Part shown: piece by piece, positions 1 to 64,000 of the stretch
Numbering within the stretch: the stretch's first letter is position 1
How the letters are laid out: the number at the start of each line of letters is the position of its first letter
DNA from: an uncultured Solirubrobacteraceae bacterium
GTDB taxonomy: Bacteria > Actinomycetota > Thermoleophilia > Solirubrobacterales > Solirubrobacteraceae
Assembly (NCBI GenBank): GCA_963756465.1
Contig: CAVWNK010000004.1
Span: 152,203-216,202 of the forward strand
Direction of reading: 5' to 3'
DNA: 64,000 nt
The notes under the pieces: model-generated
Database searches by the model: none
What the model saw: only the letters and a program-made list of their open reading frames with translations
Told to the model about the DNA's origin: nothing
Made by a program: the position numbers and the translations under genes

Positions 1-1260
1 CAGCGTCGCCGTCGGGAAGCGTCTGCTTCTCGACGACCAGACGGCCGTCCTTCGTGTTCGTAAACGTGCACGTCACCGTCTCGCCGGGCGAGACGTCGAA
101 CGTCGCCTTGCGGTTGGGCTTATCGGTCGTGCTGTTCTGATCGTCGCAGGACAGGCCCGTCAGCTCCCAGCCGGCCTTCACGTTCTCCGTCGCCGTGTAC
201 GTGCCCGGCGCGACGTCACGACCCTCGGTGCCGTCGTCGGTCAGCGAGAACGTGCCCGCGCCGGTCGCCGTCGTCGTGAAGCCAAACGAGGCCGCATCGC
301 CGTCGGGAAGCGTCTGCTTCTCGACGACCAGACGGCCGTCCTTCGTGTTCGTAAACGTGCACGTCACCGTCTCACCGGGCGAGACATCGAACGTCGCGGT
401 CCTGGTCAGCTTGCTCGTCGTGCTGTTCTGATCGTCGCAGGACAGCCCCGTCAGCTCCCAGCCGGCCTTCATGTTCTCCGTCGCCGTGTACGTGCCCGGC
501 GCGACGTCACGACGACTCCGTACCACCGTCGGTCAGCGAGAACGTGCCCGCACCCGAGCGCCGTCGTCGTGAAGCCAAACGAAGCCGCATCGCCGTCGGG
601 AAGCGTCTGCTTCTCGACGACCAGACGGCCGTCCTTCGTGTTCGTGAACGTGCACGTCACCGTCTCACCGGGCGACACATCGAACGTCGCCTTGCGGTTG
701 GGCTTATCGGTCGTGCTGTTCTGATCGTCGCAGGACAGGCCCGTCAGCTCCCAGCCGGCCTTCACGTTCTCCGTCGCCGTGTACGAACCCGGCGCGACGT
801 CACGACCCTCGGTGCCGTTGTCGGTCAGCGCGAACGTGCCCGCACCCGAGGCCGTCGTCGTGAAGCCAAACGAAGCCGCATCGCCGTCGGGCAGCGTCTG
901 CTTCTCGACGACCAGACGGCCGTCCTTCGTGTTCGTAAACGTGCACGTCACCGTCTCACCGGGCGAGACATCGAACGTCGCGGTCCGGGTCGGCTTGCTC
1001 GTCGTGCTGTTCTGATCGTCGCAGGACAGCCCCGTGAGCTCCCAGCCGGCCTTCATGTTCTCCGTCGCGGTGTACGTGCCCGGCGCGACGTCACGACCCT
1101 CGGTGCCGTTGTCGGTCAGCGAGAACGTGCCCGCGCCCGAGGCCGTCGTCGTGAAGCCAAACGAAGCCGCGTCGCCGTCGGGCAGCGTCTGCTTCTCGAC
1201 GACCAGACGGCCGTCCTTCGTGTTCGTAAACGTGCACGTCACCGTCTCACCGGGCGACAC
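1..1260 (-). pseudogene. Continuation of the same repeat protein in two other reading frames (469..1260, then 1..~540). The 3' end lies outside the window.
   Basis: ORF 469..1260 encodes the same 97-aa repeat (SPGETVTCTFTNTKDGRLVVEKQTLPDGDAASFGFTTTASGAGTF...). It degenerates at its C-terminus after a second frame break near 505-560. The repeat DNA continues to position 1. Confidence 0.6.
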
Positions 1261-1870
1261 ATCGAACGTCGCGGTGCGAGTCGGGCTTGCTCGGTCGTGC
1301 TGTTCTGATCGTCGCAGGACAGCCCCGTCAGCTCCCAGCCGGCCTTCACGCTCTCCGTCGCCGTGTACGAACCCGGCGCGACGTCACGCGACTCCGTACC
1401 ACCATCGGTCAGCGAGAACGTGCCCGCACCCGAGGCCGTCGTCGTGAAGCCAAACGAAGCCGCGTCGCCGTCGGGCAGCGTCTGCTTCTCGACGACCAGA
1501 CGGCCGTCCTTCGTGTTCGTAAACGTGCACGTCACCGTCTCACCGGGCGACACATCGAACGTCGCCTTGCGGTTGGGCTTACTCGTCGTGCTGTTCTGAT
1601 CGTCGCAGGACAGCCCCGTCAGCTCCCAGCCGGCCTTCACGTTCTCCGTCGCCGTGTACGAACCCGGCGCGACGTCACGACCCTCGGTGCCGTTGTCGGT
1701 CAGCGCGAACGTGCCCGCACCCGTCGCCGTCGTCGTGAAGCCAAACGAAGCCGCATCGCCGTCGGGCAGCGTCTGCTTCTCGACGACCAGCCTGCCGGCC
1801 TTCGTGTTCGTGAACGTGCACGTCACCGTCTCACCGGCGGCGACGCGATACGTCGCGGTGCGCGTGGCGG
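1..1870. repeat. Tandem array of at least 6 near-identical ~291-bp coding repeats. Two more diverged units extend to ~2440.
   Basis: Unit starts at 961, 1252 and 1545 were aligned directly. Spurious + strand ORFs recur at 195, 779, 1363 and 1654. Unit length is 291 bp, except two units of 293 bp. Confidence 0.9.
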
Positions 1871-3374
1871 TGGAGCCGGTGCTGTCGGCGTCGTCGCAGG
1901 TCAGGTTCGACAGCGACCAGCCGCTCTCGGCGTCCTCGGCCACCGTGTACATGCCGGGCAGGACGTCGATCGTCTCGGTCTGGCCGTCGGTCAGGGCGAA
2001 CGGTCCCGCACCCGTCGCCGTCGTCGTGAAGCCGAAGGACTCGGGATCGCCGTCGGGCAGCGTCTGCTTCTCGACGATGATCTGGCCGCGGCGGGTGTTC
2101 GTGTACATGCACGTGACCTCCTCGCCGGAGTCGACCTTGAGCGTTGCTGTGCGCGTCGCCAGGGATGTCGTCGTGGGAACGTTCGTCACCGCGCCGGTCT
2201 CCGTGCAGGACAGGCCGGTGAGGTCGTAGCCCTTGGAGCCGGGATCCGTCTCGGCGACGGTGTAGGTGCCCGGCTGGACCTTGACGATCGTCTCCGTGTC
2301 GCCGCCGGCGAGCTCGAACGCGGTCGGCGTCGTGTCGGGAGAGCCTTCGGCGATCGCATCGACGTCCGTGGTGAAGTCGAACTTCGTCGGCGGCACGGTG
2401 GCCGCACCGACGGTCGTCTTCTTGATGACGACCCGGCCGCAGTTGTTGACACCGACCTTGCTCGGCGCGATGAAGTCCGATGGGTCCGAGGTGATCGAGC
2501 CCGACTGGCGTGAGCGCACCCAGAAGGCACCGAAATCCGCGCACGGCGCCTGGCCGGGGCCGCCGAGGTTCAGCGCAGCGGTGAGGTCGATCGCGGCCTC
2601 GCCGAACTGGCCGGCAGCGAGCGTGCCGCCGCCCTGAAGGAAGTTCGTGATCGGGAAGTTGAGGTTCGTCTCGCCCTGTGCGAGACCGCTCGCGGTGAGG
2701 TCGGTGCAGTTGGACCATGTTCCCAGCAGCCACGCGGCGGCTGGATCGGTGGGGACCCAGCGGCACAGCTTGATGACGACGCTGGAGTTGCCGGTGCGGT
2801 CGTAGGCGATGAGGATGTCGCCCGCGCGGCGCTTGATCGCTGTGGCGCCGGTCGACGTCGTGAAGGTCTCGCTCGGCGCGTTCTGGTTGAGCTCGAAGCT
2901 GTAGTTCACCGACCCGCTGGCCTCCTCACGAGCGAAGGCGAGGTAGAAAAAGAGGTGGTTGGGCTGGGCGTCGGGGTAGCCCCAGGCCGCGAGGATGTTC
3001 GTCTTGTTGTTCGGGAAGTCGCTGTTGAAGCCCCAGTCCTTCGGCTTCTCCTCCTTGGAGCCACCCGTGAAGACGTTCAGCCCCGTCGCGGTGTCGTTGT
3101 CGATCAGCGCCGTGCCACCGCCGCTGCCGAAGCCGCCGTCGGCGACGATCTGCTGCCAGTCGTAGCTGCCGGCAGTACCCGTGATGTTGCACTGGTCGCC
3201 GTCGGCGCCCTGGAACGTCGAGAACGGGAGGGGGGACAGCATCGCGCCGGGACGACACTGGTCGGCGGCCTGGGCCGGCGCAGCACCGAGAAGCGCGGCG
3301 AACATGAGCGCTGCGAGCGCGACGAAGAGCGCCGACGGCGTTCGCCGTCCGGCCGCTGGTGCGGTGGCTTCCAT
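1239..3374 (-). CDS. Secreted cell-surface protein, N-terminal part: signal peptide, unique ~300-aa domain, then SpaA/Cna-B-like (prealbumin-fold) repeats. The ORF ends prematurely after a frame disruption near 1280-1296.
   Basis: 711-aa ORF. The N-terminus ...ALFVALAALMFAALLGAAPAQA looks like a signal peptide. Repeated units carry G(T/S)YT..E....GW.L..L.C and GE.VTCTFTNTK.G.L.V.K motifs. GC3 is high. Confidence 0.75.
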   Translation of the reverse strand: MEATAPAAGRRTPSALFVALAALMFAALLGAAPAQAADQCRPGAMLSPLPFSTFQGADGDQCNITGTAGSYDWQQIVADGGFGSGGGTALIDNDTATGLNVFTGGSKEEKPKDWGFNSDFPNNKTNILAAWGYPDAQPNHLFFYLAFAREEASGSVNYSFELNQNAPSETFTTSTGATAIKRRAGDILIAYDRTGNSSVVIKLCRWVPTDPAAAWLLGTWSNCTDLTASGLAQGETNLNFPITNFLQGGGTLAAGQFGEAAIDLTAALNLGGPGQAPCADFGAFWVRSRQSGSITSDPSDFIAPSKVGVNNCGRVVIKKTTVGAATVPPTKFDFTTDVDAIAEGSPDTTPTAFELAGGDTETIVKVQPGTYTVAETDPGSKGYDLTGLSCTETGAVTNVPTTTSLATRTATLKVDSGEEVTCMYTNTRRGQIIVEKQTLPDGDPESFGFTTTATGAGPFALTDGQTETIDVLPGMYTVAEDAESGWSLSNLTCDDADSTGSTATRTATYRVAAGETVTCTFTNTKAGRLVVEKQTLPDGDAASFGFTTTATGAGTFALTDNGTEGRDVAPGSYTATENVKAGWELTGLSCDDQNSTTSKPNRKATFDVSPGETVTCTFTNTKDGRLVVEKQTLPDGDAASFGFTTTASGAGTFSLTDGGTESRDVAPGSYTATESVKAGWELTGLSCDDQNSTTEQARLAPRRSMCRPVRR

Positions 3375-3632
3375 GCCGACCTTCCTTGGTGATCGTTAGG
3401 GCCGGATTCGGCACCCGTCTCGCGCACAGTGCTGCCCCGCGAGAGATAGATGAACGTCCGTGTCTGCACAGGTTGTAGCGGAAAAGCGGCAAGAAGCTCC
3501 TACTTTCTTCATACGACATTCGTCCAGGTTTGATGAGCGCCGCGAAAGCTCTGTCGATCGAGGCGGAGCAGATCGTCAGCAGCCACGGGCCTGGACACGA
3601 GTTCTGGCGCGCCGGGAACCGGACGTTCCGGC

Positions 3633-5678
3633 GTGAGCTTCGGGCATCATGTCGGCGCAGTGCGCCTCATCTCCGCCCTCGCGGTGGCCGTCGCGCTCGT
3701 GCTCGTCCTCCCGGGCGCTGCGCTTGCCGCCGACCCGCCCGGACCGGTCTCGCTCTCGCAGGGCTGGGATTTCGCCACCGATCCGGACGATCAGGGCACG
3801 ATCGCCAATTGGCAGAGCGGCGAGCAGGGCTTCGGCTGGGAGCCCGCGACGATCCCGCACGTGCTCGACGCGAGCACGAAGCCCGACGTCTTCTACGGCT
3901 CGATCGGCTGGTACCGGCTGAAGTTCAGCGGGCCGCAGACGCCGGCCGGCCTGAGCTGGGCGCTGCGCTTCGAGCAGGTGCGGCGGATCGCGCGCGTCTG
4001 GCTCAACGGCGACGAGCTCGGGATCCACCGCGATCCCTACACCCCGTTCGAGCTGCCGGCACGCGGTCTGCGTCCCGGAGAGCCGAACACGCTCGTCGTG
4101 CGCGTCGACTACCGCCGCTCGCGCGCGCTGCGCGAGGGCTGGTGGAATTGGGGCGGGATCACGCGCCCGGTCTCGCTCGTCGCGCGCGGGCCCGTCGTGC
4201 TGCACGACGCCGGCCTGCTGCCGCGGCGCGTGTGCGTGCGATCGACCTGCGCGTGGAACGTGCTCGTCGACGGCTGGCTGGAGAACGCGAGCGACACGAT
4301 CCAGGCGCCGTCGGTGTCTGTGCGGCTGCGGGCGGGCGACGGGACCGTGTCCGAGGGCAGCGCCGCGCCGCGCCGGCTGCAGCCCGGCGAGCGCGTGCGG
4401 GTGCGCTTCGCGGTGCCCGTGCGCGGCGCCCCGAAGGTCTGGTCTCCCGACAGCCCGAACCTCTACGCGGCGACGGTCGCGACGCGCTCGGGCGGTCAGG
4501 TCGTGCAGCTCGACCGGCGCCGGATCGGGCTGCGCACCGTCGCGGTCGTCGACGGGATGCTGCGCCTCAACGGCCGCGTGCTCGACCTGCGCGGCGCGTC
4601 GGTGCAGGAGGACATCCCGGGCCGGGGCCCGGCGCTGACCGACGCCGACATCGAGAACACCGTCGAGGAGCTCAAGGCGCTCGGCGCGAACGTCACGCGC
4701 GCGCACTACCTGCTCGACCAGCGCCTGCTGGACCGCCTCGACGCCGCGGGGATCCTCGTCTGGGCGCAGTCGCCGGTCTACCACCGCGACAAGCAGCTGC
4801 GCACGCCAGGCCAGCGCTCCTTCGAGCTCGACGTCGTACGCAAGACGATCCTCGAGGCACGCAACCACCCCTCCGTGATCACGCATTCGGTCGCCAACGA
4901 GCTGACGGCGCTGCCCGACAAGCAGCGCACGTCGCAGGTCTGGATGCGCAACGCCGCCGCGCTGGCCCGCGACCTGGACCCGACGCTGCCGGTCTCGATC
5001 GACATCCTCTCCTACCCCGGCATCCCGCGACAGCGGACCTACGACGCCTTCGACATGCTCGGGATCAACTCGTACTACGGCTGGTACGAGGGCAAAGCCG
5101 ACCGCTCGACGGCCGACATCGATGACCTCGCGCCGTACCTGCGCGCGATGCGCAACAAGTATCCGGGCAAGGCGCTCGTGATCACCGAGTTCGGCGCGGA
5201 GGCGACCGAGCCCGGCCCGGCCGACGTCAAGCAGACCTACGCGTTCCAGACGCGCTACCTCGAGCGCAACCTCGACATCATCGACCGCCTCGGCTTCATG
5301 GGCGGGGCGATCTACTGGACCGCGCGCGAGTTCGCCGTCAAGCCGAAGTGGGACGGCGGCGCACACCCGCTCGTGCGCGACTCGATCCACAACAAGGCGC
5401 TGATCTCCTACGACGGCAAGATCAAGCCCGCCTTCACCGCGGCGCAGGAGGCGTTCAAGGCGACGCCGCTGTACCGCGACGACCCCGAGGCGGTCGTGCG
5501 CGCGCAGCTGTCGGCACCGGGCGCGCTGATCCCCCGCCTGCTGCTGCTCCTCGGCGCCGTCGGCTTCATCCTCGCGCTGCTGGCGCTCGACGCCTGGTGC
5601 CTGCGCGACATCTGGCGCACCTGGCGCCCGGCGGGCCAGGGGGAGGTCGTCGAGCTGCCGGCGCGGCGGGTGGCCTAG
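3633..5678 (+). CDS. Glycoside hydrolase family 2 (beta-galactosidase/glucuronidase-like), with an N-terminal signal peptide and a C-terminal TM helix
   Basis: GH2-like sugar-binding region (WYRLKF..., LNGDELG, NTLVVRVDY). TIM-barrel region (NVTRAHY, NHPSVITHSVANE, ITEFGAEA). N-terminal hydrophobic LISALAVAVALVLVLPGAALA. C-terminal LLLLLGAVGFILALLAL. Confidence 0.85.
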   Translation: MSFGHHVGAVRLISALAVAVALVLVLPGAALAADPPGPVSLSQGWDFATDPDDQGTIANWQSGEQGFGWEPATIPHVLDASTKPDVFYGSIGWYRLKFSGPQTPAGLSWALRFEQVRRIARVWLNGDELGIHRDPYTPFELPARGLRPGEPNTLVVRVDYRRSRALREGWWNWGGITRPVSLVARGPVVLHDAGLLPRRVCVRSTCAWNVLVDGWLENASDTIQAPSVSVRLRAGDGTVSEGSAAPRRLQPGERVRVRFAVPVRGAPKVWSPDSPNLYAATVATRSGGQVVQLDRRRIGLRTVAVVDGMLRLNGRVLDLRGASVQEDIPGRGPALTDADIENTVEELKALGANVTRAHYLLDQRLLDRLDAAGILVWAQSPVYHRDKQLRTPGQRSFELDVVRKTILEARNHPSVITHSVANELTALPDKQRTSQVWMRNAAALARDLDPTLPVSIDILSYPGIPRQRTYDAFDMLGINSYYGWYEGKADRSTADIDDLAPYLRAMRNKYPGKALVITEFGAEATEPGPADVKQTYAFQTRYLERNLDIIDRLGFMGGAIYWTAREFAVKPKWDGGAHPLVRDSIHNKALISYDGKIKPAFTAAQEAFKATPLYRDDPEAVVRAQLSAPGALIPRLLLLLGAVGFILALLALDAWCLRDIWRTWRPAGQGEVVELPARRVA

Positions 5679-6079
5679 CGATCCTCGTCTCGTGCCGTGC
5701 GGGCATCGACCGCCGCCCGGATCTGGCTGGCCACGGTGGGCATCTCCCGTTCGAGGACTCGGACGTCGTGGCCCTGGAGAACCGCCAGTTTCATCGGTGT
5801 TCTGGCGACCACCGTGGAGGTGCGGCGGCGGCTGCCGTCCAGCAACGCGATCTCCCCGAAGAAGTCGCCGGGGCCAAGCTCCGCGATCTCGGTGCCGTCC
5901 TGGCTGCACGACGCCGTGCCGTCTTCGATGACGAAGAGCTCATAGGCCAGCTCGCCCTCGCTGGCCAGCGTATGGCCGGCCTCTACGTCGACCTCGTCGA
6001 TCAACGGCGCCACTCGTTTGCGCTCGCGCTTGCTCAGCTCCGAGAAGAGCGACAGATGCTGGAGGCGAACCTCGTCCAC
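5675..6079 (-). CDS. Cyclic nucleotide-binding domain protein
   Basis: 134 aa with the cNMP-binding signature GDFFGEIALLDG..RT.TVVA. Its stop overlaps the GH2 stop convergently by 4 nt. Confidence 0.85.
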   Translation of the reverse strand: MDEVRLQHLSLFSELSKRERKRVAPLIDEVDVEAGHTLASEGELAYELFVIEDGTASCSQDGTEIAELGPGDFFGEIALLDGSRRRTSTVVARTPMKLAVLQGHDVRVLEREMPTVASQIRAAVDARTARDEDR

Positions 6080-6146
6080 GTGATGCCGAGGCTAGCTGCG
6101 CGGTGGGGCGACGGTCAAGCGATAGCGGCAAACGCGGCGGCCGCCG

Positions 6147-7226
6147 CTACGGCGTGAACTTCACCGTCAGGACGTCGCCGTCGGTCATCGCGTAGTCGCG
6201 GCCCTCGAGGCGCAGCGTGCCGCGGTCGCGCGCGCCGGCGTAGCCGCCGGCGTCGACGAGGGCGTCCCAGCCGACGACCTCGGCGCGCACGAAGCCCTTC
6301 TGGATGTCGGAGTGGATCTGGCCGGCGGCGTGCCATGCGGTGAGCCCGCGCCTGAGGTGCCAGGACTGCGCCGGCTTGTCCTCGCCGGCGGTGAAGAACG
6401 CGATGAGGTCGAGCAGGGAGAAAGCGCCGTTGACGACGCGCTGCAGGCCGGTGTCCGCCAGGCCGAGGTCCTCACGCATCGCGGTGGCGTCCTCGTCCTC
6501 GAGCTCGGACAGCTCAGCCTCGATCCGGCTGGAGACCGCGACGGCACCGGCGCCCTGGGCGGCGGCGTACTCGGCGATGGCCTCCGAAACTTCGTGCTCG
6601 CCCTCGTCGACGTTCGCGACGAACAGCACGGGCTTGGCGGTCAGCGGGCCGAGCTCGCGCACGGCGTTGGGGGCGTCGGCGGGCGGCGCGACCGTGCGTG
6701 CCGGGCGACCCGCATGCAGCGCGTCGACGAGCTCGCGCAGCCAGGCCTCCTCGGCGATCGCCGCGCGGTCGCCGCTGCGCGCTATGCGCACGACGCGCTC
6801 CAGGCGCCGCTCGGCGCCCTCGAGGTCGGCGAAGATCAGCTCGGTCTCGATCGTCTCGATGTCGGCCATCGGATCGACGCGGCCCTCGGGATGGATGACG
6901 TTCGGGTCGTTGTGCGCGCGGACGACGTGCAGGATCGCGTCGGTCTCGCGGATGTTCGCGAGGAAGCGGTTGCCCAGGCCCTCGCCGCTGTGCGCGCCAG
7001 CCACGAGCCCCGCGATGTCGTGAAAGGAGATCGTGTCCCAGACGATGTTCGACGCGCCGAGCGTCATGGCGACCTGCTCGAGGCGCTCGTCGGTGACGGG
7101 CACGACGGCGACGTTCGGTTCGATCGTCGTGAACGGATAGTTCGCGGCCTCCGCTCCGGCCTTCGTCAGCGCGTTGAACAGCGACGACTTGCCGGCGTTG
7201 GGCATCCCGACGATCCCGACCTTCAT
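6147..7226 (-). CDS. ychF: Ribosome-binding ATPase YchF (Obg-like GTPase family)
   Basis: [21 protein letters not shown]..., [11 protein letters not shown], and the C-terminal TGS-like ...[13 protein letters not shown] at 7226 gives 359 aa. The upstream part of the 873-aa track ORF is Arg-rich and not part of the gene. Confidence 0.95.
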
Positions 7227-7807
7227 GTCCGCGGCCCCCGTCCCGCGCTGCCGACGAGCGTGCCGAGCAGCGCCCCGGCGGCGATGTCGGAGGGGTAGTG
7301 CACGCCGAGGTAGACCCGCGACAGCGCCATCGCGGCCGCCGCCGAGTACAGCGGCGCGGCCGGCAGCAGCGACGAGTAGGCGCGCGCGGCGGCGAACGAC
7401 GACGACGCGTGCGCCGACGGGAAGCTCAGCGACGTCGGCGTCGAGATCAGCGCGGGCAGCCGCTCCAGCTGCGGGCGCCTGCGGCGCACGACGGTCTTCA
7501 GCAACGTGTTCAGCGCGTAGGCGACGACGACCGAGCGGGTCGCCCGCAGCCACCGCGTGCGCTGCTCGTGGTCCAGCAGGGCGCCGGCGAGACCGAGCAC
7601 GAGCCACATGGCGGCGTGCTCGCCGAGGCTCGAGAAGCGGCGGATCGGCGCCTCGATCGCCGGGTCGTGACCGTTCTCGCGCAGCAGGCGGTAGAGGCGC
7701 ACGTCGACCTTGGCGACGGCGCGCGCGACGGGCCCGGCGCGCAGGCGGGCGCGCAGCGATCTGCGTGCCGCGGGCTCGGCGACGGGCGGCACTGGAGCGG
7801 CATTCAC
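7223..7807 (-). CDS. PAP2-family phosphatase (membrane). Start uncertain: GTG 7807 or the track start at 7900.
   Basis: PAP2 motifs SFPSAHASSS and LGVHYPSDIAAGALLG. Stop TGA overlaps the ychF ATG (ATGA). Confidence 0.75.
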   Translation of the reverse strand: MNAAPVPPVAEPAARRSLRARLRAGPVARAVAKVDVRLYRLLRENGHDPAIEAPIRRFSSLGEHAAMWLVLGLAGALLDHEQRTRWLRATRSVVVAYALNTLLKTVVRRRRPQLERLPALISTPTSLSFPSAHASSSFAAARAYSSLLPAAPLYSAAAAMALSRVYLGVHYPSDIAAGALLGTLVGSAGRGPRT

Positions 7808-7907
7808 GGCGAAGGACGATAGCCGCGCGCTCGTCGCCCACCGGTGCGCGCGGCGCAACCGCGGTCCAGGACCGCGTCCGCGGCGGGCGATCGGGCACAC
7901 TCCACGT

Positions 7908-8801
7908 GTGCGGCTGGCCCTGATCGCGAACCCACGCTCGGGGACAGCCCCCGAGCCCGAAGCGCTGGAGGCGCTGCTGCGGGCCGGTGGCGCCGACGTG
8001 TCCTACGTCCCGATCGAGCAGGTCGCCGACGAGGAAGGCGGCACGTTGGCGGACGGCGCGCTGCGCGCGCTGCGCGCCGAGGGCGCCCCCGACCGCATCG
8101 TCGTGGCCGGCGGCGACGGCTCGATCGGCCCGGCCGCGCTGTGTGCCGCGCACCTCGCGATCCCGCTCGCCGTCATCGCGGCCGGCACCGCCAACGACTT
8201 CGCCCGCGCGAAGGGACTGCCGCTCGACGATCTCGAGGCGGCCTGCGCGCTCGCCCGCGACCCGGCCGCGCGCGACCGGCACGCGGAGCTCGGGATGGCC
8301 GGCAAGCGCCCGTTCGTCAACGCCGCCGCGGCCGGCCTGTCGGTCGCCGCGGCGCGCGCCGCCAAGCCGCACAAGTCGCGCCTGGGGCCGGTCGCCTACG
8401 CCGTCGGGGCGCTCAAGGCCGGCGTCACGGCGTCGCCGCTGCGCTGCACGATCAAGGTCGACGGCACGCCCGCCTACGAGGGCGCCGCCTGGCAGGTGAT
8501 CGTCGGCGCCACGGGCGCCTTCGGCGGCGGCAGCGAGATCGGCGCCACGAGCGACGAGGACGGGCTGCTCGACGTCGCCGTCGTCCCCGCGGGGTCGCGC
8601 GTCGCGCTCGTGCGGCGCGCGTTCGGCATGAAGACCGGCGGCCTGACCGCGCAGCACGACGTGCCGCACGAGCGCGGCAGGGAGATCGAGGTCGAGCTCG
8701 ACGGCCAGCCGGCGTTCAACGTCGACGGCGAGACCTGCCGCTGCGAGCCAGCCCGCTTCACGCTGCACGAGGGAGGATTCGAGATCGTGATCGGATCATG
8801 A
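7908..8801 (+). CDS. Diacylglycerol kinase-family lipid kinase (YegS/BmrU-like)
   Basis: VRLALIANPRSG..., VVAGGDGSIG, and GTANDFAR motifs. GTG at 7908 is in frame with ORF 7710..8801. Confidence 0.85.
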   Translation: MRLALIANPRSGTAPEPEALEALLRAGGADVSYVPIEQVADEEGGTLADGALRALRAEGAPDRIVVAGGDGSIGPAALCAAHLAIPLAVIAAGTANDFARAKGLPLDDLEAACALARDPAARDRHAELGMAGKRPFVNAAAAGLSVAAARAAKPHKSRLGPVAYAVGALKAGVTASPLRCTIKVDGTPAYEGAAWQVIVGATGAFGGGSEIGATSDEDGLLDVAVVPAGSRVALVRRAFGMKTGGLTAQHDVPHERGREIEVELDGQPAFNVDGETCRCEPARFTLHEGGFEIVIGS

Positions 8802-10072
8802 ACAAGCGCTGGCCGGCGGCGATCGCCGCGAGCGCGGTCGCCTGGTACGCGAGCGACTCGCTGCGCCACCGCCGCGAGCAGGGCGACGGCTACGAGCTGC
8901 GCGGGGGCGAGCTGGAGGTCGGCTCCGACGAGTTCCTGCGCGCGACGGAGGCGCTCACGATGGCGCCGATCACGCACGGCAACGCGATCGAGCTGTTCAT
9001 CAACGGCGACGCGATCTTCCCGGCGATGATCGAGACGATGGAGAGCGCGAAGAGCACGCTGAACTTCCTCTCCTATCTGTACTGGAGCGGCGAGATCGGC
9101 ACGACGATCGCCGCCGTCCTGTGCGAGCGCGCGCAGGCGGGCATCGAGGTCAACGTCCTGCTCGACGCTGTCGGCAGCGCGAAGATGGACCGCTCGCTGA
9201 TCCGCGACATGGACGACGCCGGCGTGACGTTCGCCTACTTCCGGCCGCCCAAGCCCTACGCGATGCGGCGCCTGAACAACCGCACACACCGCAAGCTGCT
9301 GATCGTCGACGGCAGCGTCGGGATGACCGGCGGCGTCGGGATCGCCGACCTCTGGACCGGTGACGCGCAGGACCCCGAGCACTGGCGCGACACGCACGTG
9401 CGCGTACGCGGACCGGTCGTGCGCGGGCTGCAGGGGGCGTTCGCGGAGAACTGGCTCGAGGCGACGGGCGACGTGCTCGTCGGCGAGGGCTACCTGCCCA
9501 AGCTCGAGCCGCTCGGCGACGGCGGCGCGATGCAGGTCGTGCGCTCGACGGCCGAGGTCGGCGACACGAACGTCGAGGCGCTGTACTTCCTGGCGATCGC
9601 CTGCGCGCGCACGAGCCTGCACCTGACGTCGGCCTACTTCGCCCCGCGGCCCGCCTTCGTCGAGGCGCTGACCGACGCCGCGCAGCGCGGCGTCGAGGTG
9701 CGGATCCTCGTCCCCGGCCCGCACATCGACAAGGAGGTCGTTCGCCAGGCGGGCCGCGCCGTCTACGAGCAGCTGCTCGAGGCCGGCGTCCACGTGTACG
9801 AGTTCAGCCCGACGATGATCCACGCCAAGACGCTGACGATCGACGGCGTCTGGTCCTCGGTCGGCTCGGTGAACTTCGACAACCGCTCCTTCCAGCTGCA
9901 GGACGAGATCACGCTGTGCGTCTGCTCGCGCGAGTTCGCCGGCCTGCTCGACGAGCAGTTCGAGCGCGACCTCGAGCGCTCGGAGCGGATCGATCTCGCG
10001 CGCTGGAACGGCCGTGGCGCGCGCAATCGCGTCAGCGAGGCGGTGACGAAGATCGCGCGGCGGGAGCTGTAG
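8798..10072 (+). CDS. Phospholipase D / cardiolipin synthase-like protein with two HKD motifs
   Basis: HRKLLIVDGSVGMTGGVGI and HAKTLTIDGVWSSVGSVNFDNRS. N-terminal hydrophobic segment. ATG 8798 overlaps the upstream stop (ATGA). Confidence 0.85.
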   Translation: MNKRWPAAIAASAVAWYASDSLRHRREQGDGYELRGGELEVGSDEFLRATEALTMAPITHGNAIELFINGDAIFPAMIETMESAKSTLNFLSYLYWSGEIGTTIAAVLCERAQAGIEVNVLLDAVGSAKMDRSLIRDMDDAGVTFAYFRPPKPYAMRRLNNRTHRKLLIVDGSVGMTGGVGIADLWTGDAQDPEHWRDTHVRVRGPVVRGLQGAFAENWLEATGDVLVGEGYLPKLEPLGDGGAMQVVRSTAEVGDTNVEALYFLAIACARTSLHLTSAYFAPRPAFVEALTDAAQRGVEVRILVPGPHIDKEVVRQAGRAVYEQLLEAGVHVYEFSPTMIHAKTLTIDGVWSSVGSVNFDNRSFQLQDEITLCVCSREFAGLLDEQFERDLERSERIDLARWNGRGARNRVSEAVTKIARREL

Positions 10073-10215
10073 CCGGCCACGCGGGTGTGAGGCTGCCGGG
10101 CATGGCCTGCGGAGACTCGACCGCGCGGGCTCGCAGGCCGGGCTGAGGAGTCGCCGCGCCCGGCCGCGGGTAGGGCACAGGCCTGTCCCTGCACACGAGA
10201 GCGAGGAGGTCGATC

Positions 10216-10380
10216 GTGGCAATCATGTCGAAGCTGTCGCAGTTCGTGCGGTCGCTGACGTCCGAGAAGGCCAACACCGACGTGCCGCCGGGCGCGCACG
10301 TGCCGTCCGACCACCATGACGCCGTGCCGATGCCCGAGCGCAAGCCGCAGGCGGGATTCGAGTCCGAGCAGGGCGACTGA
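10216..10380 (+). CDS. Small hypothetical protein (54 aa from GTG 10216; 51 aa from ATG 10225), below the ORF-track length cutoff
   Basis: GAGGAGG at 10203-10209 lies 6 nt before the GTG. Nearly all codons end in G/C. Peptide: (VAI)MSKLSQFVRSLTSEKANTDVPPGAHVPSDHHDAVPMPERKPQAGFESEQGD. Confidence 0.45.
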   Translation: MAIMSKLSQFVRSLTSEKANTDVPPGAHVPSDHHDAVPMPERKPQAGFESEQGD

Positions 10381-10429
10381 CGCCCGCTGACGTGCAGCGC
10401 CGGCCCGGCCCGGCCGCGGTCGCGGCCGC

Positions 10430-10648
10430 TCAGCCGGCGCCGAAGCCGACCTTGAGCTCGTCGCGCGTCGTGCGCACGTACTGCACGTGGCTGAGGTTCA
10501 GCCGGATCGTGCCGTCGTCGACCGTCAGGTCGAACCAGTCGCCGCCCTTCAGCGCCTCCAGCAGCCCGTCGAGGACGTCGTCCTCGACGCGCACGGCGAG
10601 CACCTGAGCTGAGGCCGACAGGCCGATCGTCACGCGTTGCAGCGCCAT
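10430..10648 (-). CDS. Small conserved protein, DUF3107-like
   Basis: 72 aa. The pattern (V.IG......L.........v...l..al......l.l.D..G......VQYV......KVGFG) resembles the actinobacterial DUF3107 family. Confidence 0.55.
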   Translation of the reverse strand: MALQRVTIGLSASAQVLAVRVEDDVLDGLLEALKGGDWFDLTVDDGTIRLNLSHVQYVRTTRDELKVGFGAG

Positions 10649-11070
10649 CAGTGGCCCTCCTCCGCCGGCTGGACGATCTCGGTCAGCAGCCCGCCCGCGG
10701 TCTTCGGGTGCAGGAAGGCGACGCGGGAGTTGCGGATGCCGATTCGCGGCGTCTCGTCGATGAGCTTCAAACCGGCCTCCTTCAGCGCCGCGAGCGTCGC
10801 CTCGATGTCGTCGACCTGGTAGGCGACGTGGTGCATGCCGGGACCGCGCTTGGCGATGAACTTTCCCACCGGCGTGTCCGGCCCGGTCGCCGCGAGCAGC
10901 TCGATGTGGTTCTCGCCGACGTCGAGCAGCACGGCCTCGACACCCTGCTCGGTGACGATCTCGCGGTGCACGAGCGTCATGCCGTAGTCGCGCTCGTAGA
11001 GCTCCAGCGACGCGTCGATGTCCTCGACGGCGACGCCGATGTGATCGACGCGGTTGAACATGGCGGGCAT
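10648..11070 (-). CDS. mce: Methylmalonyl-CoA epimerase (VOC/glyoxalase fold)
   Basis: VDHIGVAVEDIDASLELY, IELL, KRGPGMHHVAYQVDDI, AFLHPK..GGLLTEIVQ. Confidence 0.9.
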   Translation of the reverse strand: MPAMFNRVDHIGVAVEDIDASLELYERDYGMTLVHREIVTEQGVEAVLLDVGENHIELLAATGPDTPVGKFIAKRGPGMHHVAYQVDDIEATLAALKEAGLKLIDETPRIGIRNSRVAFLHPKTAGGLLTEIVQPAEEGH

Positions 11071-11115
11071 CCTAGTTGGTGCACCGCGCGGCGACGCGGA
11101 TGCGCGACGGCGACG

Positions 11116-12705
11116 TCAGCGACCCGGCGGCGGCGCCGACGTGCGCGCGTTGCCCCGCTCGGTCTGCGGTCCCGGCGCCGCGGCGGCGACGACGCGCAGG
11201 CCCTGATGGCCGCCGCTGCGCTCCATCCGCGGCACCCCGTCCATGATCCGATCGATGTCGTCGCGCTCGAGCACCTCGTTGGCGAGCAGCGCGAGGGCGA
11301 ACTCCTCGAGCTTGCCGCGCTGGCCCGTGAGCAGCTCGGTCGCCGCCCGCTGCGCCTCGAAGGTCAGCTCCTGCTGCTCCTCGTCGCGGACGCGGCGAAA
11401 CTGCTCGGAGCCCGCGTCGTCGGTCGCGATCGCGCGCTGCGCGGTGCCGGGGGTTCCCATCGCGTAGTCGTAGACCATCGCGTGGGCGACCTGCGCGACG
11501 CGCTGCAGGTCGTCCGAGGCGCCCGTCGTGACCTCGCCGAAGACGATCTGCTCGGCGATCCGGCCGCCCAGCAGGACGGTCATGTGATCGATCAGCTCCT
11601 CGCGCGTCTTCAGGTAGCGGTCCTCGTCGGGCAGGTTGAGCGTGTAGCCCAGCGCCCGCCCGCGCGGCACGATCGAGATCTTGTGCACGCGGTCGACGCC
11701 CGGCAGCAGCTCGGCGCAGAGCGCGTGCCCGGCCTCGTGGTAGGCGACCACGCGCCGCTCATGCGCGTTGAGCACGCGCCGCGACTGCACGCCCGCGATG
11801 ACGCGCTCGAGCGCCTGGTCGAAGTCCTCGCGGCTGAGCGCCAGGCCCCGGCGGCGCGCGCAGCGGATCGCCGCCTCGTTGGCGAGGTTGGCCAGGTCGG
11901 CGCCGGTCAGGCCGCTCGTCTGGGCAGCGACGTTGGACAGATCGACGTCCTCGCGCAGCGGCTTGTCGCGGGTGTGGACGCCGAGGATCCGCTCGCGGCC
12001 GGTGATGTCGGGCGGCGAGACGAACACCTGGCGGTCGAAGCGGCCGGGGCGCAGCAGCGCCGGGTCGAGCTTCTCGAGCAGGTTCGACGCCGCCATCACG
12101 ACGATGTCGCCGGTCGAGTTGAAGCCGTCCATCTCGACGAGCAGCTGGTTGAGCGTCTGCTCACGCTCGCCGGAGAAGTCCGAGCCGCGCCTGCCGCCGA
12201 CGGCGTCGAGCTCGTCGATGAAGATGATCGCCGGGGCGTGCTTGCGCGCCTCGCGGAACAGGCGCCGGATCCGCGCCGCGCCGAGGCCGGCGAACATCTC
12301 CACGAACGACGCCGCCGACTGCGAGAAGAACTGCGCCCCGGACTCGTGCGCGACGGCCTTGGCGAGCAGCGTCTTGCCCGTCCCCGGCGGGCCGTGCAGG
12401 AGCACGCCGGCCGGTACGCGCGCGCCGAGCTTGGCGAACTCCTTGGGGTTGCGCAGAAACGCGACGACCTCGCGCAGCTCGTCCTTGGCGTCGTCGACGC
12501 CGGCGATGTCATCCCACCCGATCGAGGTCTTCACCTCGGGCTTGATCTGGACGGGCTTCGTGCGCGGCATGAGCTTCAGCGTCCGCCACAGAAAGAAGCA
12601 GATCAGGAACATGAACACGATCGTGAAGACGCCCGACCACTCCAGCCCGAAGTCCTTGACGCCGTCGAGGAAGCTCTGCTCCGGAAGCGGTGGTGCGGCG
12701 TTCAT
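11116..12705 (-). CDS. ftsH: FtsH-family AAA+ zinc metalloprotease, short form with a single N-terminal TM helix
   Basis: Walker A GPPGTGKTLLAKAVA, Walker B IIFIDELDA, second region of homology, and zinc site HEAGHAL. Only one hydrophobic segment (VFTIVFMFLICFFLW) and no extracytoplasmic domain. Confidence 0.9.
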   Translation of the reverse strand: MNAAPPLPEQSFLDGVKDFGLEWSGVFTIVFMFLICFFLWRTLKLMPRTKPVQIKPEVKTSIGWDDIAGVDDAKDELREVVAFLRNPKEFAKLGARVPAGVLLHGPPGTGKTLLAKAVAHESGAQFFSQSAASFVEMFAGLGAARIRRLFREARKHAPAIIFIDELDAVGGRRGSDFSGEREQTLNQLLVEMDGFNSTGDIVVMAASNLLEKLDPALLRPGRFDRQVFVSPPDITGRERILGVHTRDKPLREDVDLSNVAAQTSGLTGADLANLANEAAIRCARRRGLALSREDFDQALERVIAGVQSRRVLNAHERRVVAYHEAGHALCAELLPGVDRVHKISIVPRGRALGYTLNLPDEDRYLKTREELIDHMTVLLGGRIAEQIVFGEVTTGASDDLQRVAQVAHAMVYDYAMGTPGTAQRAIATDDAGSEQFRRVRDEEQQELTFEAQRAATELLTGQRGKLEEFALALLANEVLERDDIDRIMDGVPRMERSGGHQGLRVVAAAAPGPQTERGNARTSAPPPGR

Positions 12706-12748
12706 GCGTTCGTGCCTTCGGCGTTCATGCCTGGCTGCCTTCCGTTGC

Positions 12749-13543
12749 TTATCCCGTAGCCGGCGGTGATTCGACGCGCAGGATCTCGGCGAGCGCGGCG
12801 CGCCCGACCTCGAGCTGGCGCTCGCTCGGCTCGCGCGTGCCGAGCAGGCGCTGAAGTTCGTGGCCGGGCCGGCGCAGGAGGCGGGCCGCGGTGCTGCCGG
12901 GGTGCTTCTCGGTCCAGACGAAGACCTCGACGGCGAACCCGAGCGACGCCAGGCCGACCGCGAACTGGGAGACGGGGCCGGGACGGTCGAGCGTGTGGCG
13001 CAGCAGCGCGGCGCCGGCGAGGTTCGACGCCAGCAGCGGCGCCATCAGGTGCGAGCCGCAGCGATCGTGCTCCTTGGCGGCGTCGGCGGCGTCGGCCCGG
13101 TCGTCCTCGTAGGCGGCGATCGCCTTGTGCTCGACGCCGTGGTACTCGGCCAGCTCGCCGCCGCGCAGGGCGACGAAGCTCGGCAGCAGCGAGACGACGG
13201 CGAGGACCGCCTCGGCACCGGTGCCGCCCGTCAGCCGGCCGCGCAGCAGGCGCGTGCCGCCGGCCGCCGCCAGCATCGAGCCGAGCACCTTGACGTCCTG
13301 GAAGGGCAGCTTGGCCTCCGGCAGCGCGCGCTTGACGAGCGGGATGACGACCATCGCCTCGCCGAGCCGTACGACGCCGCGCACGCCGGCGAGCCGCTCG
13401 ACGCCGTGCACGCGCGGCTTGCGTCCCGAGGCCGTGCCGATCGATCCGTCGCGGCGGCGCACCGAGGCGGCCCAGTGCGTCGGGCCGTGGACGAGCAGCC
13501 CGTTGCGCAGCGCCATCCCGCCGAGTCGCAGCTTGTCAGCCAC
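12749..13543 (-). CDS. DUF1385 domain-containing membrane protein
   Basis: LRLGGMALRNGLLVHGP..., EYHGVEHKAI, HDRCGSH. The GTG start overlaps the 3' end of the upstream gene by 8 nt. Confidence 0.8.
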   Translation of the reverse strand: MADKLRLGGMALRNGLLVHGPTHWAASVRRRDGSIGTASGRKPRVHGVERLAGVRGVVRLGEAMVVIPLVKRALPEAKLPFQDVKVLGSMLAAAGGTRLLRGRLTGGTGAEAVLAVVSLLPSFVALRGGELAEYHGVEHKAIAAYEDDRADAADAAKEHDRCGSHLMAPLLASNLAGAALLRHTLDRPGPVSQFAVGLASLGFAVEVFVWTEKHPGSTAARLLRRPGHELQRLLGTREPSERQLEVGRAALAEILRVESPPATG

Positions 13544-14867
13544 CGAGCAGCTCCGTGCAGACGTCGCGGAAGAAGCTCGCCGCGAAGCCGAGGTCGCGAA
13601 CGTCGATGCGCTCGTCGGCGGCGTGGATCAGCGGTGAGGTCTCGTAGAGGGTCATGTGGCGCTGCGGGAAGAAGCCGTACGCGACGCACTCGGGGAACGC
13701 GTCGCGGAAGGTGCGCGAGTCCGTGAACCCGGGCAGGATCGTCGGAACAACGCGCGAGCCGGGGTCATTCACCCGCAGCCATCCGTCGATCGCGTCCATC
13801 AGCGGCGAGCGGACGGGCGATCCGTTGCCGACGACCTGCTCGGTGAACTCGAGGCTGTAGCCGTCGTCGCCGAGCACCTCCTGGATGCGCGCGAGCGCGT
13901 GCTGCGCGCCGAGGCCGGGCGGGACGCGGCAGTCGACGCGCAGCTCGGCGCTGGCGGGAATGACGTTGATCTTCTCCGAGCCCCAGATGCGCGTCGGCGC
14001 GAGCGTCACCCCGAGCATCGGCTCGACGAGCAGCGCGAGCCTGGGATCGTTGGCGCGCAGCGCCTCCAGCGCCGATCTGACCCCACCCTCGTCGCCGTTG
14101 ACCGGGCCCAGGCCGAGGCCCTCCAGCAGCGCGCGCGGCCCGTCGGTCAGGTCGTAGCCGGGCTGCCGTGAGCCCATCGCCGCCAGCAGCGGCGCCATCT
14201 TCAGCAGCGCGTTGTCGCCGATCTTCGGGATCGACGCGTGGCCCGCGATGCCGTCGGTCATGAGGCGAAAGCGAAAGACGCCCTTCTCGGCGACGCAGAC
14301 GCCGTACAGCCGCTCGCCGTCGTAGGGGATCATCGCGCCGCCGCCCTCGTTGAGCAGGTAGTCGCAGCGCACGAGCTCGGGGTGGTGCTCGCACATCCAG
14401 ATCGCGCCGAGCTCGCCGCCGACCTCCTCGTCGACGACGACGGCGACGAGCAGGTCGCCCTGCGCCGGCCGCCAGCCCGAGCGCGCGAGCGACAGCGCGG
14501 CGGCGACCTCGGCGGCGGTCTGCGACTTCATGTCCAGCGCACCGCGGCCCCAGACGCAGCCGTCGGCGAGGTCGCCCGACCACGGGTCGTGCGTCCAGTC
14601 CGCGGACGTCGCGAGGACCGTGTCGACGTGCGAGAGCAGGCACAGCGTCGGTCCGTCGGCGACGCCGCGCAGGCGCGCGACGAGGTTCGGCCGCTCGGGC
14701 ACGGCGCCGTGCAGCGCCACGTCGAAGCCGGCCTCGCGCAGGTCGGCGGCGAGCTCCTCCTGCAGGGCGCGCTCGTTGCCGGGCGGGTTGACGGTGTTGT
14801 GGCGGATCAGCCGCTGGAGCAGCGCGGTCGCGTCCTGCTGGAGATCTCCTGCCACGGTCCGACGCAT
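13536..14867 (-). CDS. M20-family metallopeptidase (ArgE/DapE/dipeptidase-like). Alternative start at 14928.
   Basis: LLSHVDTV, DPWSG..., GRGALDMKS, VVVDEEVGG. Only the C-terminal ~443 aa of the 1405-aa track ORF are credible. Confidence 0.85.
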   Translation of the reverse strand: MRRTVAGDLQQDATALLQRLIRHNTVNPPGNERALQEELAADLREAGFDVALHGAVPERPNLVARLRGVADGPTLCLLSHVDTVLATSADWTHDPWSGDLADGCVWGRGALDMKSQTAAEVAAALSLARSGWRPAQGDLLVAVVVDEEVGGELGAIWMCEHHPELVRCDYLLNEGGGAMIPYDGERLYGVCVAEKGVFRFRLMTDGIAGHASIPKIGDNALLKMAPLLAAMGSRQPGYDLTDGPRALLEGLGLGPVNGDEGGVRSALEALRANDPRLALLVEPMLGVTLAPTRIWGSEKINVIPASAELRVDCRVPPGLGAQHALARIQEVLGDDGYSLEFTEQVVGNGSPVRSPLMDAIDGWLRVNDPGSRVVPTILPGFTDSRTFRDAFPECVAYGFFPQRHMTLYETSPLIHAADERIDVRDLGFAASFFRDVCTELLGG

Positions 14868-14914
14868 GTTAGGGGTGCGACGAGCTGCGCTCGATCGGGT
14901 CTGGACCCCATCCG

Positions 14915-16300
14915 TCATGACACGAGGCCGGCGCCACGCAGGCAGCTCTGCGCGCCGGCGCCGCTGACCTGGCGGCAGCGCGCCCTCAGCGCCTCGGCCG
15001 TCGGCTCCAGCGAGGCGAGCACCGAGCCGACGCCCTCGTAGCAGTGGGCCCGGTGGCGACTGGGGGCGCGCGCGCAGAAGCGCCCGCCGCGTGCGCCCGC
15101 CGCGTCGGCGTTGACGATCTCGCGCGAGACGCCGTACAGGCAGTCGCGCTCGTTGCCCTTGGCCAGGCGGCAGCTCGCGAGCGCCTTGCTGACGCTCTTG
15201 CCCGCGATCCCGGAGACGTCGCGGCCGAAGGACTCGAAGCAGGTCTTGACCCAGGCCTTCTCGCTGAGCCGGCAGCCGTCGGCCGCCTTGGCCTGGTCGT
15301 AGCCCGAGACGCGCAGGAGGTTCGCCGTCACGAGCAGGTAGCAGTAGAGCTTGTGGCGCTCGGCAACGGTGTTGCACGGATAGATCGGGTCGTTCTTGCG
15401 CAGGTACTTCGACGTGACGCCGTAGGAGGAGTTGAAGTTCTCCATGAAGACGCCGCCGCTGCAGGAGACGCGATCGAAGCCCGTGCGCAGGTCGTCGCAG
15501 GTCTTCAGCGAGCCGGGCAGGTCGTAGCCGGTGTAGATCATCAGGCCGTGCCCGAGGCCGTGGATGCACTGGTAGGCGAGGAAGCGCCGGTCGGTGATCT
15601 GCGGGTCGCTGCAGAGCTGGCGCGCGACGATCGCGAGCTTGTCGCTGGGCTGGCCGAGGAAGGCGCGCTCGATGATGCCGTGGTAGTAGCCCGACGCGCA
15701 CACGGCGCTGCCGGCGATGAACGCGGGGGCGACCTTGTCCTTGAAGCGCGACAGCGCCGCCGAGCCCATCCGGTGCGCGATCCGGTGGCAATTGGTGGCG
15801 ACCGCGCTGTTCGTCGCGATCATCGCCTGCAGGCGGTCGAGCGCGGGCTTGGGTCCGTCGTTGAAGACGAGGTTGCCGAACGCCTGCTCGAAGCACTCGA
15901 AGTCGCCGTCGGCGCAGTCGGCGAGGCGCTGGTCGTCGGGCTCGAACGGCTCGGCGACCGCCTTGCCCGACGCCTTGCCGGCGCCGACGAACGCGGCCAC
16001 GTCGGCCTTCTCGTCGTCGCTGAGCTTGTCGGCGAAGCTCGGCATGAGCCCGCCCGGCTTGCGCAGCTGGGCGAGCACGCGGCCGGGGGTGGGGCCGGCC
16101 GCGTCGAGGTCGGGCCCGACGGTGCCCTTCGAGCCGGCGGCCTTGAACGTGTGGCACCCGTCGCAGCCCTGCGCGGCGAACAGCCGCTTGCCGTGGACCG
16201 GATCGCCCTTGGCGGCCCGCTCCGCACTCGAGCAGGAGCTGAGGCCGAGCGCCGCGAGGACGACGACGACCCAGCCTGTCAGCAGACGTCCGCGATTCAT
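14915..16300 (-). CDS. Lipoprotein with an N-terminal class I cytochrome c domain fused to an uncharacterized Cys-rich repeat domain
   Basis: Lipobox LGLSSC. Heme motif CDGCH with a distal GGLMP. About 330 aa follow, with roughly 20 Cys and a recurring C..(H/E/G)G.G motif (CHRIAHRMG, CIHGLGHGL, CYEGVGSVL). Confidence 0.75.
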   Translation of the reverse strand: MNRGRLLTGWVVVVLAALGLSSCSSAERAAKGDPVHGKRLFAAQGCDGCHTFKAAGSKGTVGPDLDAAGPTPGRVLAQLRKPGGLMPSFADKLSDDEKADVAAFVGAGKASGKAVAEPFEPDDQRLADCADGDFECFEQAFGNLVFNDGPKPALDRLQAMIATNSAVATNCHRIAHRMGSAALSRFKDKVAPAFIAGSAVCASGYYHGIIERAFLGQPSDKLAIVARQLCSDPQITDRRFLAYQCIHGLGHGLMIYTGYDLPGSLKTCDDLRTGFDRVSCSGGVFMENFNSSYGVTSKYLRKNDPIYPCNTVAERHKLYCYLLVTANLLRVSGYDQAKAADGCRLSEKAWVKTCFESFGRDVSGIAGKSVSKALASCRLAKGNERDCLYGVSREIVNADAAGARGGRFCARAPSRHRAHCYEGVGSVLASLEPTAEALRARCRQVSGAGAQSCLRGAGLVS

Positions 16301-16361
16301 CGGATGCGAGAGTAACCGCGGTCGGGGCGGTGGTGTCGCAGCTCGGCGCGATACTTGACGG

Positions 16362-17678
16362 ATGTCCGATCAGCTCTTTGACATGGGCGACGCGAGCATC
16401 CCGGTGACCACCACGCCGGTGCCGCCCGCCGACGCGCCGCTGGCCGTGCGCATGCGCCCGCGCTCGCTCGACGAGCTCGCCGGCCAGGAGCATCTGCTCG
16501 GCACGCCCGCCGCGCCGACGACGCTGCGCCGCGCGATCACCGACGGCCGGCCGCATTCGATGGTGCTCTACGGGCCCCCGGGCAGCGGCAAGACGACGCT
16601 TGCGCGGATCGTCGCGGGCTCGGCGCGGGCGGCGTTCGAGGAGCTCAGCGCCGTGCAGGCCGGCCGCGCCGAGGTCCGCGGCGTGATCGATCGCGCCGCG
16701 CACCGGCGCCGGGCCAGCGGCGAGCCGACGGTGTTCTTCCTCGACGAGATCCACCGCTTCAACAAGGCCCAGCAGGACGCGCTGCTGCCGGCCGTCGAGG
16801 AGGGCCTCGTCACGCTGATCGGGGCGACGACCGAGAACCCGTATTTCGAGGTCAACTCGGCGCTGCTGAGCCGGACGCAGGTCTACGAGCTGCAGGAGCT
16901 GCGCGCTCAGGACATCGAGCGCCTGCTGCGGCGCGCGATCGAGCGCGGCGAGTGCGGCGCCGCGACGGTCCCCGACGAGGTGCTCGAGTTCCTCGCCGCG
17001 CGCGCGGGCGGCGACGCGCGCACGGCGCTGGCGGCGCTCGAGCTGGCCTGCGCGACGGCGTCGGCGCCGGGCGCAACGGCGGCGGTGACGCAGGAGGGCG
17101 CCGAGCAGGCGCTGCAGCGCAAGGCGCTGCGCTTCGACCGCGCCGGCGACCAGCACTACGACTACATCTCCGCCTGGATCAAGGCCACGCGCGCGTCCGA
17201 TCCCGACGCCGCGCTCTACTACCTCGCGGTCATGCTCGAGGGCGGCGAGGACGCGCGCTTCCTCGTGCGCCGAATGGTGATCCTCGCCTCGGAGGACATC
17301 GGCAACGCCGACCCCCAGGCGCTCGTGGTGGCGACCGCGGCCGCCGCTGCCGTCGAGCACGTCGGGATGCCCGAGGCGATCCACGCGCTGTCGCAGGCGA
17401 CGATCTACCTCGCGCTGGCGCCGAAGTCCAAGGCGGCGACGATCTCGATCGGCCGCGCGATGAGCCACGTACGCGCGCACGGCGCGGCCGCGCCGCCGCC
17501 GCAGATCCGCTCGCAGGCGGTCGGCTACGACAGCCCGCACGACCACCCCGGCCACCTCGGCGCGCAGGAGGTCGCGCCGGACGCGGTCGCCGGCGTGCGC
17601 TTCTACGAGCCCGACGAGATGGAGCACGAGCTGCGCGCGCGGCTGGCGCAGATCCGGCGCGCCCGCGGGCGAGGGTGA
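16362..17678 (+). CDS. rarA: Replication-associated recombination protein A (AAA ATPase RarA/MgsA)
   Basis: [36 protein letters not shown], and the MgsA C-terminal [25 protein letters not shown]. Confidence 0.92.
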
Positions 17679-17691
17679 CACAATCGCCCCG

Positions 17692-19287
17692 ATGGCGGTG
17701 ACCGCGTCGGACGCTCCCCTGATCGCCTGCGTGAGCCCGGTCGACGGCACCACGCTGGGCAGCGTCGCCGCGACCGTGCCGGCCGACGTCCCGCCCGCCG
17801 TCGTCGAGGCGGCGGAGGTCCAGCAGCTGTGGGCGCAGCTGCGCTACGCCGACCGGGCGCGCTATCTGTCGCGCGCGGCTCAGGCGATCATCGACGAGTG
17901 GGACGACATCGTCCGCGTGGTCGTCGACGAGCAGGGCCGCCCGATCGCCGAGGCGCAGACGATGGAGCTGCTGCCCGCCGTCGAGACGCTGCTCTGGCTC
18001 GCCGAGCACGGGCCACGCATCCTCGGACCCGAGCGCGTCGGCCTGTCGCGCACGCTGCAGCCGGCCAAGCGCGCGCGGCTGACGTTCGAGCCGCTCGGCG
18101 TCGTCGCCGTGCTGACGCCCGGGGCCGAGCCGTTCTCGACGCCGCTCGGTGACATCGCGATCGCGCTGATGGGCGGAAACGGCGTCGTGCTGCACCCGTC
18201 GCCGCTGGCGGCGCTGGCGGGCGAGCGGATCGGGCGCGCCTTCATGCGCGCCGGGCTGCCCGAGGGGTTGCTGCAGGTCGTCCACGGCGGGCCGCAGACG
18301 GCGCGCGCGCTCGTCTCCGCGCGCGACATCGCGCACGTCCGCTTCACCGGCTCCTCGCAGGCCGGCCGCGACGTCGGCGAGGCATGCGCACGCGAATTGA
18401 AGCGCGCGACGATCGAGGTCGGCGGCAAGGACCCGATGCTCGTCCTCGCCGACTGCAACGTCCCGCGCGCGGTCGCGGGGGCGCTCTGGGGCGCGTTCGC
18501 GAACGCCGGCCAGTCCGGCGGCTCGGTCGCACGGGCCTACGTGTCCGAGGAGCGCTTCGAGCGCTTCCTGGCAGGCGTCGTCGTGCGCGCGCGCGAGCTG
18601 CGCGTCGGCGATCCCAGCGATCCGCGCACGGAGATCGGGCCGCTGCTGGCGCCCGACCGCGTGGAGCGCCTCGTCGAGCTCATCGGCGCGGCGGTCGCGG
18701 CCGGCGCGACGCTGCACTGCGGCGGACCGCGGACGGTCGCCGGCCGCCGGGGCGCGTACTTCGCCCCCGCCGTGCTGACCGGCGTGCCGCACGACGCGCG
18801 GCTGCTGCACGAGGACGCGCCCGGCCCCTGGCTGGCGATCGAGGCGGTCGCCTCCGAGCAGGCCGGGATCGCGCGCTGCAACGCCGGGACCAGCGGCCTC
18901 GGCGCGTCGGTCTGGACGGCCGACCAGTACAAGGGCGCCCGCGTCGCGCGCGAGATCCGTGCCGGGATGGTGTGGATGAACGACCACATCGTCGCGCGCA
19001 CCGAGCCGCAGCTTCCGTGGGGCGCCGTGCACGGCAGCGGGATCGGCCGCGCGCGCGGGACAGCCGCGCTGCGGGCGATGGTCGAGCCGAAGCTCGTCAC
19101 CTGGGACCCGCCCGCCGGCCGGATGCCGTGGTGGCAGCCCTACGACGCCGCGCTGGTGGCAGCCTGGCGCGCGCTCGCGCGGCTGCGCTCGGCGCGCGAC
19201 AGCGACCGCGAGCGCGGCTTGCGCGACGGCGCGCTACCGCTGGCGCGGGTGGCGGGACGGTCGCTGCGAGCCGTGCGGCGGCGCTGA
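17692..19287 (+). CDS. Aldehyde dehydrogenase-family protein. The catalytic Cys position appears to be Gly.
   Basis: FTGSSQAGRDVG and EVGGKDP (general-base Glu) are present. Where GQxCxAxxR is expected, the sequence reads FANAGQSGGSVARAYV. Confidence 0.85.
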   Translation: MAVTASDAPLIACVSPVDGTTLGSVAATVPADVPPAVVEAAEVQQLWAQLRYADRARYLSRAAQAIIDEWDDIVRVVVDEQGRPIAEAQTMELLPAVETLLWLAEHGPRILGPERVGLSRTLQPAKRARLTFEPLGVVAVLTPGAEPFSTPLGDIAIALMGGNGVVLHPSPLAALAGERIGRAFMRAGLPEGLLQVVHGGPQTARALVSARDIAHVRFTGSSQAGRDVGEACARELKRATIEVGGKDPMLVLADCNVPRAVAGALWGAFANAGQSGGSVARAYVSEERFERFLAGVVVRARELRVGDPSDPRTEIGPLLAPDRVERLVELIGAAVAAGATLHCGGPRTVAGRRGAYFAPAVLTGVPHDARLLHEDAPGPWLAIEAVASEQAGIARCNAGTSGLGASVWTADQYKGARVAREIRAGMVWMNDHIVARTEPQLPWGAVHGSGIGRARGTAALRAMVEPKLVTWDPPAGRMPWWQPYDAALVAAWRALARLRSARDSDRERGLRDGALPLARVAGRSLRAVRRR

Positions 19288-19417
19288 CGCAACACGCACG
19301 CGCGCCGGCTGACCCCCGCTCGTCGCGTCCGAGGCGCCCGCGCCGGGCGGATCGCTCGATGCCGCGGACGGCGCGCGCGATCGTGCAACGACCGCGGCGG
19401 CGTCGTACGCTGCCCGG

Positions 19418-19759
19418 ATGCCCGGACTCGACGCCCCCGACGAGATCGACGTGATCGCCGAAGACGCCGACGGCAGCGCGCTGCTGTCGATCATCCAGAC
19501 CGGTGCATGGTCCAGGGAGGGTTCCGAGCGCGGGCGGCTCAAGCGCAAGCTCGGCCTGTACCTGCGCTACGCGCTGGAGGGCCAGATGGTCGCGACGTAC
19601 CCGACCCTCGAGGGCCGCCCGGTCGTGATCGCGCTGATGTACGACGAGGAGCCCTCGCAGGCGGTGCGCGACTACTGGCGCCGCCGCGGCGAGACCGCCG
19701 CGCGCGACGGCGTGACGCTGAAGCTGCAGGCGCTCGGCGACACCGTCTGGCGCGCGTAG
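19418..19759 (+). CDS. Hypothetical protein (113 aa)
   Basis: ATG start, consistently high GC3, no recognizable catalytic motif. Confidence 0.6.
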   Translation: MPGLDAPDEIDVIAEDADGSALLSIIQTGAWSREGSERGRLKRKLGLYLRYALEGQMVATYPTLEGRPVVIALMYDEEPSQAVRDYWRRRGETAARDGVTLKLQALGDTVWRA

Positions 19760-20012
19760 GCCGCGATTTCGGGCGCGCGCGGGCGCCGCTGGATCGGTCA
19801 TACGAAATGCGAGCAGAACGCACCTGCATGCTGTGCGCCGTTGTGGTGGCGCTTTTCTGTTGACATGGAGCACAAATGCGCCACCACGACGGCTCAGATC
19901 AGACCAGCGCCCCGCCGGGAGCCGGCGCGACCGCCGCCACCACGAACACCCACCCCCCTCGTCGATGCCGTTCCTGCTGGCGCCGCGGCCGAGTTCCCAG
20001 CGTGCGAGCCTG

Positions 20013-20813
20013 CTAGTCCTGCCGCGCGCTCGACACGAAGCGCAGCCGCCCCGGCGCGAGCGGCACGAGCACGCGCTTGGCGTACTCCGCCCCACCGCGC
20101 AGCATGAGCGCGCGCAGCGGGTCCCAGGAAAGGCCGAACTGGCGTCGCAGGCCGACGGGCAGCAGCCCGACGGTGATGAAGTTCACGAGCTGCAGCGCCG
20201 GGCGCTTGGCGAGGCCGACCGGCGGGCGCATGACGATCTGCAGCGCCAGCTCGCGCGCGGCGGTGGTCACGAACAGGTCCGGGCCGGTGAGCATGCCGTG
20301 CATGTAGGCGTCGAAGCCGTCGATGTCGGCGGGCATCTCGTCGTCGCGCAGGCCGAACAGGCCGCCGATCACGCGGTAGTCCTGCCAGTAGGCGTCGCGC
20401 TCGGCCCGCGACAGCGAGGAGACGTACCTGTCGTAGAAGACGAGCGCCGAGTCGACGAGCGTCGCCAGCACCCACAGCAGCAGCTCCGGGTCGTCGGCGG
20501 CGAACGGCGTGCCGGCCGGGAAGCGGCCGGCGGGGCGCGCGAGCTCGCCGCGCACGCGCCCGTGCATCGCCCGCACCCGCCGCGTCGCGCGGTCGGCGTC
20601 CGCGCGCGAGCCGAACGCGATCGTGTTCATCACCTCGGCGGTCCGCGCAAGGCGCTCGTAGGGCTCGTCGAGCGCGCCCGTGTGGGCGAAGAAGCCCTCG
20701 AACGCGACCGGGTGCGCGGCCTGCATGAGCAGCGCCCGCGGGCCCGACAGCGCGACCGCGACCTCGCGATGCACGCGGCGCAGCGTCGAGTTGTCGTCGA
20801 AGTAGGAGTCCAT
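20013..20813 (-). CDS. DUF2236 / MpaB-family oxygenase-like protein
   Basis: LRRVHRE..., GPRALLMQAAHP..., AMHGRVRG. Start taken at MDSYFDD (ATG 20813). The track start is 20858. Confidence 0.8.
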   Translation of the reverse strand: MDSYFDDNSTLRRVHREVAVALSGPRALLMQAAHPVAFEGFFAHTGALDEPYERLARTAEVMNTIAFGSRADADRATRRVRAMHGRVRGELARPAGRFPAGTPFAADDPELLLWVLATLVDSALVFYDRYVSSLSRAERDAYWQDYRVIGGLFGLRDDEMPADIDGFDAYMHGMLTGPDLFVTTAARELALQIVMRPPVGLAKRPALQLVNFITVGLLPVGLRRQFGLSWDPLRALMLRGGAEYAKRVLVPLAPGRLRFVSSARQD

Positions 20814-20966
20814 CGGCCTAGATGGTTGTGGAGTCAACCATATCTCGGGTCCTGACACCGATTACGGGCCATTACCCTGTGACGGATGCCAGCACAGGCC
20901 TATGCCGGGAAGGACTGCGTCTGCCAACTGCGCAAGGGCATCTGCGACCAGTCTTGCGTCCGGGGC

Positions 20967-21629
20967 ATGCTCGACACCCCGTTCTACATCGCGTGCCTGA
21001 AGCTGTCGGGCCGGCGCTGCCTCGTCGTCGGCGGCGGCGAGATCGGCCTCGAGAAGGTCGAGGGCCTGCTCGCCTGCGACGCGACCGTGTCGCTGATCGC
21101 GCCCGCGGCGAACGACGAGCTGCGCGCGCTCGCCGCCGAGGGCTCGATCGACTGGGAGCAGCGCGAGTACGCCGGGCCGCGCGACCTCGAGGGCGCGTTC
21201 ATGGTCATCGCCTGCACCGACGATACGGACATCAACATCCGCGTCTTCGACGACGCCGAGCAGCGCGCGATGCTCGTCAACATCGTCGACGTACCGCCGC
21301 TGTGCAACTTCATCCTGCCGGCGATCGTCCGCAGCGGGCCGCTGGCGATCGCGATCTCGACGGCGGGCGCGTCGCCCGCGCTCGCCAAGCGCATGAAGGC
21401 CGAGGTCTCCGAGCTCTTCGGCGCGGAGTACGCACGGCTGGCGATCCTGCTCAACGACGCGCGCGGCTGGGCGAAGGGGACGCTGCCGACCTACCAGGAC
21501 CGCAAGGCGTTCTTCGAGTCGATCGTCAACGGCGAGCCCGACCCCGTCGCGCTGCTGCGCGGCGGTGACGAGCAGGCCGTGCTCGACCTGATCGCCGCCG
21601 CGCAGCAGACGCACACGTCAAGCATCTAG
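20967..21629 (+). CDS. sirC: Precorrin-2 dehydrogenase / sirohydrochlorin ferrochelatase (SirC/CysG N-terminal type). Alternative start at 20886.
   Basis: [19 protein letters not shown] Rossmann motif. [37 protein letters not shown]. Confidence 0.8.
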
Positions 21630-21639
21630 GGCCACCGGC

Positions 21640-22752
21640 CTGCACCCGCGCGCGGCCATCACGGCGGTCTTCGCCGCCAACGGCGCGGCGTTTGCGAGCT
21701 TCGCCGCGCGGCTGCCCGACCTGCAGCGCCGGCACGAGCTCTCCGACGGCGGCCTCGGGATCGTCCTGCTGATCGGCGCGGTCGCGCTGATGGCGGCGCA
21801 GCCGCTCGCCGGCGCGCTGGCCGTGCGGATCGGCAGCCGGCCGGTGCTCGTCGCCGGCGGCCTCGTCTACATGCTGGGGCTGCCGCTCGTCGGCCTCGCC
21901 CCGGCGGTCGTGCTGTTCGCGGCGGCGTTCGTCCTGATCGCGATCGGCTCGAGCGCCATGGACGTGAGCATGAACGCCCAGGGGATCGCGCTGGACCAGC
22001 GCGGCGAGCGCCCGATCTTCGCCTCCTTTCACGCCGCCTTCTCGTTCGGCGCGATGGCCGGCGCGGGCGCGGGCAGCGTCGCCGCCGGCGTCGGCCTCGC
22101 GCCCGATCTGCACTTCGCGATCGCGGGCGCGCTGCTGGCGCTGCTGCTGCTCGCGGCGCGCCGCGGCCTGCTGCCGGCGACGACCGACGCCAGCCCGGAG
22201 GGCGCGCTGTTCGCCCGCCCGTCGCGGGCACTTGCCGGCCTCGGCGCGCTCGCGTTCTGCGCGCTGCTGGCCGAGGGCTCGGTCAGCGACTGGAGCGCGA
22301 TCCTGCTCGATCGCGAGACCGACGCGGGGCCGTCGCTGGCCGCGCTCGGCCTGGCCGCGTTCTCGCTGACGATGGGCTGCGGGCGGCTCGCCGCCGACCC
22401 GCTCGCCGGTCGCTGGGGGCGCGTCGCGGTCGTGCGCGCCGGCGCGCTGCTCGCCTTCGCCGGGCTGGCGCTCGCGCTCGCGACCGCCAGCGCGCCGATC
22501 GGGATCGCGGGCTTCGCGCTGATGGGCGCGGGCCTCGCCGGCCTGTTCCCGCTCGCGCTCAGCGCGGCCGGCGACATGGACGGGCCGGCGGCGCCCGCGC
22601 TCGCCGCCGTCGCGACGAGCGGCTACGGGGCGTTCATCGCCGGCCCGGCGCTGATCGGCCTGATCTCCGAGGCGACGAGCCTGCCGGCCGCGTTGTCGCT
22701 CGTCGGCGTGCTGTGCCTCGCGGCCGCCGCGCTCGCGCGCTCGACGCGCTGA
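21640..22752 (+). CDS. MFS transporter. The start is unresolved, probably CTG at 21640. The first canonical start is ATG 21790.
   Basis: Multiple hydrophobic helices. An in-frame upstream stretch, AAITAVFAANGAAFASFAARLPDLQ...LGIVLLIGAVAL, looks like TM1 and TM2. It contains no ATG, GTG or TTG. Confidence 0.7.
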   Translation: MHPRAAITAVFAANGAAFASFAARLPDLQRRHELSDGGLGIVLLIGAVALMAAQPLAGALAVRIGSRPVLVAGGLVYMLGLPLVGLAPAVVLFAAAFVLIAIGSSAMDVSMNAQGIALDQRGERPIFASFHAAFSFGAMAGAGAGSVAAGVGLAPDLHFAIAGALLALLLLAARRGLLPATTDASPEGALFARPSRALAGLGALAFCALLAEGSVSDWSAILLDRETDAGPSLAALGLAAFSLTMGCGRLAADPLAGRWGRVAVVRAGALLAFAGLALALATASAPIGIAGFALMGAGLAGLFPLALSAAGDMDGPAAPALAAVATSGYGAFIAGPALIGLISEATSLPAALSLVGVLCLAAAALARSTR

Positions 22753-22829
22753 TACAACCGCCCTCGTGAAGCGGACGTCGCTCGACGGCGGCTGCGGGTG
22801 ACGCGCCGGCCTGAAGTAGCGTCCGATCC

Positions 22830-23519
22830 GTGCCACAGACCGCTCCCGCCCTCGTCCTGCGCGGCGCCGGGCGTCGCTATGGCGAGCGCGCCGCGCTGCG
22901 CGACGTCACGCTCGAGCTCGAGTTCGGACGCACGCTCGTCGTCTTCGGCCCCAACGGCGCCGGCAAGACGACGCTGCTGCGGATGCTCGCCACGCTGCTG
23001 CGCCCGCACGCCGGCACGGTCTGCGTGCTCGGCCACGAGCTGCCCGCCGACGGCTACGCCGTGCGCGGGCGGATCGGCTTTCTCGGCCACGATGCGCTGC
23101 TGTACCGCGAGCTGAGCGGGCGCGAGAACCTGACCTTCCACGCGCGCCTGCACGGCGTCGCGGCAGAGCGCGTCGACGAGGTGCTCGACGCCGTCGGCAT
23201 GACCGCGCGCAGCGGCGATCCCGTCGCCGAGCTGTCGCGCGGGATGATCCAGCGCCTGGCGATCGCGCGCGCGGTGCTGCACGAGCCCGAGTTGCTGCTG
23301 CTCGACGAGCCGCTCGCCAACCTCGACCCCGCCGCGGCGGCGCAGGTGGCGCCGCTGATCGGCGCGGCGAGCGCGACGACGCGCGTCGTCACGAGCCACG
23401 ACCCGGCCGGCGGGCTGCGTGGGGCCGACGTGGCGCTCGGCCTCAAGGGCGGGCGCGTCGCGCTGCTCGCGCCGGCGTCGCAGGTCACGCCGGCGCAGAT
23501 CGCCGAGCTCTACAGATGA
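22830..23519 (+). CDS. ccmA: ABC ATPase, heme exporter CcmA-like
   Basis: Walker [15 protein letters not shown], signature LSRGMIQRLAIARA, Walker B LLLLDEP. Directly followed by ccmB and ccmC. Confidence 0.8.
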   Translation: MPQTAPALVLRGAGRRYGERAALRDVTLELEFGRTLVVFGPNGAGKTTLLRMLATLLRPHAGTVCVLGHELPADGYAVRGRIGFLGHDALLYRELSGRENLTFHARLHGVAAERVDEVLDAVGMTARSGDPVAELSRGMIQRLAIARAVLHEPELLLLDEPLANLDPAAAAQVAPLIGAASATTRVVTSHDPAGGLRGADVALGLKGGRVALLAPASQVTPAQIAELYR

Positions 23520-24190
23520 GAGCGACGGTGGCGGCGCTGCTGTCCAAGGAGCTGACGCTCGAGTGGCGCACGCGCGAGTCGGTCCCCGCGATGGCGCTGT
23601 TCAGCATCGCGACGTACGTCATCTTCCACTTCGGCCTCGATCGCGACCGCGTCACCGGCGACCTCGCGGCGGGCGTGCTGCTCGTGACGCTGCTGTTCGC
23701 GGCGATCTTGGGCATCAACCGGCTGTTCGTCGCCGAGTACGAGCAGGGCGGCTTCGACGGCTTCCTGCTGGCGCCGGTCGACCGCACCGCGATGCTCGTC
23801 GCCAAGGCGCTGACGCTGCTGCTCTTCCTCTGCGCCGTCGAGCTCGTCGCCGTGCCGGCGTTCGCGCTGCTGCTGCTCGGCCCGCCGCTGACGCAGGCGC
23901 TGCCGGCGCTGCTGCTCGTCCTGATGCTCACGAACGCGGGGATCGCGGTGATCGGGACGCTCGTCGCGGGCCTTGCGATCCAGACCCGCGCGCGCGATCT
24001 GATCGTGCCGCTGATCGCGTTGCCGCTGCTGGTGCCGGTCCTGCTGGCCGCCGCGCGCTGCGCGACGCCGCTGCTGCAGGACGGCGGCGCGGGTGCGCTG
24101 CCAGGGAACTGGCTGGCGATCCTCGCCATCTATGATCTGCTGTTCGCGCTGATCGCGTTCGCGGTCTTCGATTTCCTCCTGGAGGACTGA
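23516..24190 (+). CDS. ccmB: Heme exporter protein CcmB
   Basis: Six-helix membrane protein with the CcmB-like block INRLFVAEYEQGGFDGFLLAPV. ATGA overlap with ccmA. Confidence 0.8.
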   Translation: MRATVAALLSKELTLEWRTRESVPAMALFSIATYVIFHFGLDRDRVTGDLAAGVLLVTLLFAAILGINRLFVAEYEQGGFDGFLLAPVDRTAMLVAKALTLLLFLCAVELVAVPAFALLLLGPPLTQALPALLLVLMLTNAGIAVIGTLVAGLAIQTRARDLIVPLIALPLLVPVLLAAARCATPLLQDGGAGALPGNWLAILAIYDLLFALIAFAVFDFLLED

Positions 24191-24240
24191 CCATCCTGTA
24201 CGGCAAGGGCCTGCGCGCCCTCTCACTCGCCACCCCGCTC

Positions 24241-24921
24241 GTGCTGACGGCCGCCTTCGCGCTCGTCTTCTTCTACGCGCCGCTGGACGCCGACCAGGGC
24301 TTCGTGCAGAAGATCTTCTACGTGCACGTGCCGATGGCGATCGTCGCGCTCGTGGGCTTCGTCGCCGGCGCCATCTTCGGCCTCATGCACCTGCGCACGA
24401 ACGCCGCTGCGTGGGACATGCGCTCCTACGTGACGATCCACATCTCCGTGATCCTCGCCGTCGGCGTCCTCATCACCGGCTCGATCTGGGCGCGCGCCTC
24501 GTGGGGACATTGGTGGGTCTGGGACGAGCCGATGCTCGTCTCGTTCTTGATCGTCTTCTTGCTCTACGCGACGTACTGGCCGCTGCGCTTCTCGATCGAG
24601 GACAAGCAGAAGCAGAGCCGCTACGCCTCGGTCTTCGCGATCGTCGCCGGCGCGTTCGTGCCGCTGAACTTCGCCGCCGTGCGGATGGCGGAGAGCTTCA
24701 CGCACCCGCCGACGGGCTCGACGGTCACGACCGCGCCCGAGAAGGTGACGCTGACGCTGCTGATGGCGCTGCTCGGCATGAGCCTGCTGTTCGTCACGCT
24801 CGTCAAGTACGAGATGGCCTCCAAGCACGCGACGTTCCGCCTGCGTGCGCTGCGCCGCCGCCTCGCCGGCGACGACGACGACCTGTCCCTGACCGGCCGC
24901 AGCGCGGCGCCGCAGCTCTGA
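24241..24921 (+). CDS. ccmC: Heme lyase-associated heme handler CcmC. The true start is probably upstream, CTG 24187.
   Basis: IFYVHVP and the Trp-rich motif WGHWWVWDEP. Confidence 0.85.
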   Translation: MLTAAFALVFFYAPLDADQGFVQKIFYVHVPMAIVALVGFVAGAIFGLMHLRTNAAAWDMRSYVTIHISVILAVGVLITGSIWARASWGHWWVWDEPMLVSFLIVFLLYATYWPLRFSIEDKQKQSRYASVFAIVAGAFVPLNFAAVRMAESFTHPPTGSTVTTAPEKVTLTLLMALLGMSLLFVTLVKYEMASKHATFRLRALRRRLAGDDDDLSLTGRSAAPQL

Positions 24922-24922
24922 G

Positions 24923-25126
24923 ATGCCGGCACTTCCGCTCGACGAGGCCGGCAAGTACGTCGCCGCGGCGTATCTCGTCTTCGTCGGTCTGCTCCTCGTC
25001 TACGTATGGATCATGGCGTCGAAGCTGAGCAGGCTCGAGCGCGAGGTCGTCGAGCTGGCCGAGCTCGTCGAGCGCGAGCAGGACGGGCCCGCGTCCGAGC
25101 AGCGTACGAAGGAGACGGTGGCGTGA
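24923..25126 (+). CDS. ccmD: CcmD-like small membrane protein
   Basis: 67 aa with a single TM (YVAAAYLVFVGLLLVYVWIM) followed by a charged helix. Sits immediately after ccmC. Confidence 0.6.
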   Translation: MPALPLDEAGKYVAAAYLVFVGLLLVYVWIMASKLSRLEREVVELAELVEREQDGPASEQRTKETVA

Positions 25127-26475
25127 CGGCGGAGCTGATCACGCTCGGGATCTCGCACAAGACCGCGTCCGTCGAGATGCGCGAGCGCCTGGCGCTGACG
25201 CAGAGCGCCGTCACCGGCTTTCTGCAGGACGTCGTCGAGCACCCCGACGTGCACGAGGCCGTCGTCATCTCGACCTGCAACCGCACCGAGCTGACGCTCG
25301 TCGTCGGCGACGCGGTCCGCGCCGAGAGCGCGGTCCTGGGGATCCTCGCCGAGCGCGCGCACGTGCGCCCGACCGAGCTCGCCGAACGGATCTACTCGCC
25401 GCGCAACTGCGATGCCGCGCGCCAGCTCTTCCGCGTCTGCGCGGGCCTGGAGTCGATGATCGTCGGCGAGGCCGAGATCCAGGGCCAGGTCAAGCGCGCC
25501 TACGAGGTCGCGCTCGCCGCCGGCACGACCGGGCCGCTGACGAGCCGCCTCTTCACGGCGGCACTGCAGACCGGCAAGCGCGCCCGCTCGGAGACCTCGA
25601 TCGGGCAGGGGCGGGCGTCGGTCTCGTCGACCGCCGTCGAGCTCGCCAGCGACGTGCTCGACGGCAACCCCGATCCGCGCGTCGTCATCGTCGGCGCCGG
25701 CGTCACGAGCGAGCTGACCGCCCGCGCGCTCGCCGACTCGGGCGTCTCGACGATCTTCGTCGCCAACCGCCATGCCGACCGCGCGCGCTCGCTCGCCGAC
25801 CGCTTCGGCGGCCACGTCGTCGCGCTCGACGACCTGCCCGAGCAGCTCGTGCGCGCCGATGTCGTCGTCGCCTCGACCGCCTCGCCGCACCCGATCGTCG
25901 GCGTCGAGGAGCTCGAGCTCGTCATGCGCGCACGCGCGGGGCGGCCGCTGCTGCTCGTCGACATCGCGGTCCCGCGCGACATCGATCCCGCCTGCGCCGA
26001 CCTGCCGGGCGTGACGCTCTTCGACATGGACGACCTGCAGGCGCGCGTCGCCCACACCGTGATGGTGCGCGAGGCCGAGGCGCTGCGCGCCGAGGCGATC
26101 GTCGAGGAGGAGATCTCGCGCTTCGCCGAGTGGCTCGGCACGCTCGCGGTGCAGCCGACGATCCGCGCGCTGCGCGAGCACGGCGACGTGATCGTCGAGC
26201 AGGTGCTGGCCGAGAACGCCACGCGCTGGGAGCACGCCTCCGAGCGCGACATCGCGCGCGCCGAGGCGATCGCACGCGCGGTCATGAACCGCCTGCTGCA
26301 CGAGCCGACGCTGCGGCTGCGCACGATGGGCGAGCACCACGCGCACGGGCGCCTGCAGATCATGCGCGAGCTGTTCGGCCTCGAGGGCGCGCCGGACACG
26401 CCCGACGTCGTCGAGACGACGGACGTCGAGCGCGACAACGTGCGCTCGCTGCCGCGCCGCGCGTCGTCCTCGTAG
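25123..26475 (+). CDS. hemA: Glutamyl-tRNA reductase
   Basis: LGISHKTASVEMRERLAL, STCNRTEL, ESMIVGEAEIQGQVK, IVGAG. GTG 25123 overlaps the ccmD stop (GTGA), with AGGAGA upstream. Confidence 0.93.
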   Translation: MTAELITLGISHKTASVEMRERLALTQSAVTGFLQDVVEHPDVHEAVVISTCNRTELTLVVGDAVRAESAVLGILAERAHVRPTELAERIYSPRNCDAARQLFRVCAGLESMIVGEAEIQGQVKRAYEVALAAGTTGPLTSRLFTAALQTGKRARSETSIGQGRASVSSTAVELASDVLDGNPDPRVVIVGAGVTSELTARALADSGVSTIFVANRHADRARSLADRFGGHVVALDDLPEQLVRADVVVASTASPHPIVGVEELELVMRARAGRPLLLVDIAVPRDIDPACADLPGVTLFDMDDLQARVAHTVMVREAEALRAEAIVEEEISRFAEWLGTLAVQPTIRALREHGDVIVEQVLAENATRWEHASERDIARAEAIARAVMNRLLHEPTLRLRTMGEHHAHGRLQIMRELFGLEGAPDTPDVVETTDVERDNVRSLPRRASSS

Positions 26476-26486
26476 GAGCCCTGGCC

Positions 26487-27365
26487 GTGCGGATCGGGAC
26501 GCGCGGGAGCGCGCTGGCGCTGGCCCAGGCCGGCACGGTCGCCGCCTTGCTCGGAGCCGACGCCGAGCTGCTGACGATCACGACGAGCGGCGACAGGGGC
26601 GCGGCCGCCAATGACAAGGAGCGCTGGGTCAAGGAGCTCGAGCTGGCGCTGCTCGCCGGCAAGATCGACCTCGCGGTGCACAGCGCCAAGGATGTCCCGA
26701 GCGTGCTGCCCGAGGGTCTGGAGCTCGTCGGCACGCCGCCGCGCGGCGACCCGTTCGACGCGCTCGCGGGCGCCGCGTCGTTGTCGGAGCTCGCGCCGGG
26801 CGCGCGCGTCGGCACCGCGTCGCTGCGCCGCGCCGCGCAGATCCGCGCGCTGCGCGAGGACGTCGAGATCGTCGTCGTGCGCGGCAACGTCGACACGCGC
26901 CTGCGCACGCTCGAGTCGGGCGCGGTCGACGCGCTCGTGCTCGCGGCCGCGGGTTTGGCCCGGCTCGGGCGCGGCGACGCGATCGGCTGCCTGCTGACCG
27001 AGCTCGTGCCGGCGCCCGGACAGGGGACGCTCGTGCTCGAGGGGCGGATCGGCGACGAACGGGCCGCGGGCGCGGTGCGCGCGATCAGCGACGCCGCGAC
27101 GTGGGACGCGCTGTGCGCCGAGCGCGCGCTCGTCGCGCGCCTGGATGCGACCTGCAACACGCCGCTGGGCGCCTACGCGATGATCGTCGCGGACGGGATC
27201 GTGCTGCGCACGTTCGCCGGCCTGCCCGACGGATCGTCGTGGCTGCGCGACGAGACGCCGCCGGCGGCGACGCCCGGCGAGGCCGGCGCGCTCGCCGCCG
27301 AGCGCCTGCTGGCCGCCGGCGGCGGCGAACTGCTGGCCCGCGCCGAGGAGCTGGCGACGACATGA
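26487..27365 (+). CDS. hemC: Hydroxymethylbilane synthase (porphobilinogen deaminase)
   Basis: VRIGTRGSALALAQA, DLAVHSAKDVP, GNVDTRL. AGGAG lies 8 nt before GTG 26487. Confidence 0.93.
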   Translation: MRIGTRGSALALAQAGTVAALLGADAELLTITTSGDRGAAANDKERWVKELELALLAGKIDLAVHSAKDVPSVLPEGLELVGTPPRGDPFDALAGAASLSELAPGARVGTASLRRAAQIRALREDVEIVVVRGNVDTRLRTLESGAVDALVLAAAGLARLGRGDAIGCLLTELVPAPGQGTLVLEGRIGDERAAGAVRAISDAATWDALCAERALVARLDATCNTPLGAYAMIVADGIVLRTFAGLPDGSSWLRDETPPAATPGEAGALAAERLLAAGGGELLARAEELATT

Positions 27366-28834
27366 CCGTGCACCTGATCGGCGCCGGCCCGGGCGACGCG
27401 GGCCTGATGACCGCGCGCGCGCTGGAGCTGATCGCGCGCGCAGACGTGATCCTCTATGACCGCCTGATCCCCGACGGCGCGCTCGACGGCGCACGCGCAG
27501 ACGCCGTGCAGATCGACGTCGGCAAGGTCGGCGGGGGCGCGCAGGTCCCGCAGGAGGCGACGAACGACCTGCTGGTCGAGCACGGGCGCGCCGGCCGCGA
27601 GGTCGTGCGGCTGAAGGGCGGCGACCCGTTCGTGTTCGGGCGCGGCGGCGAGGAGGCGCAGCTGCTGCGCGGCGCCGGCATCGACTTCACCGTCGTCCCG
27701 GGCGTCACCGCGGGCGTCGCTGCATCGGCGTACGCCGGGATCCCGGTCACGCAGCGCGGGATCGCGGCGGCGGTCGCGTTCGTCACCGGCCACGAGGACC
27801 CCGGCAAGGACGAGACGCAGGTCGACTGGCCCGCGCTCGCCGCCTTCCCGGGCACGCTCGTCTTCTACATGGGCGTGCGCAGGCTCGACCGGATCGCCGC
27901 GCAGCTCGTGGCGGGCGGCCGTCCGCCGAGCGAGCCGGTGGCGATCGTCGAGCGCGGCACGTTCGCCGACCAGCGCACGGTCAGCGGGACGCTCGGCGAC
28001 ATCGCCGCGGTCGCGCGCGCGGCGGGCGTGCGCGCGCCGGCGATCACCGTCGTCGGCGCGGTCGCCGGCCTGCACGACGAGCTCGCCTGGTTTCGCTCCG
28101 GGCCGCTGGCCGGGCGCAGCGTCGTCGTGACGCGCGCACGCGCCCAGGCCAGCGTGCTGGCGCGACGCCTGCGCGCGCTCGGCGCGCGCGTCGTCGAGGC
28201 GCCGGCGATCGCGATCGAGCCGCTGGCGGCGACGCTGCCCGATCTGAGCGGCATCGACCTGCTCTGCGTGACGAGCCCCAACGGCGCTCGCCGCCTGCTC
28301 GAGATCGCCCGCGACGCGCGCGCGCTGGCCGGGCCCGCGATCGCCGCGATCGGGCCGGGAACCGCCGACGCGTTGCGCGCCGGCGGGATCGCGGCCGACA
28401 TCGTGCCGCCGCGCGCGGTCGCCGAGTCGCTCGTCGAGACGCTCGCCGACCGGCGGATCACGCGCGCGCTGATCGTCCGCGCGGAGGTCGCGCGCGACGT
28501 GCTGCCCGCCGCGCTGCGCGAGCGCGGCGCGGAGGTCGAGATCCTGCCTCTGTACCGGACGGTCGCCGCGCCGCTCGCCGACGACGCCCGCGCGGAGGCG
28601 CAGGGCGCCGACTACGTGACGTTCACGTCGGCGTCGTCGGTGCGCTTCTACGTCGAGGCCGCCGGCGCCGGGCGGGTCGGGAGCGCTGGCCAGAGGATCG
28701 TGTCGATCGGGCCGATCACGAGCGACGCGCTGCGCGAGCACGGGCTCGCGCCGGACGTCGAGGCGCAGCAGCACACGCCCGACGGGCTCGTCGCGGCGCT
28801 GCTGGCCGACGTCGCGCCCGGCCAGCAGTTCTGA
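27362..28834 (+). CDS. hemD: Fusion protein: uroporphyrinogen-III C-methyltransferase (CobA/SUMT) plus uroporphyrinogen-III synthase (HemD)
   Basis: N-terminal VHLIGAGPGDAGLMT, VVRLKGGDPFVFGRGGEE. C-terminal half is HemD-like (GRSVVVTRAR...LCVTSPNGA...TFTSASSV). ATGA overlap with hemC. Confidence 0.9.
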   Translation: MTVHLIGAGPGDAGLMTARALELIARADVILYDRLIPDGALDGARADAVQIDVGKVGGGAQVPQEATNDLLVEHGRAGREVVRLKGGDPFVFGRGGEEAQLLRGAGIDFTVVPGVTAGVAASAYAGIPVTQRGIAAAVAFVTGHEDPGKDETQVDWPALAAFPGTLVFYMGVRRLDRIAAQLVAGGRPPSEPVAIVERGTFADQRTVSGTLGDIAAVARAAGVRAPAITVVGAVAGLHDELAWFRSGPLAGRSVVVTRARAQASVLARRLRALGARVVEAPAIAIEPLAATLPDLSGIDLLCVTSPNGARRLLEIARDARALAGPAIAAIGPGTADALRAGGIAADIVPPRAVAESLVETLADRRITRALIVRAEVARDVLPAALRERGAEVEILPLYRTVAAPLADDARAEAQGADYVTFTSASSVRFYVEAAGAGRVGSAGQRIVSIGPITSDALREHGLAPDVEAQQHTPDGLVAALLADVAPGQQF

Positions 28835-28885
28835 GGCGCCTGCCTCGCGGCTACCCGCACGGCGCGACATAGACTCGACGCGCAG

Positions 28886-29683
28886 ATGGCGGTCGTGACG
28901 TTCCTCAGCGACTACGGGCTCGACGACGACTTCGTCGGCGTCTGCCACGGTGTCATCGCGCGGCTCGCGCCGCAGGCGCGGATCATCGACGTCACGCACG
29001 GGATCGAGCGCCACGACGTGCGCACGGGCGCGCTCGTGCTGGCGCGGGCGCTGCCGCACATGCCCGCCGGCGTGCACCTCGCGGTCGTCGATCCCGAGGT
29101 CGGTGCCGAGCGCCGCGCCGTCGCGCTGCGCTGCGCCGGCGAGAGGCGGTTGCTCGTCGGTCCCGACAACGGCCTGCTGTCGCTCGCCGCGACGCGCTTC
29201 GGCGGCGTCGTGGAGGCGGTCGAGATCGGCCGCTCGGCGCTGCGCCTGGAGCCGCTCTCGGCCTCGTTCCACGGCCGCGACGTGTTCGCGCCCGTCGCCG
29301 CCCGCCTCGCCGCCGGGACCGTGCTCGCCGACGCGGGCGAGCCGCTGGACCCCGCCGAGCTCGTGCAGCTCGAGCTGCCGCGCGCCCGCAGGACCGCCGC
29401 CGGCCTGCTCGCGCACGTGCTGCAGGCGGACCGCTACGGCAACATCGTGCTCGACGCCGGGCACGACGACCTCGCCGGCAGCGGGCTGCGGCTCGGCCGC
29501 GCGGTCACGATCAACGGCCGGCCGGCGCTGTTCGCGACGACCTTCGCCGACGTCGCGGACGGCGAGCTGCTGCTGTACGAGGACGGCTACCGCGCCCTGT
29601 CGCTGGCCGTCAACCGCGGCTCGGCGCTGGAGCTGCTCGGCCTGCGCGCCGACGACGAGATCCTGATCGCGCCCGCATCGTGA
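28886..29683 (+). CDS. SAM hydrolase / SAM-dependent halogenase-family protein (DUF62)
   Basis: VTFLSDYGLDDDFVGVCHGVI, VVDPEVG, GPDNGLL, FHGRDVFAP, DRYGN. Confidence 0.85.
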   Translation: MAVVTFLSDYGLDDDFVGVCHGVIARLAPQARIIDVTHGIERHDVRTGALVLARALPHMPAGVHLAVVDPEVGAERRAVALRCAGERRLLVGPDNGLLSLAATRFGGVVEAVEIGRSALRLEPLSASFHGRDVFAPVAARLAAGTVLADAGEPLDPAELVQLELPRARRTAAGLLAHVLQADRYGNIVLDAGHDDLAGSGLRLGRAVTINGRPALFATTFADVADGELLLYEDGYRALSLAVNRGSALELLGLRADDEILIAPAS

Positions 29684-30369
29684 GCCCGCCGCTCGGCGCG
29701 CCGCGGGTGCATCACCGCAGCACCGACTCGACGAGCGACCGGGCGCGGGCGCTCGCGCTCGCCGGCGCGCCGCACGGCACGCTCGTGACCGCCGGCGAGC
29801 AGCGCGCCGGGCGCGGGCGCCAGGGCCGCAGCTGGAGCGCGCCGCCGGGACGCGCGCTGCTGCTGTCGCTCGTGCTGCGCGACTGGCCGGCGCTGCTGCC
29901 GATCGCCGGCGCGGTCGCGGTCGCCGACGTCGCCGGCGCGCGGGCGACGATCAAGTGGCCCAACGACGTGCTGCTCGACGGGCGCAAGCTCGCGGGCGTG
30001 CTCGGCGAGGGCCGCCGGCAGGAGGGCTGGGCGGTGCTCGGGATCGGCCTCAACGTCGCGGTCCGCCACGACGATCTGCCGCCCGAGCTGCGCGATCGCG
30101 CGGCGACGCTGGGCCTCGCGCCGGCGCAGATCGAGGCGACGCTCGACAGGCTGCTGCGGGCGCTCGAGCACCGCCTCGCGCAGCCGACGGCGCAGCTGCT
30201 CGCCGACTATCGCGCCCGCGACGCGCTCACCGGACGCGCGGTGCGCTGGGCGCACGGGACCGGGATCGCGCGCGGCATCGACGACTCGGGACGGTTGCTC
30301 GTCGAGCTCCCCGACGCGACGCGCACCGCGCTCGACGCCGGCGAGGTGCACCTGCAGCAGCCCGCCTGA
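29680..30369 (+). CDS. birA: Biotin--[acetyl-CoA-carboxylase] ligase (no N-terminal HTH)
   Basis: AGEQRAGRGRQGRSWSAPPG and KWPNDVLLDGRKLAGVLGE. GTGA overlap with the upstream gene. Confidence 0.88.
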   Translation: MSPPLGAPRVHHRSTDSTSDRARALALAGAPHGTLVTAGEQRAGRGRQGRSWSAPPGRALLLSLVLRDWPALLPIAGAVAVADVAGARATIKWPNDVLLDGRKLAGVLGEGRRQEGWAVLGIGLNVAVRHDDLPPELRDRAATLGLAPAQIEATLDRLLRALEHRLAQPTAQLLADYRARDALTGRAVRWAHGTGIARGIDDSGRLLVELPDATRTALDAGEVHLQQPA

Positions 30370-30439
30370 GCCTGGATCTCGGTCGCCGAGGCAGACCGCG
30401 TCCAGGCCGGCGCCGGCCCGAAGCTACGCTTCCGGGTCG

Positions 30440-31279
30440 ATGTCGCGCCGCCCGCTCTTCCTGCTGACGCTCGCCCTGGCGAGCGCGCTCGGCGCGCTCG
30501 CCGTCTGGGGTGCGGCATTTCACGTCGTCGGCCTGCGCAGCCTCGACGCCGGCGCGATGCAGGCGTTCACGGGCGTCGCCCGCGTCCCGCTCGAGCCGTC
30601 GATCCGAGGTGTCGCGCGGCTGGCCGATCCGAGCTGGTTTCTGACGGGCTGCGCGCTGCTCACCGCCGTCGCGCTGCTGCGACGGCGCTGGCTGATGGCG
30701 GTCGCCGTCCCGGCGATCCTGCTGAGCGCCAACGCCACGACGCAGCTGCTCAAGCCCGCGCTGGCCGATCCGCGCACGCTCGACCTGCGCGGCGTGGAGA
30801 TGATCTACCACGGCTCGTGGCCGAGCGGTCACTCGACGGCGTCGATGTCGCTGGCGCTGGGCCTCGTGCTCGTCGTCGGCCCGCGGCTGCGACCGCTGGC
30901 AGCGTCGATCGGCGCGGGCTACGCGATCGCGGTCGGCTACGCGCTCGTCGCGCTCGGCTACCACCTGCCCAGCGACGTCTTCGGCGGCTACCTCGTCGCG
31001 GCGACGTTCACGCTCGCCGGCGCCGCCGCGCTGACGGCGCTCGAGGCGCGCGCGCCCGCGCGCGTCGCCCGCGAGCGGACCCGGCGGGCACTCCCCGTTT
31101 CGCAGCTCGCGGCGAGCGGCGGGCTGCTGCTGGCTTGCAGCGCGGCGGCGGTCGTGCTGGGCGCACCCGGGATGACGCTCAACGCACTGCAGCATCCGAG
31201 CGCGATCGCCGCCGGGGCCGCGATCGCCGCGCTCGGCCTGACGCTCACCGCCGGGTTCGCCGTCGTCCTGCGGCGCTGA
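30440..31279 (+). CDS. PAP2-family membrane phosphatase, tandem paralog 1
   Basis: KP.....R, SWPSGHSTASMSLAL, GYHLPSDVFGGYLVA. Confidence 0.8.
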   Translation: MSRRPLFLLTLALASALGALAVWGAAFHVVGLRSLDAGAMQAFTGVARVPLEPSIRGVARLADPSWFLTGCALLTAVALLRRRWLMAVAVPAILLSANATTQLLKPALADPRTLDLRGVEMIYHGSWPSGHSTASMSLALGLVLVVGPRLRPLAASIGAGYAIAVGYALVALGYHLPSDVFGGYLVAATFTLAGAAALTALEARAPARVARERTRRALPVSQLAASGGLLLACSAAAVVLGAPGMTLNALQHPSAIAAGAAIAALGLTLTAGFAVVLRR

Positions 31280-32115
31280 TGGCGCGCGCCCCCGCCGTGC
31301 CGGCGGCGCTCGCCGCCGGCTGCGCGCTCGCCGTCGTGGCGCTGTGGTTCGCCGCCAACGACCTCGCCGCCGGGCGCGAGCTCGACGCGGCCCTCGCCGA
31401 TGCGATCTACAGCGCCTTCGCCGGCTTCAACCAGGAGCTGCTCAAGGGCGCGTCGAGCCTCGGCGACACGCTGCCGATCGCCGTCGGGTCGCTGGCGCTC
31501 GCGGCGCTCGCCTGGCTGCGCGGCGGGCGCCGGCTCGCGCTACTCGTCGCGTTCGTCCTGCTGGCGGGCAACGTCGCCACGCAACTCTCCCAACCGGCGC
31601 TGATCGCCGCCCGTCATGTCGATCTGACGGGGACCGCGATCGAAGGCTCGGGCTCTTGGCCGAGCGGTCATGCGATGGCGGCGATGCTGCTCGCGCTGCT
31701 GGCGATCGTCGTCGCCGGGCCGCGGCTGCGCGTGGTGACCGCGCTTGTCGGGCTCGCCTACGCGCTCGGGCTCGGCGTCGCGATCGTGGCGCTCGGCGGG
31801 CACCTTCCCAGCGACGTCGCCGCGGCGTACCTCGTCGCGGCAGCGTTCACGTTCGCGGGCGCGGCGGTCCACGCGGCGCTGCCCGACGACCGCGCGGCGG
31901 ACGGCGCCCGCAGCCGCTCGCCGCGCGTGGCGCCGGCGCTCGGCGCGCTGGCCGCCGCCGCAGTTCTCGCGAGCGGGATCGGCAAGGCCGTCGTGACGCG
32001 CCGCGACGAGGTCGCGCGGGCGCTCGATCAGGCCCCGCTCGTGCTCGCCGGCGCGGCTGCGCTGACCGTCGCCGTCCTGATCGGCGCCGGCGCCGTGCTC
32101 GTCGCGCGCCGCTGA
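31279..32115 (+). CDS. PAP2-family membrane phosphatase, tandem paralog 2
   Basis: SWPSGHAMAAMLLAL and GGHLPSDVAAAYLVA. ATG 31279 overlaps the stop of paralog 1 (TGATG). Confidence 0.8.
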   Translation: MARAPAVPAALAAGCALAVVALWFAANDLAAGRELDAALADAIYSAFAGFNQELLKGASSLGDTLPIAVGSLALAALAWLRGGRRLALLVAFVLLAGNVATQLSQPALIAARHVDLTGTAIEGSGSWPSGHAMAAMLLALLAIVVAGPRLRVVTALVGLAYALGLGVAIVALGGHLPSDVAAAYLVAAAFTFAGAAVHAALPDDRAADGARSRSPRVAPALGALAAAAVLASGIGKAVVTRRDEVARALDQAPLVLAGAAALTVAVLIGAGAVLVARR

Positions 32116-32164
32116 GCGACGATCCCGCGCGCAAGCCCCCGGCGCCACGCGGCGTTGATCGGTC

Positions 32165-33114
32165 ATGCCGGTCTCCGCCGAGCCGCCCAGCGCGATCGAG
32201 GTTCGCAGCGTCTCGCGCAGGTTCGGCGAGCACGAGGTGCTGCGCGACGTGTCGCTGCGGGTCGCTCCGGGTGAGATCCACGCGCTGCTGGGGCCCAACG
32301 GCGCGGGCAAGACGACGCTGCTGCGAATCCTCTCGGGGCTCGTCGACCCGTCGGCGGGCGCGGTCGAGCTGACGGCACGCCCGGGTCTCGTGCCGTCGGG
32401 CGATCGCACGTTCTATCTGCGCATCTCCGGCCTGGAGAACCTCGTCTTCTTCGCCCGCATGCACGGGCTGCAGCGCGCGCCGAGGCCAAGCGCAGGGCGG
32501 CGCAGGTGCTCGACCTCGTCGGTCTGACGGAGGCGACGCGCCGGCCCGTCGGGCGCTACTCGCACGGTATGCAGAAGCGGCTGTCGTTCGCGCGCGCGCT
32601 GCTCGCCGACCCCGCGCTGCTGCTCGTCGACGAGGCCACCCACGACCTCGACCCGGAGGGCGCCGAGCGCATCCGCCGGCTGACGTCGCAGCTCGCCGCG
32701 CGCGGCGCGGCGATCCTCTGGACGACGCAGCGCATCGAGGAGATCCGCGGCTTCGCGGACGCGATCACGTTCCTGCACGACGGCAAGGTCCGCTTCGCGG
32801 GGTCGGTGCCGCAGATGATCGCGCGCGGCGACGCGTCGCCGCGCTACGTCCTGCGCGTGCGCAACGGCCGCCCGGACGTGGCGCCGGCGCCGGCGGCGCT
32901 GCAGCAGGCGGTCGGCGCCGGCGCCGTGATCGCGGCCGGCGACGGCAGCGGCGAGCACTTCCTGCTGGCGCCGCGCGACGGGACGACGCTCGGGGCCGCG
33001 ATCGCGGCGCTCGCCGGCGCGGGCTACGACGTGCTCTCCTGCCGCCAGGAGCGCTCGGAGGTCGAGGAGGCCTTCCTTGCGCTGACGGCCGACGACGGGG
33101 CGGCGGACGGATGA
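32165..33114 (+). pseudogene. ABC transporter ATP-binding protein split by a frameshift in a (GC)4 run at ~32473-32481
   Basis: ORF 32165..32527 carries Walker A ([14 protein letters not shown]). ORF 32506..33114 carries the signature and Walker B (YSHGMQKRLSFARA, LLLVDEATHDLD). The second frame reads back to ...[16 protein letters not shown], so the two halves form one gene. Confidence 0.8.
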
Positions 33115-33938
33115 CCGCCGCCGCGCTGACCGAGGCCGGCAAGGTCGGCGCGTTCGTCCGCCGCGACCTGCTGATCGCCTGGAGCTACCGGCTCGCGTTC
33201 GTCACCGACGTCGTGAGCATGGCCGCGCAAGCGTTCGTCTTCTCGATCGTCGGGCAGCTCGTCGACCCGGCGCGGCTGCCCTCCTACGACGGCTCGCCGA
33301 CGACCTACATGGAGTTCGTCGCGATCGGCCTCGTCCTGAACCTCGTCATCACGCTGCTGCTCGATCGCGTCGCCAACGCGATCCGCCAGGAGCAGGTGAT
33401 CGGCACGCTCGAGTCGCTGCTGACGACGCCGACCCGGACGGCGACGATCCAGATCGGCTCGGCGGCGTTCGAGTTTTTGTGGGTGCCGGTGCGCGCGACC
33501 GTGTTCCTGCTGGCGATCGCGCTGGGATTCGGGCTGGACCTGCACGTCAGCGGGATCCTGCCGGCGGCGGTCATCCTGCTGGCGTTCGTGCCGTTCGTGT
33601 GGGGGCTCGGCCTCGTGAGCGCGGCGACGATGCTGACGTTCCGCCGCGGCGGCGGCGGCGCGGCCGCGATCGCGGCGCTGCTGGGCCTCGCGTCGGGCGC
33701 CTTCTTCCCCGTCGATCTGCTGCCCGGCTGGCTGAGCTGGACGACCGCCGTCAACCCGATCGCGATCGCGCTGGAGGGGATCCGCGAGAGCCTGCTCGGC
33801 GGCGCCGACTGGACGCAGGCCGGGCCCGCCGTCCTGACGCTGACACCGCTGGCCGGCGCCGCGCTGGCGGCGGGCGTGCTCGCGTTCAGGCTCGCGCTCA
33901 GGCGTGAGCGGCGACTCGGAACGCTGGGCCTGTACTGA
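33111..33938 (+). CDS. ABC-2 type transporter permease
   Basis: 275 aa with six hydrophobic helices. N-terminus FVRRDLLIAWSYRLAF is typical of ABC-2 permeases. ATGA overlap with the ATPase. Confidence 0.8.
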   Translation: MTAAALTEAGKVGAFVRRDLLIAWSYRLAFVTDVVSMAAQAFVFSIVGQLVDPARLPSYDGSPTTYMEFVAIGLVLNLVITLLLDRVANAIRQEQVIGTLESLLTTPTRTATIQIGSAAFEFLWVPVRATVFLLAIALGFGLDLHVSGILPAAVILLAFVPFVWGLGLVSAATMLTFRRGGGGAAAIAALLGLASGAFFPVDLLPGWLSWTTAVNPIAIALEGIRESLLGGADWTQAGPAVLTLTPLAGAALAAGVLAFRLALRRERRLGTLGLY

Positions 33939-35008
33939 TGCGCTGGGAACGCGTCGAGGCGCTCGTCGAGCGCGCGCCGCAGCTCTCGGACCTGCAGCTG
34001 CACGGGCTCGATCTCGTCGCCGCGCAGCGACTGCGCGCGCGCGGCGCCGAGCTGCCGCCGGCGCTGCTCGCCCACGTCCGCGTCGCGGCCGCGATCGCGC
34101 TGGCGGCACCCGTGCTGCTGCGCCGCGCCCGCACCGCCTACGACGGTCGCCTGCTGCTGTTCAAGGGACCGGAGGTCGCCGCGCGCTACCCCGACCCGGC
34201 GATGCGCAACTACTCCGACCTCGACCTGCTCGCCGACGACGCGCCGGCGGCACAGCGGGCGCTGCTGGCGGCGGGGTTCGTGCGCACGGGGCTGTGGGCG
34301 CCCCATATCGACGTCCACCACCTGCAGCCGCTGGCCTGGCCGGGGCTGCCGATCGCGGTCGAACTGCACGCCTATCCGCACGTGCCGGCCGGCCTGCGAC
34401 CGCCGCCGACGCGGGAGCTGCTCGCGACGGCGGTGCCGTCGTGCTTCGCCGCGGACGTCGTCGAAACGCTCGCCCCGGCGGAGCACACGCTCGTCGTCGC
34501 CGCACACGCCTGGGCACACGACGCGCTCGCGAACATCGGGCAGCTGCTCGATGTCGCGCTGCTCGCCTCGCAGACCGACCGGCCGACGCTGCGCGCGCTC
34601 GCCGCGCGCTGGGGCTGGCAGCGGCTGTGGCGCGCCACGGAGGCGACGCTGGAGGCGCTGTTCGACGACGGCCGGCCGCCCGCGGCACAGCGCCTCTGCG
34701 CCCCCCATCTGCGCGCGGCACGCGAGCGCACGCTGCTGGAGCGTCACGTCGCCGAGCTCGCCGGCCCGGCGTTCGGCCTCCCGCCACGGCGCGCCGCGCT
34801 GGAGTCCGCGCGCGTGCTGCGACGCCGCATCCTGCCGGGCCCGGAGGAGACCTGGCGGCGCAAGGCGCGCCGCGCCCGGCGTGCGCTGCGCCATCGCGGC
34901 CTGCGCCACAGCGAGCACGACGCCCGCCTGCCGAGCGAGGATCTGCAGATCGGCGCGATCCCCGGCCTCGAGCGCGCGCCCGTCCCCGAGCCGCGAGGCC
35001 GCCCATGA
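33938..35008 (+). CDS. Uncharacterized nucleotidyltransferase family (PF14907-like), putative RiPP tailoring enzyme
   Basis: LLLFKGPEVAARYPDPAMRNYSDLDLLADDAPAAQRALLAAGF and VELHAYP. TGATG overlap with the permease. Confidence 0.7.
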   Translation: MRWERVEALVERAPQLSDLQLHGLDLVAAQRLRARGAELPPALLAHVRVAAAIALAAPVLLRRARTAYDGRLLLFKGPEVAARYPDPAMRNYSDLDLLADDAPAAQRALLAAGFVRTGLWAPHIDVHHLQPLAWPGLPIAVELHAYPHVPAGLRPPPTRELLATAVPSCFAADVVETLAPAEHTLVVAAHAWAHDALANIGQLLDVALLASQTDRPTLRALAARWGWQRLWRATEATLEALFDDGRPPAAQRLCAPHLRAARERTLLERHVAELAGPAFGLPPRRAALESARVLRRRILPGPEETWRRKARRARRALRHRGLRHSEHDARLPSEDLQIGAIPGLERAPVPEPRGRP

Positions 35009-35277
35009 CCGAGCCGGTGTGGCGGCTGCGCGCGGACGGGCTGGACTGGCGCGTCGTCGACGGCGAGGCCGTGATCCTCGACGCCGAGCGCTCCGCCTAC
35101 AACGCGACCAACGCCAGCGGGACCGTGCTGTGGACGCGCCTGCAGCACGGCGCGACGCGCTCCGAGCTCGTCGCCGCCCTCAGCGCGCGCTTCGCGATCG
35201 AGCGCGCACGCGCGGAGGCCGACGTCGACGCGTTCCTGGCCGATCTGCGCAGCCGCGGGCTGCTCGTCCGGTCGTGA
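35005..35277 (+). CDS. PqqD-family RiPP recognition element (lasso B1)
   Basis: 90 aa: VDGEAVILDAERSAYNATNASGTVLWTRLQHGATRSELVAALSARFAI...VDAFLADLRSRGLL. ATGA overlap. Confidence 0.85.
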   Translation: MTEPVWRLRADGLDWRVVDGEAVILDAERSAYNATNASGTVLWTRLQHGATRSELVAALSARFAIERARAEADVDAFLADLRSRGLLVRS

Positions 35278-35630
35278 GACGGCCGCCTTCGATCGCGACC
35301 CTGCGCGCCGCCTGGTGGGCGCACCGCGCGCTGCGCGACGCGCGCCGCCAGCTCCCCCGGCGCCCGCTCGACGAGGTGACGCTGGCGTCCCCGCCGCCGC
35401 TGCCGGCGGATGCCGTCCGCGGCGTCCGCGCCCTGCTCGCGCGGCGCCCGCACAGCTGCCTGGAAGGGGCGCTCGTGCTGCAGCGCTGGCTCGCCGCCTA
35501 CGGCGAGCCGCGCGACGTCGTGATCGGCGTCGTCGCGCCCGGCGAGGCATTCGGCGCGCACGCCTGGATCGACGGCGATCCGGCCGCAGCCGCCGAGCCG
35601 TTCGTCGAGCTGTGCCGCGTGCACCCGTGA
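35274..35630 (+). CDS. Transglutaminase-like cysteine protease (lasso leader peptidase B2)
   Basis: 118 aa with a Cys/His/Asp arrangement: SCLEGALVLQRWLAAYG...VIGV...FGAHAWIDGD. GTGA overlap. Confidence 0.8.
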   Translation: MRRPPSIATLRAAWWAHRALRDARRQLPRRPLDEVTLASPPPLPADAVRGVRALLARRPHSCLEGALVLQRWLAAYGEPRDVVIGVVAPGEAFGAHAWIDGDPAAAAEPFVELCRVHP

Positions 35631-36766
35631 CCGGCGCCGGCGCAGCGGAGCTCTCGGCGCTGGACATCGCGTGCGGGCTGGTCTTCGACGGGCGCCCGCC
35701 GCGGCGCGCGCGACCGCTCCCGAGCGCGCGCATGACGCCGGGGCGGGCGCTGTGCGAGGCGGTCCTGCCCGCGCTCCTGCGCGCGCCCTGCCTCGTCAGC
35801 TTCTCGGGCGGGCGCGACTCGTCGCTCGTGCTCGCGGCCGCGACACGGGTCGCCCGGCGCGAGGGCCTGGCGGACCCCGTGCCCGTCACCAACCGCTTCG
35901 CCGATGCGCCGGCGGCCGAGGAATCGCGCTGGCAGGAGCAGGTCGTCGAGCAGCTCGGGCTCAGCGATTGGCAGCGGCTGACGTTCGCCGACGAGCTCGA
36001 CGCCGTCGGACCCTATGCGCAGCGCGCGCTGCGGGCGCATGGCCTGCTGTGGCCCTTCAACGTGCATTTCCATCTGCCGTTGCTGGATCTCGCCCGCGGC
36101 GGCTCGCTGCTCACCGGTCTCGGCGGCGACCAGCTCTTCGGCGTCATCGCGCCGGCGCCGCGCCGTACGCCCGCCCGCCGGGCGGCCCACGGCGCGCTCG
36201 GGTGGGCGCCGCGAGCGCTGCGGGCGGCCGTGATCGCGTCGCGCCGCCCGCTCGACCCGCCCTGGATGCTCGCCGCCGGCAGCCGCGCCGCGACGCGGGC
36301 GATGGCCGCCGAGCTCGGCGCCGAGCCGCGCGGCCCGCTGGCCGCGCGGATGGCCCACGAGCTCTCGATGCGCTACATGCGGGTGACGCAGCAGTCGCTG
36401 GCGCTGTGCGCGGGCGCGGGCGACGTGCTGCTCTCCAACCCGCTCTGCGCGCCCTCGCTCTGGGGTGCCGTCGCGCACGCCTGCGCGGCGCCCGACGCGC
36501 GCCGCGACCACCAGCGCGCGCTGCGCGACCTCTTTCCCGGCTGGCTGCCGCAGGCGCTCGTCGCGCGCCGCGAGAAGGCGTCGTTCGATGAGGTGTTCGT
36601 CGCCGCGCACGCCCGCGCCTTCGCGCGCGACTGGGACGGCGGCGGCGTTCCACGCGACCTCGTCGACGTCGGCGCGCTGCGCGAGCACTGGCGCTCGGAC
36701 GAACCGTCGTGCCTGTCGTTGACGCTGATGCAGGCCGCGTGGCTGGCTCGAGGCCGACACACCTAG
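35627..36766 (+). CDS. Asparagine synthetase-like PP-loop ATP pyrophosphatase (lasso cyclase C homolog) lacking the N-terminal GATase-like domain. Alternative start ATG ~35731.
   Basis: SFSGGRDSS PP-loop sits only ~60 aa from the start. LTGLGGDQLFG. GTGA overlap with B2. Confidence 0.75.
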   Translation: MTGAGAAELSALDIACGLVFDGRPPRRARPLPSARMTPGRALCEAVLPALLRAPCLVSFSGGRDSSLVLAAATRVARREGLADPVPVTNRFADAPAAEESRWQEQVVEQLGLSDWQRLTFADELDAVGPYAQRALRAHGLLWPFNVHFHLPLLDLARGGSLLTGLGGDQLFGVIAPAPRRTPARRAAHGALGWAPRALRAAVIASRRPLDPPWMLAAGSRAATRAMAAELGAEPRGPLAARMAHELSMRYMRVTQQSLALCAGAGDVLLSNPLCAPSLWGAVAHACAAPDARRDHQRALRDLFPGWLPQALVARREKASFDEVFVAAHARAFARDWDGGGVPRDLVDVGALREHWRSDEPSCLSLTLMQAAWLARGRHT

Positions 36767-36830
36767 ACGATCGTCCAGCGGCCGCACGAGCCGACCGGCC
36801 TAGGCTTGACCGGAATGTAGTGTCACCCCC

Positions 36831-36842
36831 GGAAGGCCTTCC
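36831..36842 (+). promoter_or_regulatory. Shine-Dalgarno GGAAGG embedded in the perfect 12-bp palindrome GGAAGGCCTTCC, 7 nt upstream of the precursor ATG
   Basis: Read directly from the sequence. A TAnnnT box (TAGTGT, 36818-36823) lies just upstream, but no convincing -35 at correct spacing. Confidence 0.5.
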
Positions 36843-36843
36843 G

Positions 36844-37011
36844 ATGGATGCTCAGGCCCACGACAGTTCCTATGAAGCACCGAAGCTTCGCGACCTCGGC
36901 TCCGTGCACGAGCTCACGCAGGGCGGCCTGTTCGGCGACCGCTCCGACGGCCTCCTGATCCTCGTGAAGTACGGCGGTGGCGGCGGGGGCGGCGTCGTCA
37001 ACGGCTCCTAG
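36844..37011 (+). CDS. Lasso-peptide precursor (55 aa): leader MDAQAHDSSYEAPKLRDLGSVHELTQ, core GGLFGDRSDGLLILVKYGGGGGGGVVNGS
   Basis: ATG with an SD. The leader fits YxxPxLx3Gx5Tx with Thr at -2. Core starts with Gly1 and has Asp9. It lies 77 nt after the C gene. It is the 3' part of track ORF 36709..37011. Confidence 0.75.
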   Translation: MDAQAHDSSYEAPKLRDLGSVHELTQGGLFGDRSDGLLILVKYGGGGGGGVVNGS

Positions 37012-37864
37012 CCGATCGGCCCGGCAGCTGCTCGGCGAGCAGCTGCGTCGCGGCCGCCAGTGACGACCAGGCGCGTTCGCGGCGCAGCTGTAAGCACGGG
37101 AGCGCGCTGAGCGCGACGAGCGCCGCCGGATCGGCGGGCAGCAGCCGTACCGCGCGGTGCGGGACGACCTGTCGCAGCCGGTCGGCGCCGCGGATCGGCG
37201 TCAGCGACGGCGGGCCGTCACCCCACGCCAGCACGACCCAGCCGCGCAGCGGCAGCTCGGCCGCGACCGGGTCGAGCGCCAGGCGCCAGCGGTTGCGCAG
37301 GCCGATGCGCCCGAGCGGCTCGCCGGCGCCGAGTTCGCGCGCAGACTGCTCGCGCAGGTCGATCGAGCGCGGCCCCGCGAGCGCCGTGAAGCCGTCGAGG
37401 ACGAGCAGGTCGTCGCTGAGCACGCCGTGGCCGGCGAGCGCGAGGCTGGCCAGCGTCGTGCTCTTGCCCGCCTCCTTGTCGCCGAGCAGCGCCCACGCGC
37501 CGCCGCCGATCACGACGGTTCCGCAGTGAAAGCTCTCCCGCCCGAGCCAGCGCGCCGCGACCGCGGCGACGGGCGCGAGGTGCGGATGCACGAGCGCCGC
37601 CGGCGTGACCGCACGCGGCAGCGCGTACTCGGCGCGCAGCGGCGCGCGCTCGATCGCGACCGAGCCGCCCGCGGTCAGGCGCAGCTCGGCGTGCTGCTCG
37701 GAGACCGACTCGTACTCGGGCAGCGGGCCCGTCTCGATGCGGCAGCGCAGGTCGAGCACGGGCCAGGACGGCGGCGCGTCGACGAGCAGATCCTGCGCGC
37801 GGTCGACGCCGGCGCCGCGCAGCCGGAAACCGTAGGCGCCGCGGTCAGGCGGCCGACTCGACAC
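36998..37864 (-). CDS. HPr kinase C-terminal-domain-like P-loop protein (putative RiPP Ser kinase). Start is GTG 37864.
   Basis: GDKEAGKSTTLASLALAGHGVLSDD. The N-terminal 73 aa of the 361-aa track ORF are Arg-rich and overlap the helicase. The stop overlaps the precursor 3' end by 14 bp. Confidence 0.7.
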   Translation of the reverse strand: MSSRPPDRGAYGFRLRGAGVDRAQDLLVDAPPSWPVLDLRCRIETGPLPEYESVSEQHAELRLTAGGSVAIERAPLRAEYALPRAVTPAALVHPHLAPVAAVAARWLGRESFHCGTVVIGGGAWALLGDKEAGKSTTLASLALAGHGVLSDDLLVLDGFTALAGPRSIDLREQSARELGAGEPLGRIGLRNRWRLALDPVAAELPLRGWVVLAWGDGPPSLTPIRGADRLRQVVPHRAVRLLPADPAALVALSALPCLQLRRERAWSSLAAATQLLAEQLPGRSARSR

Positions 37865-40800
37865 CGTCGTCGAGCGGCGCGGAGCCGTCCGCGCCCTCCT
37901 CGCCGCTGGCCTGCGCCGGCTTGGGTGCCGTGCGGCGCGCGGGCGCGCGGCGGCGCTTGGGCTTGGCCTCGTCGAGCGACGGTGCCGCGTCGGCCTTGGG
38001 CTTCGCCGGCCGCGTGGCCTTGGCCTTGGCCTTCGTCGTCGTCGCCTTCGCGCCGGCAGCCTTGGGCTTGGCCGTCGGCTCATCCGTCGCCGCAGCCGGC
38101 TTGCGCACGGTCGCGCGGCGGCGCTTGGGCGCCGCCGGCGACGCCTGCTCCGCGGCGTCCTCGGCGCGAGCCGGGACGTCCGCGGTCTTGGGCGCGCGGG
38201 CGGCCAGCAGCGCAGCCGCAGCGTCCGCGATCGCCTCGACCGCGAGCGCCTCGTCGACCGGCTTCTCGGGCGGCCTGCGCGAGCGCGAGCGGCGCGACGC
38301 CGGCGCGGGCGTCGGCGTGTCGTCCTGGTCGCGGATGGCGTCGGCCGCGTCGTCGCCGGAGGCCGCTGCGGGCGCGGTTCGCTCGGGATCGGTGTCGCGG
38401 TGTGGGGCGCGGCCGTTGCGCGCGCGGCGCGAGCGCGTCCGGCTCGAGCTGCGCCCGGAGCCGCGCTCGTCGCCGTCGACCCCGGTCCCGTCCTGCGCGG
38501 TCGCGAGCGCGACCACCTCGGCCGTGCCCTCGGCGCCCTCCGCGACGCCGCCCTTCTTGCGCCGGCGGCGGTTGCCGCGCCGGCCGCGGCTCTTGGGGAA
38601 GTTGCGCAGCAGCTCGCGCGAGAGCGCGCTCGGCTTGCGCGCCAGGCGCGTCCGCGCGCCGCGCAGGATCTCCTCGCCCTCGGGCGTATGCGCGATCGCC
38701 GCGGCGAGCAGCGCGGCGCTGAGGCGCCGGTCCTGCTTGCGCGCGGCGTGCACGAGCCGGCGCGCGTTGCGCGCGTGCGCGGCGCCGCTGGAGTTCACGA
38801 GCAGCCCGAGCAGGCGCTTGGTCTCCGGCCAGCGCTGGACGGCGTACTCCTCGTGCACATCGCGCGTGTACGAGGCCAGGCGCCAGATCCAGTCGTTGGC
38901 CTGGTCGCGCCGGCCGATGCGCTTCTCGGCGAGCGCCAGCAGGCAGATCTTCGTGCCCTCGCGGCGCTCGTCGCGCGTCCAGCCCGAGATGACGTCGACG
39001 ACGGCGCGGTCGAAGGCCTCGGGATCGCGCGCCGTGGCGATCTCCTGCAGCGCGCGCAGGCGCAGCTGCGGGTTCTTGTTGCGCTCCACGGCGGTCAGCA
39101 GGAACGCGCGCTTGAACTCGCCGCCGCGGTCGAAGTGCAGCATCGCGCGGGCCCGGCGCCAGCCGCTCGGCGCGACGCGCGCGCCGGCCAGGGCGGCCCA
39201 CTGGATCTGCTCGCCGTAGGGCAGGTGCTCGACGGCGATCCGCCACAGCTCGCGCTCGAAGACCTCGATCCGCCGATCCTCGTCGCTCGTCACCGGCAGC
39301 ACGCGGCGCTCGACGCGCACGCGCCGGCCGCGGCCGCGGCGGACGGGGCCGACGACGATCGCGCCGCCGCGGTAGACGTCGCGGTCCAGCAGCGAGTGCA
39401 GCGTCACGACGGGATCGTCGTTCTTCGTGTTCGGCGCGACGAAGTCGACGACGACGCCCGCCTCCTTGCCCGGATGGCGGCGCGTGACGCGGCCGACGCG
39501 CTGCTGGTAGATGCGCTTGGAGGCCGTCGGCGCGAGGTGCATGCAGACCGTCGCGCGGGGTGAGTTCCAGCCCTCGGCGAGCAGCTGCGCGTTGACGAGC
39601 ACGTCGATGTCGCCGCGCTCGTAGCTGGCGAGGATCTCGGCCAGCTCGCGCTTGGGCGTCTCGCCCGAGACCCCCATCGCCTTCATGCCCTGGTCGCGGA
39701 AGGCCTGCGCGACGTTGTAGGCGTGGCGCACGCCGGCGGCGTAGACGACGCCCGGCACGCCGTTGAAGCGCGACTTGTAGAGGTCGGCGATGGCGAAGTT
39801 GAAGGGCGCCTGGTCGAGCAGCTCGGCGAGCATCTCCTGGTCGAACTCGACGTCGACCTCGCCGCGGCGCAGCGGCACGTTGGCGATGTTGCGCACGTCC
39901 TGGCCGGGCGGGATCCGCACGCAGCGCAGCGGCGAGATGACGCCGCGGCGGGCGGCCTGCGCGAGGTCGAAGCGCGACGTCTGCGTCGGGAAGAGGTCGG
40001 TGACGTGGCGTGCGATCAGCGCGCCCGTCGCGGTCATGCCGATGAAGATCGGGCCCGACCACTCGCGGATCGCGGCGCTCGTCTTCTCGCCCAGCGCGGT
40101 ATGCGCCTCGTCGCAGATGACGATCGAGTAGGCGGGCGAGATGCTGCCGGCGTTGCGCACGAACCACTGGTACGTCTCGACCGTGACGGGGCCGTTGGCG
40201 GCGTCCTGGCCCTTGAGCAGGGCGGGCGTGACGCGCTTGGCGTAGCCGCGCTGCTTCAGCTCGCCGTGGAACTGGTCGACGAGGTTGCGGCGGTGGGTGA
40301 GGATCAGGATCCCGCCCGTGCGCGACGCGTCGACGAAGCCCATCGCGGCGACGGTCTTGCCGGCGCCGGTCGCGTGCTCGAACCAGAAGCGCTTGTGGGC
40401 GTTGGGGTCGTCGGGCTGCTCGTCGAGCTGGTCCTCGTCGAAGACGGCCTCCGCCGCGTCCTCCTCGGACTCCTCCTCCTCCTCGTCCTCGTCGTCGTCG
40501 CCCATGTCGATGTCGACCTCGAAGTCCAGCGGCTCGATGACCTCCGGCTCGTCGTCGTCGTCGTCCGGCGCGTCGGCGGCGCCGCCGCGAAATCGCCGTC
40601 GTCCTCGTCGTCCTCGTCGACCGCCAGGACGGGAGCGGCGGAGGGAGCGCCACCGTTGCCCGCGCCGTTGCCGTTCTGGCGCTGCGCCTCGGCGAGCAGC
40701 GCGGTCAGGGTGCCCGACAGGGCGTCGACCTGATGCGGGTTCAGCGCGGTGCCGTCGGCGAGCCTGGGTTCGCCGTCGGACAGCACGCGCTCGAGGCCGA

Positions 40801-41032
40801 GCATGAGCGAGTAGCGCCGCCGCCACTCGGTCGACGGCACCTTCGCGCCGGCCTCGATCTCCAGCAGCGCGGCATCGAGCGCGCGCCGGCGCGCGGTGCC
40901 GGGTGCGAGCGCGGCCTCCGTCGTCTCGCCCGCGTGCACGAACGACTCGCGGGTGAACTTCTCCGCGCGCGATGTTTCGGAAGGATTGGGAACGGACGCG
41001 GCCACGACGGCCACTGGCGTGGGATCAGCCAA
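37845..41032 (-). pseudogene. SF2 DEAD/DEAH-box helicase with an acidic low-complexity insert and a Lys/Ala/Pro-rich basic tail. Frame broken at ~40570-40590.
   Basis: Motifs LNPHQVDAL (upstream frame), then ATGAGKT, CDEAH, MTAT, QRVGRVTR (downstream frame). Tail ...AKPKAAGAKATTTKAKAKATRPAKPKA.... Putative TTG start at 41032 after AGGAAG. Confidence 0.7.
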
Positions 41033-41227
41033 GATCGGCTTCCTGCTCGAACGTGAGGTGGATCGCGTTGCCACAAGCTGTCGCGATCCAGAGCCCGGGT
41101 CGAAACCCGGCGGGCGGGGTGAGGAACTGCGGCGAACGACCGGCCCTCGGTACCCGCGTTCTTCGCAGGATAGCGAACGAACCGGACGTGGCGCACCCGA
41201 TTCCAGCGGTCTGCAACGCTTCCCCGG

Positions 41228-41812
41228 ATGCGCAGGCTGCTGATCGCGATCGCGGCGCTGGCCGTCACCGCCGCGGTCGTCGTGGGCGTCCTCGACGCGC
41301 GTGACAGCGACCGCGCCACGACGGACGCGCCCGCGCCGCTCTCGCTCGCCGAGGTTTCGCGGCCGCTCCCGGGCGCGCCGCCGCAGCTCGCCGCCCTGCG
41401 CCGCCGCGTCAACGATCTTCAGCCCGGTGGGGCCGAGGCGCTCGACGCGCAGCTGCGCGCCCTGCGCGGCCGACCCGTCGTCGTGAACCTGTGGGCCTCC
41501 TGGTGTGACCCGTGCATCTTCGAGCTGCCGATCCTCCAGCGCCAGGCGCTGAAGTTCGGGACACGGGTCGCGTTCTTGGGCGTCAATTCGGGTGACAACC
41601 GCGACGACGCGCGCGCGCTGAGCGAGCGCTTCCCGATGCCCTATCCCTCCTTCGAGGATCCGCGCCAGGCGGTCACGGGCCGCTACGGCGCCGTCGGCCT
41701 GCCGGCGACCGCGTTCTACGACGCGCGCGGCAAGCGCACGATCGTTCATCAGGGCCGCTTCACGAACGAGGCGCAGCTCGAAGCGGCGATCGAGCGCTAC
41801 GCGCTGGGCTGA
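41228..41812 (+). CDS. TlpA/ResA/CcmG-like thiol-disulfide oxidoreductase (membrane-anchored thioredoxin fold)
   Basis: N-terminal anchor LLIAIAALAVTAAVVVGV. Active site VVNLWASWCDPC. Confidence 0.8.
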   Translation: MRRLLIAIAALAVTAAVVVGVLDARDSDRATTDAPAPLSLAEVSRPLPGAPPQLAALRRRVNDLQPGGAEALDAQLRALRGRPVVVNLWASWCDPCIFELPILQRQALKFGTRVAFLGVNSGDNRDDARALSERFPMPYPSFEDPRQAVTGRYGAVGLPATAFYDARGKRTIVHQGRFTNEAQLEAAIERYALG

Positions 41813-41818
41813 CGCGAC

Positions 41819-42799
41819 GTGACCGAGATCAGGATCGACCCCCTGACGGGCCTGCGCGCGATCGTCGCGACCGCTCGCCTGGAGCGACCCGGCGGTCAGC
41901 TGCAGGTCGGGCCGCAGGCGCCGATCGACCGCGCGACCGACCCCTTCGCCGAGGGTCACGAGGACCAGACGCCGCCGGAGCTGTACGCGTTGCGCCCGGA
42001 CGGCGGAGCAGCCGACGGCCCCGGCTGGTCGGTGCGCGTCGTGCCCAACCGCTACCCGGCGCTGGCGGCGGACGGCGGCGGGCGCGGACCCGACCCGCAC
42101 CCCGAGCTCTTCAGCGCGCTGCCCGCGCGCGGCGCGCACGAGGTGATCGTCAACAGTCCCGAGCCGGTCTGCTCGCTCGCGAGCCTGTCGGTGCAGCAGG
42201 TCGAGCTCGCGGTCGAGGTGTGGCGCGAGCGGATGCGCGCGCACGGCGGCGCGGCCTACGTGCACGTCTGCGTCAACGAGCGCAGCGACGGCGGCGCGAC
42301 GCAACCGCACACGCACGCGCAGCTGTTCGCCCTCGGCTTCGTGCCCGCGATCGTCGCCCGCGAGCGAGAGCGCTTCGGCGCCTACGCGGTGCGCACGATG
42401 GGCGCCAACCTGCTCGAGGACCTCGTCCAGGAGGAGGTCCGCCGCCGCGATCGCATCGTCGCGATCGACGCGGAGGCGGTGCTGTCGTGCCCCTACGCCT
42501 CGCGCCACGAGTACGCGCTCATGCTGACCCCGCGCCGCCCCCGTGAGCGCTTCGAGGACGACGGACCCAGCGGTGCGGCGCTCCTGCACGACGGCTTGTC
42601 GCGCCTGCGCCGGCGCTTCGGCGCGAGCCCGCCGCTGAACCTCTGGGTCCGCACCGCACCGCGCGACGCCGACCGCTTCTGCTGGCGGATCGACATCGTG
42701 CCGCGGCTGACGCACGAGGCCGGTCTCGAGCTCGGGACCGGCGTGCACCTCAACACGGTCGCGCCCGAGCAGGCCGCGGCGGAGCTGCGCGAGGCGTAG
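41819..42799 (+). CDS. galT: Galactose-1-phosphate uridylyltransferase-family (HIT superfamily) nucleotidyltransferase
   Basis: IDPLTG, VVPNRYPAL, HEVIV, QPHTHAQLFA (HxHxQ). Confidence 0.8.
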   Translation: MTEIRIDPLTGLRAIVATARLERPGGQLQVGPQAPIDRATDPFAEGHEDQTPPELYALRPDGGAADGPGWSVRVVPNRYPALAADGGGRGPDPHPELFSALPARGAHEVIVNSPEPVCSLASLSVQQVELAVEVWRERMRAHGGAAYVHVCVNERSDGGATQPHTHAQLFALGFVPAIVARERERFGAYAVRTMGANLLEDLVQEEVRRRDRIVAIDAEAVLSCPYASRHEYALMLTPRRPRERFEDDGPSGAALLHDGLSRLRRRFGASPPLNLWVRTAPRDADRFCWRIDIVPRLTHEAGLELGTGVHLNTVAPEQAAAELREA

Positions 42800-42870
42800 T
42801 CGCCCGGGTGGCGGTCGCAGGCCCGCGGCGGTCGCCGTGAACTCGCCCTCCCGGACGCCACAATCAGCCG

Positions 42871-43779
42871 ATGCCCGCGCTCGTGCTGGCGATCGCCGCA
42901 TCCGTGGCCGCCGGCGTTTGGGCCGAGCGCCGCTACGGCGCGAGCGCGCTTGCCCTGACGCGGCGGATCCTCGACGCGATGCTCTACGCGGCGCTGCCGT
43001 TCGTCGTGTTCTTCGTCCTCGCCCGCGCCGAGCTGACGGCGGGCGCGGGCATCGGCCTGCTGCTCGGCTACGTCTCGCTGGCGATCGTCGGCCTCAGCGC
43101 CTACGCGCTCGCGACGAGGCTCCTCAGGCTGCCCACCCGCACCGCCGCGATGGTCGTCATCGCCGCGATCATGGGCAACACCGGGTTCCTCGGCGCCCCC
43201 GTCGTCGCGACGCTGCTGGGCCACGACGACCTCGGCGCCGCGATCACGTTCGACGCGCTCGTCAGCGGGCCGATGTTCTTCGTCGTCGCGTTCGCCGTCG
43301 CCGCGGCGTTCACGACCCGCGGCGAGTCGGCCGGCATGCGCCTGCGCACGTACCTGCTGCGCAACCCGCCGCTGATCGCCGTCGCCGCCGCCCTGATCGC
43401 GCCCGACGCGCTCGCACCCGACGTGCTCGTCGACGTCGCCCGCGCGCTGCTGCTCGCGCTCGCGCCGGTCGGCTTCTTCGTCGCGGGCGTCCAGCTCGCC
43501 GCCGAGCCGATCGGCTTCCCGCCGCCGCTCAGCGCAGCCGTCGCCGTCGTCGTCGCGCTGCGGATCGGCCTCGCGCCGCTGCTGCTGCTCGGCCTGGCCG
43601 CCGCGACGGCGGTCGCCGTGCCCGACGCCTACCTCATGCAGGCGGCGATGCCCGTCGGCGTCAACACGCTCGTCGTCGCGCACGCCTACGACCTCGACCG
43701 CGGGCTCGCAGCGGCGGCGTTCGCGTGGTCGACCGCGATCGCCCTGATGGCCGGACTGGCCGCAGCGGCGCTCACGTGA
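42871..43779 (+). CDS. AEC (auxin efflux carrier)-family membrane transporter
   Basis: 302 aa with ~10 hydrophobic helices. MGNTGFLGAPVV-type motif. Confidence 0.6.
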   Translation: MPALVLAIAASVAAGVWAERRYGASALALTRRILDAMLYAALPFVVFFVLARAELTAGAGIGLLLGYVSLAIVGLSAYALATRLLRLPTRTAAMVVIAAIMGNTGFLGAPVVATLLGHDDLGAAITFDALVSGPMFFVVAFAVAAAFTTRGESAGMRLRTYLLRNPPLIAVAAALIAPDALAPDVLVDVARALLLALAPVGFFVAGVQLAAEPIGFPPPLSAAVAVVVALRIGLAPLLLLGLAAATAVAVPDAYLMQAAMPVGVNTLVVAHAYDLDRGLAAAAFAWSTAIALMAGLAAAALT

Positions 43780-43868
43780 GCGCGACGACCGGCGCGCCCG
43801 CGCCGCCGGACCGCCGCCGCGCAGGCCGGCCACGAGGGTGCCGACGGCAGACGCCAGCGGCTGGCAGG

Positions 43869-44915
43869 ATGGCGCGCATGGCAAGAATCGGACTTCTGAC
43901 AGGCGGCGGCGACTGCCCCGGCCTCAACCCCGTGATCCGCGGCATCGTCCGCAAGGGGATCGATCACTACGGCCACGAGATCTTCGGGTTTCGCAAGGGC
44001 TGGAAGGGCGTCCTCGACAACGATGCGATCGAGCTCACGCGCGAGAACACGAGCGGCATCCTGCACAAGGGCGGCACGATCCTCGGCACCTCGCGCACGA
44101 ACGTCTACAAGACCGAGAACGGCGAGCAGCGCGTGCTCGCGTCGCTGCGCGAGCGCGCGATCGACGTGCTGATCCCGATCGGCGGCGACGACACGCTCGG
44201 CGTCGCGCGCAAGCTCTTCGCGGCCGGCTTTCCGACCGTCGGCGTGCCCAAGACGATCGACAACGACCTCAACGCGACGGACTTCACGTTCGGCTTCCAG
44301 ACCGCTGTGCAGATCGCGACCGAGGCGATCGACCGCCTGCACTCGACGGCGGAGTCGCACGATCGCGTCATCGTCTGCGAGGTCATGGGCCGCGACGCGG
44401 GCTGGATCGCCTGCTGGTCGGGAATCGCCGGCGGCGCCGACGTGATCCTCGTGCCCGAGCGCCCGTTCGACCTCGACGAGGTCTGCGCCCACGTCACCCA
44501 CAGGCATGAGGTGACCGGCAAGACGTTCTCGATCGTCGTCGTCGCCGAGGGCGCGACGCCCGCCGACGGCGGCGAGGCCGCGACGGCCGCCGACAGCGTC
44601 GACTCGTTCGGTCACGCCCGCCTCGGCGGGATCGCCGTCGCACTCGAGCGGCAGATCGAGGAGAAGACCGGCTACGAGTGCCGCGCGACCGTGCTCGGGC
44701 ACATCCAGCGCGGCGGCTCCCCGATCGCCTTCGACCGCGTGCTCGGCACGCGCTTCGGCGTCGCGGCGATCGACGCGGCCTCCAACGGCGACTACGGCAA
44801 GATGGTCGCGCTGCACGGCACGGACATCGAGCTCGTCGCGCTCGAGGACGCGCTCGACGAGCCCAAGCTGCTCGATCCCAAGCTCTACGAGACCGCCCAG
44901 GTCTTCTTCGGCTGA
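43869..44915 (+). CDS. pfk: 6-phosphofructokinase with PPi-type signature residues. Alternative ATG at 43878.
   Basis: [47 protein letters not shown]. Confidence 0.9.
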
Positions 44916-44929
44916 GCGATCCGGCCGCC

Positions 44930-45346
44930 GTGCGAGCGCTCGTCCAGCGGGTGTCGCGCGCGAGCGTGCGCGTCGACGGCGAGCTGGTCGCGCAGATCGG
45001 CGCCGGGCTGCTCGTGCTGCTCGGGGTCACGCACGACGACGACGAGACGGCGGCGCGCCGGCTCGCCCAGAGGGTTCGCGCGCTGCGCGTCTTCCCCGAC
45101 GCCGAAGGGCGCATGAACGAGCCGCTCGGCGACCGCGAGGCGCTCGTCGTCAGCCAGTTCACGCTCTACGGCGACGCGCGCAGGGGCAACCGCCCGTCCT
45201 ACGTGGCGGCGGCACCGGGCGGGCTGGCCGAGCCGCTCTACGAGACGTTCCGCGCCGAGCTCGGCGCGGCCGGCGGCGTCTTCGGCGCCGATATGCAGGT
45301 GGAGCTCGTCAACGACGGGCCTGTCACGCTCCTGCTCGAGGGGTAG
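44930..45346 (+). CDS. dtd: D-aminoacyl-tRNA deacylase
   Basis: [13 protein letters not shown]...LLGV..DD...[10 protein letters not shown]...G.RPS...[10 protein letters not shown]. Confidence 0.92.
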
Positions 45347-45485
45347 GCGCAGCGCCGACGAGCGCGCGGCACATGCGGCCGCCGGTACGCCGGGCGCGGG
45401 CGCGCGTCGGCAGCCGACGCGCGAGGTTGAGCCAGCTGGACGGACGGACGATGCAAGAACCGCCGCTCGCGCCGACCACGGTAGA

Positions 45486-46991
45486 GTGCGCGCTGTCTCT
45501 GACACGACGAACCCCGACTTCCAGGCGGCGCTGAGCTCGGCCGAGCTCTTTCGCCAATTGCTGGAATCCGCGCCTGACGCGATCGTCGGCATCGGTCGCG
45601 ACGGCCGCATCGCGTTCGTCAACGCGCAGACCGAGAAGCTGTTCGGTTACCCGCGCGAGACGCTGATCGGAGAGCCCGTCGAGCAGCTCGTGCCGCAGCG
45701 CTACCACGGCGCCCACAGCGGCCATCGCAGCGGCTACTTCACCGACCCGCGCACCCGGCCGATGGGCGCCGGCCTCGACCTCTACGGCCTGCGCAGCGAC
45801 GGCAGCGAGTTCCCCGCCGAGATCAGCCTGTCGAGCATCGAGACCGAGAACGGCCTGCTCGCGACCGCCGCGATCCGCGACATCACCGACCGCAAGAAGG
45901 CCGAGGCGAAGTTCCAGCAGCTGCTGGAGTCCGCCCCCGACGCGATCGTCGGCATCGGCCGCGACGGCCGCATCGGGCTCGTCAACGCGCAGACCGAGAA
46001 GCTGTTCGGCTACCCGCGCGAGACGCTGATCGGAGAGCCCGTCGAGAAGCTCGTGCCGCAGCGCTACCACGGCGCCCACAGCGGCCATCGCAGCGGCTAC
46101 TTCAGCGACCCCCGTACGCGCTCGATGGGCGCCGGCCTCGACCTCTACGGCCTGCGCAGCGACGGCAGCGAGTTCCCCGCCGAGATCAGCCTGTCGAGCA
46201 TCGAGACCGAGGACGGCCTGCTCGCGACCGCGGCGATCCGCGACATCACCGACCGCAAGCAGGCCGAGCGCGACCTCGCCCGTCACGCCGCCGAGCTGCA
46301 GCGCTCCAACGTCGAGCTCTCGCAGTACGCCTACGTCGCCTCGCACGATCTGCAGGAGCCGCTGCGGATGGTCGTCACGTACACCGACCGCCTCGGCGAG
46401 CACCTCGCCGGCACGCTCGACGCACGCACCCAGGAGTGGGCCGATTACGTCGTCGAGGGCGCCACGCGGATGCAGTCGCTGATCGAGGGCCTGCTCGAGT
46501 TCTCGCGGGTGCGCCCCGAAGAGGCCGAGTTCGTCGAGATCGACTGCGAGGTCGTCCTGCGCCGCGCGTTGGCGAACCTGCAGGCCGCCGTCCACGAGAG
46601 CGGCGCGCAGATCACGCACGACCCGCTGCCGACGATCTCCGCCGACGCCGTCCAGCTGCTGCAGCTCTTCCAGAACCTGATCGGCAACGCGCTGAAGTTC
46701 CGCGGCGCGGGCGCGCCCGAGATCCACGTCAGCTGCGAGCGCGAAGGCAGCCGCTGGCACTTCGGCGTCACCGACGACGGGATCGGGATCGACAGCTCCG
46801 ACACGGATCGCATCTTCGTGCTGTTCCAGCGCCTGCACTCCAAGGACGCCTACGCCGGCGCCGGGATCGGCCTAGCGCTGTGCAAGAAGATCGTCGATGC
46901 ACATCACGGCCGCATCTGGGTGCAGTCCGCGCCCGGCGCCGGCGCGACGTTCCACTGGCTGATGCCGGCGCTACCGGCGGCCGACGGATGA
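45486..46991 (+). CDS. Cytoplasmic sensor histidine kinase with two tandem PAS domains
   Basis: Two PAS units. H-box YVASHDLQEPLRMV. N/G boxes NLIGNALKF and GIGLALCKKIV. No TM segment. Confidence 0.9.
   Translation: MRAVSDTTNPDFQAALSSAELFRQLLESAPDAIVGIGRDGRIAFVNAQTEKLFGYPRETLIGEPVEQLVPQRYHGAHSGHRSGYFTDPRTRPMGAGLDLYGLRSDGSEFPAEISLSSIETENGLLATAAIRDITDRKKAEAKFQQLLESAPDAIVGIGRDGRIGLVNAQTEKLFGYPRETLIGEPVEKLVPQRYHGAHSGHRSGYFSDPRTRSMGAGLDLYGLRSDGSEFPAEISLSSIETEDGLLATAAIRDITDRKQAERDLARHAAELQRSNVELSQYAYVASHDLQEPLRMVVTYTDRLGEHLAGTLDARTQEWADYVVEGATRMQSLIEGLLEFSRVRPEEAEFVEIDCEVVLRRALANLQAAVHESGAQITHDPLPTISADAVQLLQLFQNLIGNALKFRGAGAPEIHVSCEREGSRWHFGVTDDGIGIDSSDTDRIFVLFQRLHSKDAYAGAGIGLALCKKIVDAHHGRIWVQSAPGAGATFHWLMPALPAADG
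45549..46274 (+). repeat. Direct tandem duplication (2 x 363 bp) encoding two near-identical PAS domains
   Basis: ttt at 45549 and ttc at 45912 start units that align codon for codon. I saw only about seven amino-acid differences. Confidence 0.9.
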
Positions 46992-47425
46992 CGCTGCTGT
47001 CCTCGCCCGCGCGCACGATCCTCGTCGTCGAGGACAACGCCGCCGATGCCGACCTCGTCGCCGACGCGCTCGCCAGCGCCGCGACGGCGCCGCGGCTGCA
47101 CCTGGCGACGAGCGGGCGGGCGGCGCTCGCGCTCCTGCGCAGCGGCGGGTGCGATCCGCTGCCCGACCTGATCCTGCTCGACCTGAACCTGCCCGGCTAC
47201 AGCGGCCTGGAGACGCTCGCCGACCTGAAGGCCGACCCCGTGCTGCGGCGCCTGCCGGTGATCGTCCTGACGACGTCCAAGTCGCAGCACGAGATCGACC
47301 GCTGCTACGCGCTCGGCGCGGCCGCGGTGCTGAACAAGCCGATGCGCCTGCGTGACTACCGCGCGATGCTCAGCGCGTTCGAGCGCTTCTGGCTCGGCCA
47401 CGTGCGCTTCCCCGAGGGCTGCTGA
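46988..47425 (+). CDS. Single-domain response regulator (receiver only)
   Basis: ILVVEDNAADADL, LILLDLNLPG, VIVLTTS, NKP. ATGA overlap with the kinase. Confidence 0.9.
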   Translation: MTLLSSPARTILVVEDNAADADLVADALASAATAPRLHLATSGRAALALLRSGGCDPLPDLILLDLNLPGYSGLETLADLKADPVLRRLPVIVLTTSKSQHEIDRCYALGAAAVLNKPMRLRDYRAMLSAFERFWLGHVRFPEGC

Positions 47426-49869
47426 TGTCACATCCGGCGATCAACGTGCTGCTCGTCGAGGACAACGCCGCCGACGCGCAGCTCGCCGCGGACATGCTCA
47501 CCTTCGCTCGCGCGCCGCGCTGCGAGCTGCAGCGCGTCGAGCGGCTCGCCGAGGCGCGGGCGCTGCTCGCCGTCGAGCGCTTCGCGGTTGTCCTGCTCGA
47601 CCTCGGGCTGCCGGACGCCGTCGGCCTCGACGGCGTCCGCGCGCTGCGAGCGGCGGCACCCGAGGCGGCGATCATCGTGCTCAGCGCGCTGGGCAGCGAG
47701 GCGCTGGCGGTCGAGGCGCTGGAGGCCGGCGCACAGGACTACCTCGTCAAGGGCCGCATCGCCGACGACGGGCTGCAGCGCTCGATCCGCTTCGCGATCG
47801 CGCGCCGCGAGGCCGATGTCGCACAGCGCCGCTTCGCGGCGATCGTCGAGTCCTCCAACGACGCGATCCTCACGAAGGACCTCGACACGATCATCACGAG
47901 CTGGAACCGCGGCGCCGAGCGGCTCTACGGCTACACCCGCGAGGAGGCCGTCGGGCGCGCCGTCTCGATGCTCGTGCCGCCGGCGCTGCATGGCCAGGAA
48001 CACGAGCTGCTGCGGCGCGTCCTCAGCGGCGATCGCGTCGACCACTACGAGACGACGCGCTGCACGAAGGACGGCGCCCTGCTCGACGTGTCGCTCACGG
48101 TCAACGCGATCCGCGACGCGCACGGGGGCGTCATCGGGATCTCCTCGATCGCCCGCGACATCACCGAGAGCACGCGCGCGCAGCGGACGCTGCGCGCCGC
48201 CGAAGAGCACTTCCGCGTCGCCTTCGAGGAGGCGCCGATCGGTATGGCGCTCGTCGACCTCGACCGCCGCTTCATGCGCGTCAACGCGGCACTGACGGCG
48301 ATCACGGGCTACGCGGCCGGCGAGCTCGAGGGACGCGACATCCGCACGATCCACGATCCCGACGATCCCGGCGTCGAACCCGAGGCGCTGGCGGCCCTGG
48401 TCGCGGGCGAGCTGACCCAGGTCGTCGCCGACCGCCGCTTCGTGCACGCATCGGGACACCCGATCTGGGTCGCGCTCAGCGTGACCTGCGTGCGCGACGG
48501 GGAGGGTCGCCCGCAGCACTTCCTCGCGCAGGCCCAGGACATCACCGACCGGCGCCGCTACGAGGCCCAACTGCAGCACATGGCCGACCACGACCCGTTG
48601 ACCGGCCTGCTCAACCGCCGTGCCTTCGAACGTGAGCTGACCAGCCACGTCGCCCGCACGACGCGCTACAGCCTCGCCGGCGCGGCGCTGATGCTCGACC
48701 TCGACCATTTCAAGTACTACAACGACACGCTCGGCCACCAGGCGGGCGACGAGCTGATCACGCGCGTCGCCGCCGCGCTGCAGCAGCGGCTGCGGTCCTC
48801 CGACGTCCTCGCCCGCCTCGGCGGCGACGAGTTCGCAGTCATCCTGCCGCGCGCGGACGAGGCCGCGGCGCGGCTGGTCGTGGCCGAGTTGCTGGAGTGC
48901 GTGCGCGGCCAGGGCTCGCGCGCCGGCGACGGCAGCCACAGCGGCCTGACGGCGAGCATCGGCGTCGCGTTCTTCGACGAGGAGCCGCGGCTCGCGCCGG
49001 CGGACGTCATCGTCAACGCCGACCTCGCGATGTACGACGCCAAGGAAGCCGGCCGCGACCGCGCGTCCTTCTACCGCTCCGGCGAACGGCCGCAGGCGTC
49101 GATGCGAAGCCGTGTCACATGGGTCGAGGAGATCCGCGCCGCGCTCGCCGAGGAGCGCTTCGAGCTGCTCGCGCAGCCGATCGTCGGCCTCGGCGGTCAG
49201 CGGGCGCGCCGCTTCGAGCTGCTGCTGCGGATGCGCCAGCGCGACGGCGACCTGATCGCGCCCGGCGCGTTTCTTCACATCGCCGAGCGTCTGGGCCTCG
49301 TGCAGGAGATCGACCGCTGGGTCGTCGCGCGCGCGGCGGCGCTGCTCGCCACCCATCCGGATATCAGCCTCGAGGTCAACCTCTCGGGCACGTCGATCGG
49401 CTCACCCGCGCTGCTGGAGCTCGTCGAGCGGCTGCTGCGCGAGACCGGCGTCGACCCGGCGCGGCTGACGTTCGAGATCACCGAGACGGCGGCCGTCGCG
49501 AACATCGCGCTCGCCAGCAGCTTCTCGGCGCGCCTGCGCGAGCTCGGCTGCCGCTTCGCGCTGGACGACTTCGGCGCGGGCTTCGGCTCGTTCTACTACC
49601 TCAAGCACCTGCCCTTCGACGACCTGAAGATCGACGGCGAGTTCGTGCGCAACATCGCCACGGACTCCACCGACCGGCTGCTCGTGACCGCGGTCGTCGA
49701 GATCGCGCGTGGCCTGGGCAAGGAGACGATCGCCGAGTTCGTCGCCGACGACGAGAGCGTCGCCGTCCTGCGCGAGCTGGGCGTCGACTGGGGCCAGGGC
49801 TTCCACATCGGCGAGCCGGCTTCGCTGGAGTCCCAGCTGCGCGCCGCGGCGGTTCCCGCGTCGCAGTGA
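47425..49869 (+). CDS. Receiver - PAS - PAS - GGDEF - EAL protein (c-di-GMP turnover)
   Basis: VLLVEDNAADAQL...LLDLGLPD. PAS S-boxes. RLGGDEFAVIL. EAL-domain motifs (ELLAQPIV, EITE, DDFGAG). Confidence 0.92.
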   Translation: MSHPAINVLLVEDNAADAQLAADMLTFARAPRCELQRVERLAEARALLAVERFAVVLLDLGLPDAVGLDGVRALRAAAPEAAIIVLSALGSEALAVEALEAGAQDYLVKGRIADDGLQRSIRFAIARREADVAQRRFAAIVESSNDAILTKDLDTIITSWNRGAERLYGYTREEAVGRAVSMLVPPALHGQEHELLRRVLSGDRVDHYETTRCTKDGALLDVSLTVNAIRDAHGGVIGISSIARDITESTRAQRTLRAAEEHFRVAFEEAPIGMALVDLDRRFMRVNAALTAITGYAAGELEGRDIRTIHDPDDPGVEPEALAALVAGELTQVVADRRFVHASGHPIWVALSVTCVRDGEGRPQHFLAQAQDITDRRRYEAQLQHMADHDPLTGLLNRRAFERELTSHVARTTRYSLAGAALMLDLDHFKYYNDTLGHQAGDELITRVAAALQQRLRSSDVLARLGGDEFAVILPRADEAAARLVVAELLECVRGQGSRAGDGSHSGLTASIGVAFFDEEPRLAPADVIVNADLAMYDAKEAGRDRASFYRSGERPQASMRSRVTWVEEIRAALAEERFELLAQPIVGLGGQRARRFELLLRMRQRDGDLIAPGAFLHIAERLGLVQEIDRWVVARAAALLATHPDISLEVNLSGTSIGSPALLELVERLLRETGVDPARLTFEITETAAVANIALASSFSARLRELGCRFALDDFGAGFGSFYYLKHLPFDDLKIDGEFVRNIATDSTDRLLVTAVVEIARGLGKETIAEFVADDESVAVLRELGVDWGQGFHIGEPASLESQLRAAAVPASQ

Positions 49870-49905
49870 CCTGGCCGCCCCGGCGGCGCGCATAGACTGC
49901 CGTCG

Positions 49906-50571
49906 ATGCCCGTCGAGCCCCGTCTCGTTCCGCGCTTTGTCGCCGAACCACCGCAGGAACCGCTGCCCTACGGCCGCTGGGCGACCACGCTCGAGCGCCA
50001 TTTCCTCGGCGCGTGCGACGCCATCGACCCCGGCGAGGAGGATCTCGGCGATACCGGCGAGATCGCGTTCTATCCCGATCGCACGTGGCACGGGCGCACG
50101 TTCGTGCCGGCGACGGCGTTGACGTCCAACGGCTTCGAGCTCTTCGGCTACGTGTCGTTCCGTCCCGGCGGCGAGGATCGCGAGCCGACGGAGTTCGACG
50201 CGGTCGCCGACTACACCGCCGACACCGCCGAGGCCAACGAGGACTGGAAGCTCGACCTCTGCGACGAGGTCGTCGGCAGCTGGCGCGGCGAGAACGGCAA
50301 CGTCGCCTCGATGACGCTCGTGTGGGGCCGTCCGCTCGTCGCGGGCGGCGCGGTCGTCACCGGCGAGCTGGCCGACCTGGCGGTCGACCAGTGCACGCTC
50401 GTCGAGGATCGCTTCACGCTGCTGGCCCCCGACGGCTATCGCGGCGACACGCTCGACGCCAAGCTCTTCGACGCGAAGGGCAACGAGCTTGCGCGCGAGT
50501 CGCTCTACGAGGACGACGCAGACGACGAGGAGGAGGACTCCGAGGAGGAGAACTCCGGGGAAGCGCGCTAG
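49906..50571 (+). CDS. Hypothetical protein with an acidic C-terminal tail
   Basis: 221 aa, high GC3, tail DDADDEEEDSEEENSGE. No recognized motif. Confidence 0.6.
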   Translation: MPVEPRLVPRFVAEPPQEPLPYGRWATTLERHFLGACDAIDPGEEDLGDTGEIAFYPDRTWHGRTFVPATALTSNGFELFGYVSFRPGGEDREPTEFDAVADYTADTAEANEDWKLDLCDEVVGSWRGENGNVASMTLVWGRPLVAGGAVVTGELADLAVDQCTLVEDRFTLLAPDGYRGDTLDAKLFDAKGNELARESLYEDDADDEEEDSEEENSGEAR

Positions 50572-50587
50572 AGGGAGCACGAGGGCG

Positions 50588-51100
50588 GTGGAGCTCGAGC
50601 AGGCGATCCGCACGCGCCGGACGCACAAGGCCTACGCGCCGGAGCCCGTCGAGCGCCGGACGCTCGACGAGCTGTTCGAGCTCGCGCGCTGGGCGCCGAA
50701 CCACAAGCTGACGAACCCGTGGCGCTTTCGCGTCCTCGGGCCGCAGGCGCTCGAGCGCCTGAAGGCCGCGGGCGAGGACCCGATCGCCGCCGCCAAGCTC
50801 AACCGCGCCCCGACGCTCGTCGCGGTCACGGCGACGCAGTCCGGCGATCCGCTGACGGACGAGGAGGACGTGCTCGCTACCGGGGCGGCGGCCTACGTCG
50901 TTCTGCTCGCCGCGCACGGCCGCGGCCTCGCCGGCTACTGGCGCACTCCCGGCGTGCTGCGCACCGCGGCCGGCCGGACGGCGCTGGGCGTCCCCGACGA
51001 CGAGCGCGTGCTCGGGCTGCTGCACCTCGGACATCCGCGCCAGCAGCCGCGCGTGCCCGAGCGCGCGCCGGTCGCGGATGTCGCGATCTACCTGGATTGA
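50588..51100 (+). CDS. Nitroreductase-family protein
   Basis: IRTRRTHKAY, LARWAPNHKLTNPWRF. GTG 50588 preceded by GAGGG. Confidence 0.8.
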   Translation: MELEQAIRTRRTHKAYAPEPVERRTLDELFELARWAPNHKLTNPWRFRVLGPQALERLKAAGEDPIAAAKLNRAPTLVAVTATQSGDPLTDEEDVLATGAAAYVVLLAAHGRGLAGYWRTPGVLRTAAGRTALGVPDDERVLGLLHLGHPRQQPRVPERAPVADVAIYLD

Positions 51101-51337
51101 CCCACCGTTCTGCACGATCATGGTTCGCGCGCGCCGTCGGGAGGTCTGGCGTGCCCCGTACGCGCCGGGGCTAGGACGCCCAGCGCGAGCGGCGCTCCGC
51201 ACTCGTTTGAACGTTCGTGTGTATTTCAGCAGGGGACGGCGCTTGAGGAGTACGCTAACTGCGCCGGTTTCGGGTAGAGGCAGCCCCAACCGCTCCCGCG
51301 CACCCCGCGTGGGGGCTCGTCCAGGAGGAATGTCTAG

Positions 51338-53023
51338 ATGCCAAGGTCCCTCAGAGGCGTGTTGTGCGTCTCCTTCGCATGTGCAGCCATGTTCGGCCTG
51401 GCGGCGTGCGGCGGCGATGACGACGACAGCGCAGATTCGACGACCGGTGGTACGGCCGCGACGGACGCCGGAGGCAAGACCGGCGGCACGATCACGACGG
51501 CGTATACGTCGTTCCCCGACTACCTCGATCCGGCCCTGTCCTACACCCAAGAGGGCTGGCAGTCGTTGTGGACGGTCTACACCCCGCTGCTGACCTACAA
51601 GCACGCCGCGGGTGCCGAGGGCGCGACCGTCGTTCCCGGTCTCGCCGAGGACATGCCTGACATCTCTGCGGACGGCAAGACCTACAAGCTCAAGCTGCGC
51701 AGCGGCCTGAAGTACTCCGACGGCACAGCGGTGAAGGCCTCGGACTTCGAGCATGCGATCAAGCGCGTGCTGAACCTCGAGTCCGGCGGCGCGTCCTTCT
51801 ACTCGGGCATCGTCGGCGCCGAGAAGTACATCAAGGACGGCAAGGCGAGGGCCGACATCCCCGGCATCACCGGCGACGACGCGACCGGCGACATCACGAT
51901 CGAGCTGGCCAAGCCCGACGGCCGCTTCCCGTACATCCTGACGATGGTGTTCGCCTCGCTGGTGCCCGGCGACACGCCGTTTCAGAACATGACGAAGGAC
52001 CCGCCGCCCGGCGTCGGTCCCTACAAGTTCGAGAACGTCCGCATCAACCGCGGCTACGACCTCGTCAAGATCCCCGACTTCGCGGTCACCGATCAGCAGG
52101 TCGGCAAGGCGGACAAGATCGAGATCCAGATCATCAAGAACCGGCGTCGCCAGACGCAGGACACGATCCAGAACAAGCTCGACTACATGAACGACCCGCC
52201 GGCGCCCGACCAGCTGCGCGACGTCCGCGCGCAGTACACCGACAAGCGCTACAAGGAGTTCGTCACGAACTCGACGTACTACTACTTCCTCAACCACAGG
52301 GTGGCGCCGTTCAACAAGCCCGAGGCGCGCCAGGCCGTCAACTACGCGGTCGACAAGCGCTCGCTGGCGCGACTGTTCGGCGGCCTGCTGGAGCCGGGCT
52401 GCAACTTCCTGCCACCCGGCATGAAGGGCTATGCGAAGGTCGATCCGTGCCCGTGGGGCAACCCGACGGCAGCGCCGGACGTCGCGAAGGCCAGGGCGCT
52501 GATCAAGGACGCCGGCCTGACCGGCCAGTCGGTGACGGTGTTCGGCAACGACGAGCCCGAGTCCAAGTCGCTCGCCGAGTACCTGTCCGACGTCCTCAAC
52601 GACATCGGCTTCAAGGCCAAGCCGCGGATCGTCGAGGGCTCGGTCTACTTCACGACGATCGGCAACCAGAAGACGAAGGCCCAGGCCGGCTTCGCCAACT
52701 GGTTCCAGGACTTCCCGCACCCGGGGAACTTCTTCTTCCTCGTCGACGGCAAGTCGATCCAGAACACGAACAACCAGAACTTCGGCAACGTCGACAATCC
52801 CGAGATCAACGCGATCTTCGACGAGGCCGACCAGAACGCGGACATCGACGCGGTCGCCGACGACTACGCGCGAGCCGACAAGCTGCTCGTGGAGGGCGGA
52901 CACGTCGTGCCCTACGGCCATCGCAAGCTGACGGTGTTCTACTCCGAGCGCGTCGACTTCGAGAACTGCACCGTGTGGCACCCCGTGTACAACCTCGACT
53001 TCACGAACCTCTGCCTGAAGTAG
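51338..53023 (+). CDS. ABC transporter substrate-binding lipoprotein, family 5 (peptide/nickel, DppA/OppA-like)
   Basis: Lipobox GLAACGG. Length and motifs are typical of SBP family 5. AGGAGG lies 8 nt upstream of the ATG. Confidence 0.88.
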   Translation: MPRSLRGVLCVSFACAAMFGLAACGGDDDDSADSTTGGTAATDAGGKTGGTITTAYTSFPDYLDPALSYTQEGWQSLWTVYTPLLTYKHAAGAEGATVVPGLAEDMPDISADGKTYKLKLRSGLKYSDGTAVKASDFEHAIKRVLNLESGGASFYSGIVGAEKYIKDGKARADIPGITGDDATGDITIELAKPDGRFPYILTMVFASLVPGDTPFQNMTKDPPPGVGPYKFENVRINRGYDLVKIPDFAVTDQQVGKADKIEIQIIKNRRRQTQDTIQNKLDYMNDPPAPDQLRDVRAQYTDKRYKEFVTNSTYYYFLNHRVAPFNKPEARQAVNYAVDKRSLARLFGGLLEPGCNFLPPGMKGYAKVDPCPWGNPTAAPDVAKARALIKDAGLTGQSVTVFGNDEPESKSLAEYLSDVLNDIGFKAKPRIVEGSVYFTTIGNQKTKAQAGFANWFQDFPHPGNFFFLVDGKSIQNTNNQNFGNVDNPEINAIFDEADQNADIDAVADDYARADKLLVEGGHVVPYGHRKLTVFYSERVDFENCTVWHPVYNLDFTNLCLK

Positions 53024-53089
53024 GGAGCGTGAACACGGAGATCGACGCGGCCTGGATCCAGGCTTCGGCACGAAGCGCTGGGTGAGACG

Positions 53090-54127
53090 GTGTCGATCGC
53101 CGACTCATCGGTACAGCCCGACCTGTCCCCCGTCCTCGACGGGGGACAGGCCGAGGCCGCCCCGACCGCGGGCATCAGCCCGTGGGCGCTGGCGGTTCGC
53201 CGCCTGCGCCGCAACAGGGCCGCGCTGAGCTTCGGCGCGCTCTTCGTCATCCTCGTCGCGCTCGCGCTCGCCGCTCCGCTGTGGGCGCAGATCGCGGACA
53301 CGACGCCTGCCCGCAACCACCTCTCCGACACGATCGTCGTCGGCGGCAAGGACAAGCAGGTCGTGACGTTCGACGGCGTCCCGATCTCGCCGACGTGGCA
53401 GAAGAAGTTCTTCCTCGGTGCCGACCAGAACGGTCGCGACGTCGCCGTGCGTCTGCTCTACGGCGCGCGCAACTCGCTCTTCATCGGCCTCACGGCCGCG
53501 CTCATCACGGCCTTCCTCGCCGTCACGCTGGGCATGCTCGCGGGCTACTTCCGCGGCTGGACGGACGCGATCATCTCGCGCAGCCTCGACGTCATGTGGG
53601 CCTTCCCGGTGCTGCTGCTCGGGGTCGCGCTCGGCGTGTCGCTCGCGCTCGGCGGCCTGCAGGTCGGCCCGGTCAGCATCCAGGGCGGCTCCAAATGGAT
53701 CCCGACGCTGATCATCGGCGTCGTCAGCGTCGTCTACCTCGCACGGCCGATCCGCGGCCAGGTGCTGTCGCTGCGCGAGAAGGAGTTCGTCGAGGCCGCC
53801 CGCGCCCAGGGCGCCGGTCCGCTGAAGATCATGTTCGGTGAGCTGCTGCCGAACCTCGCCTCGACGATCCTCGTCTTCTTCCCGCTGCTCGTCGCCAACG
53901 CGATCCTGCTCGAGGCGGCGCTGTCCTTCCTCGGCGCCGGCGTGCAGCCGCCCGAGCCGTCCTGGGGCACGATGCTCTCCGACGGCGTCGAGCTGCTGTC
54001 GACGGCGCCGCACCTGACGATCGTCCCGGGCCTGATGCTCGTCCTGACGGTGCTGGCGCTCAACGTCTTCGGCGACGGCGTGCGCGACGCGCTCGATCCG
54101 CGGGCGAAGGTCCGCCTGGAGCACTAA
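53090..54127 (+). CDS. ABC peptide transporter permease (DppC/OppC type)
   Basis: N-terminal extension, then ...FLGADQNGRDV... and the EAA-type loop AARAQGAGPLKIMFGELLPN. Confidence 0.88.
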   Translation: MSIADSSVQPDLSPVLDGGQAEAAPTAGISPWALAVRRLRRNRAALSFGALFVILVALALAAPLWAQIADTTPARNHLSDTIVVGGKDKQVVTFDGVPISPTWQKKFFLGADQNGRDVAVRLLYGARNSLFIGLTAALITAFLAVTLGMLAGYFRGWTDAIISRSLDVMWAFPVLLLGVALGVSLALGGLQVGPVSIQGGSKWIPTLIIGVVSVVYLARPIRGQVLSLREKEFVEAARAQGAGPLKIMFGELLPNLASTILVFFPLLVANAILLEAALSFLGAGVQPPEPSWGTMLSDGVELLSTAPHLTIVPGLMLVLTVLALNVFGDGVRDALDPRAKVRLEH

Positions 54128-54167
54128 TGGCCCATCCTGCAAACGGACGTACAGGATGAACCGCTAG

Positions 54168-55117
54168 ATGGGCCGCTTCATCATCCGCCGCGTCGCCGGC
54201 ATGGTCGTCGTGATGTTCGCCGTCTCGGTGCTGACGTTTTTGATCTTCAACGTCATCCCCAACGGCAACCCCGCCGATCGCATGGCGGGCAAGAACTCGA
54301 CCCCCGTGCAGATCGCGGCGATCGAGAAGGAGTGGGGCTTCGACGAGCCGCTGCCCGTGCAGTACGTCACGACGATGGAGAAGGTCTTCACGGGCGACCT
54401 CGTCTCCTACACGACGCAGACCGACGTCGTCGAGGAGATCATCCGCGGCGCGCCGCGAACGTTCGCGCTGGCGATCGGCGCGGCGCTGCTGTGGTTTGCG
54501 ATGGGCACGGCGCTCGGGCTCTATACGGCGATGCGCTCGGGCCGCTGGACGGACACGCTCGTGACCGTGCTCGCGCTGATCGGGGTCTCGATGCCGGTCT
54601 TCTGGCTCGGCGCGCTGGCGAGCTACTACCTCGGCTTCAAGCTCGGCCTGTTCCCCAACGGCGGTTACTCGGAGATCGGCGAGGCCGGCCTGTGGGAGTG
54701 GGTCAAGCACATGATCCTGCCCTGGTGCGTGCTTGCGACGCTGTTCGTCGGCGTCTACTCGCGCGTGCTGCGCTCCAACGTCCTGGACACGATCAACGAC
54801 GACTACGTCCGCACGGCGCGCGCGAAGGGGCTCAGCGAGCGCCGCGTGATGCTCCACCACGTCCTGCGCAACTCGCTGATCCCGATCGTGACGCTGTGGG
54901 GGCTGGACTTCGGCGCCGTCCTCGGCGGCGGCGCGATCCTCACCGAGACGGTCTTCGACCTGCAGGGCGTCGGCCAGTACTTCGCCGAGTCGATCGACCA
55001 GCTCGACGTGCCGCCGGTGCTCGCGGTGACGCTCTTCGGCGCGTTCTTCATCGTCCTGCTCAACACGCTCGTCGACATCGTCTACGCGGCGCTCGATCCG
55101 CGGATCAGGCTGTCCTA

Positions 55118-55118
<1 letters not shown>
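54168..55118 (+). CDS. ABC peptide transporter permease (DppB/OppB type)
   Basis: MGRFIIRRVAGMVVVMFAVSVLTFLIF... and DYVRTARAKGLSERRVMLHHVLRN. Confidence 0.9.
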
Positions 55119-56184
<1,066 letters not shown>

Positions 56185-56188
<4 letters not shown>

Positions 56189-57318
56189 CGACGAGCGCCG
56201 AAACCGCGCCCGTCGCCAGCAACGGCGACGGCGAATCGCCGGTGCTGCTCGCCGCCGACCACCTCAAGCAGTACTTCCCGATCAAGAAGGGCCTGCTGAT
56301 CGACCGCGTCGTCGGCAACGTGCATGCCGTCGACGACGTGACGCTGCACCTGCGCGAAGGCGAGACGCTCGGCCTCGTCGGCGAGTCGGGCTGCGGCAAG
56401 ACGACGCTGTCGCGCACGATCATGCGGCTGCTGGACCCGACCGCCGGCACGATCAGCTTCCGCGGCCAGGACATCACGAAGGCCGGCCGCAGCGCGCTGA
56501 AGCCGGTGCGGCGCGAGATGCAGATGGTCTTCCAGGATCCGTTCGCATCGCTGAACCCACGCAAGCGCATCGGTCAGATCATCGGCGCGCCGCTGGCGCT
56601 GCACGGCGTCGGCAAGGAGCAGATCGCCGCGCGCTCGGCCGAGCTGCTGGACCGTGTCGGCCTGCAGCACGAGCACCTCAGCCGCTTCCCGCACGAGTTC
56701 TCGGGCGGGCAGCGCCAGCGCATCGGGATCGCCCGCGCGCTCGCGCTCGAGCCGAAGCTGATCGTGCTCGATGAGCCCGTCAGCGCGCTCGACGTCTCGA
56801 TCCAGGCGCAGATCGTCAACCTGCTCGACGACCTCCAGGACGCGCTCGGTCTGACGTACCTCTTCGTCGCCCACGACCTCTCCGTCGTGCGCCACGTGTC
56901 CGACCGGATCGCGGTGATGTACCTCGGGCGGATCATGGAGCTGTCGCCGTCAGAGGAGCTCTACGTCAAGCCGATCCACCCCTACACCCGCGCGCTGCTG
57001 TCGGCGATCCCGATCCCCGACCCGCGCGAGAACCGCGCTCGCGAGCGCGTCGTCATCAGCGGCGAGCCACCGTCACCGGTCGATCCGCCGCCCGGCTGCG
57101 TCTTCAGCACGCGCTGCCCGCGCGTCCAGGACGTCTGCCGCGCAGAGGTCCCGCGGCTGAGCGAGTACGCCGGCGGCCACCTCGCCGCCTGCCACTTCCC
57201 GCTCAACGTGACCGCCGCCGAGGCCGCCGCCTCGACGCGCTCGGACGCCAGCCCCGCCGTCGCGTCAGACAGCGTGCCGCAGGTACCCTCCAGCGCGACG
57301 TCCGCCACCACGAGATGA
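56185..57318 (+). CDS. ABC peptide transporter ATP-binding protein (DppF/OppF type)
   Basis: [43 protein letters not shown] overlap. Confidence 0.9.
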
Positions 57319-57405
57319 CCGGTTCCGAATGGACGTGCCTGCGGGGGCAGGTCAGGGCGCCGATCCTGGCCTGTCATCCGTAGGTGCGTACATTTGGAAC
57401 CGGTC
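57317..57405. other. 89-nt structured inverted-repeat element: 15-bp closing stem plus two inner hairpins
   Basis: GACCGGTTCCGAATG (57317-57331) pairs with CATTTGGAACCGGTC (57391-57405) with one G-T wobble. Inner CCTGC-GGG-GCAGG hairpin. The element starts inside the dppF stop codon and ends 5 nt before the tRNA. Confidence 0.5.
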
Positions 57406-57410
57406 ATCCA

Positions 57411-57483
57411 GCCCCAGTAGCTCAGTGGACAGAGCGACCGCCTCCTAAGCGGTAGGCCGCAGGTTCGACTCCTGCCTGGGGCA
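57411..57483 (+). tRNA. tRNA-Arg (anticodon CCT)
   Basis: Cloverleaf folded by hand. Acceptor GCCCCAG/CTGGGGC, D arm GCTC/GAGC, anticodon arm ACCGC-CTCCTAA-GCGGT, T arm GCAGG-TTCGACT-CCTGC, discriminator A. 73 nt, CCA not encoded. Confidence 0.93.
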
Positions 57484-57487
57484 CTGC

Positions 57488-57505
57488 AGCCGCGCGGCAG
57501 CGGCT
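57488..57505. terminator. Short GC hairpin (AGCCGC-gcggca-GCGGCT) between the tRNA and the convergent peptidase gene. Possible bidirectional terminator.
   Basis: 6-bp perfect stem, no U-tract. It overlaps the peptidase stop codon. Confidence 0.25.
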
Positions 57506-60500
57506 ACGTACCGCCGCCGAGCAGGGTGCCCAGCGCCGTGCCGAGCAGGGCGCGGCGATCGGCGTCGGTCGCGAGCTGCTCGAGGCCGAAGCCCAGCAGC
57601 AGCGTGTCGCGCGTCGACGTGCCGGCATAGAAGTTCACGAGCCGCTCGCCGATCGCCCAGTCGCCCGAGTTCGGCGGGCTGCCGGGCGGCGGTCCGGCAG
57701 GCGTCCAGGCGCTCGTCGCGCCCTCGAAGCCGTCGCGCGTCGTCGTGGCGTCGATCGTCAGGCGCGTGTCGTCGACGAACACGCCGACGCCGCCGGTGCT
57801 CGGGTCGGTGACGTACGTGATCGAGACCTCGACCTGCCGGCCGGCGTACGCCGACAGGTCGTAGGCGAGCTGCCGCCATCCGTCGGTCGCGTTGGAGATC
57901 GTGTTCCACGCGCCGCTGGAGCCCGGCGCCGTGCAGTCGGCGCCGCCGAGGTAGTGCGCGAGGAACGGGTGCAGCGCGAGCAGGAAGCCCGCCGCGCACT
58001 CCGCCGGCACGTCGGTCGTCGTCGCGCCGCCGGCCTCGGGCAGCGTCGTCCAGTCGTCGCCGCCGGGGGTGTGCGCCTCGACGATCACCTGGTCGTAGGC
58101 GGGCTCGATGTTCGCCGACAGCTGGAATGCGAGCTGGGCGCTCGTCGCCGCCGTCAGGTCGATCGTCCGCGTCAGGCGCATGTAGGAGTTGTCGGCGTGC
58201 AGCGCGCCCGCGTAGCGATCGCCCTCGATCGGCGCGAACGGGCTGCCCGCGCCGAGCGGGTACAGCGCTGCGCCCGCGCTCGCGAACTGCGGGAAGTCGG
58301 CGGCCGGCAGCACGTCGCTGGTCGGCTGGAAGACGCCCGCCTCGTCGAGCGGGTTGTCGCCCGTGACGACCGGCCCCCCGAGCGTGCCCTCGTAGCCGTC
58401 GATCGGGTCCGCGATCCCGGACACGCTCGCCGGGTCGGGGAAGTCGGTGCGCGCGAACGCGCCGAGGTAGTACTGGCGGAAGTCGTCGGCGAGCAGCAGG
58501 CACTCCTCGAAGAAGCCCGCGACCGAGGTGACGACGCACTCCGCGGTCCGATCGCCGTTGAGGCCGTAGAAGACGCCGCCGACGGCGTCGCCGATCCCCG
58601 GCAGGCCCTGGTACTGCGCCGTCTCGCCGGCGTGGATCAGCTTGCCGCCCTCGTTGAGGTAGTCGCGCACGGCGATCGTCAGGTCCTGCTGGCGCTCGGC
58701 GACCGCGATGTCGGGCAGCGGGCCGAACGGCGTGTCGATCAGCTCGTCGGCCGGATCCTGCGTGAGGCGGTTGTCGCCGAGGTACCAGACGACGGCGTCG
58801 TAGTGGCTCAGGACGCCGAGGTCGTGCGGCACCCCCTGCGCGTCGACGTCCCAGACGTCGGCTCGATAGCCGGCCGCCTGCAGCGCGGCGACGTACCGCG
58901 CCGCGTACTTCGGTGCGTTCGTGCCCGCCGGATAGGTCGGGTTGACGCCCGTGTAGTCCTCGTTGGCGAGGACGAGCACGCGCGCCCCGCTGTCGGAGGC
59001 GACGGTGTAGGTGAAGCGCGAGCTGCGCACGAGCCCGTGCCTGCGCTTGGCGCCCGTGAACCAGACCTCGACCCTGTCGCCCGCGCGGGCGCCGCGGACG
59101 GCGCCGCGCAGCTCGGCGTAGTAGTCGTCGTTCTCGTCGCCGTAGCGCTCGCCGCCGGCCCACTCCCGCGCGCGCACGCTGCGCGCCCGCCCGCCGTTGA
59201 TGCGGTAGTTCATGCGCACGCCCGTGAGCGCGCGCTTGGCGGTGACGGCGACCGTCTGCGGGTCGCCGTAGGAGACGTCGAAGCTGTCGACGCGGAAGTC
59301 CTCGGCGCGCCGGCCGACGACGGACTCCGGGTCGGCGGGATCGGCGGCGGACTTCGCGACCGACAGCGCGAACGGGATGTTCTTCTCGAACTCGGCCTGC
59401 ACGAGGCCCTCGTCGTCGGGGAACTCGAAGCCGCTGCCGCAGTCCGCGGGATCCCACTCGTCGTCGGGGTCGACGGCCGAGGCGACCGCGCAGGTCGACA
59501 TCTCGGGCGTGAAGCCGAGCGTGCCGTAGGCCTCGGTCATGTGCGTGTCGGTGTCGCCGTTGGTCGTGTAGAGCTCGGCCGAGATGTCGGGGTCGTAGCC
59601 GGGCACGGCGGGGTTGGCGTCGTCGCCGGCCATCGTCTCGTAGATGATGTCGTCGGGCGTCGGCGTGGCAACCTGCCAGCCGGTCCCGTACAGCAGCAGC
59701 TCGGCGGCCGAGTGGTAGTTGACGAGGAAGCGGAAGTCGACGCGCCGGACGAACGCGTCGAGCGCCCTCGTCTCGGGCTCGGAGGCGGGGCTCGGCCCGC
59801 GGTAGGTCTCGCTCGACGGACTGGGGGACGACCCCTCGTTGTCGTAGCCCCACTTCGTCGCCTGGTTGCGGTTGAGGTCGACGCCGTCGCCGGCCGTGAT
59901 CTGACCGTCACCGTTGTTGTCGCGCAGGTTCTTGCGCCACAGCCGCTGGCCGGGCTGGAAGGTGAAGTCGTAACCGTCGGGGTTGGCGACGGGGACGAAC
60001 CACAGCTCGTTGTCGTCGACGAGCCGGCGCAGCGTCTTGCTCTTCGCGTAGCCGTCGACGACGTGGTGCATGAGCCGGCGCATCATCTCGGGCGTGATCC
60101 ACTCGCGCGCGTGCTGCGCGCCGAGGTACAGCACCGACGGCTTGGAGCCGTCGCGCTTCGTGCGGGCGTCGCGCGAGACCTTCAGCGCGACGATCGCCTG
60201 GCCGTTGTGCGTGGTCCCGATCGTCACGAGCTTCGTGATCTTCGGGTTGTCGGCCGCGGCCCGCGCGAACTCCGCCTTCAGGCCGCCGGCGCCGGAGTAC
60301 ATGCGAAACACGTCCATCGCCGTGGCGGCCTTCGCCGTCGCGCGCTGCGCGACGGTCACGCCGCCGACCTTCTTGGGCGCCAGCTCGACGCCGTCGCGGG
60401 CGAGCGCCGCCGCCTGGCGGCCGCTCATGATCGCCTCGACGCGCATCGTCGCCTTGCGCCCCTTGCCGATGGCGACCGAGGACAGGTCGAGCTCGTGGCG

Positions 60501-60671
60501 GTCGATCCCGAGCGCGACGATCTCGCGCAGCCCGGCGGCGCTGACGACGCCCGTGTAGACGTCCTGGCGCTCCAGGGCCGTGTTCGTGCCCTTGGGCGCG
60601 GCCGATGCCGCGGGCGCAGATGCCAGCAGCACGAGCAGGGTTGAGAGGGTCGCGACAGAGAACCGGTTCAC
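57504..60671 (-). CDS. Secreted M14-family zinc carboxypeptidase with a ~600-aa C-terminal extension
   Basis: GTG 60671 after GGAG. Signal peptide LSTLLVLLASAPAASA. Zn motif GAQHAREWITPE. VDLNRN, YHSAAELLLYG. Confidence 0.88.
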   Translation of the reverse strand: MNRFSVATLSTLLVLLASAPAASAAPKGTNTALERQDVYTGVVSAAGLREIVALGIDRHELDLSSVAIGKGRKATMRVEAIMSGRQAAALARDGVELAPKKVGGVTVAQRATAKAATAMDVFRMYSGAGGLKAEFARAAADNPKITKLVTIGTTHNGQAIVALKVSRDARTKRDGSKPSVLYLGAQHAREWITPEMMRRLMHHVVDGYAKSKTLRRLVDDNELWFVPVANPDGYDFTFQPGQRLWRKNLRDNNGDGQITAGDGVDLNRNQATKWGYDNEGSSPSPSSETYRGPSPASEPETRALDAFVRRVDFRFLVNYHSAAELLLYGTGWQVATPTPDDIIYETMAGDDANPAVPGYDPDISAELYTTNGDTDTHMTEAYGTLGFTPEMSTCAVASAVDPDDEWDPADCGSGFEFPDDEGLVQAEFEKNIPFALSVAKSAADPADPESVVGRRAEDFRVDSFDVSYGDPQTVAVTAKRALTGVRMNYRINGGRARSVRAREWAGGERYGDENDDYYAELRGAVRGARAGDRVEVWFTGAKRRHGLVRSSRFTYTVASDSGARVLVLANEDYTGVNPTYPAGTNAPKYAARYVAALQAAGYRADVWDVDAQGVPHDLGVLSHYDAVVWYLGDNRLTQDPADELIDTPFGPLPDIAVAERQQDLTIAVRDYLNEGGKLIHAGETAQYQGLPGIGDAVGGVFYGLNGDRTAECVVTSVAGFFEECLLLADDFRQYYLGAFARTDFPDPASVSGIADPIDGYEGTLGGPVVTGDNPLDEAGVFQPTSDVLPAADFPQFASAGAALYPLGAGSPFAPIEGDRYAGALHADNSYMRLTRTIDLTAATSAQLAFQLSANIEPAYDQVIVEAHTPGGDDWTTLPEAGGATTTDVPAECAAGFLLALHPFLAHYLGGADCTAPGSSGAWNTISNATDGWRQLAYDLSAYAGRQVEVSITYVTDPSTGGVGVFVDDTRLTIDATTTRDGFEGATSAWTPAGPPPGSPPNSGDWAIGERLVNFYAGTSTRDTLLLGFGLEQLATDADRRALLGTALGTLLGGGT

Positions 60672-60801
60672 GGCAGGCTCCGTTCGTGGACATCGACCGA
60701 ATGCAGATCCGAGCCTACCCCTTCGGACGCGCCCGCGCACGATCCTCGCCACGCACTCCCGGCGCGCTCGCAGCACATCGCCGTGCCAGACTCGCCGCTT
60801 G

Positions 60802-61209
60802 ATGGAGTGCAAGCGCCGGTTCGTCACCGCGATCCAGGTCAAGCTGCTCAACCCGCCGATCCGGTGGCTTGCGGCGCGCGGCCTCGTGCCGGGCGTCGCG
60901 CTGCTGGAGACGACCGGGCGCACGAGCGGCGAGCCGCGCCGCACGCCGGTCTCCGACGGCCTGCAGCGCGGCACGGACACGTTCTGGATCGTCGCCGAGA
61001 TGGGCCGCAAGGCCGCCTACGTGCGCAACATCGAGGCCCAGCCACGGGTCCGGATCCGCGTGCGCGGGCGCTGGCGCAGCGGCACGGCGCAGGTGCTCGA
61101 CGACGACGACCCGCGCGCGCGCCTGCGCTCGATCTCGCGCCTGAACGCCGCCGGCGTGCGCGCGCTGGGCACCGACCTGACCGTCCTCCGGGTCGACCTC
61201 GACCCGTAG
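60802..61209 (+). CDS. DUF385 / deazaflavin (F420)-dependent nitroreductase-family protein
   Basis: LNPPIRWLAARG...LLETTGRTSGEPRRTPV...YVRNIEAQPRVRI. Confidence 0.75.
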   Translation: MECKRRFVTAIQVKLLNPPIRWLAARGLVPGVALLETTGRTSGEPRRTPVSDGLQRGTDTFWIVAEMGRKAAYVRNIEAQPRVRIRVRGRWRSGTAQVLDDDDPRARLRSISRLNAAGVRALGTDLTVLRVDLDP

Positions 61210-61238
61210 GAGTAGGCCGCGCCAACGCCCCACGATGC

Positions 61239-61352
61239 GTGATCGAGCGACACGTGCGGCGCGCCCAACCATGAGGAGTGTCGACCGATCACGCCATACC
61301 TGATCGAGCCACACCCCGTCCCGCAGCCGGGCATCGGTGTGTCGGTCGATCA
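61239..61352. repeat. Two tandem ~62-bp imperfect palindromic units in a convergent intergenic region
   Basis: Unit 1 arms are GTGATCGAGCGACAC (61239-61253) and GTGTCGACCGATCAC (61278-61292). Unit 2 arms are TGATCGAGCCACAC (61301-61314) and GTGTCGGTCGATCA (61339-61352). Confidence 0.6.
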
Positions 61353-61467
61353 CGCGAGCGCCTCCAGCCCCTCCTCGTCGATGCTGTTCCTGCCGGGGCG
61401 CGGCGGCGTCGGTGGTTGCTTCAGCCGACCGATCCGCCGGCTGGACACCCTCCTCGGGACGACGTAC

Positions 61468-62016
61468 CTAGCGGTCGGGACGCTCGGGATAGACGTCGTC
61501 GATCGTGACGAGCGCCACGTACGGCGCCCCGGCCGCCGCCGCGATCCGCTCGCCTCCGCCGGCGAGGCGGTCGAGCACGCTGACGACGCCGACGATCTCG
61601 TGGCCGGCCTCCTGCAGGGCCGCGATCGCCGCGATCGTCGAGCCGCCCGTGCTGACGACGTCCTCGACGACGAGGCAGCGGTCCTCGGGCACGAGCAAAG
61701 GACCCTCGATCCGCCGCGACAGGCCGTGGCGCTTGACCTCCTTGCGCACGAAGAAGCCCTTGACGTCGGCGCCGCCGGCGAGCGCGGCGCAGGTGACGGC
61801 GTCGGCGCCCATCGTCATGCCGCCGACGGCGGTCGCCTCCCACCGCGCCGCGTGCTCGGCGAGCAACTCGCCGAGCGCCATGAAGCCCGCGCGCCGCAGG
61901 ATCGCCCGCTTGGCGTCGACGTAGTACTGGGCCTTGACCCCGCTCGTCAGCGTCACCTCGCCGAGGACGAGCGCGTGCGCGCGCAACTCCTCCGCCAATC
62001 GTCCACTCGCGCTCAT
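61468..62016 (-). CDS. pyrE: Orotate phosphoribosyltransferase
   Basis: GEVTLTSG..YYVD. PRPP motif CLVVEDVVSTGGS. Confidence 0.93.
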   Translation of the reverse strand: MSASGRLAEELRAHALVLGEVTLTSGVKAQYYVDAKRAILRRAGFMALGELLAEHAARWEATAVGGMTMGADAVTCAALAGGADVKGFFVRKEVKRHGLSRRIEGPLLVPEDRCLVVEDVVSTGGSTIAAIAALQEAGHEIVGVVSVLDRLAGGGERIAAAAGAPYVALVTIDDVYPERPDR

Positions 62017-62036
62017 AGCTGCCGTACCTTAGAGCC

Positions 62037-62396
62037 GTGATCGAACGCCTCCTTCGCACGCTCGCCATCGTGCTCAGCCTGATCGTCGCGTCCGGCTTCG
62101 TGCTGTTCGCGATGGACGACTTCGACCGCGCGTCGAGCTCCTCGCGGACGCGCATCGCCGGCGACCCTGCCGCCGCCGATCCGACGCCCGCCGGAGAGCG
62201 CGAGCGCGAGCGCCGCAACAGCAGGGGCCGCGAGTACATCGACGACGCCAACGACGGGCTGCTCAAACCGTTCGCGAGCATCTCCGAGAACGCCGACAGC
62301 CGTTGGGCGCGGCGCGGCGTCCCGGCCCTGCTCGGGCTGCTCGTCTACGGCGTCCTGCTCGGCTTCGCGTCGCGGTACGCGAAGGCGCGCGCGTAG
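62037..62396 (+). CDS. Hypothetical small membrane protein (two TM helices)
   Basis: 119 aa, high GC3. LAIVLSLIVASGFVLFA and ALLGLLVYGVLLGFA. Confidence 0.55.
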   Translation: MIERLLRTLAIVLSLIVASGFVLFAMDDFDRASSSSRTRIAGDPAAADPTPAGERERERRNSRGREYIDDANDGLLKPFASISENADSRWARRGVPALLGLLVYGVLLGFASRYAKARA

Positions 62397-62404
62397 CCGC
62401 TCAC

Positions 62405-63385
62405 TCACGGATAGACGTCGACCGGCGTCCCGATCTTGATCCAGTTGAAGACCGGCTTGGCGTCGGGGATCGGCAGGCGCAGGCAGCCGTGGCTGGCCGG
62501 ATAGATCGGCACCGACGCGTAGCCGTGCGTCGCGTAGCCGCGGATGAAGTACGCCGAGTGGACCATGCCCTTGGCGTTCGTGCCGGGCGTCTTGGAGTAG
62601 ACCTTGAACGAGCCCAAGATCGTCGGCGTGCTCGGAGCGCCCGACGAGGTCGGGTAGATGCGCCGCACGCGACCGCCCTCGATCAGCGCGATGACCTGGC
62701 GTGAGAGGTCGGCCTCGATGTGGCGGCCGTGCCTGGGGAAGCGGATCGCGAAGCGGCCCCTGCCGCTGGCGAGCGCGCGCATGACCTCGGTCGAGGCGCT
62801 CGTCGTGCGCGCCATCCCGGTCACCTTGCGAAACGCCAGCACGGCGCGCGCGGTGCGGGCGTCGAAGCGGCCTGCCGAGCCGGTGACGTAGCCCAGCCGG
62901 CGCAGGCGGCGCTGCAGCGCGCGGATCGAGGCGCCGCCGCTGCGCGGCGTGACGCGGCGCGGCAGCACGTCGACCGTGCGCGCCCGGGCGACGAACGGAC
63001 CGAGCGCGGCGCTCGCGTCGTGCGTCACGCGGATGCTCAGCGGCCCGGTACGGTTGGGCGTGTAGGACAACCGGATCGCGCCGCCGCCGGACGCGCCGGG
63101 CTGCAGCGCGACGCGCCGCGCCGCGCGCTTCTTGCCGGCGACGAAGAACCGCACGGTCACGGTTTCGCCGGGGGCGAACGCGCCCGCCGTCCCGCGCAGG
63201 CGCAGGCGCGAGCCGACGAGGGCCGTCGAGCGGGCGCCGCCGACGCGATCGACGGTCAGCGCCATCGTGGTCGGGACCGGCGCGGCGACCGCCGGCGCGG
63301 CCGGCGAGCCCGCTGTCTGGGCCTGCGCGAAGGCCGGAACGCAGGCGGTCGCCAGGAGCGCGGAGGTGACGAGAACGCATCGCAT
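62405..63385 (-). CDS. L,D-transpeptidase (YkuD) with a peptidoglycan-binding domain
   Basis: Signal peptide. PG_binding_1-like IRALQRRLRRLGY...FDARTARAVLAFRK. Catalytic HGY...SHGCLRL. Confidence 0.88.
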   Translation of the reverse strand: MRCVLVTSALLATACVPAFAQAQTAGSPAAPAVAAPVPTTMALTVDRVGGARSTALVGSRLRLRGTAGAFAPGETVTVRFFVAGKKRAARRVALQPGASGGGAIRLSYTPNRTGPLSIRVTHDASAALGPFVARARTVDVLPRRVTPRSGGASIRALQRRLRRLGYVTGSAGRFDARTARAVLAFRKVTGMARTTSASTEVMRALASGRGRFAIRFPRHGRHIEADLSRQVIALIEGGRVRRIYPTSSGAPSTPTILGSFKVYSKTPGTNAKGMVHSAYFIRGYATHGYASVPIYPASHGCLRLPIPDAKPVFNWIKIGTPVDVYP

Positions 63386-63426
63386 TCGGCGGCACTATGC
63401 CATGTGCCGCGGGCAGACGGCGACGC

Positions 63427-64000
63427 TCAGCCGCCGCTCGGCGCGGGCGTGGGCGTCGCCGGCGCCGGCCGCCGGTTGCCGACGATCCGCGCCAGCAGCC
63501 ACGCGAGTGCGAGCGCGGTCGCGGTCGAGCCAACCATCATCGCCGGGATCTGCCAGTCCCAGTCGAGGCTCGCCCCGAGCGCGATCGCGTTGTTGATCGC
63601 GTGCAGCGCGATCGCCGGATACAGCGAGCCGGTCCATTCGTAGAGCATGCACAGCGCAGCGCCGAAGATCATCAGCGGGACGAGGTAGCCGACCGGCGAC
63701 GAGCCGACGTGGATCCCGCCGAAGACGATCCCGGTGATGATCGCCGCCAGCCACGGACCGCGCCAATTGCGCAGCGCGCCGAAGAAGAAGCCGCGAAAGA
63801 AGAGTTCCTCGCCGAGCGGAGCGACGACGGTGACGAGGATCACGACGGCGAGCGCGTTGAGCAGCGGGCCGTCCGCCCCGAGCTCCTCGGGCAGGTCCTG
63901 CGTCTGGTCGAGGTCCACGAGCCCCGCCCACGCCACGCTGAGCAGCAAAAAGCCGATCCAGACGGCGACGATCAGCCCGACGCTGATCCAGAACCTCGCC
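63427..64000 (-). CDS. CPBP-family intramembrane glutamic endopeptidase (CAAX protease/Abi). 5' end outside the window.
   Basis: EELFFRGFF, GGIHV, LHAINNA. The frame stays open and hydrophobic up to position 64000. Confidence 0.8.
   Translation of the reverse strand, partial: ARFWISVGLIVAVWIGFLLLSVAWAGLVDLDQTQDLPEELGADGPLLNALAVVILVTVVAPLGEELFFRGFFFGALRNWRGPWLAAIITGIVFGGIHVGSSPVGYLVPLMIFGAALCMLYEWTGSLYPAIALHAINNAIALGASLDWDWQIPAMMVGSTATALALAWLLARIVGNRRPAPATPTPAPSGG

Follow-up and report, generated by a model that had tools for sequence, protein, structure and literature searches.

Positions 32165-37864 of the window (the whole 64-kb stretch of DNA analysed here) carry, on the forward strand, genes for a two-component ABC exporter (D1, D2), a nucleotidyltransferase (N), two leader-processing proteins (B1, B2), a short Asn-synthetase-like enzyme (C) and a small precursor peptide (A), with a kinase gene (K) converging on them from the opposite strand. 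All five start/stop overlaps listed in the earlier note are present: ggATGAcc at 33111 (ABC ATPase/permease), ctgATGcg at 33938, where the permease TGA and the nucleotidyltransferase ATG overlap, ccATGAcc at 35005 (N/B1), tcGTGAga at 35274 (B1/B2) and ccGTGAcc at 35627 (B2/C). A 77-nt gap separates the C stop (36766) from the ATG of the 55-aa ORF (36844), again as described, and a Shine-Dalgarno-like GGAAGG lies 7 nt 5' of this ATG. The kinase-like gene reported further downstream was found at 36998..37864 (minus strand); its 3' end at 36998 and the small-ORF stop at 37011 give a convergent overlap of 14 nt. GC3 is 0.86-0.98 across all proposed frames and only 0.56 and 0.72 in the in-frame 5' extensions of C and K, so the C start at 35627 and the K start at 37864 are right. 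HMM searches returned the gene families in the order read from the letters alone (ABC ATPase, ABC-2 permease, PF14907, PqqD, transglutaminase-like, Asn-synthetase-like), and the Pfam matches of D1 (both parts), D2, N, B1, B2 and C, including PF14907, PF05402, PF13471 and PF00733, all exceed gathering scores.

The exporter genes encode an ABC transporter ATPase (D1, 32165..33114, plus strand) and a 275-aa ABC-2 type permease (D2, 33111..33938, plus strand; PF01061, E 1.7e-18). The two genes are also neighbours in about 16 related loci. A +2 frameshift near 32470-32480 divides D1 into two ORFs, 32165-32527 and 32506-33114, both matching PF00005 (N-terminal part E 8e-14, C-terminal part E 2e-7) and covering profile positions 1-45 and 89-136. 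The frameshift had been noticed earlier and is real in the window sequence: DNA alignment with the close relatives L045 and L046, which have an intact 316-aa ATPase gene, showed the window D1 to carry 2 additional bases within a GC-rich stretch. The output of product in this genome may thus be reduced, provided that the two bases are not an error of assembly. The same two bases could also mark the whole cluster as a decaying, non-functional copy whose product is not made or not exported. We regard decay as rather unlikely, since the seven remaining genes are intact, with the high GC3 given above and conserved catalytic residues, a two-base assembly error is possible in such a GC-rich stretch, and pseudomycoidin synthesis did not need PsmD (PMC6993621).

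N (33938..35008, plus strand, 356 aa) is a PF14907 nucleotidyltransferase (E 3.9e-22; 79.5 bits, cut-off 31.2) with FKGPE at residues 75-79 and the acidic motif SDLDLL at 93-98; its likeness to the PsmN/BsfN type is drawn through this family match. B1 (35005..35277, plus strand, 90 aa) is a PqqD-like leader-recognition element (PF05402, E 3.4e-17; 63 bits, cut-off 23.4), and its best NCBIfam matches are to TIGR04353 and to two lasso PqqD chaperone models, NF033530 and NF033536, neither of which reaches its cut-off. B2 (35274..35630, plus strand, 118 aa) is a transglutaminase-like leader peptidase (PF13471, E 9.4e-11; 42.1 bits, cut-off 26), which also matches lasso_biosyn_B2 (NF033537, 34.7 bits, cut-off 33) and has Cys62 in SCLEGA and His96 in AHAWIDGD.

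The precursor A (36844..37011, plus strand, 55 aa) consists of a 26-residue leader, MDAQAHDSSYEAPKLRDLGSVHELTQ, and the core GGLFGDRSDGLLILVKYGGGGGGGVVNGS. The leader was called typical of lasso peptides and proved to be so: it matches NF033521 (lasso_leader_L3) with 29.9 bits (cut-off 19), and Y10, P13, L15 and T25 are in exact agreement with Tyr(-17), Pro(-14), Leu(-12) and Thr(-2), the lasso leader positions published for B1 recognition (PMC10368454). The leader pattern has a single match in the 64-kb window, precursor A itself, and 41 matches adjoining homologous clusters. The core has a small first residue (Gly1) and an Asp within positions 7-9 (Asp9), the combination sought in lasso cores. 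Three close relatives (L045-L047) keep Gly1, Ser8, Asp9 and the Ser at the C-terminus, and Asp6 of the window is Asn in close relatives, which points to Asp9 as the ring acceptor. Ser8 is the sole Ser in the core besides the terminal Ser29, and the tail has a long Gly run followed by VVNGS at its end. Among the 41 family cores, Ser stands at the very end in 19 and among the last three residues in 34. Many relatives' cores have a conserved Asp at a distance of 10-20 residues from the predicted cleavage point, a position that misfits ordinary lasso rings, suggesting that the chemistry of the clade may differ from that of textbook lasso peptides.

C (35627..36766, plus strand, 379 aa) is a single-domain Asn-synthetase-like PP-loop enzyme and a putative macrolactam synthetase. 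It matches PF00733 (E 2.3e-10; 41.1 bits, cut-off 21) over profile positions 18-333 of 354 and carries the PP-loop SFSGGRDSS (58-66), GLGGDQLFG (164-172) and REKASFD (315-321). The AlphaFold model (pLDDT 91.6) has its best PDB folds in the synthetase domains of TsnB9, beta-lactam synthetase, AsnB/ASNS and CarA. By hhalign, C residues 37-174 align with residues 175-307 of McjC, the one reference cyclase compared (probability 34%), with the PP-loop and GGD motifs falling on McjC S199-S204 and G298-D302; outside these nucleotide-binding motifs almost no sequence similarity to McjC was detectable, and a PDB sequence search with C found nothing better than LarE (E 0.14). The absence of an N-terminal domain was described correctly before: C does not have the two-domain architecture of McjC (N-terminal glutaminase-like plus synthetase), 36 residues precede the segment aligned from McjC 175, and no separate ORF for the missing domain was found in the cassette. 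It had also been taken for an oddity of this locus, but the short form is standard in the clade. At least 952 representative sequence clusters share it, 25 homologues start where C starts, which agrees with the start read from GC3, and short C occurs fused to B2 (P0301), to a PF14907 nucleotidyltransferase (P0336) and to a sulfotransferase. Short C is therefore the form of a large actinobacterial clade and not a local truncation; no characterised product was found for any member of this clade.

A likeness to McjC that is confined to the ATP-binding motifs, amidotransferases and beta-lactam synthetases among the structural neighbours, and the Asp positions of the relatives' cores would also suit a C that does not form a ring and performs another adenylation-dependent modification, such as carboxylate amidation, the product being a RiPP that is linear or modified in some other way and shares with lasso peptides only the B1/B2 type of leader processing. 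We consider this very improbable: C has no glutaminase domain and thus no built-in ammonia source for amidation, the cassette holds no alternative cyclase candidate, B2::C fusions exist, and the canonical Gly1...Asp9 pair of the window core is kept in relatives. If C is the ring-forming enzyme, as we prefer, a threaded topology would be expected by analogy with known lasso peptides. An unthreaded macrolactam (branched-cyclic, lariat) from a minimal cyclase without a tail pre-folding domain, any locking of which would depend on a bulky C-terminal phospho-glycosyl group, seems distinctly unlikely to us. The few residues of C ahead of the McjC-aligned segment and the long flexible Gly run of the tail would fit such a product, and when K and N are left out, pseudomycoidin forms as an unthreaded branched cycle; the authors of that work propose the C-terminal decoration as a lock (PMC6993621). 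However, the N-terminal domain of canonical cyclases has no established role in the literature that we examined, and the bulky tail residues Lys16 and Tyr17 could be plugs.

K (36998..37864, minus strand, 288 aa) runs towards A and C and is assigned as a P-loop kinase of the HprK/PEPCK fold. Its AlphaFold model (pLDDT 92.9) retrieved PEP carboxykinases (E ~5e-7) and HprK/P (1kkl, 1jb1, 2qmh; E ~5e-5) by Foldseek. The catalytic residues are His113, G128-DKEA-G133-K134-S135 and Asp151-Asp152, and H113, G128, G133, K134, S135, D151 and D152 are invariant among 22 K homologues. The spacing, H-x14-G-x4-G-K-S-x15-D-D, is the same as that of H148/G163/G168/K169/S170/D186/D187 in BsfK of the Bradymonas sediminis bsf system (PMC10368454), and K has Glu where BsfK has G166. 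The HPr-kinase-like nature of the gene, proposed earlier, is borne out by fold and catalytic motif but not by the family profiles: K has no Pfam match at E <= 10, Hpr_kinase_C (PF07475) included, and its sole NCBIfam match, TIGR04352, is weak (19.4 bits, cut-off 200). The identity of K is based on fold and motif for this reason.

Taken together, HMM and fold searches, motifs, synteny and the conserved precursor family support the lasso set A, B1, B2, C and D/D plus the K/N pair, as the earlier note had it. The cluster is of the K/N-tailored lasso type with a single-domain cyclase, and it is likely that the biosynthetic gene cluster in 32165-37864 yields a ribosomal peptide of lasso type, phosphorylated as in paeninodin/pseudomycoidin/bsf-like systems. 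The order of steps is modelled on characterised systems. B1 would bind the precursor via Tyr(-17)/Pro(-14)/Leu(-12), and K would phosphorylate a Ser of the still-linear precursor. Paeninodin, ThcoA, SyanA and pseudomycoidin are phosphorylated at the C-terminal Ser. In experiments, K-type kinases phosphorylated the C-terminal Ser of the linear precursor, and a hexose on the phosphate was reported for N (PMC9266682, PMC6993621, PMC8498205). By analogy, the window peptide is probably phosphorylated at its end, with Ser29 as the likeliest site; the target is uncertain because BsfK shows that lasso kinases can act on Ser3 (PMC10368454). B2 would cleave between Gln(-1) and Gly1, Thr(-2) preceding the Gln, and C would adenylate the Asp9 side chain and couple it to the Gly1 amine, giving a macrolactam ring of 9 residues and a tail of 20. 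N may attach a further group to the phosphate, as with the hexose in pseudomycoidin, and the ABC ATPase and ABC-2 permease would export the product.

Among the nearest known systems are psm of Bacillus pseudomycoides and pade of Paenibacillus dendritiformis. Like the window, they have B1 and B2 as separate proteins, a C of the Asn-synthetase-like type, a kinase resembling HprK, export by an ABC transporter and a precursor ending in Ser. psm also has a PF14907-type nucleotidyltransferase, and pseudomycoidin has a 9-residue ring from residue 1 to Asp9 (PMC6993621, PMC9266682). These hosts are Firmicutes, whereas the window comes from a GC-rich member of the Actinomycetota, and its ATPase plus ABC-2 permease pair, 379-aa single-domain C, K without a Pfam Hpr_kinase_C match and unrelated core sequence set it apart. 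The gene order differs as well, C-A-K-B1-B2-N-D in psm (implied by the descriptions in PMC6993621) versus D-D-N-B1-B2-C-A with convergent K.

The bsf genes (BsfA/B1/B2/C/D/K/N) likewise have K and N alongside the core lasso genes, and Bsf B1 boosts both phosphorylation and leader removal (PMC10368454). BsfA ends in Asp, not in Ser like the window precursor, and position -2 of its leader is Ile in place of Thr; Bradymonas belongs to another phylum, and no mature bsf product was ever detected. The K/N pair had been attributed to Firmicutes, which is right for psm, but it is not confined to them, since bsf has both genes (PMC10368454); K-type clusters are also known in Sphingomonadales (PMC10368454, PMC8498205).

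In the microcin J25 system (McjA/B/C/D) the cyclase is likewise ATP-dependent and Asn-synthetase-like, with PP-loop (SGGxDS) and GGD aligning to the window C, and the McjB C-terminal domain matches the same NCBIfam model as B2. Unlike the window, it has a 513-aa cyclase with about 175 residues before the aligned region, a fused B1-B2 (McjB), a single fused ABC exporter protein, and neither kinase nor nucleotidyltransferase. The HPr-rel-A system (HprK-related kinase A, TIGR04352, with the PqqD-family chaperone TIGR04353) was also considered for K and B1. The TIGR04352 match of K is given above, B1 matches TIGR04353 with E 9e-7 and 29.8 bits (cut-off 35), and both scores lie far below the curated cut-offs, so the window genes are not members of these equivalogs.

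The cassette was found in 47 related loci of Solirubrobacterales, Gaiellales, Acidimicrobiales and other Actinomycetota, every one of them having a fitting precursor, with the arrangement D-D-N-B1-B2-C plus convergent K in about 16. The opposite-strand K, previously regarded as atypical, is the norm of the clade, C and K facing each other in 32 of 48 loci. The order D-D-N-B1-B2-C-A is indeed unusual: the precursor lies beyond K in most relatives, and only the window and its three closest relatives have it last, with C on one side and K on the other.

We detected a lasso peptide cluster tailored by a kinase (K) and a nucleotidyltransferase (N) at 32165-37864, functionally a cluster of a known kind. 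Six co-directional ORFs span 32165-36766, and their products match ABC_tran (in both halves), ABC2_membrane, NTP_transf_5 (PF14907), PqqD, Transglut_core3 and Asn_synthase in Pfam, all above gathering thresholds. The HMM search thus places the three central ORFs (B1, B2 and the cyclase C) in the PqqD, Transglut_core3 and Asn_synthase families, as the earlier note had assigned them by eye. B2 additionally matches the curated lasso model NF033537 of NCBIfam (34.7 bits, cut-off 33), with the motif residues Cys62 in SCLEGA and His96 in AHAWIDGD, and N carries the acidic motif SDLDLL. The five start/stop overlaps between the ORFs lie where they had been claimed (ATGA 33111, TGATG 33938, ATGA 35005, GTGA 35274, GTGA 35627). 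The 77-nt gap and the 55-aa precursor ORF at 36844-37011, preceded by the ribosome-binding-like GGAAGG, are likewise present, and the kinase-like gene at 36998-37864 on the opposite strand overlaps the precursor 3' end by 14 nt.

The small ORF matches the NCBIfam lasso leader model NF033521 (29.9 bits, cut-off 19). Provided that cleavage occurs after Gln26, the leader holds Tyr(-17), Pro(-14), Leu(-12) and Thr(-2), positions that recognition by B1 and processing are reported to require (PMC10368454, citing Chekan 2019 and Sumida 2019). A search pattern built on the window's leader matches exactly one ORF in the whole 64 kb and 41 small ORFs beside homologous clusters, in line with a conserved precursor. 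The window core is GGLFGDRSDGLLILVKYGGGGGGGVVNGS, and the core of the three closest relatives is GS(L/I)(R/F)GN(A/T)SDGLLILVKYGGGGGVVNGS. Gly1, Gly5, Ser8, Asp9, a hydrophobic-Lys-Tyr segment and the terminal Ser are kept in all four. Asp9 is the likely ring acceptor on sequence comparison, giving a predicted 9-residue ring, because Asp6 of the window is Asn in the three closest relatives; the pseudomycoidin ring also has nine residues (PMC6993621). Nothing is anomalous in the window's own peptide. The core glycine run (36973-36993, precursor codons 44-50) has seven residues in the window vs five in the three closest relatives; slippage on the GGC/GGT/GGG repeats that encode the run may change its length. 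Shortly before the precursor start codon, the Shine-Dalgarno-like sequence lies within a perfect 12-nt palindrome, GGAAGGCCTTCC (36826-36837).

PF07475, named in the earlier note for K, was not recovered: K has no Pfam match at E <= 10, and the NCBIfam search gave a weak TIGR04352 match only. The structure model of K (built from 22 homologues, pLDDT 92.9) matches PEP carboxykinases and HprK/P structures. His113, Gly128, Gly133-Lys134-Ser135 and Asp151-Asp152 are invariant across the K family, at 15, 20, 21, 22, 38 and 39 residues from the His, a spacing identical to that of BsfK, the kinase of the bsf lasso system (H148/G163/G168/K169/S170/D186/D187); the importance of the BsfK motif was shown by mutagenesis, and the motif is common to other characterised lasso kinases (PMC10368454). 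PadeK, ThcoK, SyanK and PsmK phosphorylate the C-terminal Ser of the linear precursor (PMC9266682, PMC8498205).

The best-supported reading is a pathway in which, by analogy with paeninodin, pseudomycoidin and bsf for the step order, the phosphorylation site and the N activity, B1 would bind the leader, K would phosphorylate the linear precursor and B2 would remove the leader. C would then adenylate Asp9 and close the ring onto Gly1, N would decorate the phosphate and the ABC pair would export the product. BsfK targets Ser3 (PMC10368454), so Ser8 is a possible alternative phosphorylation site in the window core. The calculated monoisotopic neutral masses are 2677.382 Da for the linear core, 2659.372 Da for the macrolactam, 2739.338 Da for the macrolactam carrying a phosphate, and 2901.391 and 3063.444 Da with one and two hexoses in addition to the phosphate.

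The third-position GC is 0.86-0.98 in every proposed frame of this region of about 75% GC. The starts of C and K were fixed on this basis, because longer in-frame upstream extensions drop to 0.56 (C) and 0.72 (K). The ABC ATPase is split by a frameshift, as had been claimed: it is intact (316 aa) in two close relatives, and the window has two extra bases near 32470-32480 compared with them (GC-rich site at 32460-32490, ctgcagcgcgcgcc in the window vs ctgcgccgcgcc in the close relatives). The insertion may be a real mutation or an assembly error.

We set the cluster limits at 32165 and 37864, because the PAP2 pair on one side and the helicase on the other are found beside the cassette in the three closest relatives alone. 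The tandem PAP2-family membrane phosphatase genes (30440-31279 and 31279-32115), directly upstream, were considered as cluster members and rejected on this ground; they are probably neighbours, and the presence of phosphatase genes beside a phosphopeptide cluster is worth bearing in mind. The helicase (37845-40826, minus strand, ResIII/Helicase_C-type) was rejected likewise; its N-terminal region is long, of low complexity and rich in Ala/Lys/Pro/Arg. Its last 20 nt overlap the K gene start, with the same overlap in one of the closest relatives (locus L045, from GCA_038255395.1), suggesting that K may be co-transcribed with the helicase. The promoter and terminator scan found none, and the sole match of the tRNA and Rfam scans was an unrelated tRNA-Arg at 57411.

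The foremost difference from the known K/N-tailored lasso clusters is the single-domain cyclase. The structure model of C (pLDDT 91.6) matches the synthetase domains of TsnB9, beta-lactam synthetase, human and E. coli asparagine synthetase and carbapenam synthetase. Comparison of profiles with the microcin J25 cyclase McjC (513 aa, taken from an E. coli plasmid), weak at 34% probability and with a small McjC profile (the homologue search gave 8 relatives), aligned residues 37-174 of C with McjC 175-307 only. About 140-175 N-terminal residues therefore have no counterpart in C, and no separate ORF supplies them, which agrees with the earlier description of a cyclase homolog lacking its N-terminal domain. 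SFSGGRDSS superimposes on McjC 199-204 and GLGGD on McjC 298-302; McjC Ser199, Asp203 and Asp302 are the residues reported as essential. The C profile found only LarE among PDB sequences (E 0.14), an uninformative match. C matches none of the curated lasso-cyclase HMMs, a result that cannot discriminate, since McjC itself also matches none.

A local truncation or a split gene was considered as the origin of the short C and rejected: 25 aligned homologues share the start point, the upstream in-frame extension is non-coding by its third-position GC, and the cassette holds no extra ORF. Of the best 150 representatives in the profile search, nearly all have 360-420 aa, and the match begins no later than about residue 30. 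All 26 aligned family members have about 55 residues ahead of the PP-loop and share a conserved motif at the N-terminus, L-x-x-L-[DE]-[IV]-A-[CTSA]-G-[LIM]-V-[FL] (window 35627-35690; C residues 9-20). The A-C-G-L/I part resembles the M-C-G-I with which class-II glutamine amidotransferase domains start, and the motif might be a remnant of a lost N-terminal domain.

The short cyclases form a large, coherent and uncharacterised clade. A word-indexed search with C gave >1,300 matches, of which the best 120 range from 340 to 464 aa apart from a single 226-aa fragment, the named sources among them being Solirubrobacteraceae; at E <= 1e-30, the exhaustive profile search gave at least 952 clusters (50% identity). 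Members of the family always lie in lasso-type clusters, in some cases as fusions with B2. Fusions were detected as B2::C (protein P0301), C::PF14907 (P0336) and C::sulfotransferase (P0268, P0315) and tie the short cyclase to the pathway. In these proteins B2 is N-terminal to the short cyclase, and the PF14907 nucleotidyltransferase or sulfotransferase domain is C-terminal. A sulfotransferase gene was noted earlier in some K-type clusters (PMC8498205).

The genome scan found 44 related loci, from Solirubrobacterales, Gaiellales, Thermoleophilaceae, Acidimicrobiales, Egibacteraceae, Frankiales and Jatrophihabitans, and exact-protein look-ups added three further, closer loci. The closest relatives are Solirubrobacteraceae-type MAGs. 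Among 72,556 plasmids, searched by tblastn for annotated comparators, there was no match to C, K, N, B1 or B2. According to iterative profile searches, the full order ABC-ABC2-NTase-B1-B2-C followed by convergent K is present in ~16 loci, and convergent K immediately follows C in 32 of the 48 loci, the window counted. The terminal precursor position described earlier holds for the window, between C and K, and elsewhere for the three nearest relatives only; most relatives have the precursor immediately past K.

Many relatives differ from the window in the core. In 24 of the 41 relative cores a Lys precedes the conserved Asp by exactly six residues (K-x5-D), vs 2.9 +/- 1.6 expected in shuffled cores (maximum 9 in 2,000 shuffles), a test that overstates independence because the precursor peptides are mutually related. 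The spacing is constant while the Asp sits 9 to 23 residues after the predicted leader cut (for instance, the precursors at 10056-10211 in L008, 10202-10396 in L036 and 10008-10184 in L011). In several further cores a Lys precedes the Asp by seven residues; in two of them, L018 and L038, that Lys is residue 1, with Asp8. The window core has Leu where the relatives have Lys, and no K-x5-D. Similarity clustering interleaves the cyclases of Lys-type and Gly1-type clusters, and the nearest non-identical neighbours of the window cyclase, L001 and L004, are Lys-type. The pattern suggests either extra N-terminal trimming exposing Lys1 (7-8-residue rings) or the Lys side chain as the nucleophile.

We consider it rather unlikely that the single-domain clade represents a distinct route to interlocked or lariat peptides, with a dispensable N-terminal domain and a different ring in many members. 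Partner proteins (the nearly always adjacent K, or B1/B2) would then take over the role of that domain. The K-x5-D members would have either a macrolactam between the Lys side chain and the Asp or a Lys1 exposed by a second round of N-terminal trimming, and the window peptide, with Gly1-Asp9 and without such a Lys, would stand at the conventional end of the spectrum. The paeninodin-like pathway is our preferred reading for the window.

The gene set and the tailoring logic are already established. The K/N pair is known from Firmicutes, as the earlier note held, and also from Bradymonadales, and K-type clusters are reported from Sphingomonadales (PMC8498205, PMC10368454); from these the window differs in phylum, in gene order and in its exporter, an ATPase plus an ABC-2 permease. 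In the searchable literature there was no account of lasso cyclases that are short or truncated, nor any lasso peptide characterised from Solirubrobacter/Thermoleophilia, a prior mention being possible in both cases. The cluster widens the range of phospho-tailored lasso clusters to soil Thermoleophilia and relatives. No lasso cyclase crystal structure exists according to a 2026 review (PMC13352647). The synthetase-domain-only family, with its at least 952 clusters, would be a test of whether the N-terminal domain is needed for threading the tail through the ring before closure. C, at 379 aa, would also be a smaller enzyme for engineering and, with a model pLDDT of 91.6, may be easier to crystallise.

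Two cultured strains carry a short-cyclase cluster, Phytoactinopolyspora alkaliphila CGMCC 4.7225 (L028, 7250-10371) and Kineococcus indalonis T90 (L033). The L028 cluster is complete, in the one-strand order B1, precursor (…TPPETGLS), C, B2, K, and it is a practical starting point for experiments. Some relatives have two short-cyclase genes per cluster (L010 at 2972-4087 and 7995-9125, L024, L026). In L006, L008, L012, L030 and L036 two unlike precursor genes are adjacent, the core being of the 'G.SDG.TF.G' type in one and of a two-Cys 'GPPD[YF]' type in the other.

Follow-up and report, generated by a model that had tools for sequence, protein, structure and literature searches.

A single-domain PP-loop synthetase as the presumed ring-closing enzyme of a lasso-type RiPP operon in the Solirubrobacteraceae

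Lasso cyclases (C proteins) are two-domain enzymes of roughly 500-650 aa, in which a GATase-like N-terminal domain precedes the PP-loop. The 64-kb window studied here (the entire stretch of DNA that was analyzed, 64,000 nucleotides) carries a lasso-type operon whose C protein has neither this length nor this architecture, and this raises the questions of whether such a short protein is genuine, what has become of its N-terminal domain, and which bond it might form. Our in silico analysis confirms that the protein, referred to here as short C, is a genuine and conserved single-domain member of the asparagine-synthetase-B (AsnB) superfamily that consists of the PP-loop synthetase domain alone. 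Judged from its sequence and surroundings, it is probably the ring-closing enzyme of a lasso-type RiPP operon, in a lineage in which the N-terminal domain appears to be dispensable.

The initial annotation had described a 379-aa lasso-cluster C homolog reduced to its PP-loop domain, and the domain searches bear this out (Table 1). PF00733 is the sole Pfam domain of short C; it covers residues 53-360 and profile positions 18-333 of 354 (E 2.3e-10; 41.1 bits with a cut-off of 21). The model for full-length AsnB, TIGR01536, aligned merely residues 55-120 with profile positions 255-315 of 517 (20.3 bits versus the required 267), so that about 200 profile positions remain unmatched in short C; residues 46-249 of McjC matched profile positions 102-312 of the same model. 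The PP-loop had been placed about 60 residues from the GTG start codon, and the first residue of SGGxDS is indeed residue 60 in short C, compared with 199 in McjC (513 aa) and 235 in AsnB (554 aa). Just 57 residues lie ahead of SFSGGRDSS, and they do not contain an Ntn glutaminase domain with its Cys1. The GxGGD motif is found at positions 164, 298 and 348 of short C, McjC and AsnB, respectively; downstream of it, the three proteins have a further 215, 215 and 206 residues.

Table 1. Features of the short C operon in the 64-kb window.
Feature	Coordinates	Strand	Evidence
ABC transporter ATPase; two frames, apparent frameshift near 32470-32503	32165-33114	+	tblastn
ABC-2 type permease (exporter)	33111-33938	+	PF01061, E 1.7e-18
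NTP_transf_5 nucleotidyltransferase-like tailoring enzyme (PsmN-type)	33938-35008	+	PF14907, E 3.9e-22
B1, PqqD-like RiPP recognition element	35005-35277	+	PF05402, E 3.4e-17; NF033530 lasso_PqqD, E 6.5e-13
B2, transglutaminase-like leader peptidase	35274-35630	+	NF033537, 34.7 bits (cut-off 33); PF13471, E 9.4e-11
Short C (379 aa), presumed macrolactam synthetase; PP-loop synthetase without N-terminal domain	35627-36766	+	ORF, Pfam, family alignment
PP-loop SFSGGRDSS (residues 58-66), ATP pyrophosphatase motif	35798-35824	+	Sequence and homolog alignment
GLGGD (residues 164-168), inside the conserved LTGxGGDxLF motif	36116-36130	+	Sequence and hhalign
Lys317 of short C, invariant	36575-36577	+	Homolog and HMM alignments
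Precursor leader MDAQAHDSSYEAPKLRDLGSVHELTQ; YxxPxL...LTQ, Thr at -2	36844-36921	+	NF033521 lasso_leader_L3, 29.9 bits (cut-off 19)
Precursor core GGLFGDRSDGLLILVKYGGGGGGGVVNGS and stop; Gly1, Asp9, C-terminal Ser	36922-37011	+	Sequence
HprK-like kinase with P-loop GDKEAGKST, presumably acting on the C-terminal Ser	36998-38083	-	TIGR04352, weak match, E 6.8e-4

The GTG start codon (35627-35629) overlaps the TGA stop codon of B2 (35628-35630) in the sequence GTGA, as had been read from the DNA. It had also been argued that B2 occupies the upstream frame, so that a mis-called start could not restore the missing domain. This frame is not closed by B2; it is open to 35315 and would permit a maximal ORF of 483 aa. 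The called start nevertheless stands, since the family alignment of short C begins at the GTG codon. We rejected the extension to 35315, an Arg/Ala/Pro-rich off-frame stretch over B2 that stop codons cut short in many relatives; a downstream start at Met36 was likewise rejected, because it would discard the conserved residues 9-17, among which A15 and G17 are invariant.

An apparent frameshift in the neighboring ABC ATPase gene of the same assembly, where an intact 318-aa homolog from a related locus (L001) aligned by tblastn with its residues 2-108 in frame 2 (32195-32479) and with its residues 116-314 in frame 1 (32503-33096), could suggest that short C is itself an artefact, i.e., a truncated pseudogene or a mis-assembly that lost its N-terminal domain through an indel. 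The family survey refutes this explanation, whose probability we regard as negligible. A length of 366-430 aa prevails throughout the family, the N-terminus containing A15 and G17 is conserved, and an in-frame stop codon keeps the ORF from exceeding 420 aa in 35 of the 82 related loci. Moreover, position 1 of the family profile lies at most 60 nt from the stop codon of B2 in 59 of 62 loci. No N-terminal domain emerged after any plausible indel correction.

Homologs of this length are common, so that short C belongs to a large family and is not a one-off. Our searches yielded more than 1344 matches, the best 120 of which possess 226-464 aa (nearly all of them 340-464 aa). At 50% identity and E<=1e-30, the family comprises 960 clusters, and it is represented in 222 species genomes, mainly from Solirubrobacterales and Gaiellaceae along with some Micromonospora. 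The median length is 394 aa among 268 family proteins, and the PP-loop begins at residue 100 or earlier in 263 out of 264. Some members are fusion proteins, in which short C is joined to B2 (P0180), to an NTP_transf_5 domain, or to a sulfotransferase. A tblastn search of all PLSDB plasmids (7.3 Gb) with short C and B2 gave no match. The initial annotation had conceded that its case would fail if homologs of this length proved to be common and already characterized lasso cyclases; common they are, whereas a full-text literature search found no characterized short cyclase.

Can the missing domain be found elsewhere? The earlier statement that no other ORF supplies it holds in so far as none was detected in the 64 kb: AsnB and McjC N-terminal domains, used as queries in tblastn and phmmer, returned only noise from the window (E>0.6), in a search of low sensitivity that rested on these two queries. 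GATase-like Pfam domains were absent from the conserved operon of two related loci (L001 and L002). A canonical cyclase or a stand-alone N-terminal domain may be encoded elsewhere in the genome, of which the 64-kb window was covered. Since the GATase-like domain is missing and has no recognizable replacement gene, it appears therefore to be dispensable in the short C lineage. A split rather than a minimal cyclase, with the function of the domain being provided in trans by one of the neighboring proteins (B2, kinase or nucleotidyltransferase-like protein) or from elsewhere in the genome, seems very unlikely to us. Canonical B and C proteins are mutually dependent (PMC11420955, PMC13352647), and in the natural fusion protein P0180 it is B2 that stands where the missing domain would lie in the sequence. 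Against this, B2 has just 118 aa and is a protease of the transglutaminase fold, not an Ntn-type domain, and neither the search of the window nor that of the two conserved operons revealed a candidate. The role of the N-terminal domain may have been taken over by a direct contact between B2 and C. Those residues of McjC that have been probed for contacts with the substrate or with McjB (K337, R438 and S440) are all located in the synthetase half (PMC11420955).

The structural comparison that had been proposed as a check places short C within the AsnB family. An AlphaFold2 model (pLDDT 93.6, pTM 0.92) matches TsnB9, human ASNS, beta-lactam synthetase and AsnB in their synthetase halves, and these proteins, together with carbapenam synthetase, are its best Foldseek matches (E 5e-7 to 3e-5). 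Similarity to LarE is limited to about 140 residues of short C with a TM score of 0.24, and the LarE model TIGR00268 gives 16.9 bits with a cut-off of 150. At the sequence level, phmmer found no match for short C among PDB sequences, and the family profile produced marginal matches to beta-lactam synthetase and LarE only. Among 40 homologs (49-87% identity), S58, F59, S60, G61, G62, D64 and S65 of the PP-loop, T163, G164, G166, G167 and D168, as well as R314 and K317 are invariant. The PP-loop aligns with those of beta-lactam synthetase, LarE, AsnB and McjC, and GLGGD corresponds to GHGGD in McjC and GEGSD in AsnB (hhalign). Lys317 aligns one residue past K449 of AsnB (LPASVAWRQKE) and one residue beyond the alignment end at K443 of beta-lactam synthetase (1jgt; LPAETVNRPK), so that both equivalences are approximate.

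TsnB9, which gave the best structural match, is a tailoring enzyme of the amidotransferase type, and an AsnB-type synthetase domain without a glutaminase domain could still use free ammonia. Short C might accordingly be read as an ammonia-dependent amidotransferase or another adenylating tailoring enzyme that amidates the Asp residue or the C-terminus of a peptide that is not a lasso. We consider this highly improbable: the operon would then hold B1, B2 and a lasso-type leader yet no cyclase, the gene itself could encode an Asn in place of a conserved Asp, and short C is co-conserved with B2 at the close spacing seen in 59 of 62 loci and fused to it in one family member.

The genetic context argues for ring closure as the task of short C. 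This PF00733 homolog is encoded beside B1 (PqqD), B2 (Transglut_core3) and a lasso-type precursor, within a conserved gene order (ABC exporter, NTP_transf_5, B1, B2, short C, precursor, HprK-like kinase) that L001 and L002 share in spite of their different flanks. A survey of co-occurrence, again suggested by the initial annotation, detected B1 in 72, B2 in 73, the kinase in 75, the ABC-2 permease in 63 and the NTP_transf_5 gene in 58 of the 82 related loci carrying short C, and the leader HMM recognized a lasso-type precursor in 76 of 83. The start of the B2 gene overlaps the stop codon of B1 (GTGA), and its product carries a Cys in HSCLEG, a His in AHAWI and an Asp in DGD. With an HprK-like kinase gene and a precursor that ends in Ser, the operon has the hallmarks of a kinase-type lasso cluster. 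The TIGR04352 score of the kinase is far under the cut-off of the model, and its true start is uncertain, the part conserved with the L001 homolog beginning at about residue 69. The role of PsmN, after which the NTP_transf_5 protein is typed, has been described (PMC9266682).

The precursor of the window conforms to the lasso rule. It combines Thr at position -2 with a core that starts with Gly, has an Asp at position 9 (within the range of 7-9) and ends in ...NGS; Gly1 and Asp9 are also present in the closest relatives, L003 and L004. Short C is most likely a macrolactam synthetase that would link Gly1 with Asp9 in the core GGLFGDRSD.... In the pathway that we propose, B1 would bind the YxxPxL leader and B2 would cleave after Thr-Gln. 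Short C, by means of its PP-loop (S58-S66), Asp168 and Lys317, would then adenylate the beta-carboxylate of Asp9 and couple it to the alpha-amine of Gly1, generating a 9-residue macrolactam through which the tail is presumably threaded. The HprK-like kinase would decorate the C-terminal Ser together with the NTP_transf_5 protein, and the product would leave the cell via the ABC-2 transporter. Of the two readings offered by the initial annotation, a dispensable N-terminal domain is favored over a different type of carboxylate activation as far as the precursor in the window, with its Gly1...Asp9, is concerned.

The precursors of related loci, by contrast, lend support to a variant of the second reading. 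Among 87 unique cores, 53 break the lasso rule (N-terminal Gly/Ala/Ser/Cys, Asp/Glu at 7-9, Thr at -2), and Asp or Glu occurs anywhere at positions 7-9 in only 34; because most of these precursors lack an acidic residue there, the usual reaction of the family may be non-canonical. Their conserved Asp lies at a distance of 7 to 18 residues from the cleavage site marked by Thr(-2), and a Lys precedes it by exactly six residues in 68 of the 87 cores (about 72 once miscalled Asp positions had been corrected by hand), as in L050 (GCDKRFGGSDGFTF...) and L036 (...WTKTIGPPDYFTF...). In many of them, conserved pairs of Cys connect the N-terminal stub with the tail region; 38 of the 87 cores end in Ser, and 21 in Ser-Pro. 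By atom count, a Lys(epsilon)-Asp ring over seven residues has 26 ring atoms, the same number as the canonical 8-residue Gly1-Glu8 ring. This Lys-x5-Asp pattern hints at ring closure between the two residues; a literature search found no description of a Lys-Asp lasso.

These features would also fit a short C that forms another amide on the same Asp, using a side-chain amine (an internal Lys) or an amine other than that of residue 1, and whose product, lasso-like or a lariat but no canonical lasso peptide, keeps its N-terminal stub free. For the system at hand we judge this unlikely, given that its core has no Lys six residues before the Asp, that Gly1 and Asp9 suit the canonical reaction here as in L003 and L004, and that the conservation of the Lys could have another cause. 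In a neighbor-joining tree, the system of the window is placed within a Lys-type clade. It is conceivable, though we would put it forward only tentatively, that the short proteins form a distinct lineage, most members of which close the ring via the epsilon-amine of the internal Lys (K-x5-D) and leave a free N-terminal extension of 0-13 residues that is often tethered to the tail by a disulfide; Gly1...Asp9 in the window would then be a secondary return to closure through the alpha-amine. In that case, the loss of the N-terminal domain may be linked to the relaxed choice of nucleophile.

Canonical lasso cyclases are hard to purify, depend on their B proteins and have no solved structure (PMC11420955, 2024; PMC13352647, 2026). 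Short C may represent a naturally minimal and more tractable form of this structurally unsolved enzyme class: a natural version of 380 aa, with a confident in silico fold and hundreds of genomes to choose from, could yield the first experimental structure of a cyclase and could serve as a minimal catalyst for engineering. It also makes the purpose of the GATase-like domain directly testable. If Lys-x5-Asp is the ring-forming pair, the family would make an undescribed lasso-like topology. The producers belong to the Thermoleophilia, abundant soil bacteria that are nearly unexplored for natural products, and our literature search found no description of lasso peptides with a short cyclase from Solirubrobacter, Gaiella or Conexibacter.

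How does short C compare with known systems? Like the McjC-type lasso cyclases, it is a PP-loop synthetase of the PF00733 type that carries the motifs FSGGxDS and GxGGDxxF, with a spacing of about 100 residues from PP-loop to GGD and 215 residues thereafter, and its gene is located, like those of canonical C proteins, beside B1/B2 and a precursor that has Thr(-2), Gly1 and, at position 9, an Asp. In contrast to McjC, it lacks about 140 N-terminal residues, the whole GATase-like domain, and in contrast to canonical clusters, the precursors of most of its relatives violate the rule of a 7-9-residue ring. Another canonical cyclase, ShiC, comprises 562 aa, as calculated from the coordinates in PMC9774768. 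Sequence similarity to characterized lasso cyclases is marginal: an hhalign comparison with the McjC family, itself weak because the McjC homolog search gave only eight proteins, resulted in a probability of 32% (E 4.9e-4) over 114 columns from PP-loop to GGD. NCBIfam contains no HMM for lasso cyclases, and McjC itself matches only TIGR01536, and weakly.

The paeninodin and pseudomycoidin kinase-type clusters resemble the operon in their HprK-like kinase, NTP_transf_5 homolog, split B1/B2, ABC exporter and precursor ending in Ser. They derive from Bacillota and contain full-length cyclases, while the hosts of short C are Thermoleophilia and other Actinomycetota. With the two-domain enzymes of the AsnB family (AsnB, 1ct9; human ASNS; beta-lactam synthetase, 1jgt/1mb9; carbapenam synthetase, 1q15; TsnB9, 7ylz) short C shares the fold of the C-terminal synthetase domain, the PP-loop and the conserved Lys; it differs from them in the lack of the Ntn-type domain, in its low sequence identity (13-19%), and in its substrate, presumably a peptide side chain. 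As a stand-alone PP-loop core without an amidotransferase domain, it is finally reminiscent of LarE, QueC and the N-terminal domain of TilS, but unlike LarE, short C retains the whole AsnB-type synthetase domain, including its C-terminal helical part.

The lasso-type genes on the plus strand of the window form a compact operon whose stop and start codons overlap. Next to the genes for a PqqD-like leader recognition protein (B1) and a transglutaminase-like leader peptidase (B2), it carries a gene for a lasso cyclase homolog (short C). The initial annotation had described the latter as a cyclase reduced to its PP-loop domain, and this description is accurate: the GTG start codon at 35627 overlaps the B2 stop codon (GTGA), and the SFSGGRDSS motif occupies residues 58-66 of the 379-aa protein.

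Coordinates of the lasso-type operon and the convergent HprK-like gene
Feature	Position	Strand	Remarks
ABC ATPase	~32165-33114	+	frameshifted in assembly
ABC-2 permease	33111-33938	+	PF01061
NTP_transf_5 protein	33938-35008	+	PF14907
B1, PqqD-type	35005-35277	+	PF05402, NF033530
B2, transglutaminase-like	35274-35630	+	NF033537, 34.7 bits (cut-off 33)
Short C	35627-36766	+	379 aa, PF00733
Precursor, 55 aa	36844-37011	+	NF033521 lasso leader, 29.9 bits (cut-off 19)
HprK-like gene	36998-38083	-	convergent with precursor; kinase call based on weak TIGRFAM match, P-loop and conserved synteny

Synteny with L001, a related locus on the chromosome of an uncultured Actinomycetes MAG (OY970068.1), extends well past the cluster edges (29680-42799); besides the cluster, the common genes encode a BirA-like ligase, two PAP2 phosphatases, a ResIII/Helicase_C helicase, and thioredoxin-like and GalT-like proteins. 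The longest open reading frame of the HprK-like gene starts with about 68 Arg/Pro-rich residues, and at 37845-38083 (minus strand) it runs into the 3' end of the helicase gene located upstream (37845-40826, minus strand). Its conservation with L001 begins near residue 69, and two in-frame codons, ATG 38083 and GTG 37864, are the sole candidate starts.

PF00733 is the single Pfam domain of short C (residues 53-360, corresponding to model positions 18-333 of 354). The profile of full-length Asn synthetases, TIGR01536, aligns residues 55-120 of short C with its positions 255-315, and residues 46-249 of McjC, the plasmid-encoded E. coli cyclase of the microcin J25 system, with positions 102-312. 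The SGGxDS motif starts at residue 60 in short C, 199 in McjC (513 aa), and 235 in E. coli AsnB (554 aa), while GxGGD, the second nucleotide-site motif, is located at 164, 298, and 348, respectively. Since GxGGD is followed by 215, 215, and 206 residues in these proteins, the synthetase half of short C is, judged by its motif spacing, complete and as long as that of McjC. The deficit of about 140 residues relative to McjC and about 175 relative to AsnB is wholly N-terminal; profile alignment to Asn synthetase and McjC, a check proposed in the initial annotation, confirmed that the GATase-like N-terminal domain (N-domain) is absent and the synthetase domain retained. Profile-profile alignment of family columns 39-169 with McjC-family positions 182-307 reached a probability of only 32%. 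Neither a second PF00733 gene nor a match to the AsnB and McjC N-domains was found in the 64-kb window, the latter search being a low-sensitivity test.

A truncated protein might reflect a mis-called start or a sequencing error. The initial annotation had held that B2 blocks the upstream frame; this frame is in fact open to 35315 (483 aa), and the additional stretch is off-frame, Arg/Ala/Pro-rich, and without equivalent in other family members. As the frameshifted ABC ATPase shows, the assembly is not free of local indel errors. The intact L001 ATPase matches the window in frame 2 (residues 2-108) and frame 1 (residues 116-314), with the shift near 32470-32503 in a GC-repeat stretch; an indel in the assembly or pseudogenization would explain it. 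For the C gene such local errors are irrelevant, given the family evidence. A homolog search yielded over 1344 relatives; those ranked in the top 120 comprise 226-464 aa (almost all 340-464 aa) with PF00733 as sole domain. An exhaustive HMM search across 1.84 billion cluster representatives retrieved 2257 with E<=1e-3, of which 960 reached E<=1e-30; almost all of the 150 best possess 375-420 aa, and the profile begins within their first ~40 residues. The median length of 268 family proteins is 394 aa, and the PP-loop starts at residue 59 (median) and no later than residue 100 in 263 of 264. An alignment of 40 sequences (49-87% identity) displays a conserved N-terminus (L9, L12, invariant A15 and G17), which also rules out Met36 as a downstream start. 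In a survey of 82 related loci seeded with motifs of the short-C family, the distance between profile position 1 and the B2 stop is <=60 nt in 59 of 62 cases and mostly <=12 nt, and an in-frame stop caps the C frame at <=420 aa in 35 loci; lengths in these high-GC genomes refer to maximal open reading frames, not curated calls. Family-wide length, conserved N-terminus, B2 adjacency, and in-frame stops thus argue against an artefact. In a scan covering one genome per species, 222 genomes contained relatives, mostly Solirubrobacterales, Gaiellaceae, and other Thermoleophilia MAGs, but also cultured Solirubrobacter taibaiensis, several Micromonospora, and Conexibacter and Baekduia MAGs.

A confident AlphaFold2 model built with 40 homologs (pLDDT 93.6, pTM 0.92) depicts one globular alpha/beta domain, in which a short N-terminal arm (helix 11-16) and a helix (38-50) precede the PP-loop strand. 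AsnB-family enzymes were its best Foldseek matches in the PDB (TsnB9, human ASNS, beta-lactam synthetase, carbapenam synthetase, and E. coli AsnB; E-values 5e-7 to 3e-5, query-normalised TM-score 0.39-0.55); the minimal PP-loop enzyme LarE ranked behind them, with an overlap of only ~140 residues.

The adenylating AsnB-type catalytic set is intact and invariant (PP-loop, T163-G-x-G-G-D168, R314/K317), and K317 falls, in alignments, no more than one residue from K449 of AsnB and K443 of beta-lactam synthetase. The precursor possesses canonical lasso features in leader (YxxPxL...LTQ, Thr at -2) and ring positions (Gly1, Asp9); its core ends with Ser. In paeninodin and pseudomycoidin, HprK-like kinases phosphorylate the C-terminal Ser, and its glycosylation via PsmN-type proteins follows (PMC9266682). 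Because the catalytic motifs are intact, the precursor is of the lasso type, and no other gene of the operon is a candidate cyclase, short C is probably the macrolactam synthetase of the cluster; we are less confident about the exact ring and its threading. Following processing by B1/B2, short C would activate Asp9 by adenylation and join it to Gly1. The first alternative of the initial annotation, that the N-domain is dispensable, is plausible, since all residues probed in McjC on the basis of a validated AlphaFold model of McjA/B/C fall into the synthetase half: K337 (substrate contact), S440 (cavity rim), and R438 (McjB interface) (PMC11420955). The window core (36922-37008) contains a seven-Gly run (KYGGGGGGGVVNGS) between a hydrophobic segment and the C-terminal Ser; runs of 5-6 Gly occur likewise in the cores of L001 and two further loci (L003, L034).

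A leader HMM detected precursors in 76 of 83 loci, yielding 87 unique cores. All share an Asp in the context [ST]-D-[GY]-x-x-[FL], 7-18 residues from the Thr(-2) site; Asp/Glu is found at positions 7-9 in only 34. Lys exactly six residues before this Asp is present in 68 cores (~72 after hand correction), a spacing that stays constant whatever number of residues (0-13) precedes Lys (K-x5-D-[GY]-x-x-F; e.g., L050:6131-6256, L036:7237-7380, L021:7115-7243, L059:6305-6412). The Lys-less cores (window, L003, L004, the Micromonospora group, L082) all begin with Gly and have Asp at 8 or 9; a neighbor-joining tree of C proteins places the Gly1-type clade of the window in a nested position, surrounded by Lys-type clades. 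This pattern suggests that the internal Lys closes the ring or else that the rings exceed the size known from any lasso peptide. By atom count, a seven-residue Lys(epsilon)-Asp ring has 26 ring atoms, equal to a Gly1-Glu8 lasso ring. We put forward Lys-Asp closure in the relatives as a hypothesis; it echoes the second alternative of the initial annotation, a different carboxylate activation. Many Lys-type cores (e.g., those of L039, L050, L022, L048, and L036) carry one Cys 1-4 residues before Lys and another 2-4 residues from the C-terminus; if joined by a disulfide, they would tie an N-terminal stub to the tail. In several loci, two or three different precursors are encoded in tandem.

In the 82 loci, short C is accompanied by HprK-like genes (75), B2 (73), B1 (72), ABC-2 permease (63), and NTP_transf_5 (58), which answers the question of co-occurrence with B1/B2. 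L001 and L002 share one gene order, beginning with the ABC genes and ending with the kinase, despite entirely different flanks, and neither contains a GATase-type Pfam domain. L002 contains the same cluster as the window with unrelated flanks. Natural fusions among family representatives (P0145, P0181, P0206, P0180) link short C to a C-terminal sulfotransferase, to NTP_transf_5, or, in P0180, to an N-terminal B2 protease domain; judged by domain composition, these fusions tie short C functionally to the lasso protease and tailoring enzymes.

Full-text literature searches, with thin coverage of subscription journals, retrieved no account of short cyclases, Lys-Asp lasso rings, or lasso peptides of these taxa; prior mention, e.g., in RODEO datasets, is possible. 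Publications from 2024-2026, reviews included, state that no structure of a lasso cyclase is available (PMC11420955, PMC13352647). Both the AsnB and the lasso cyclase families are defined by a two-domain architecture, from which short C departs through its missing N-domain. It resembles AsnB-type synthetases in fold and motifs and lasso cyclases in genomic context, but differs from both in lacking this domain, and its similarity to McjC is marginal.
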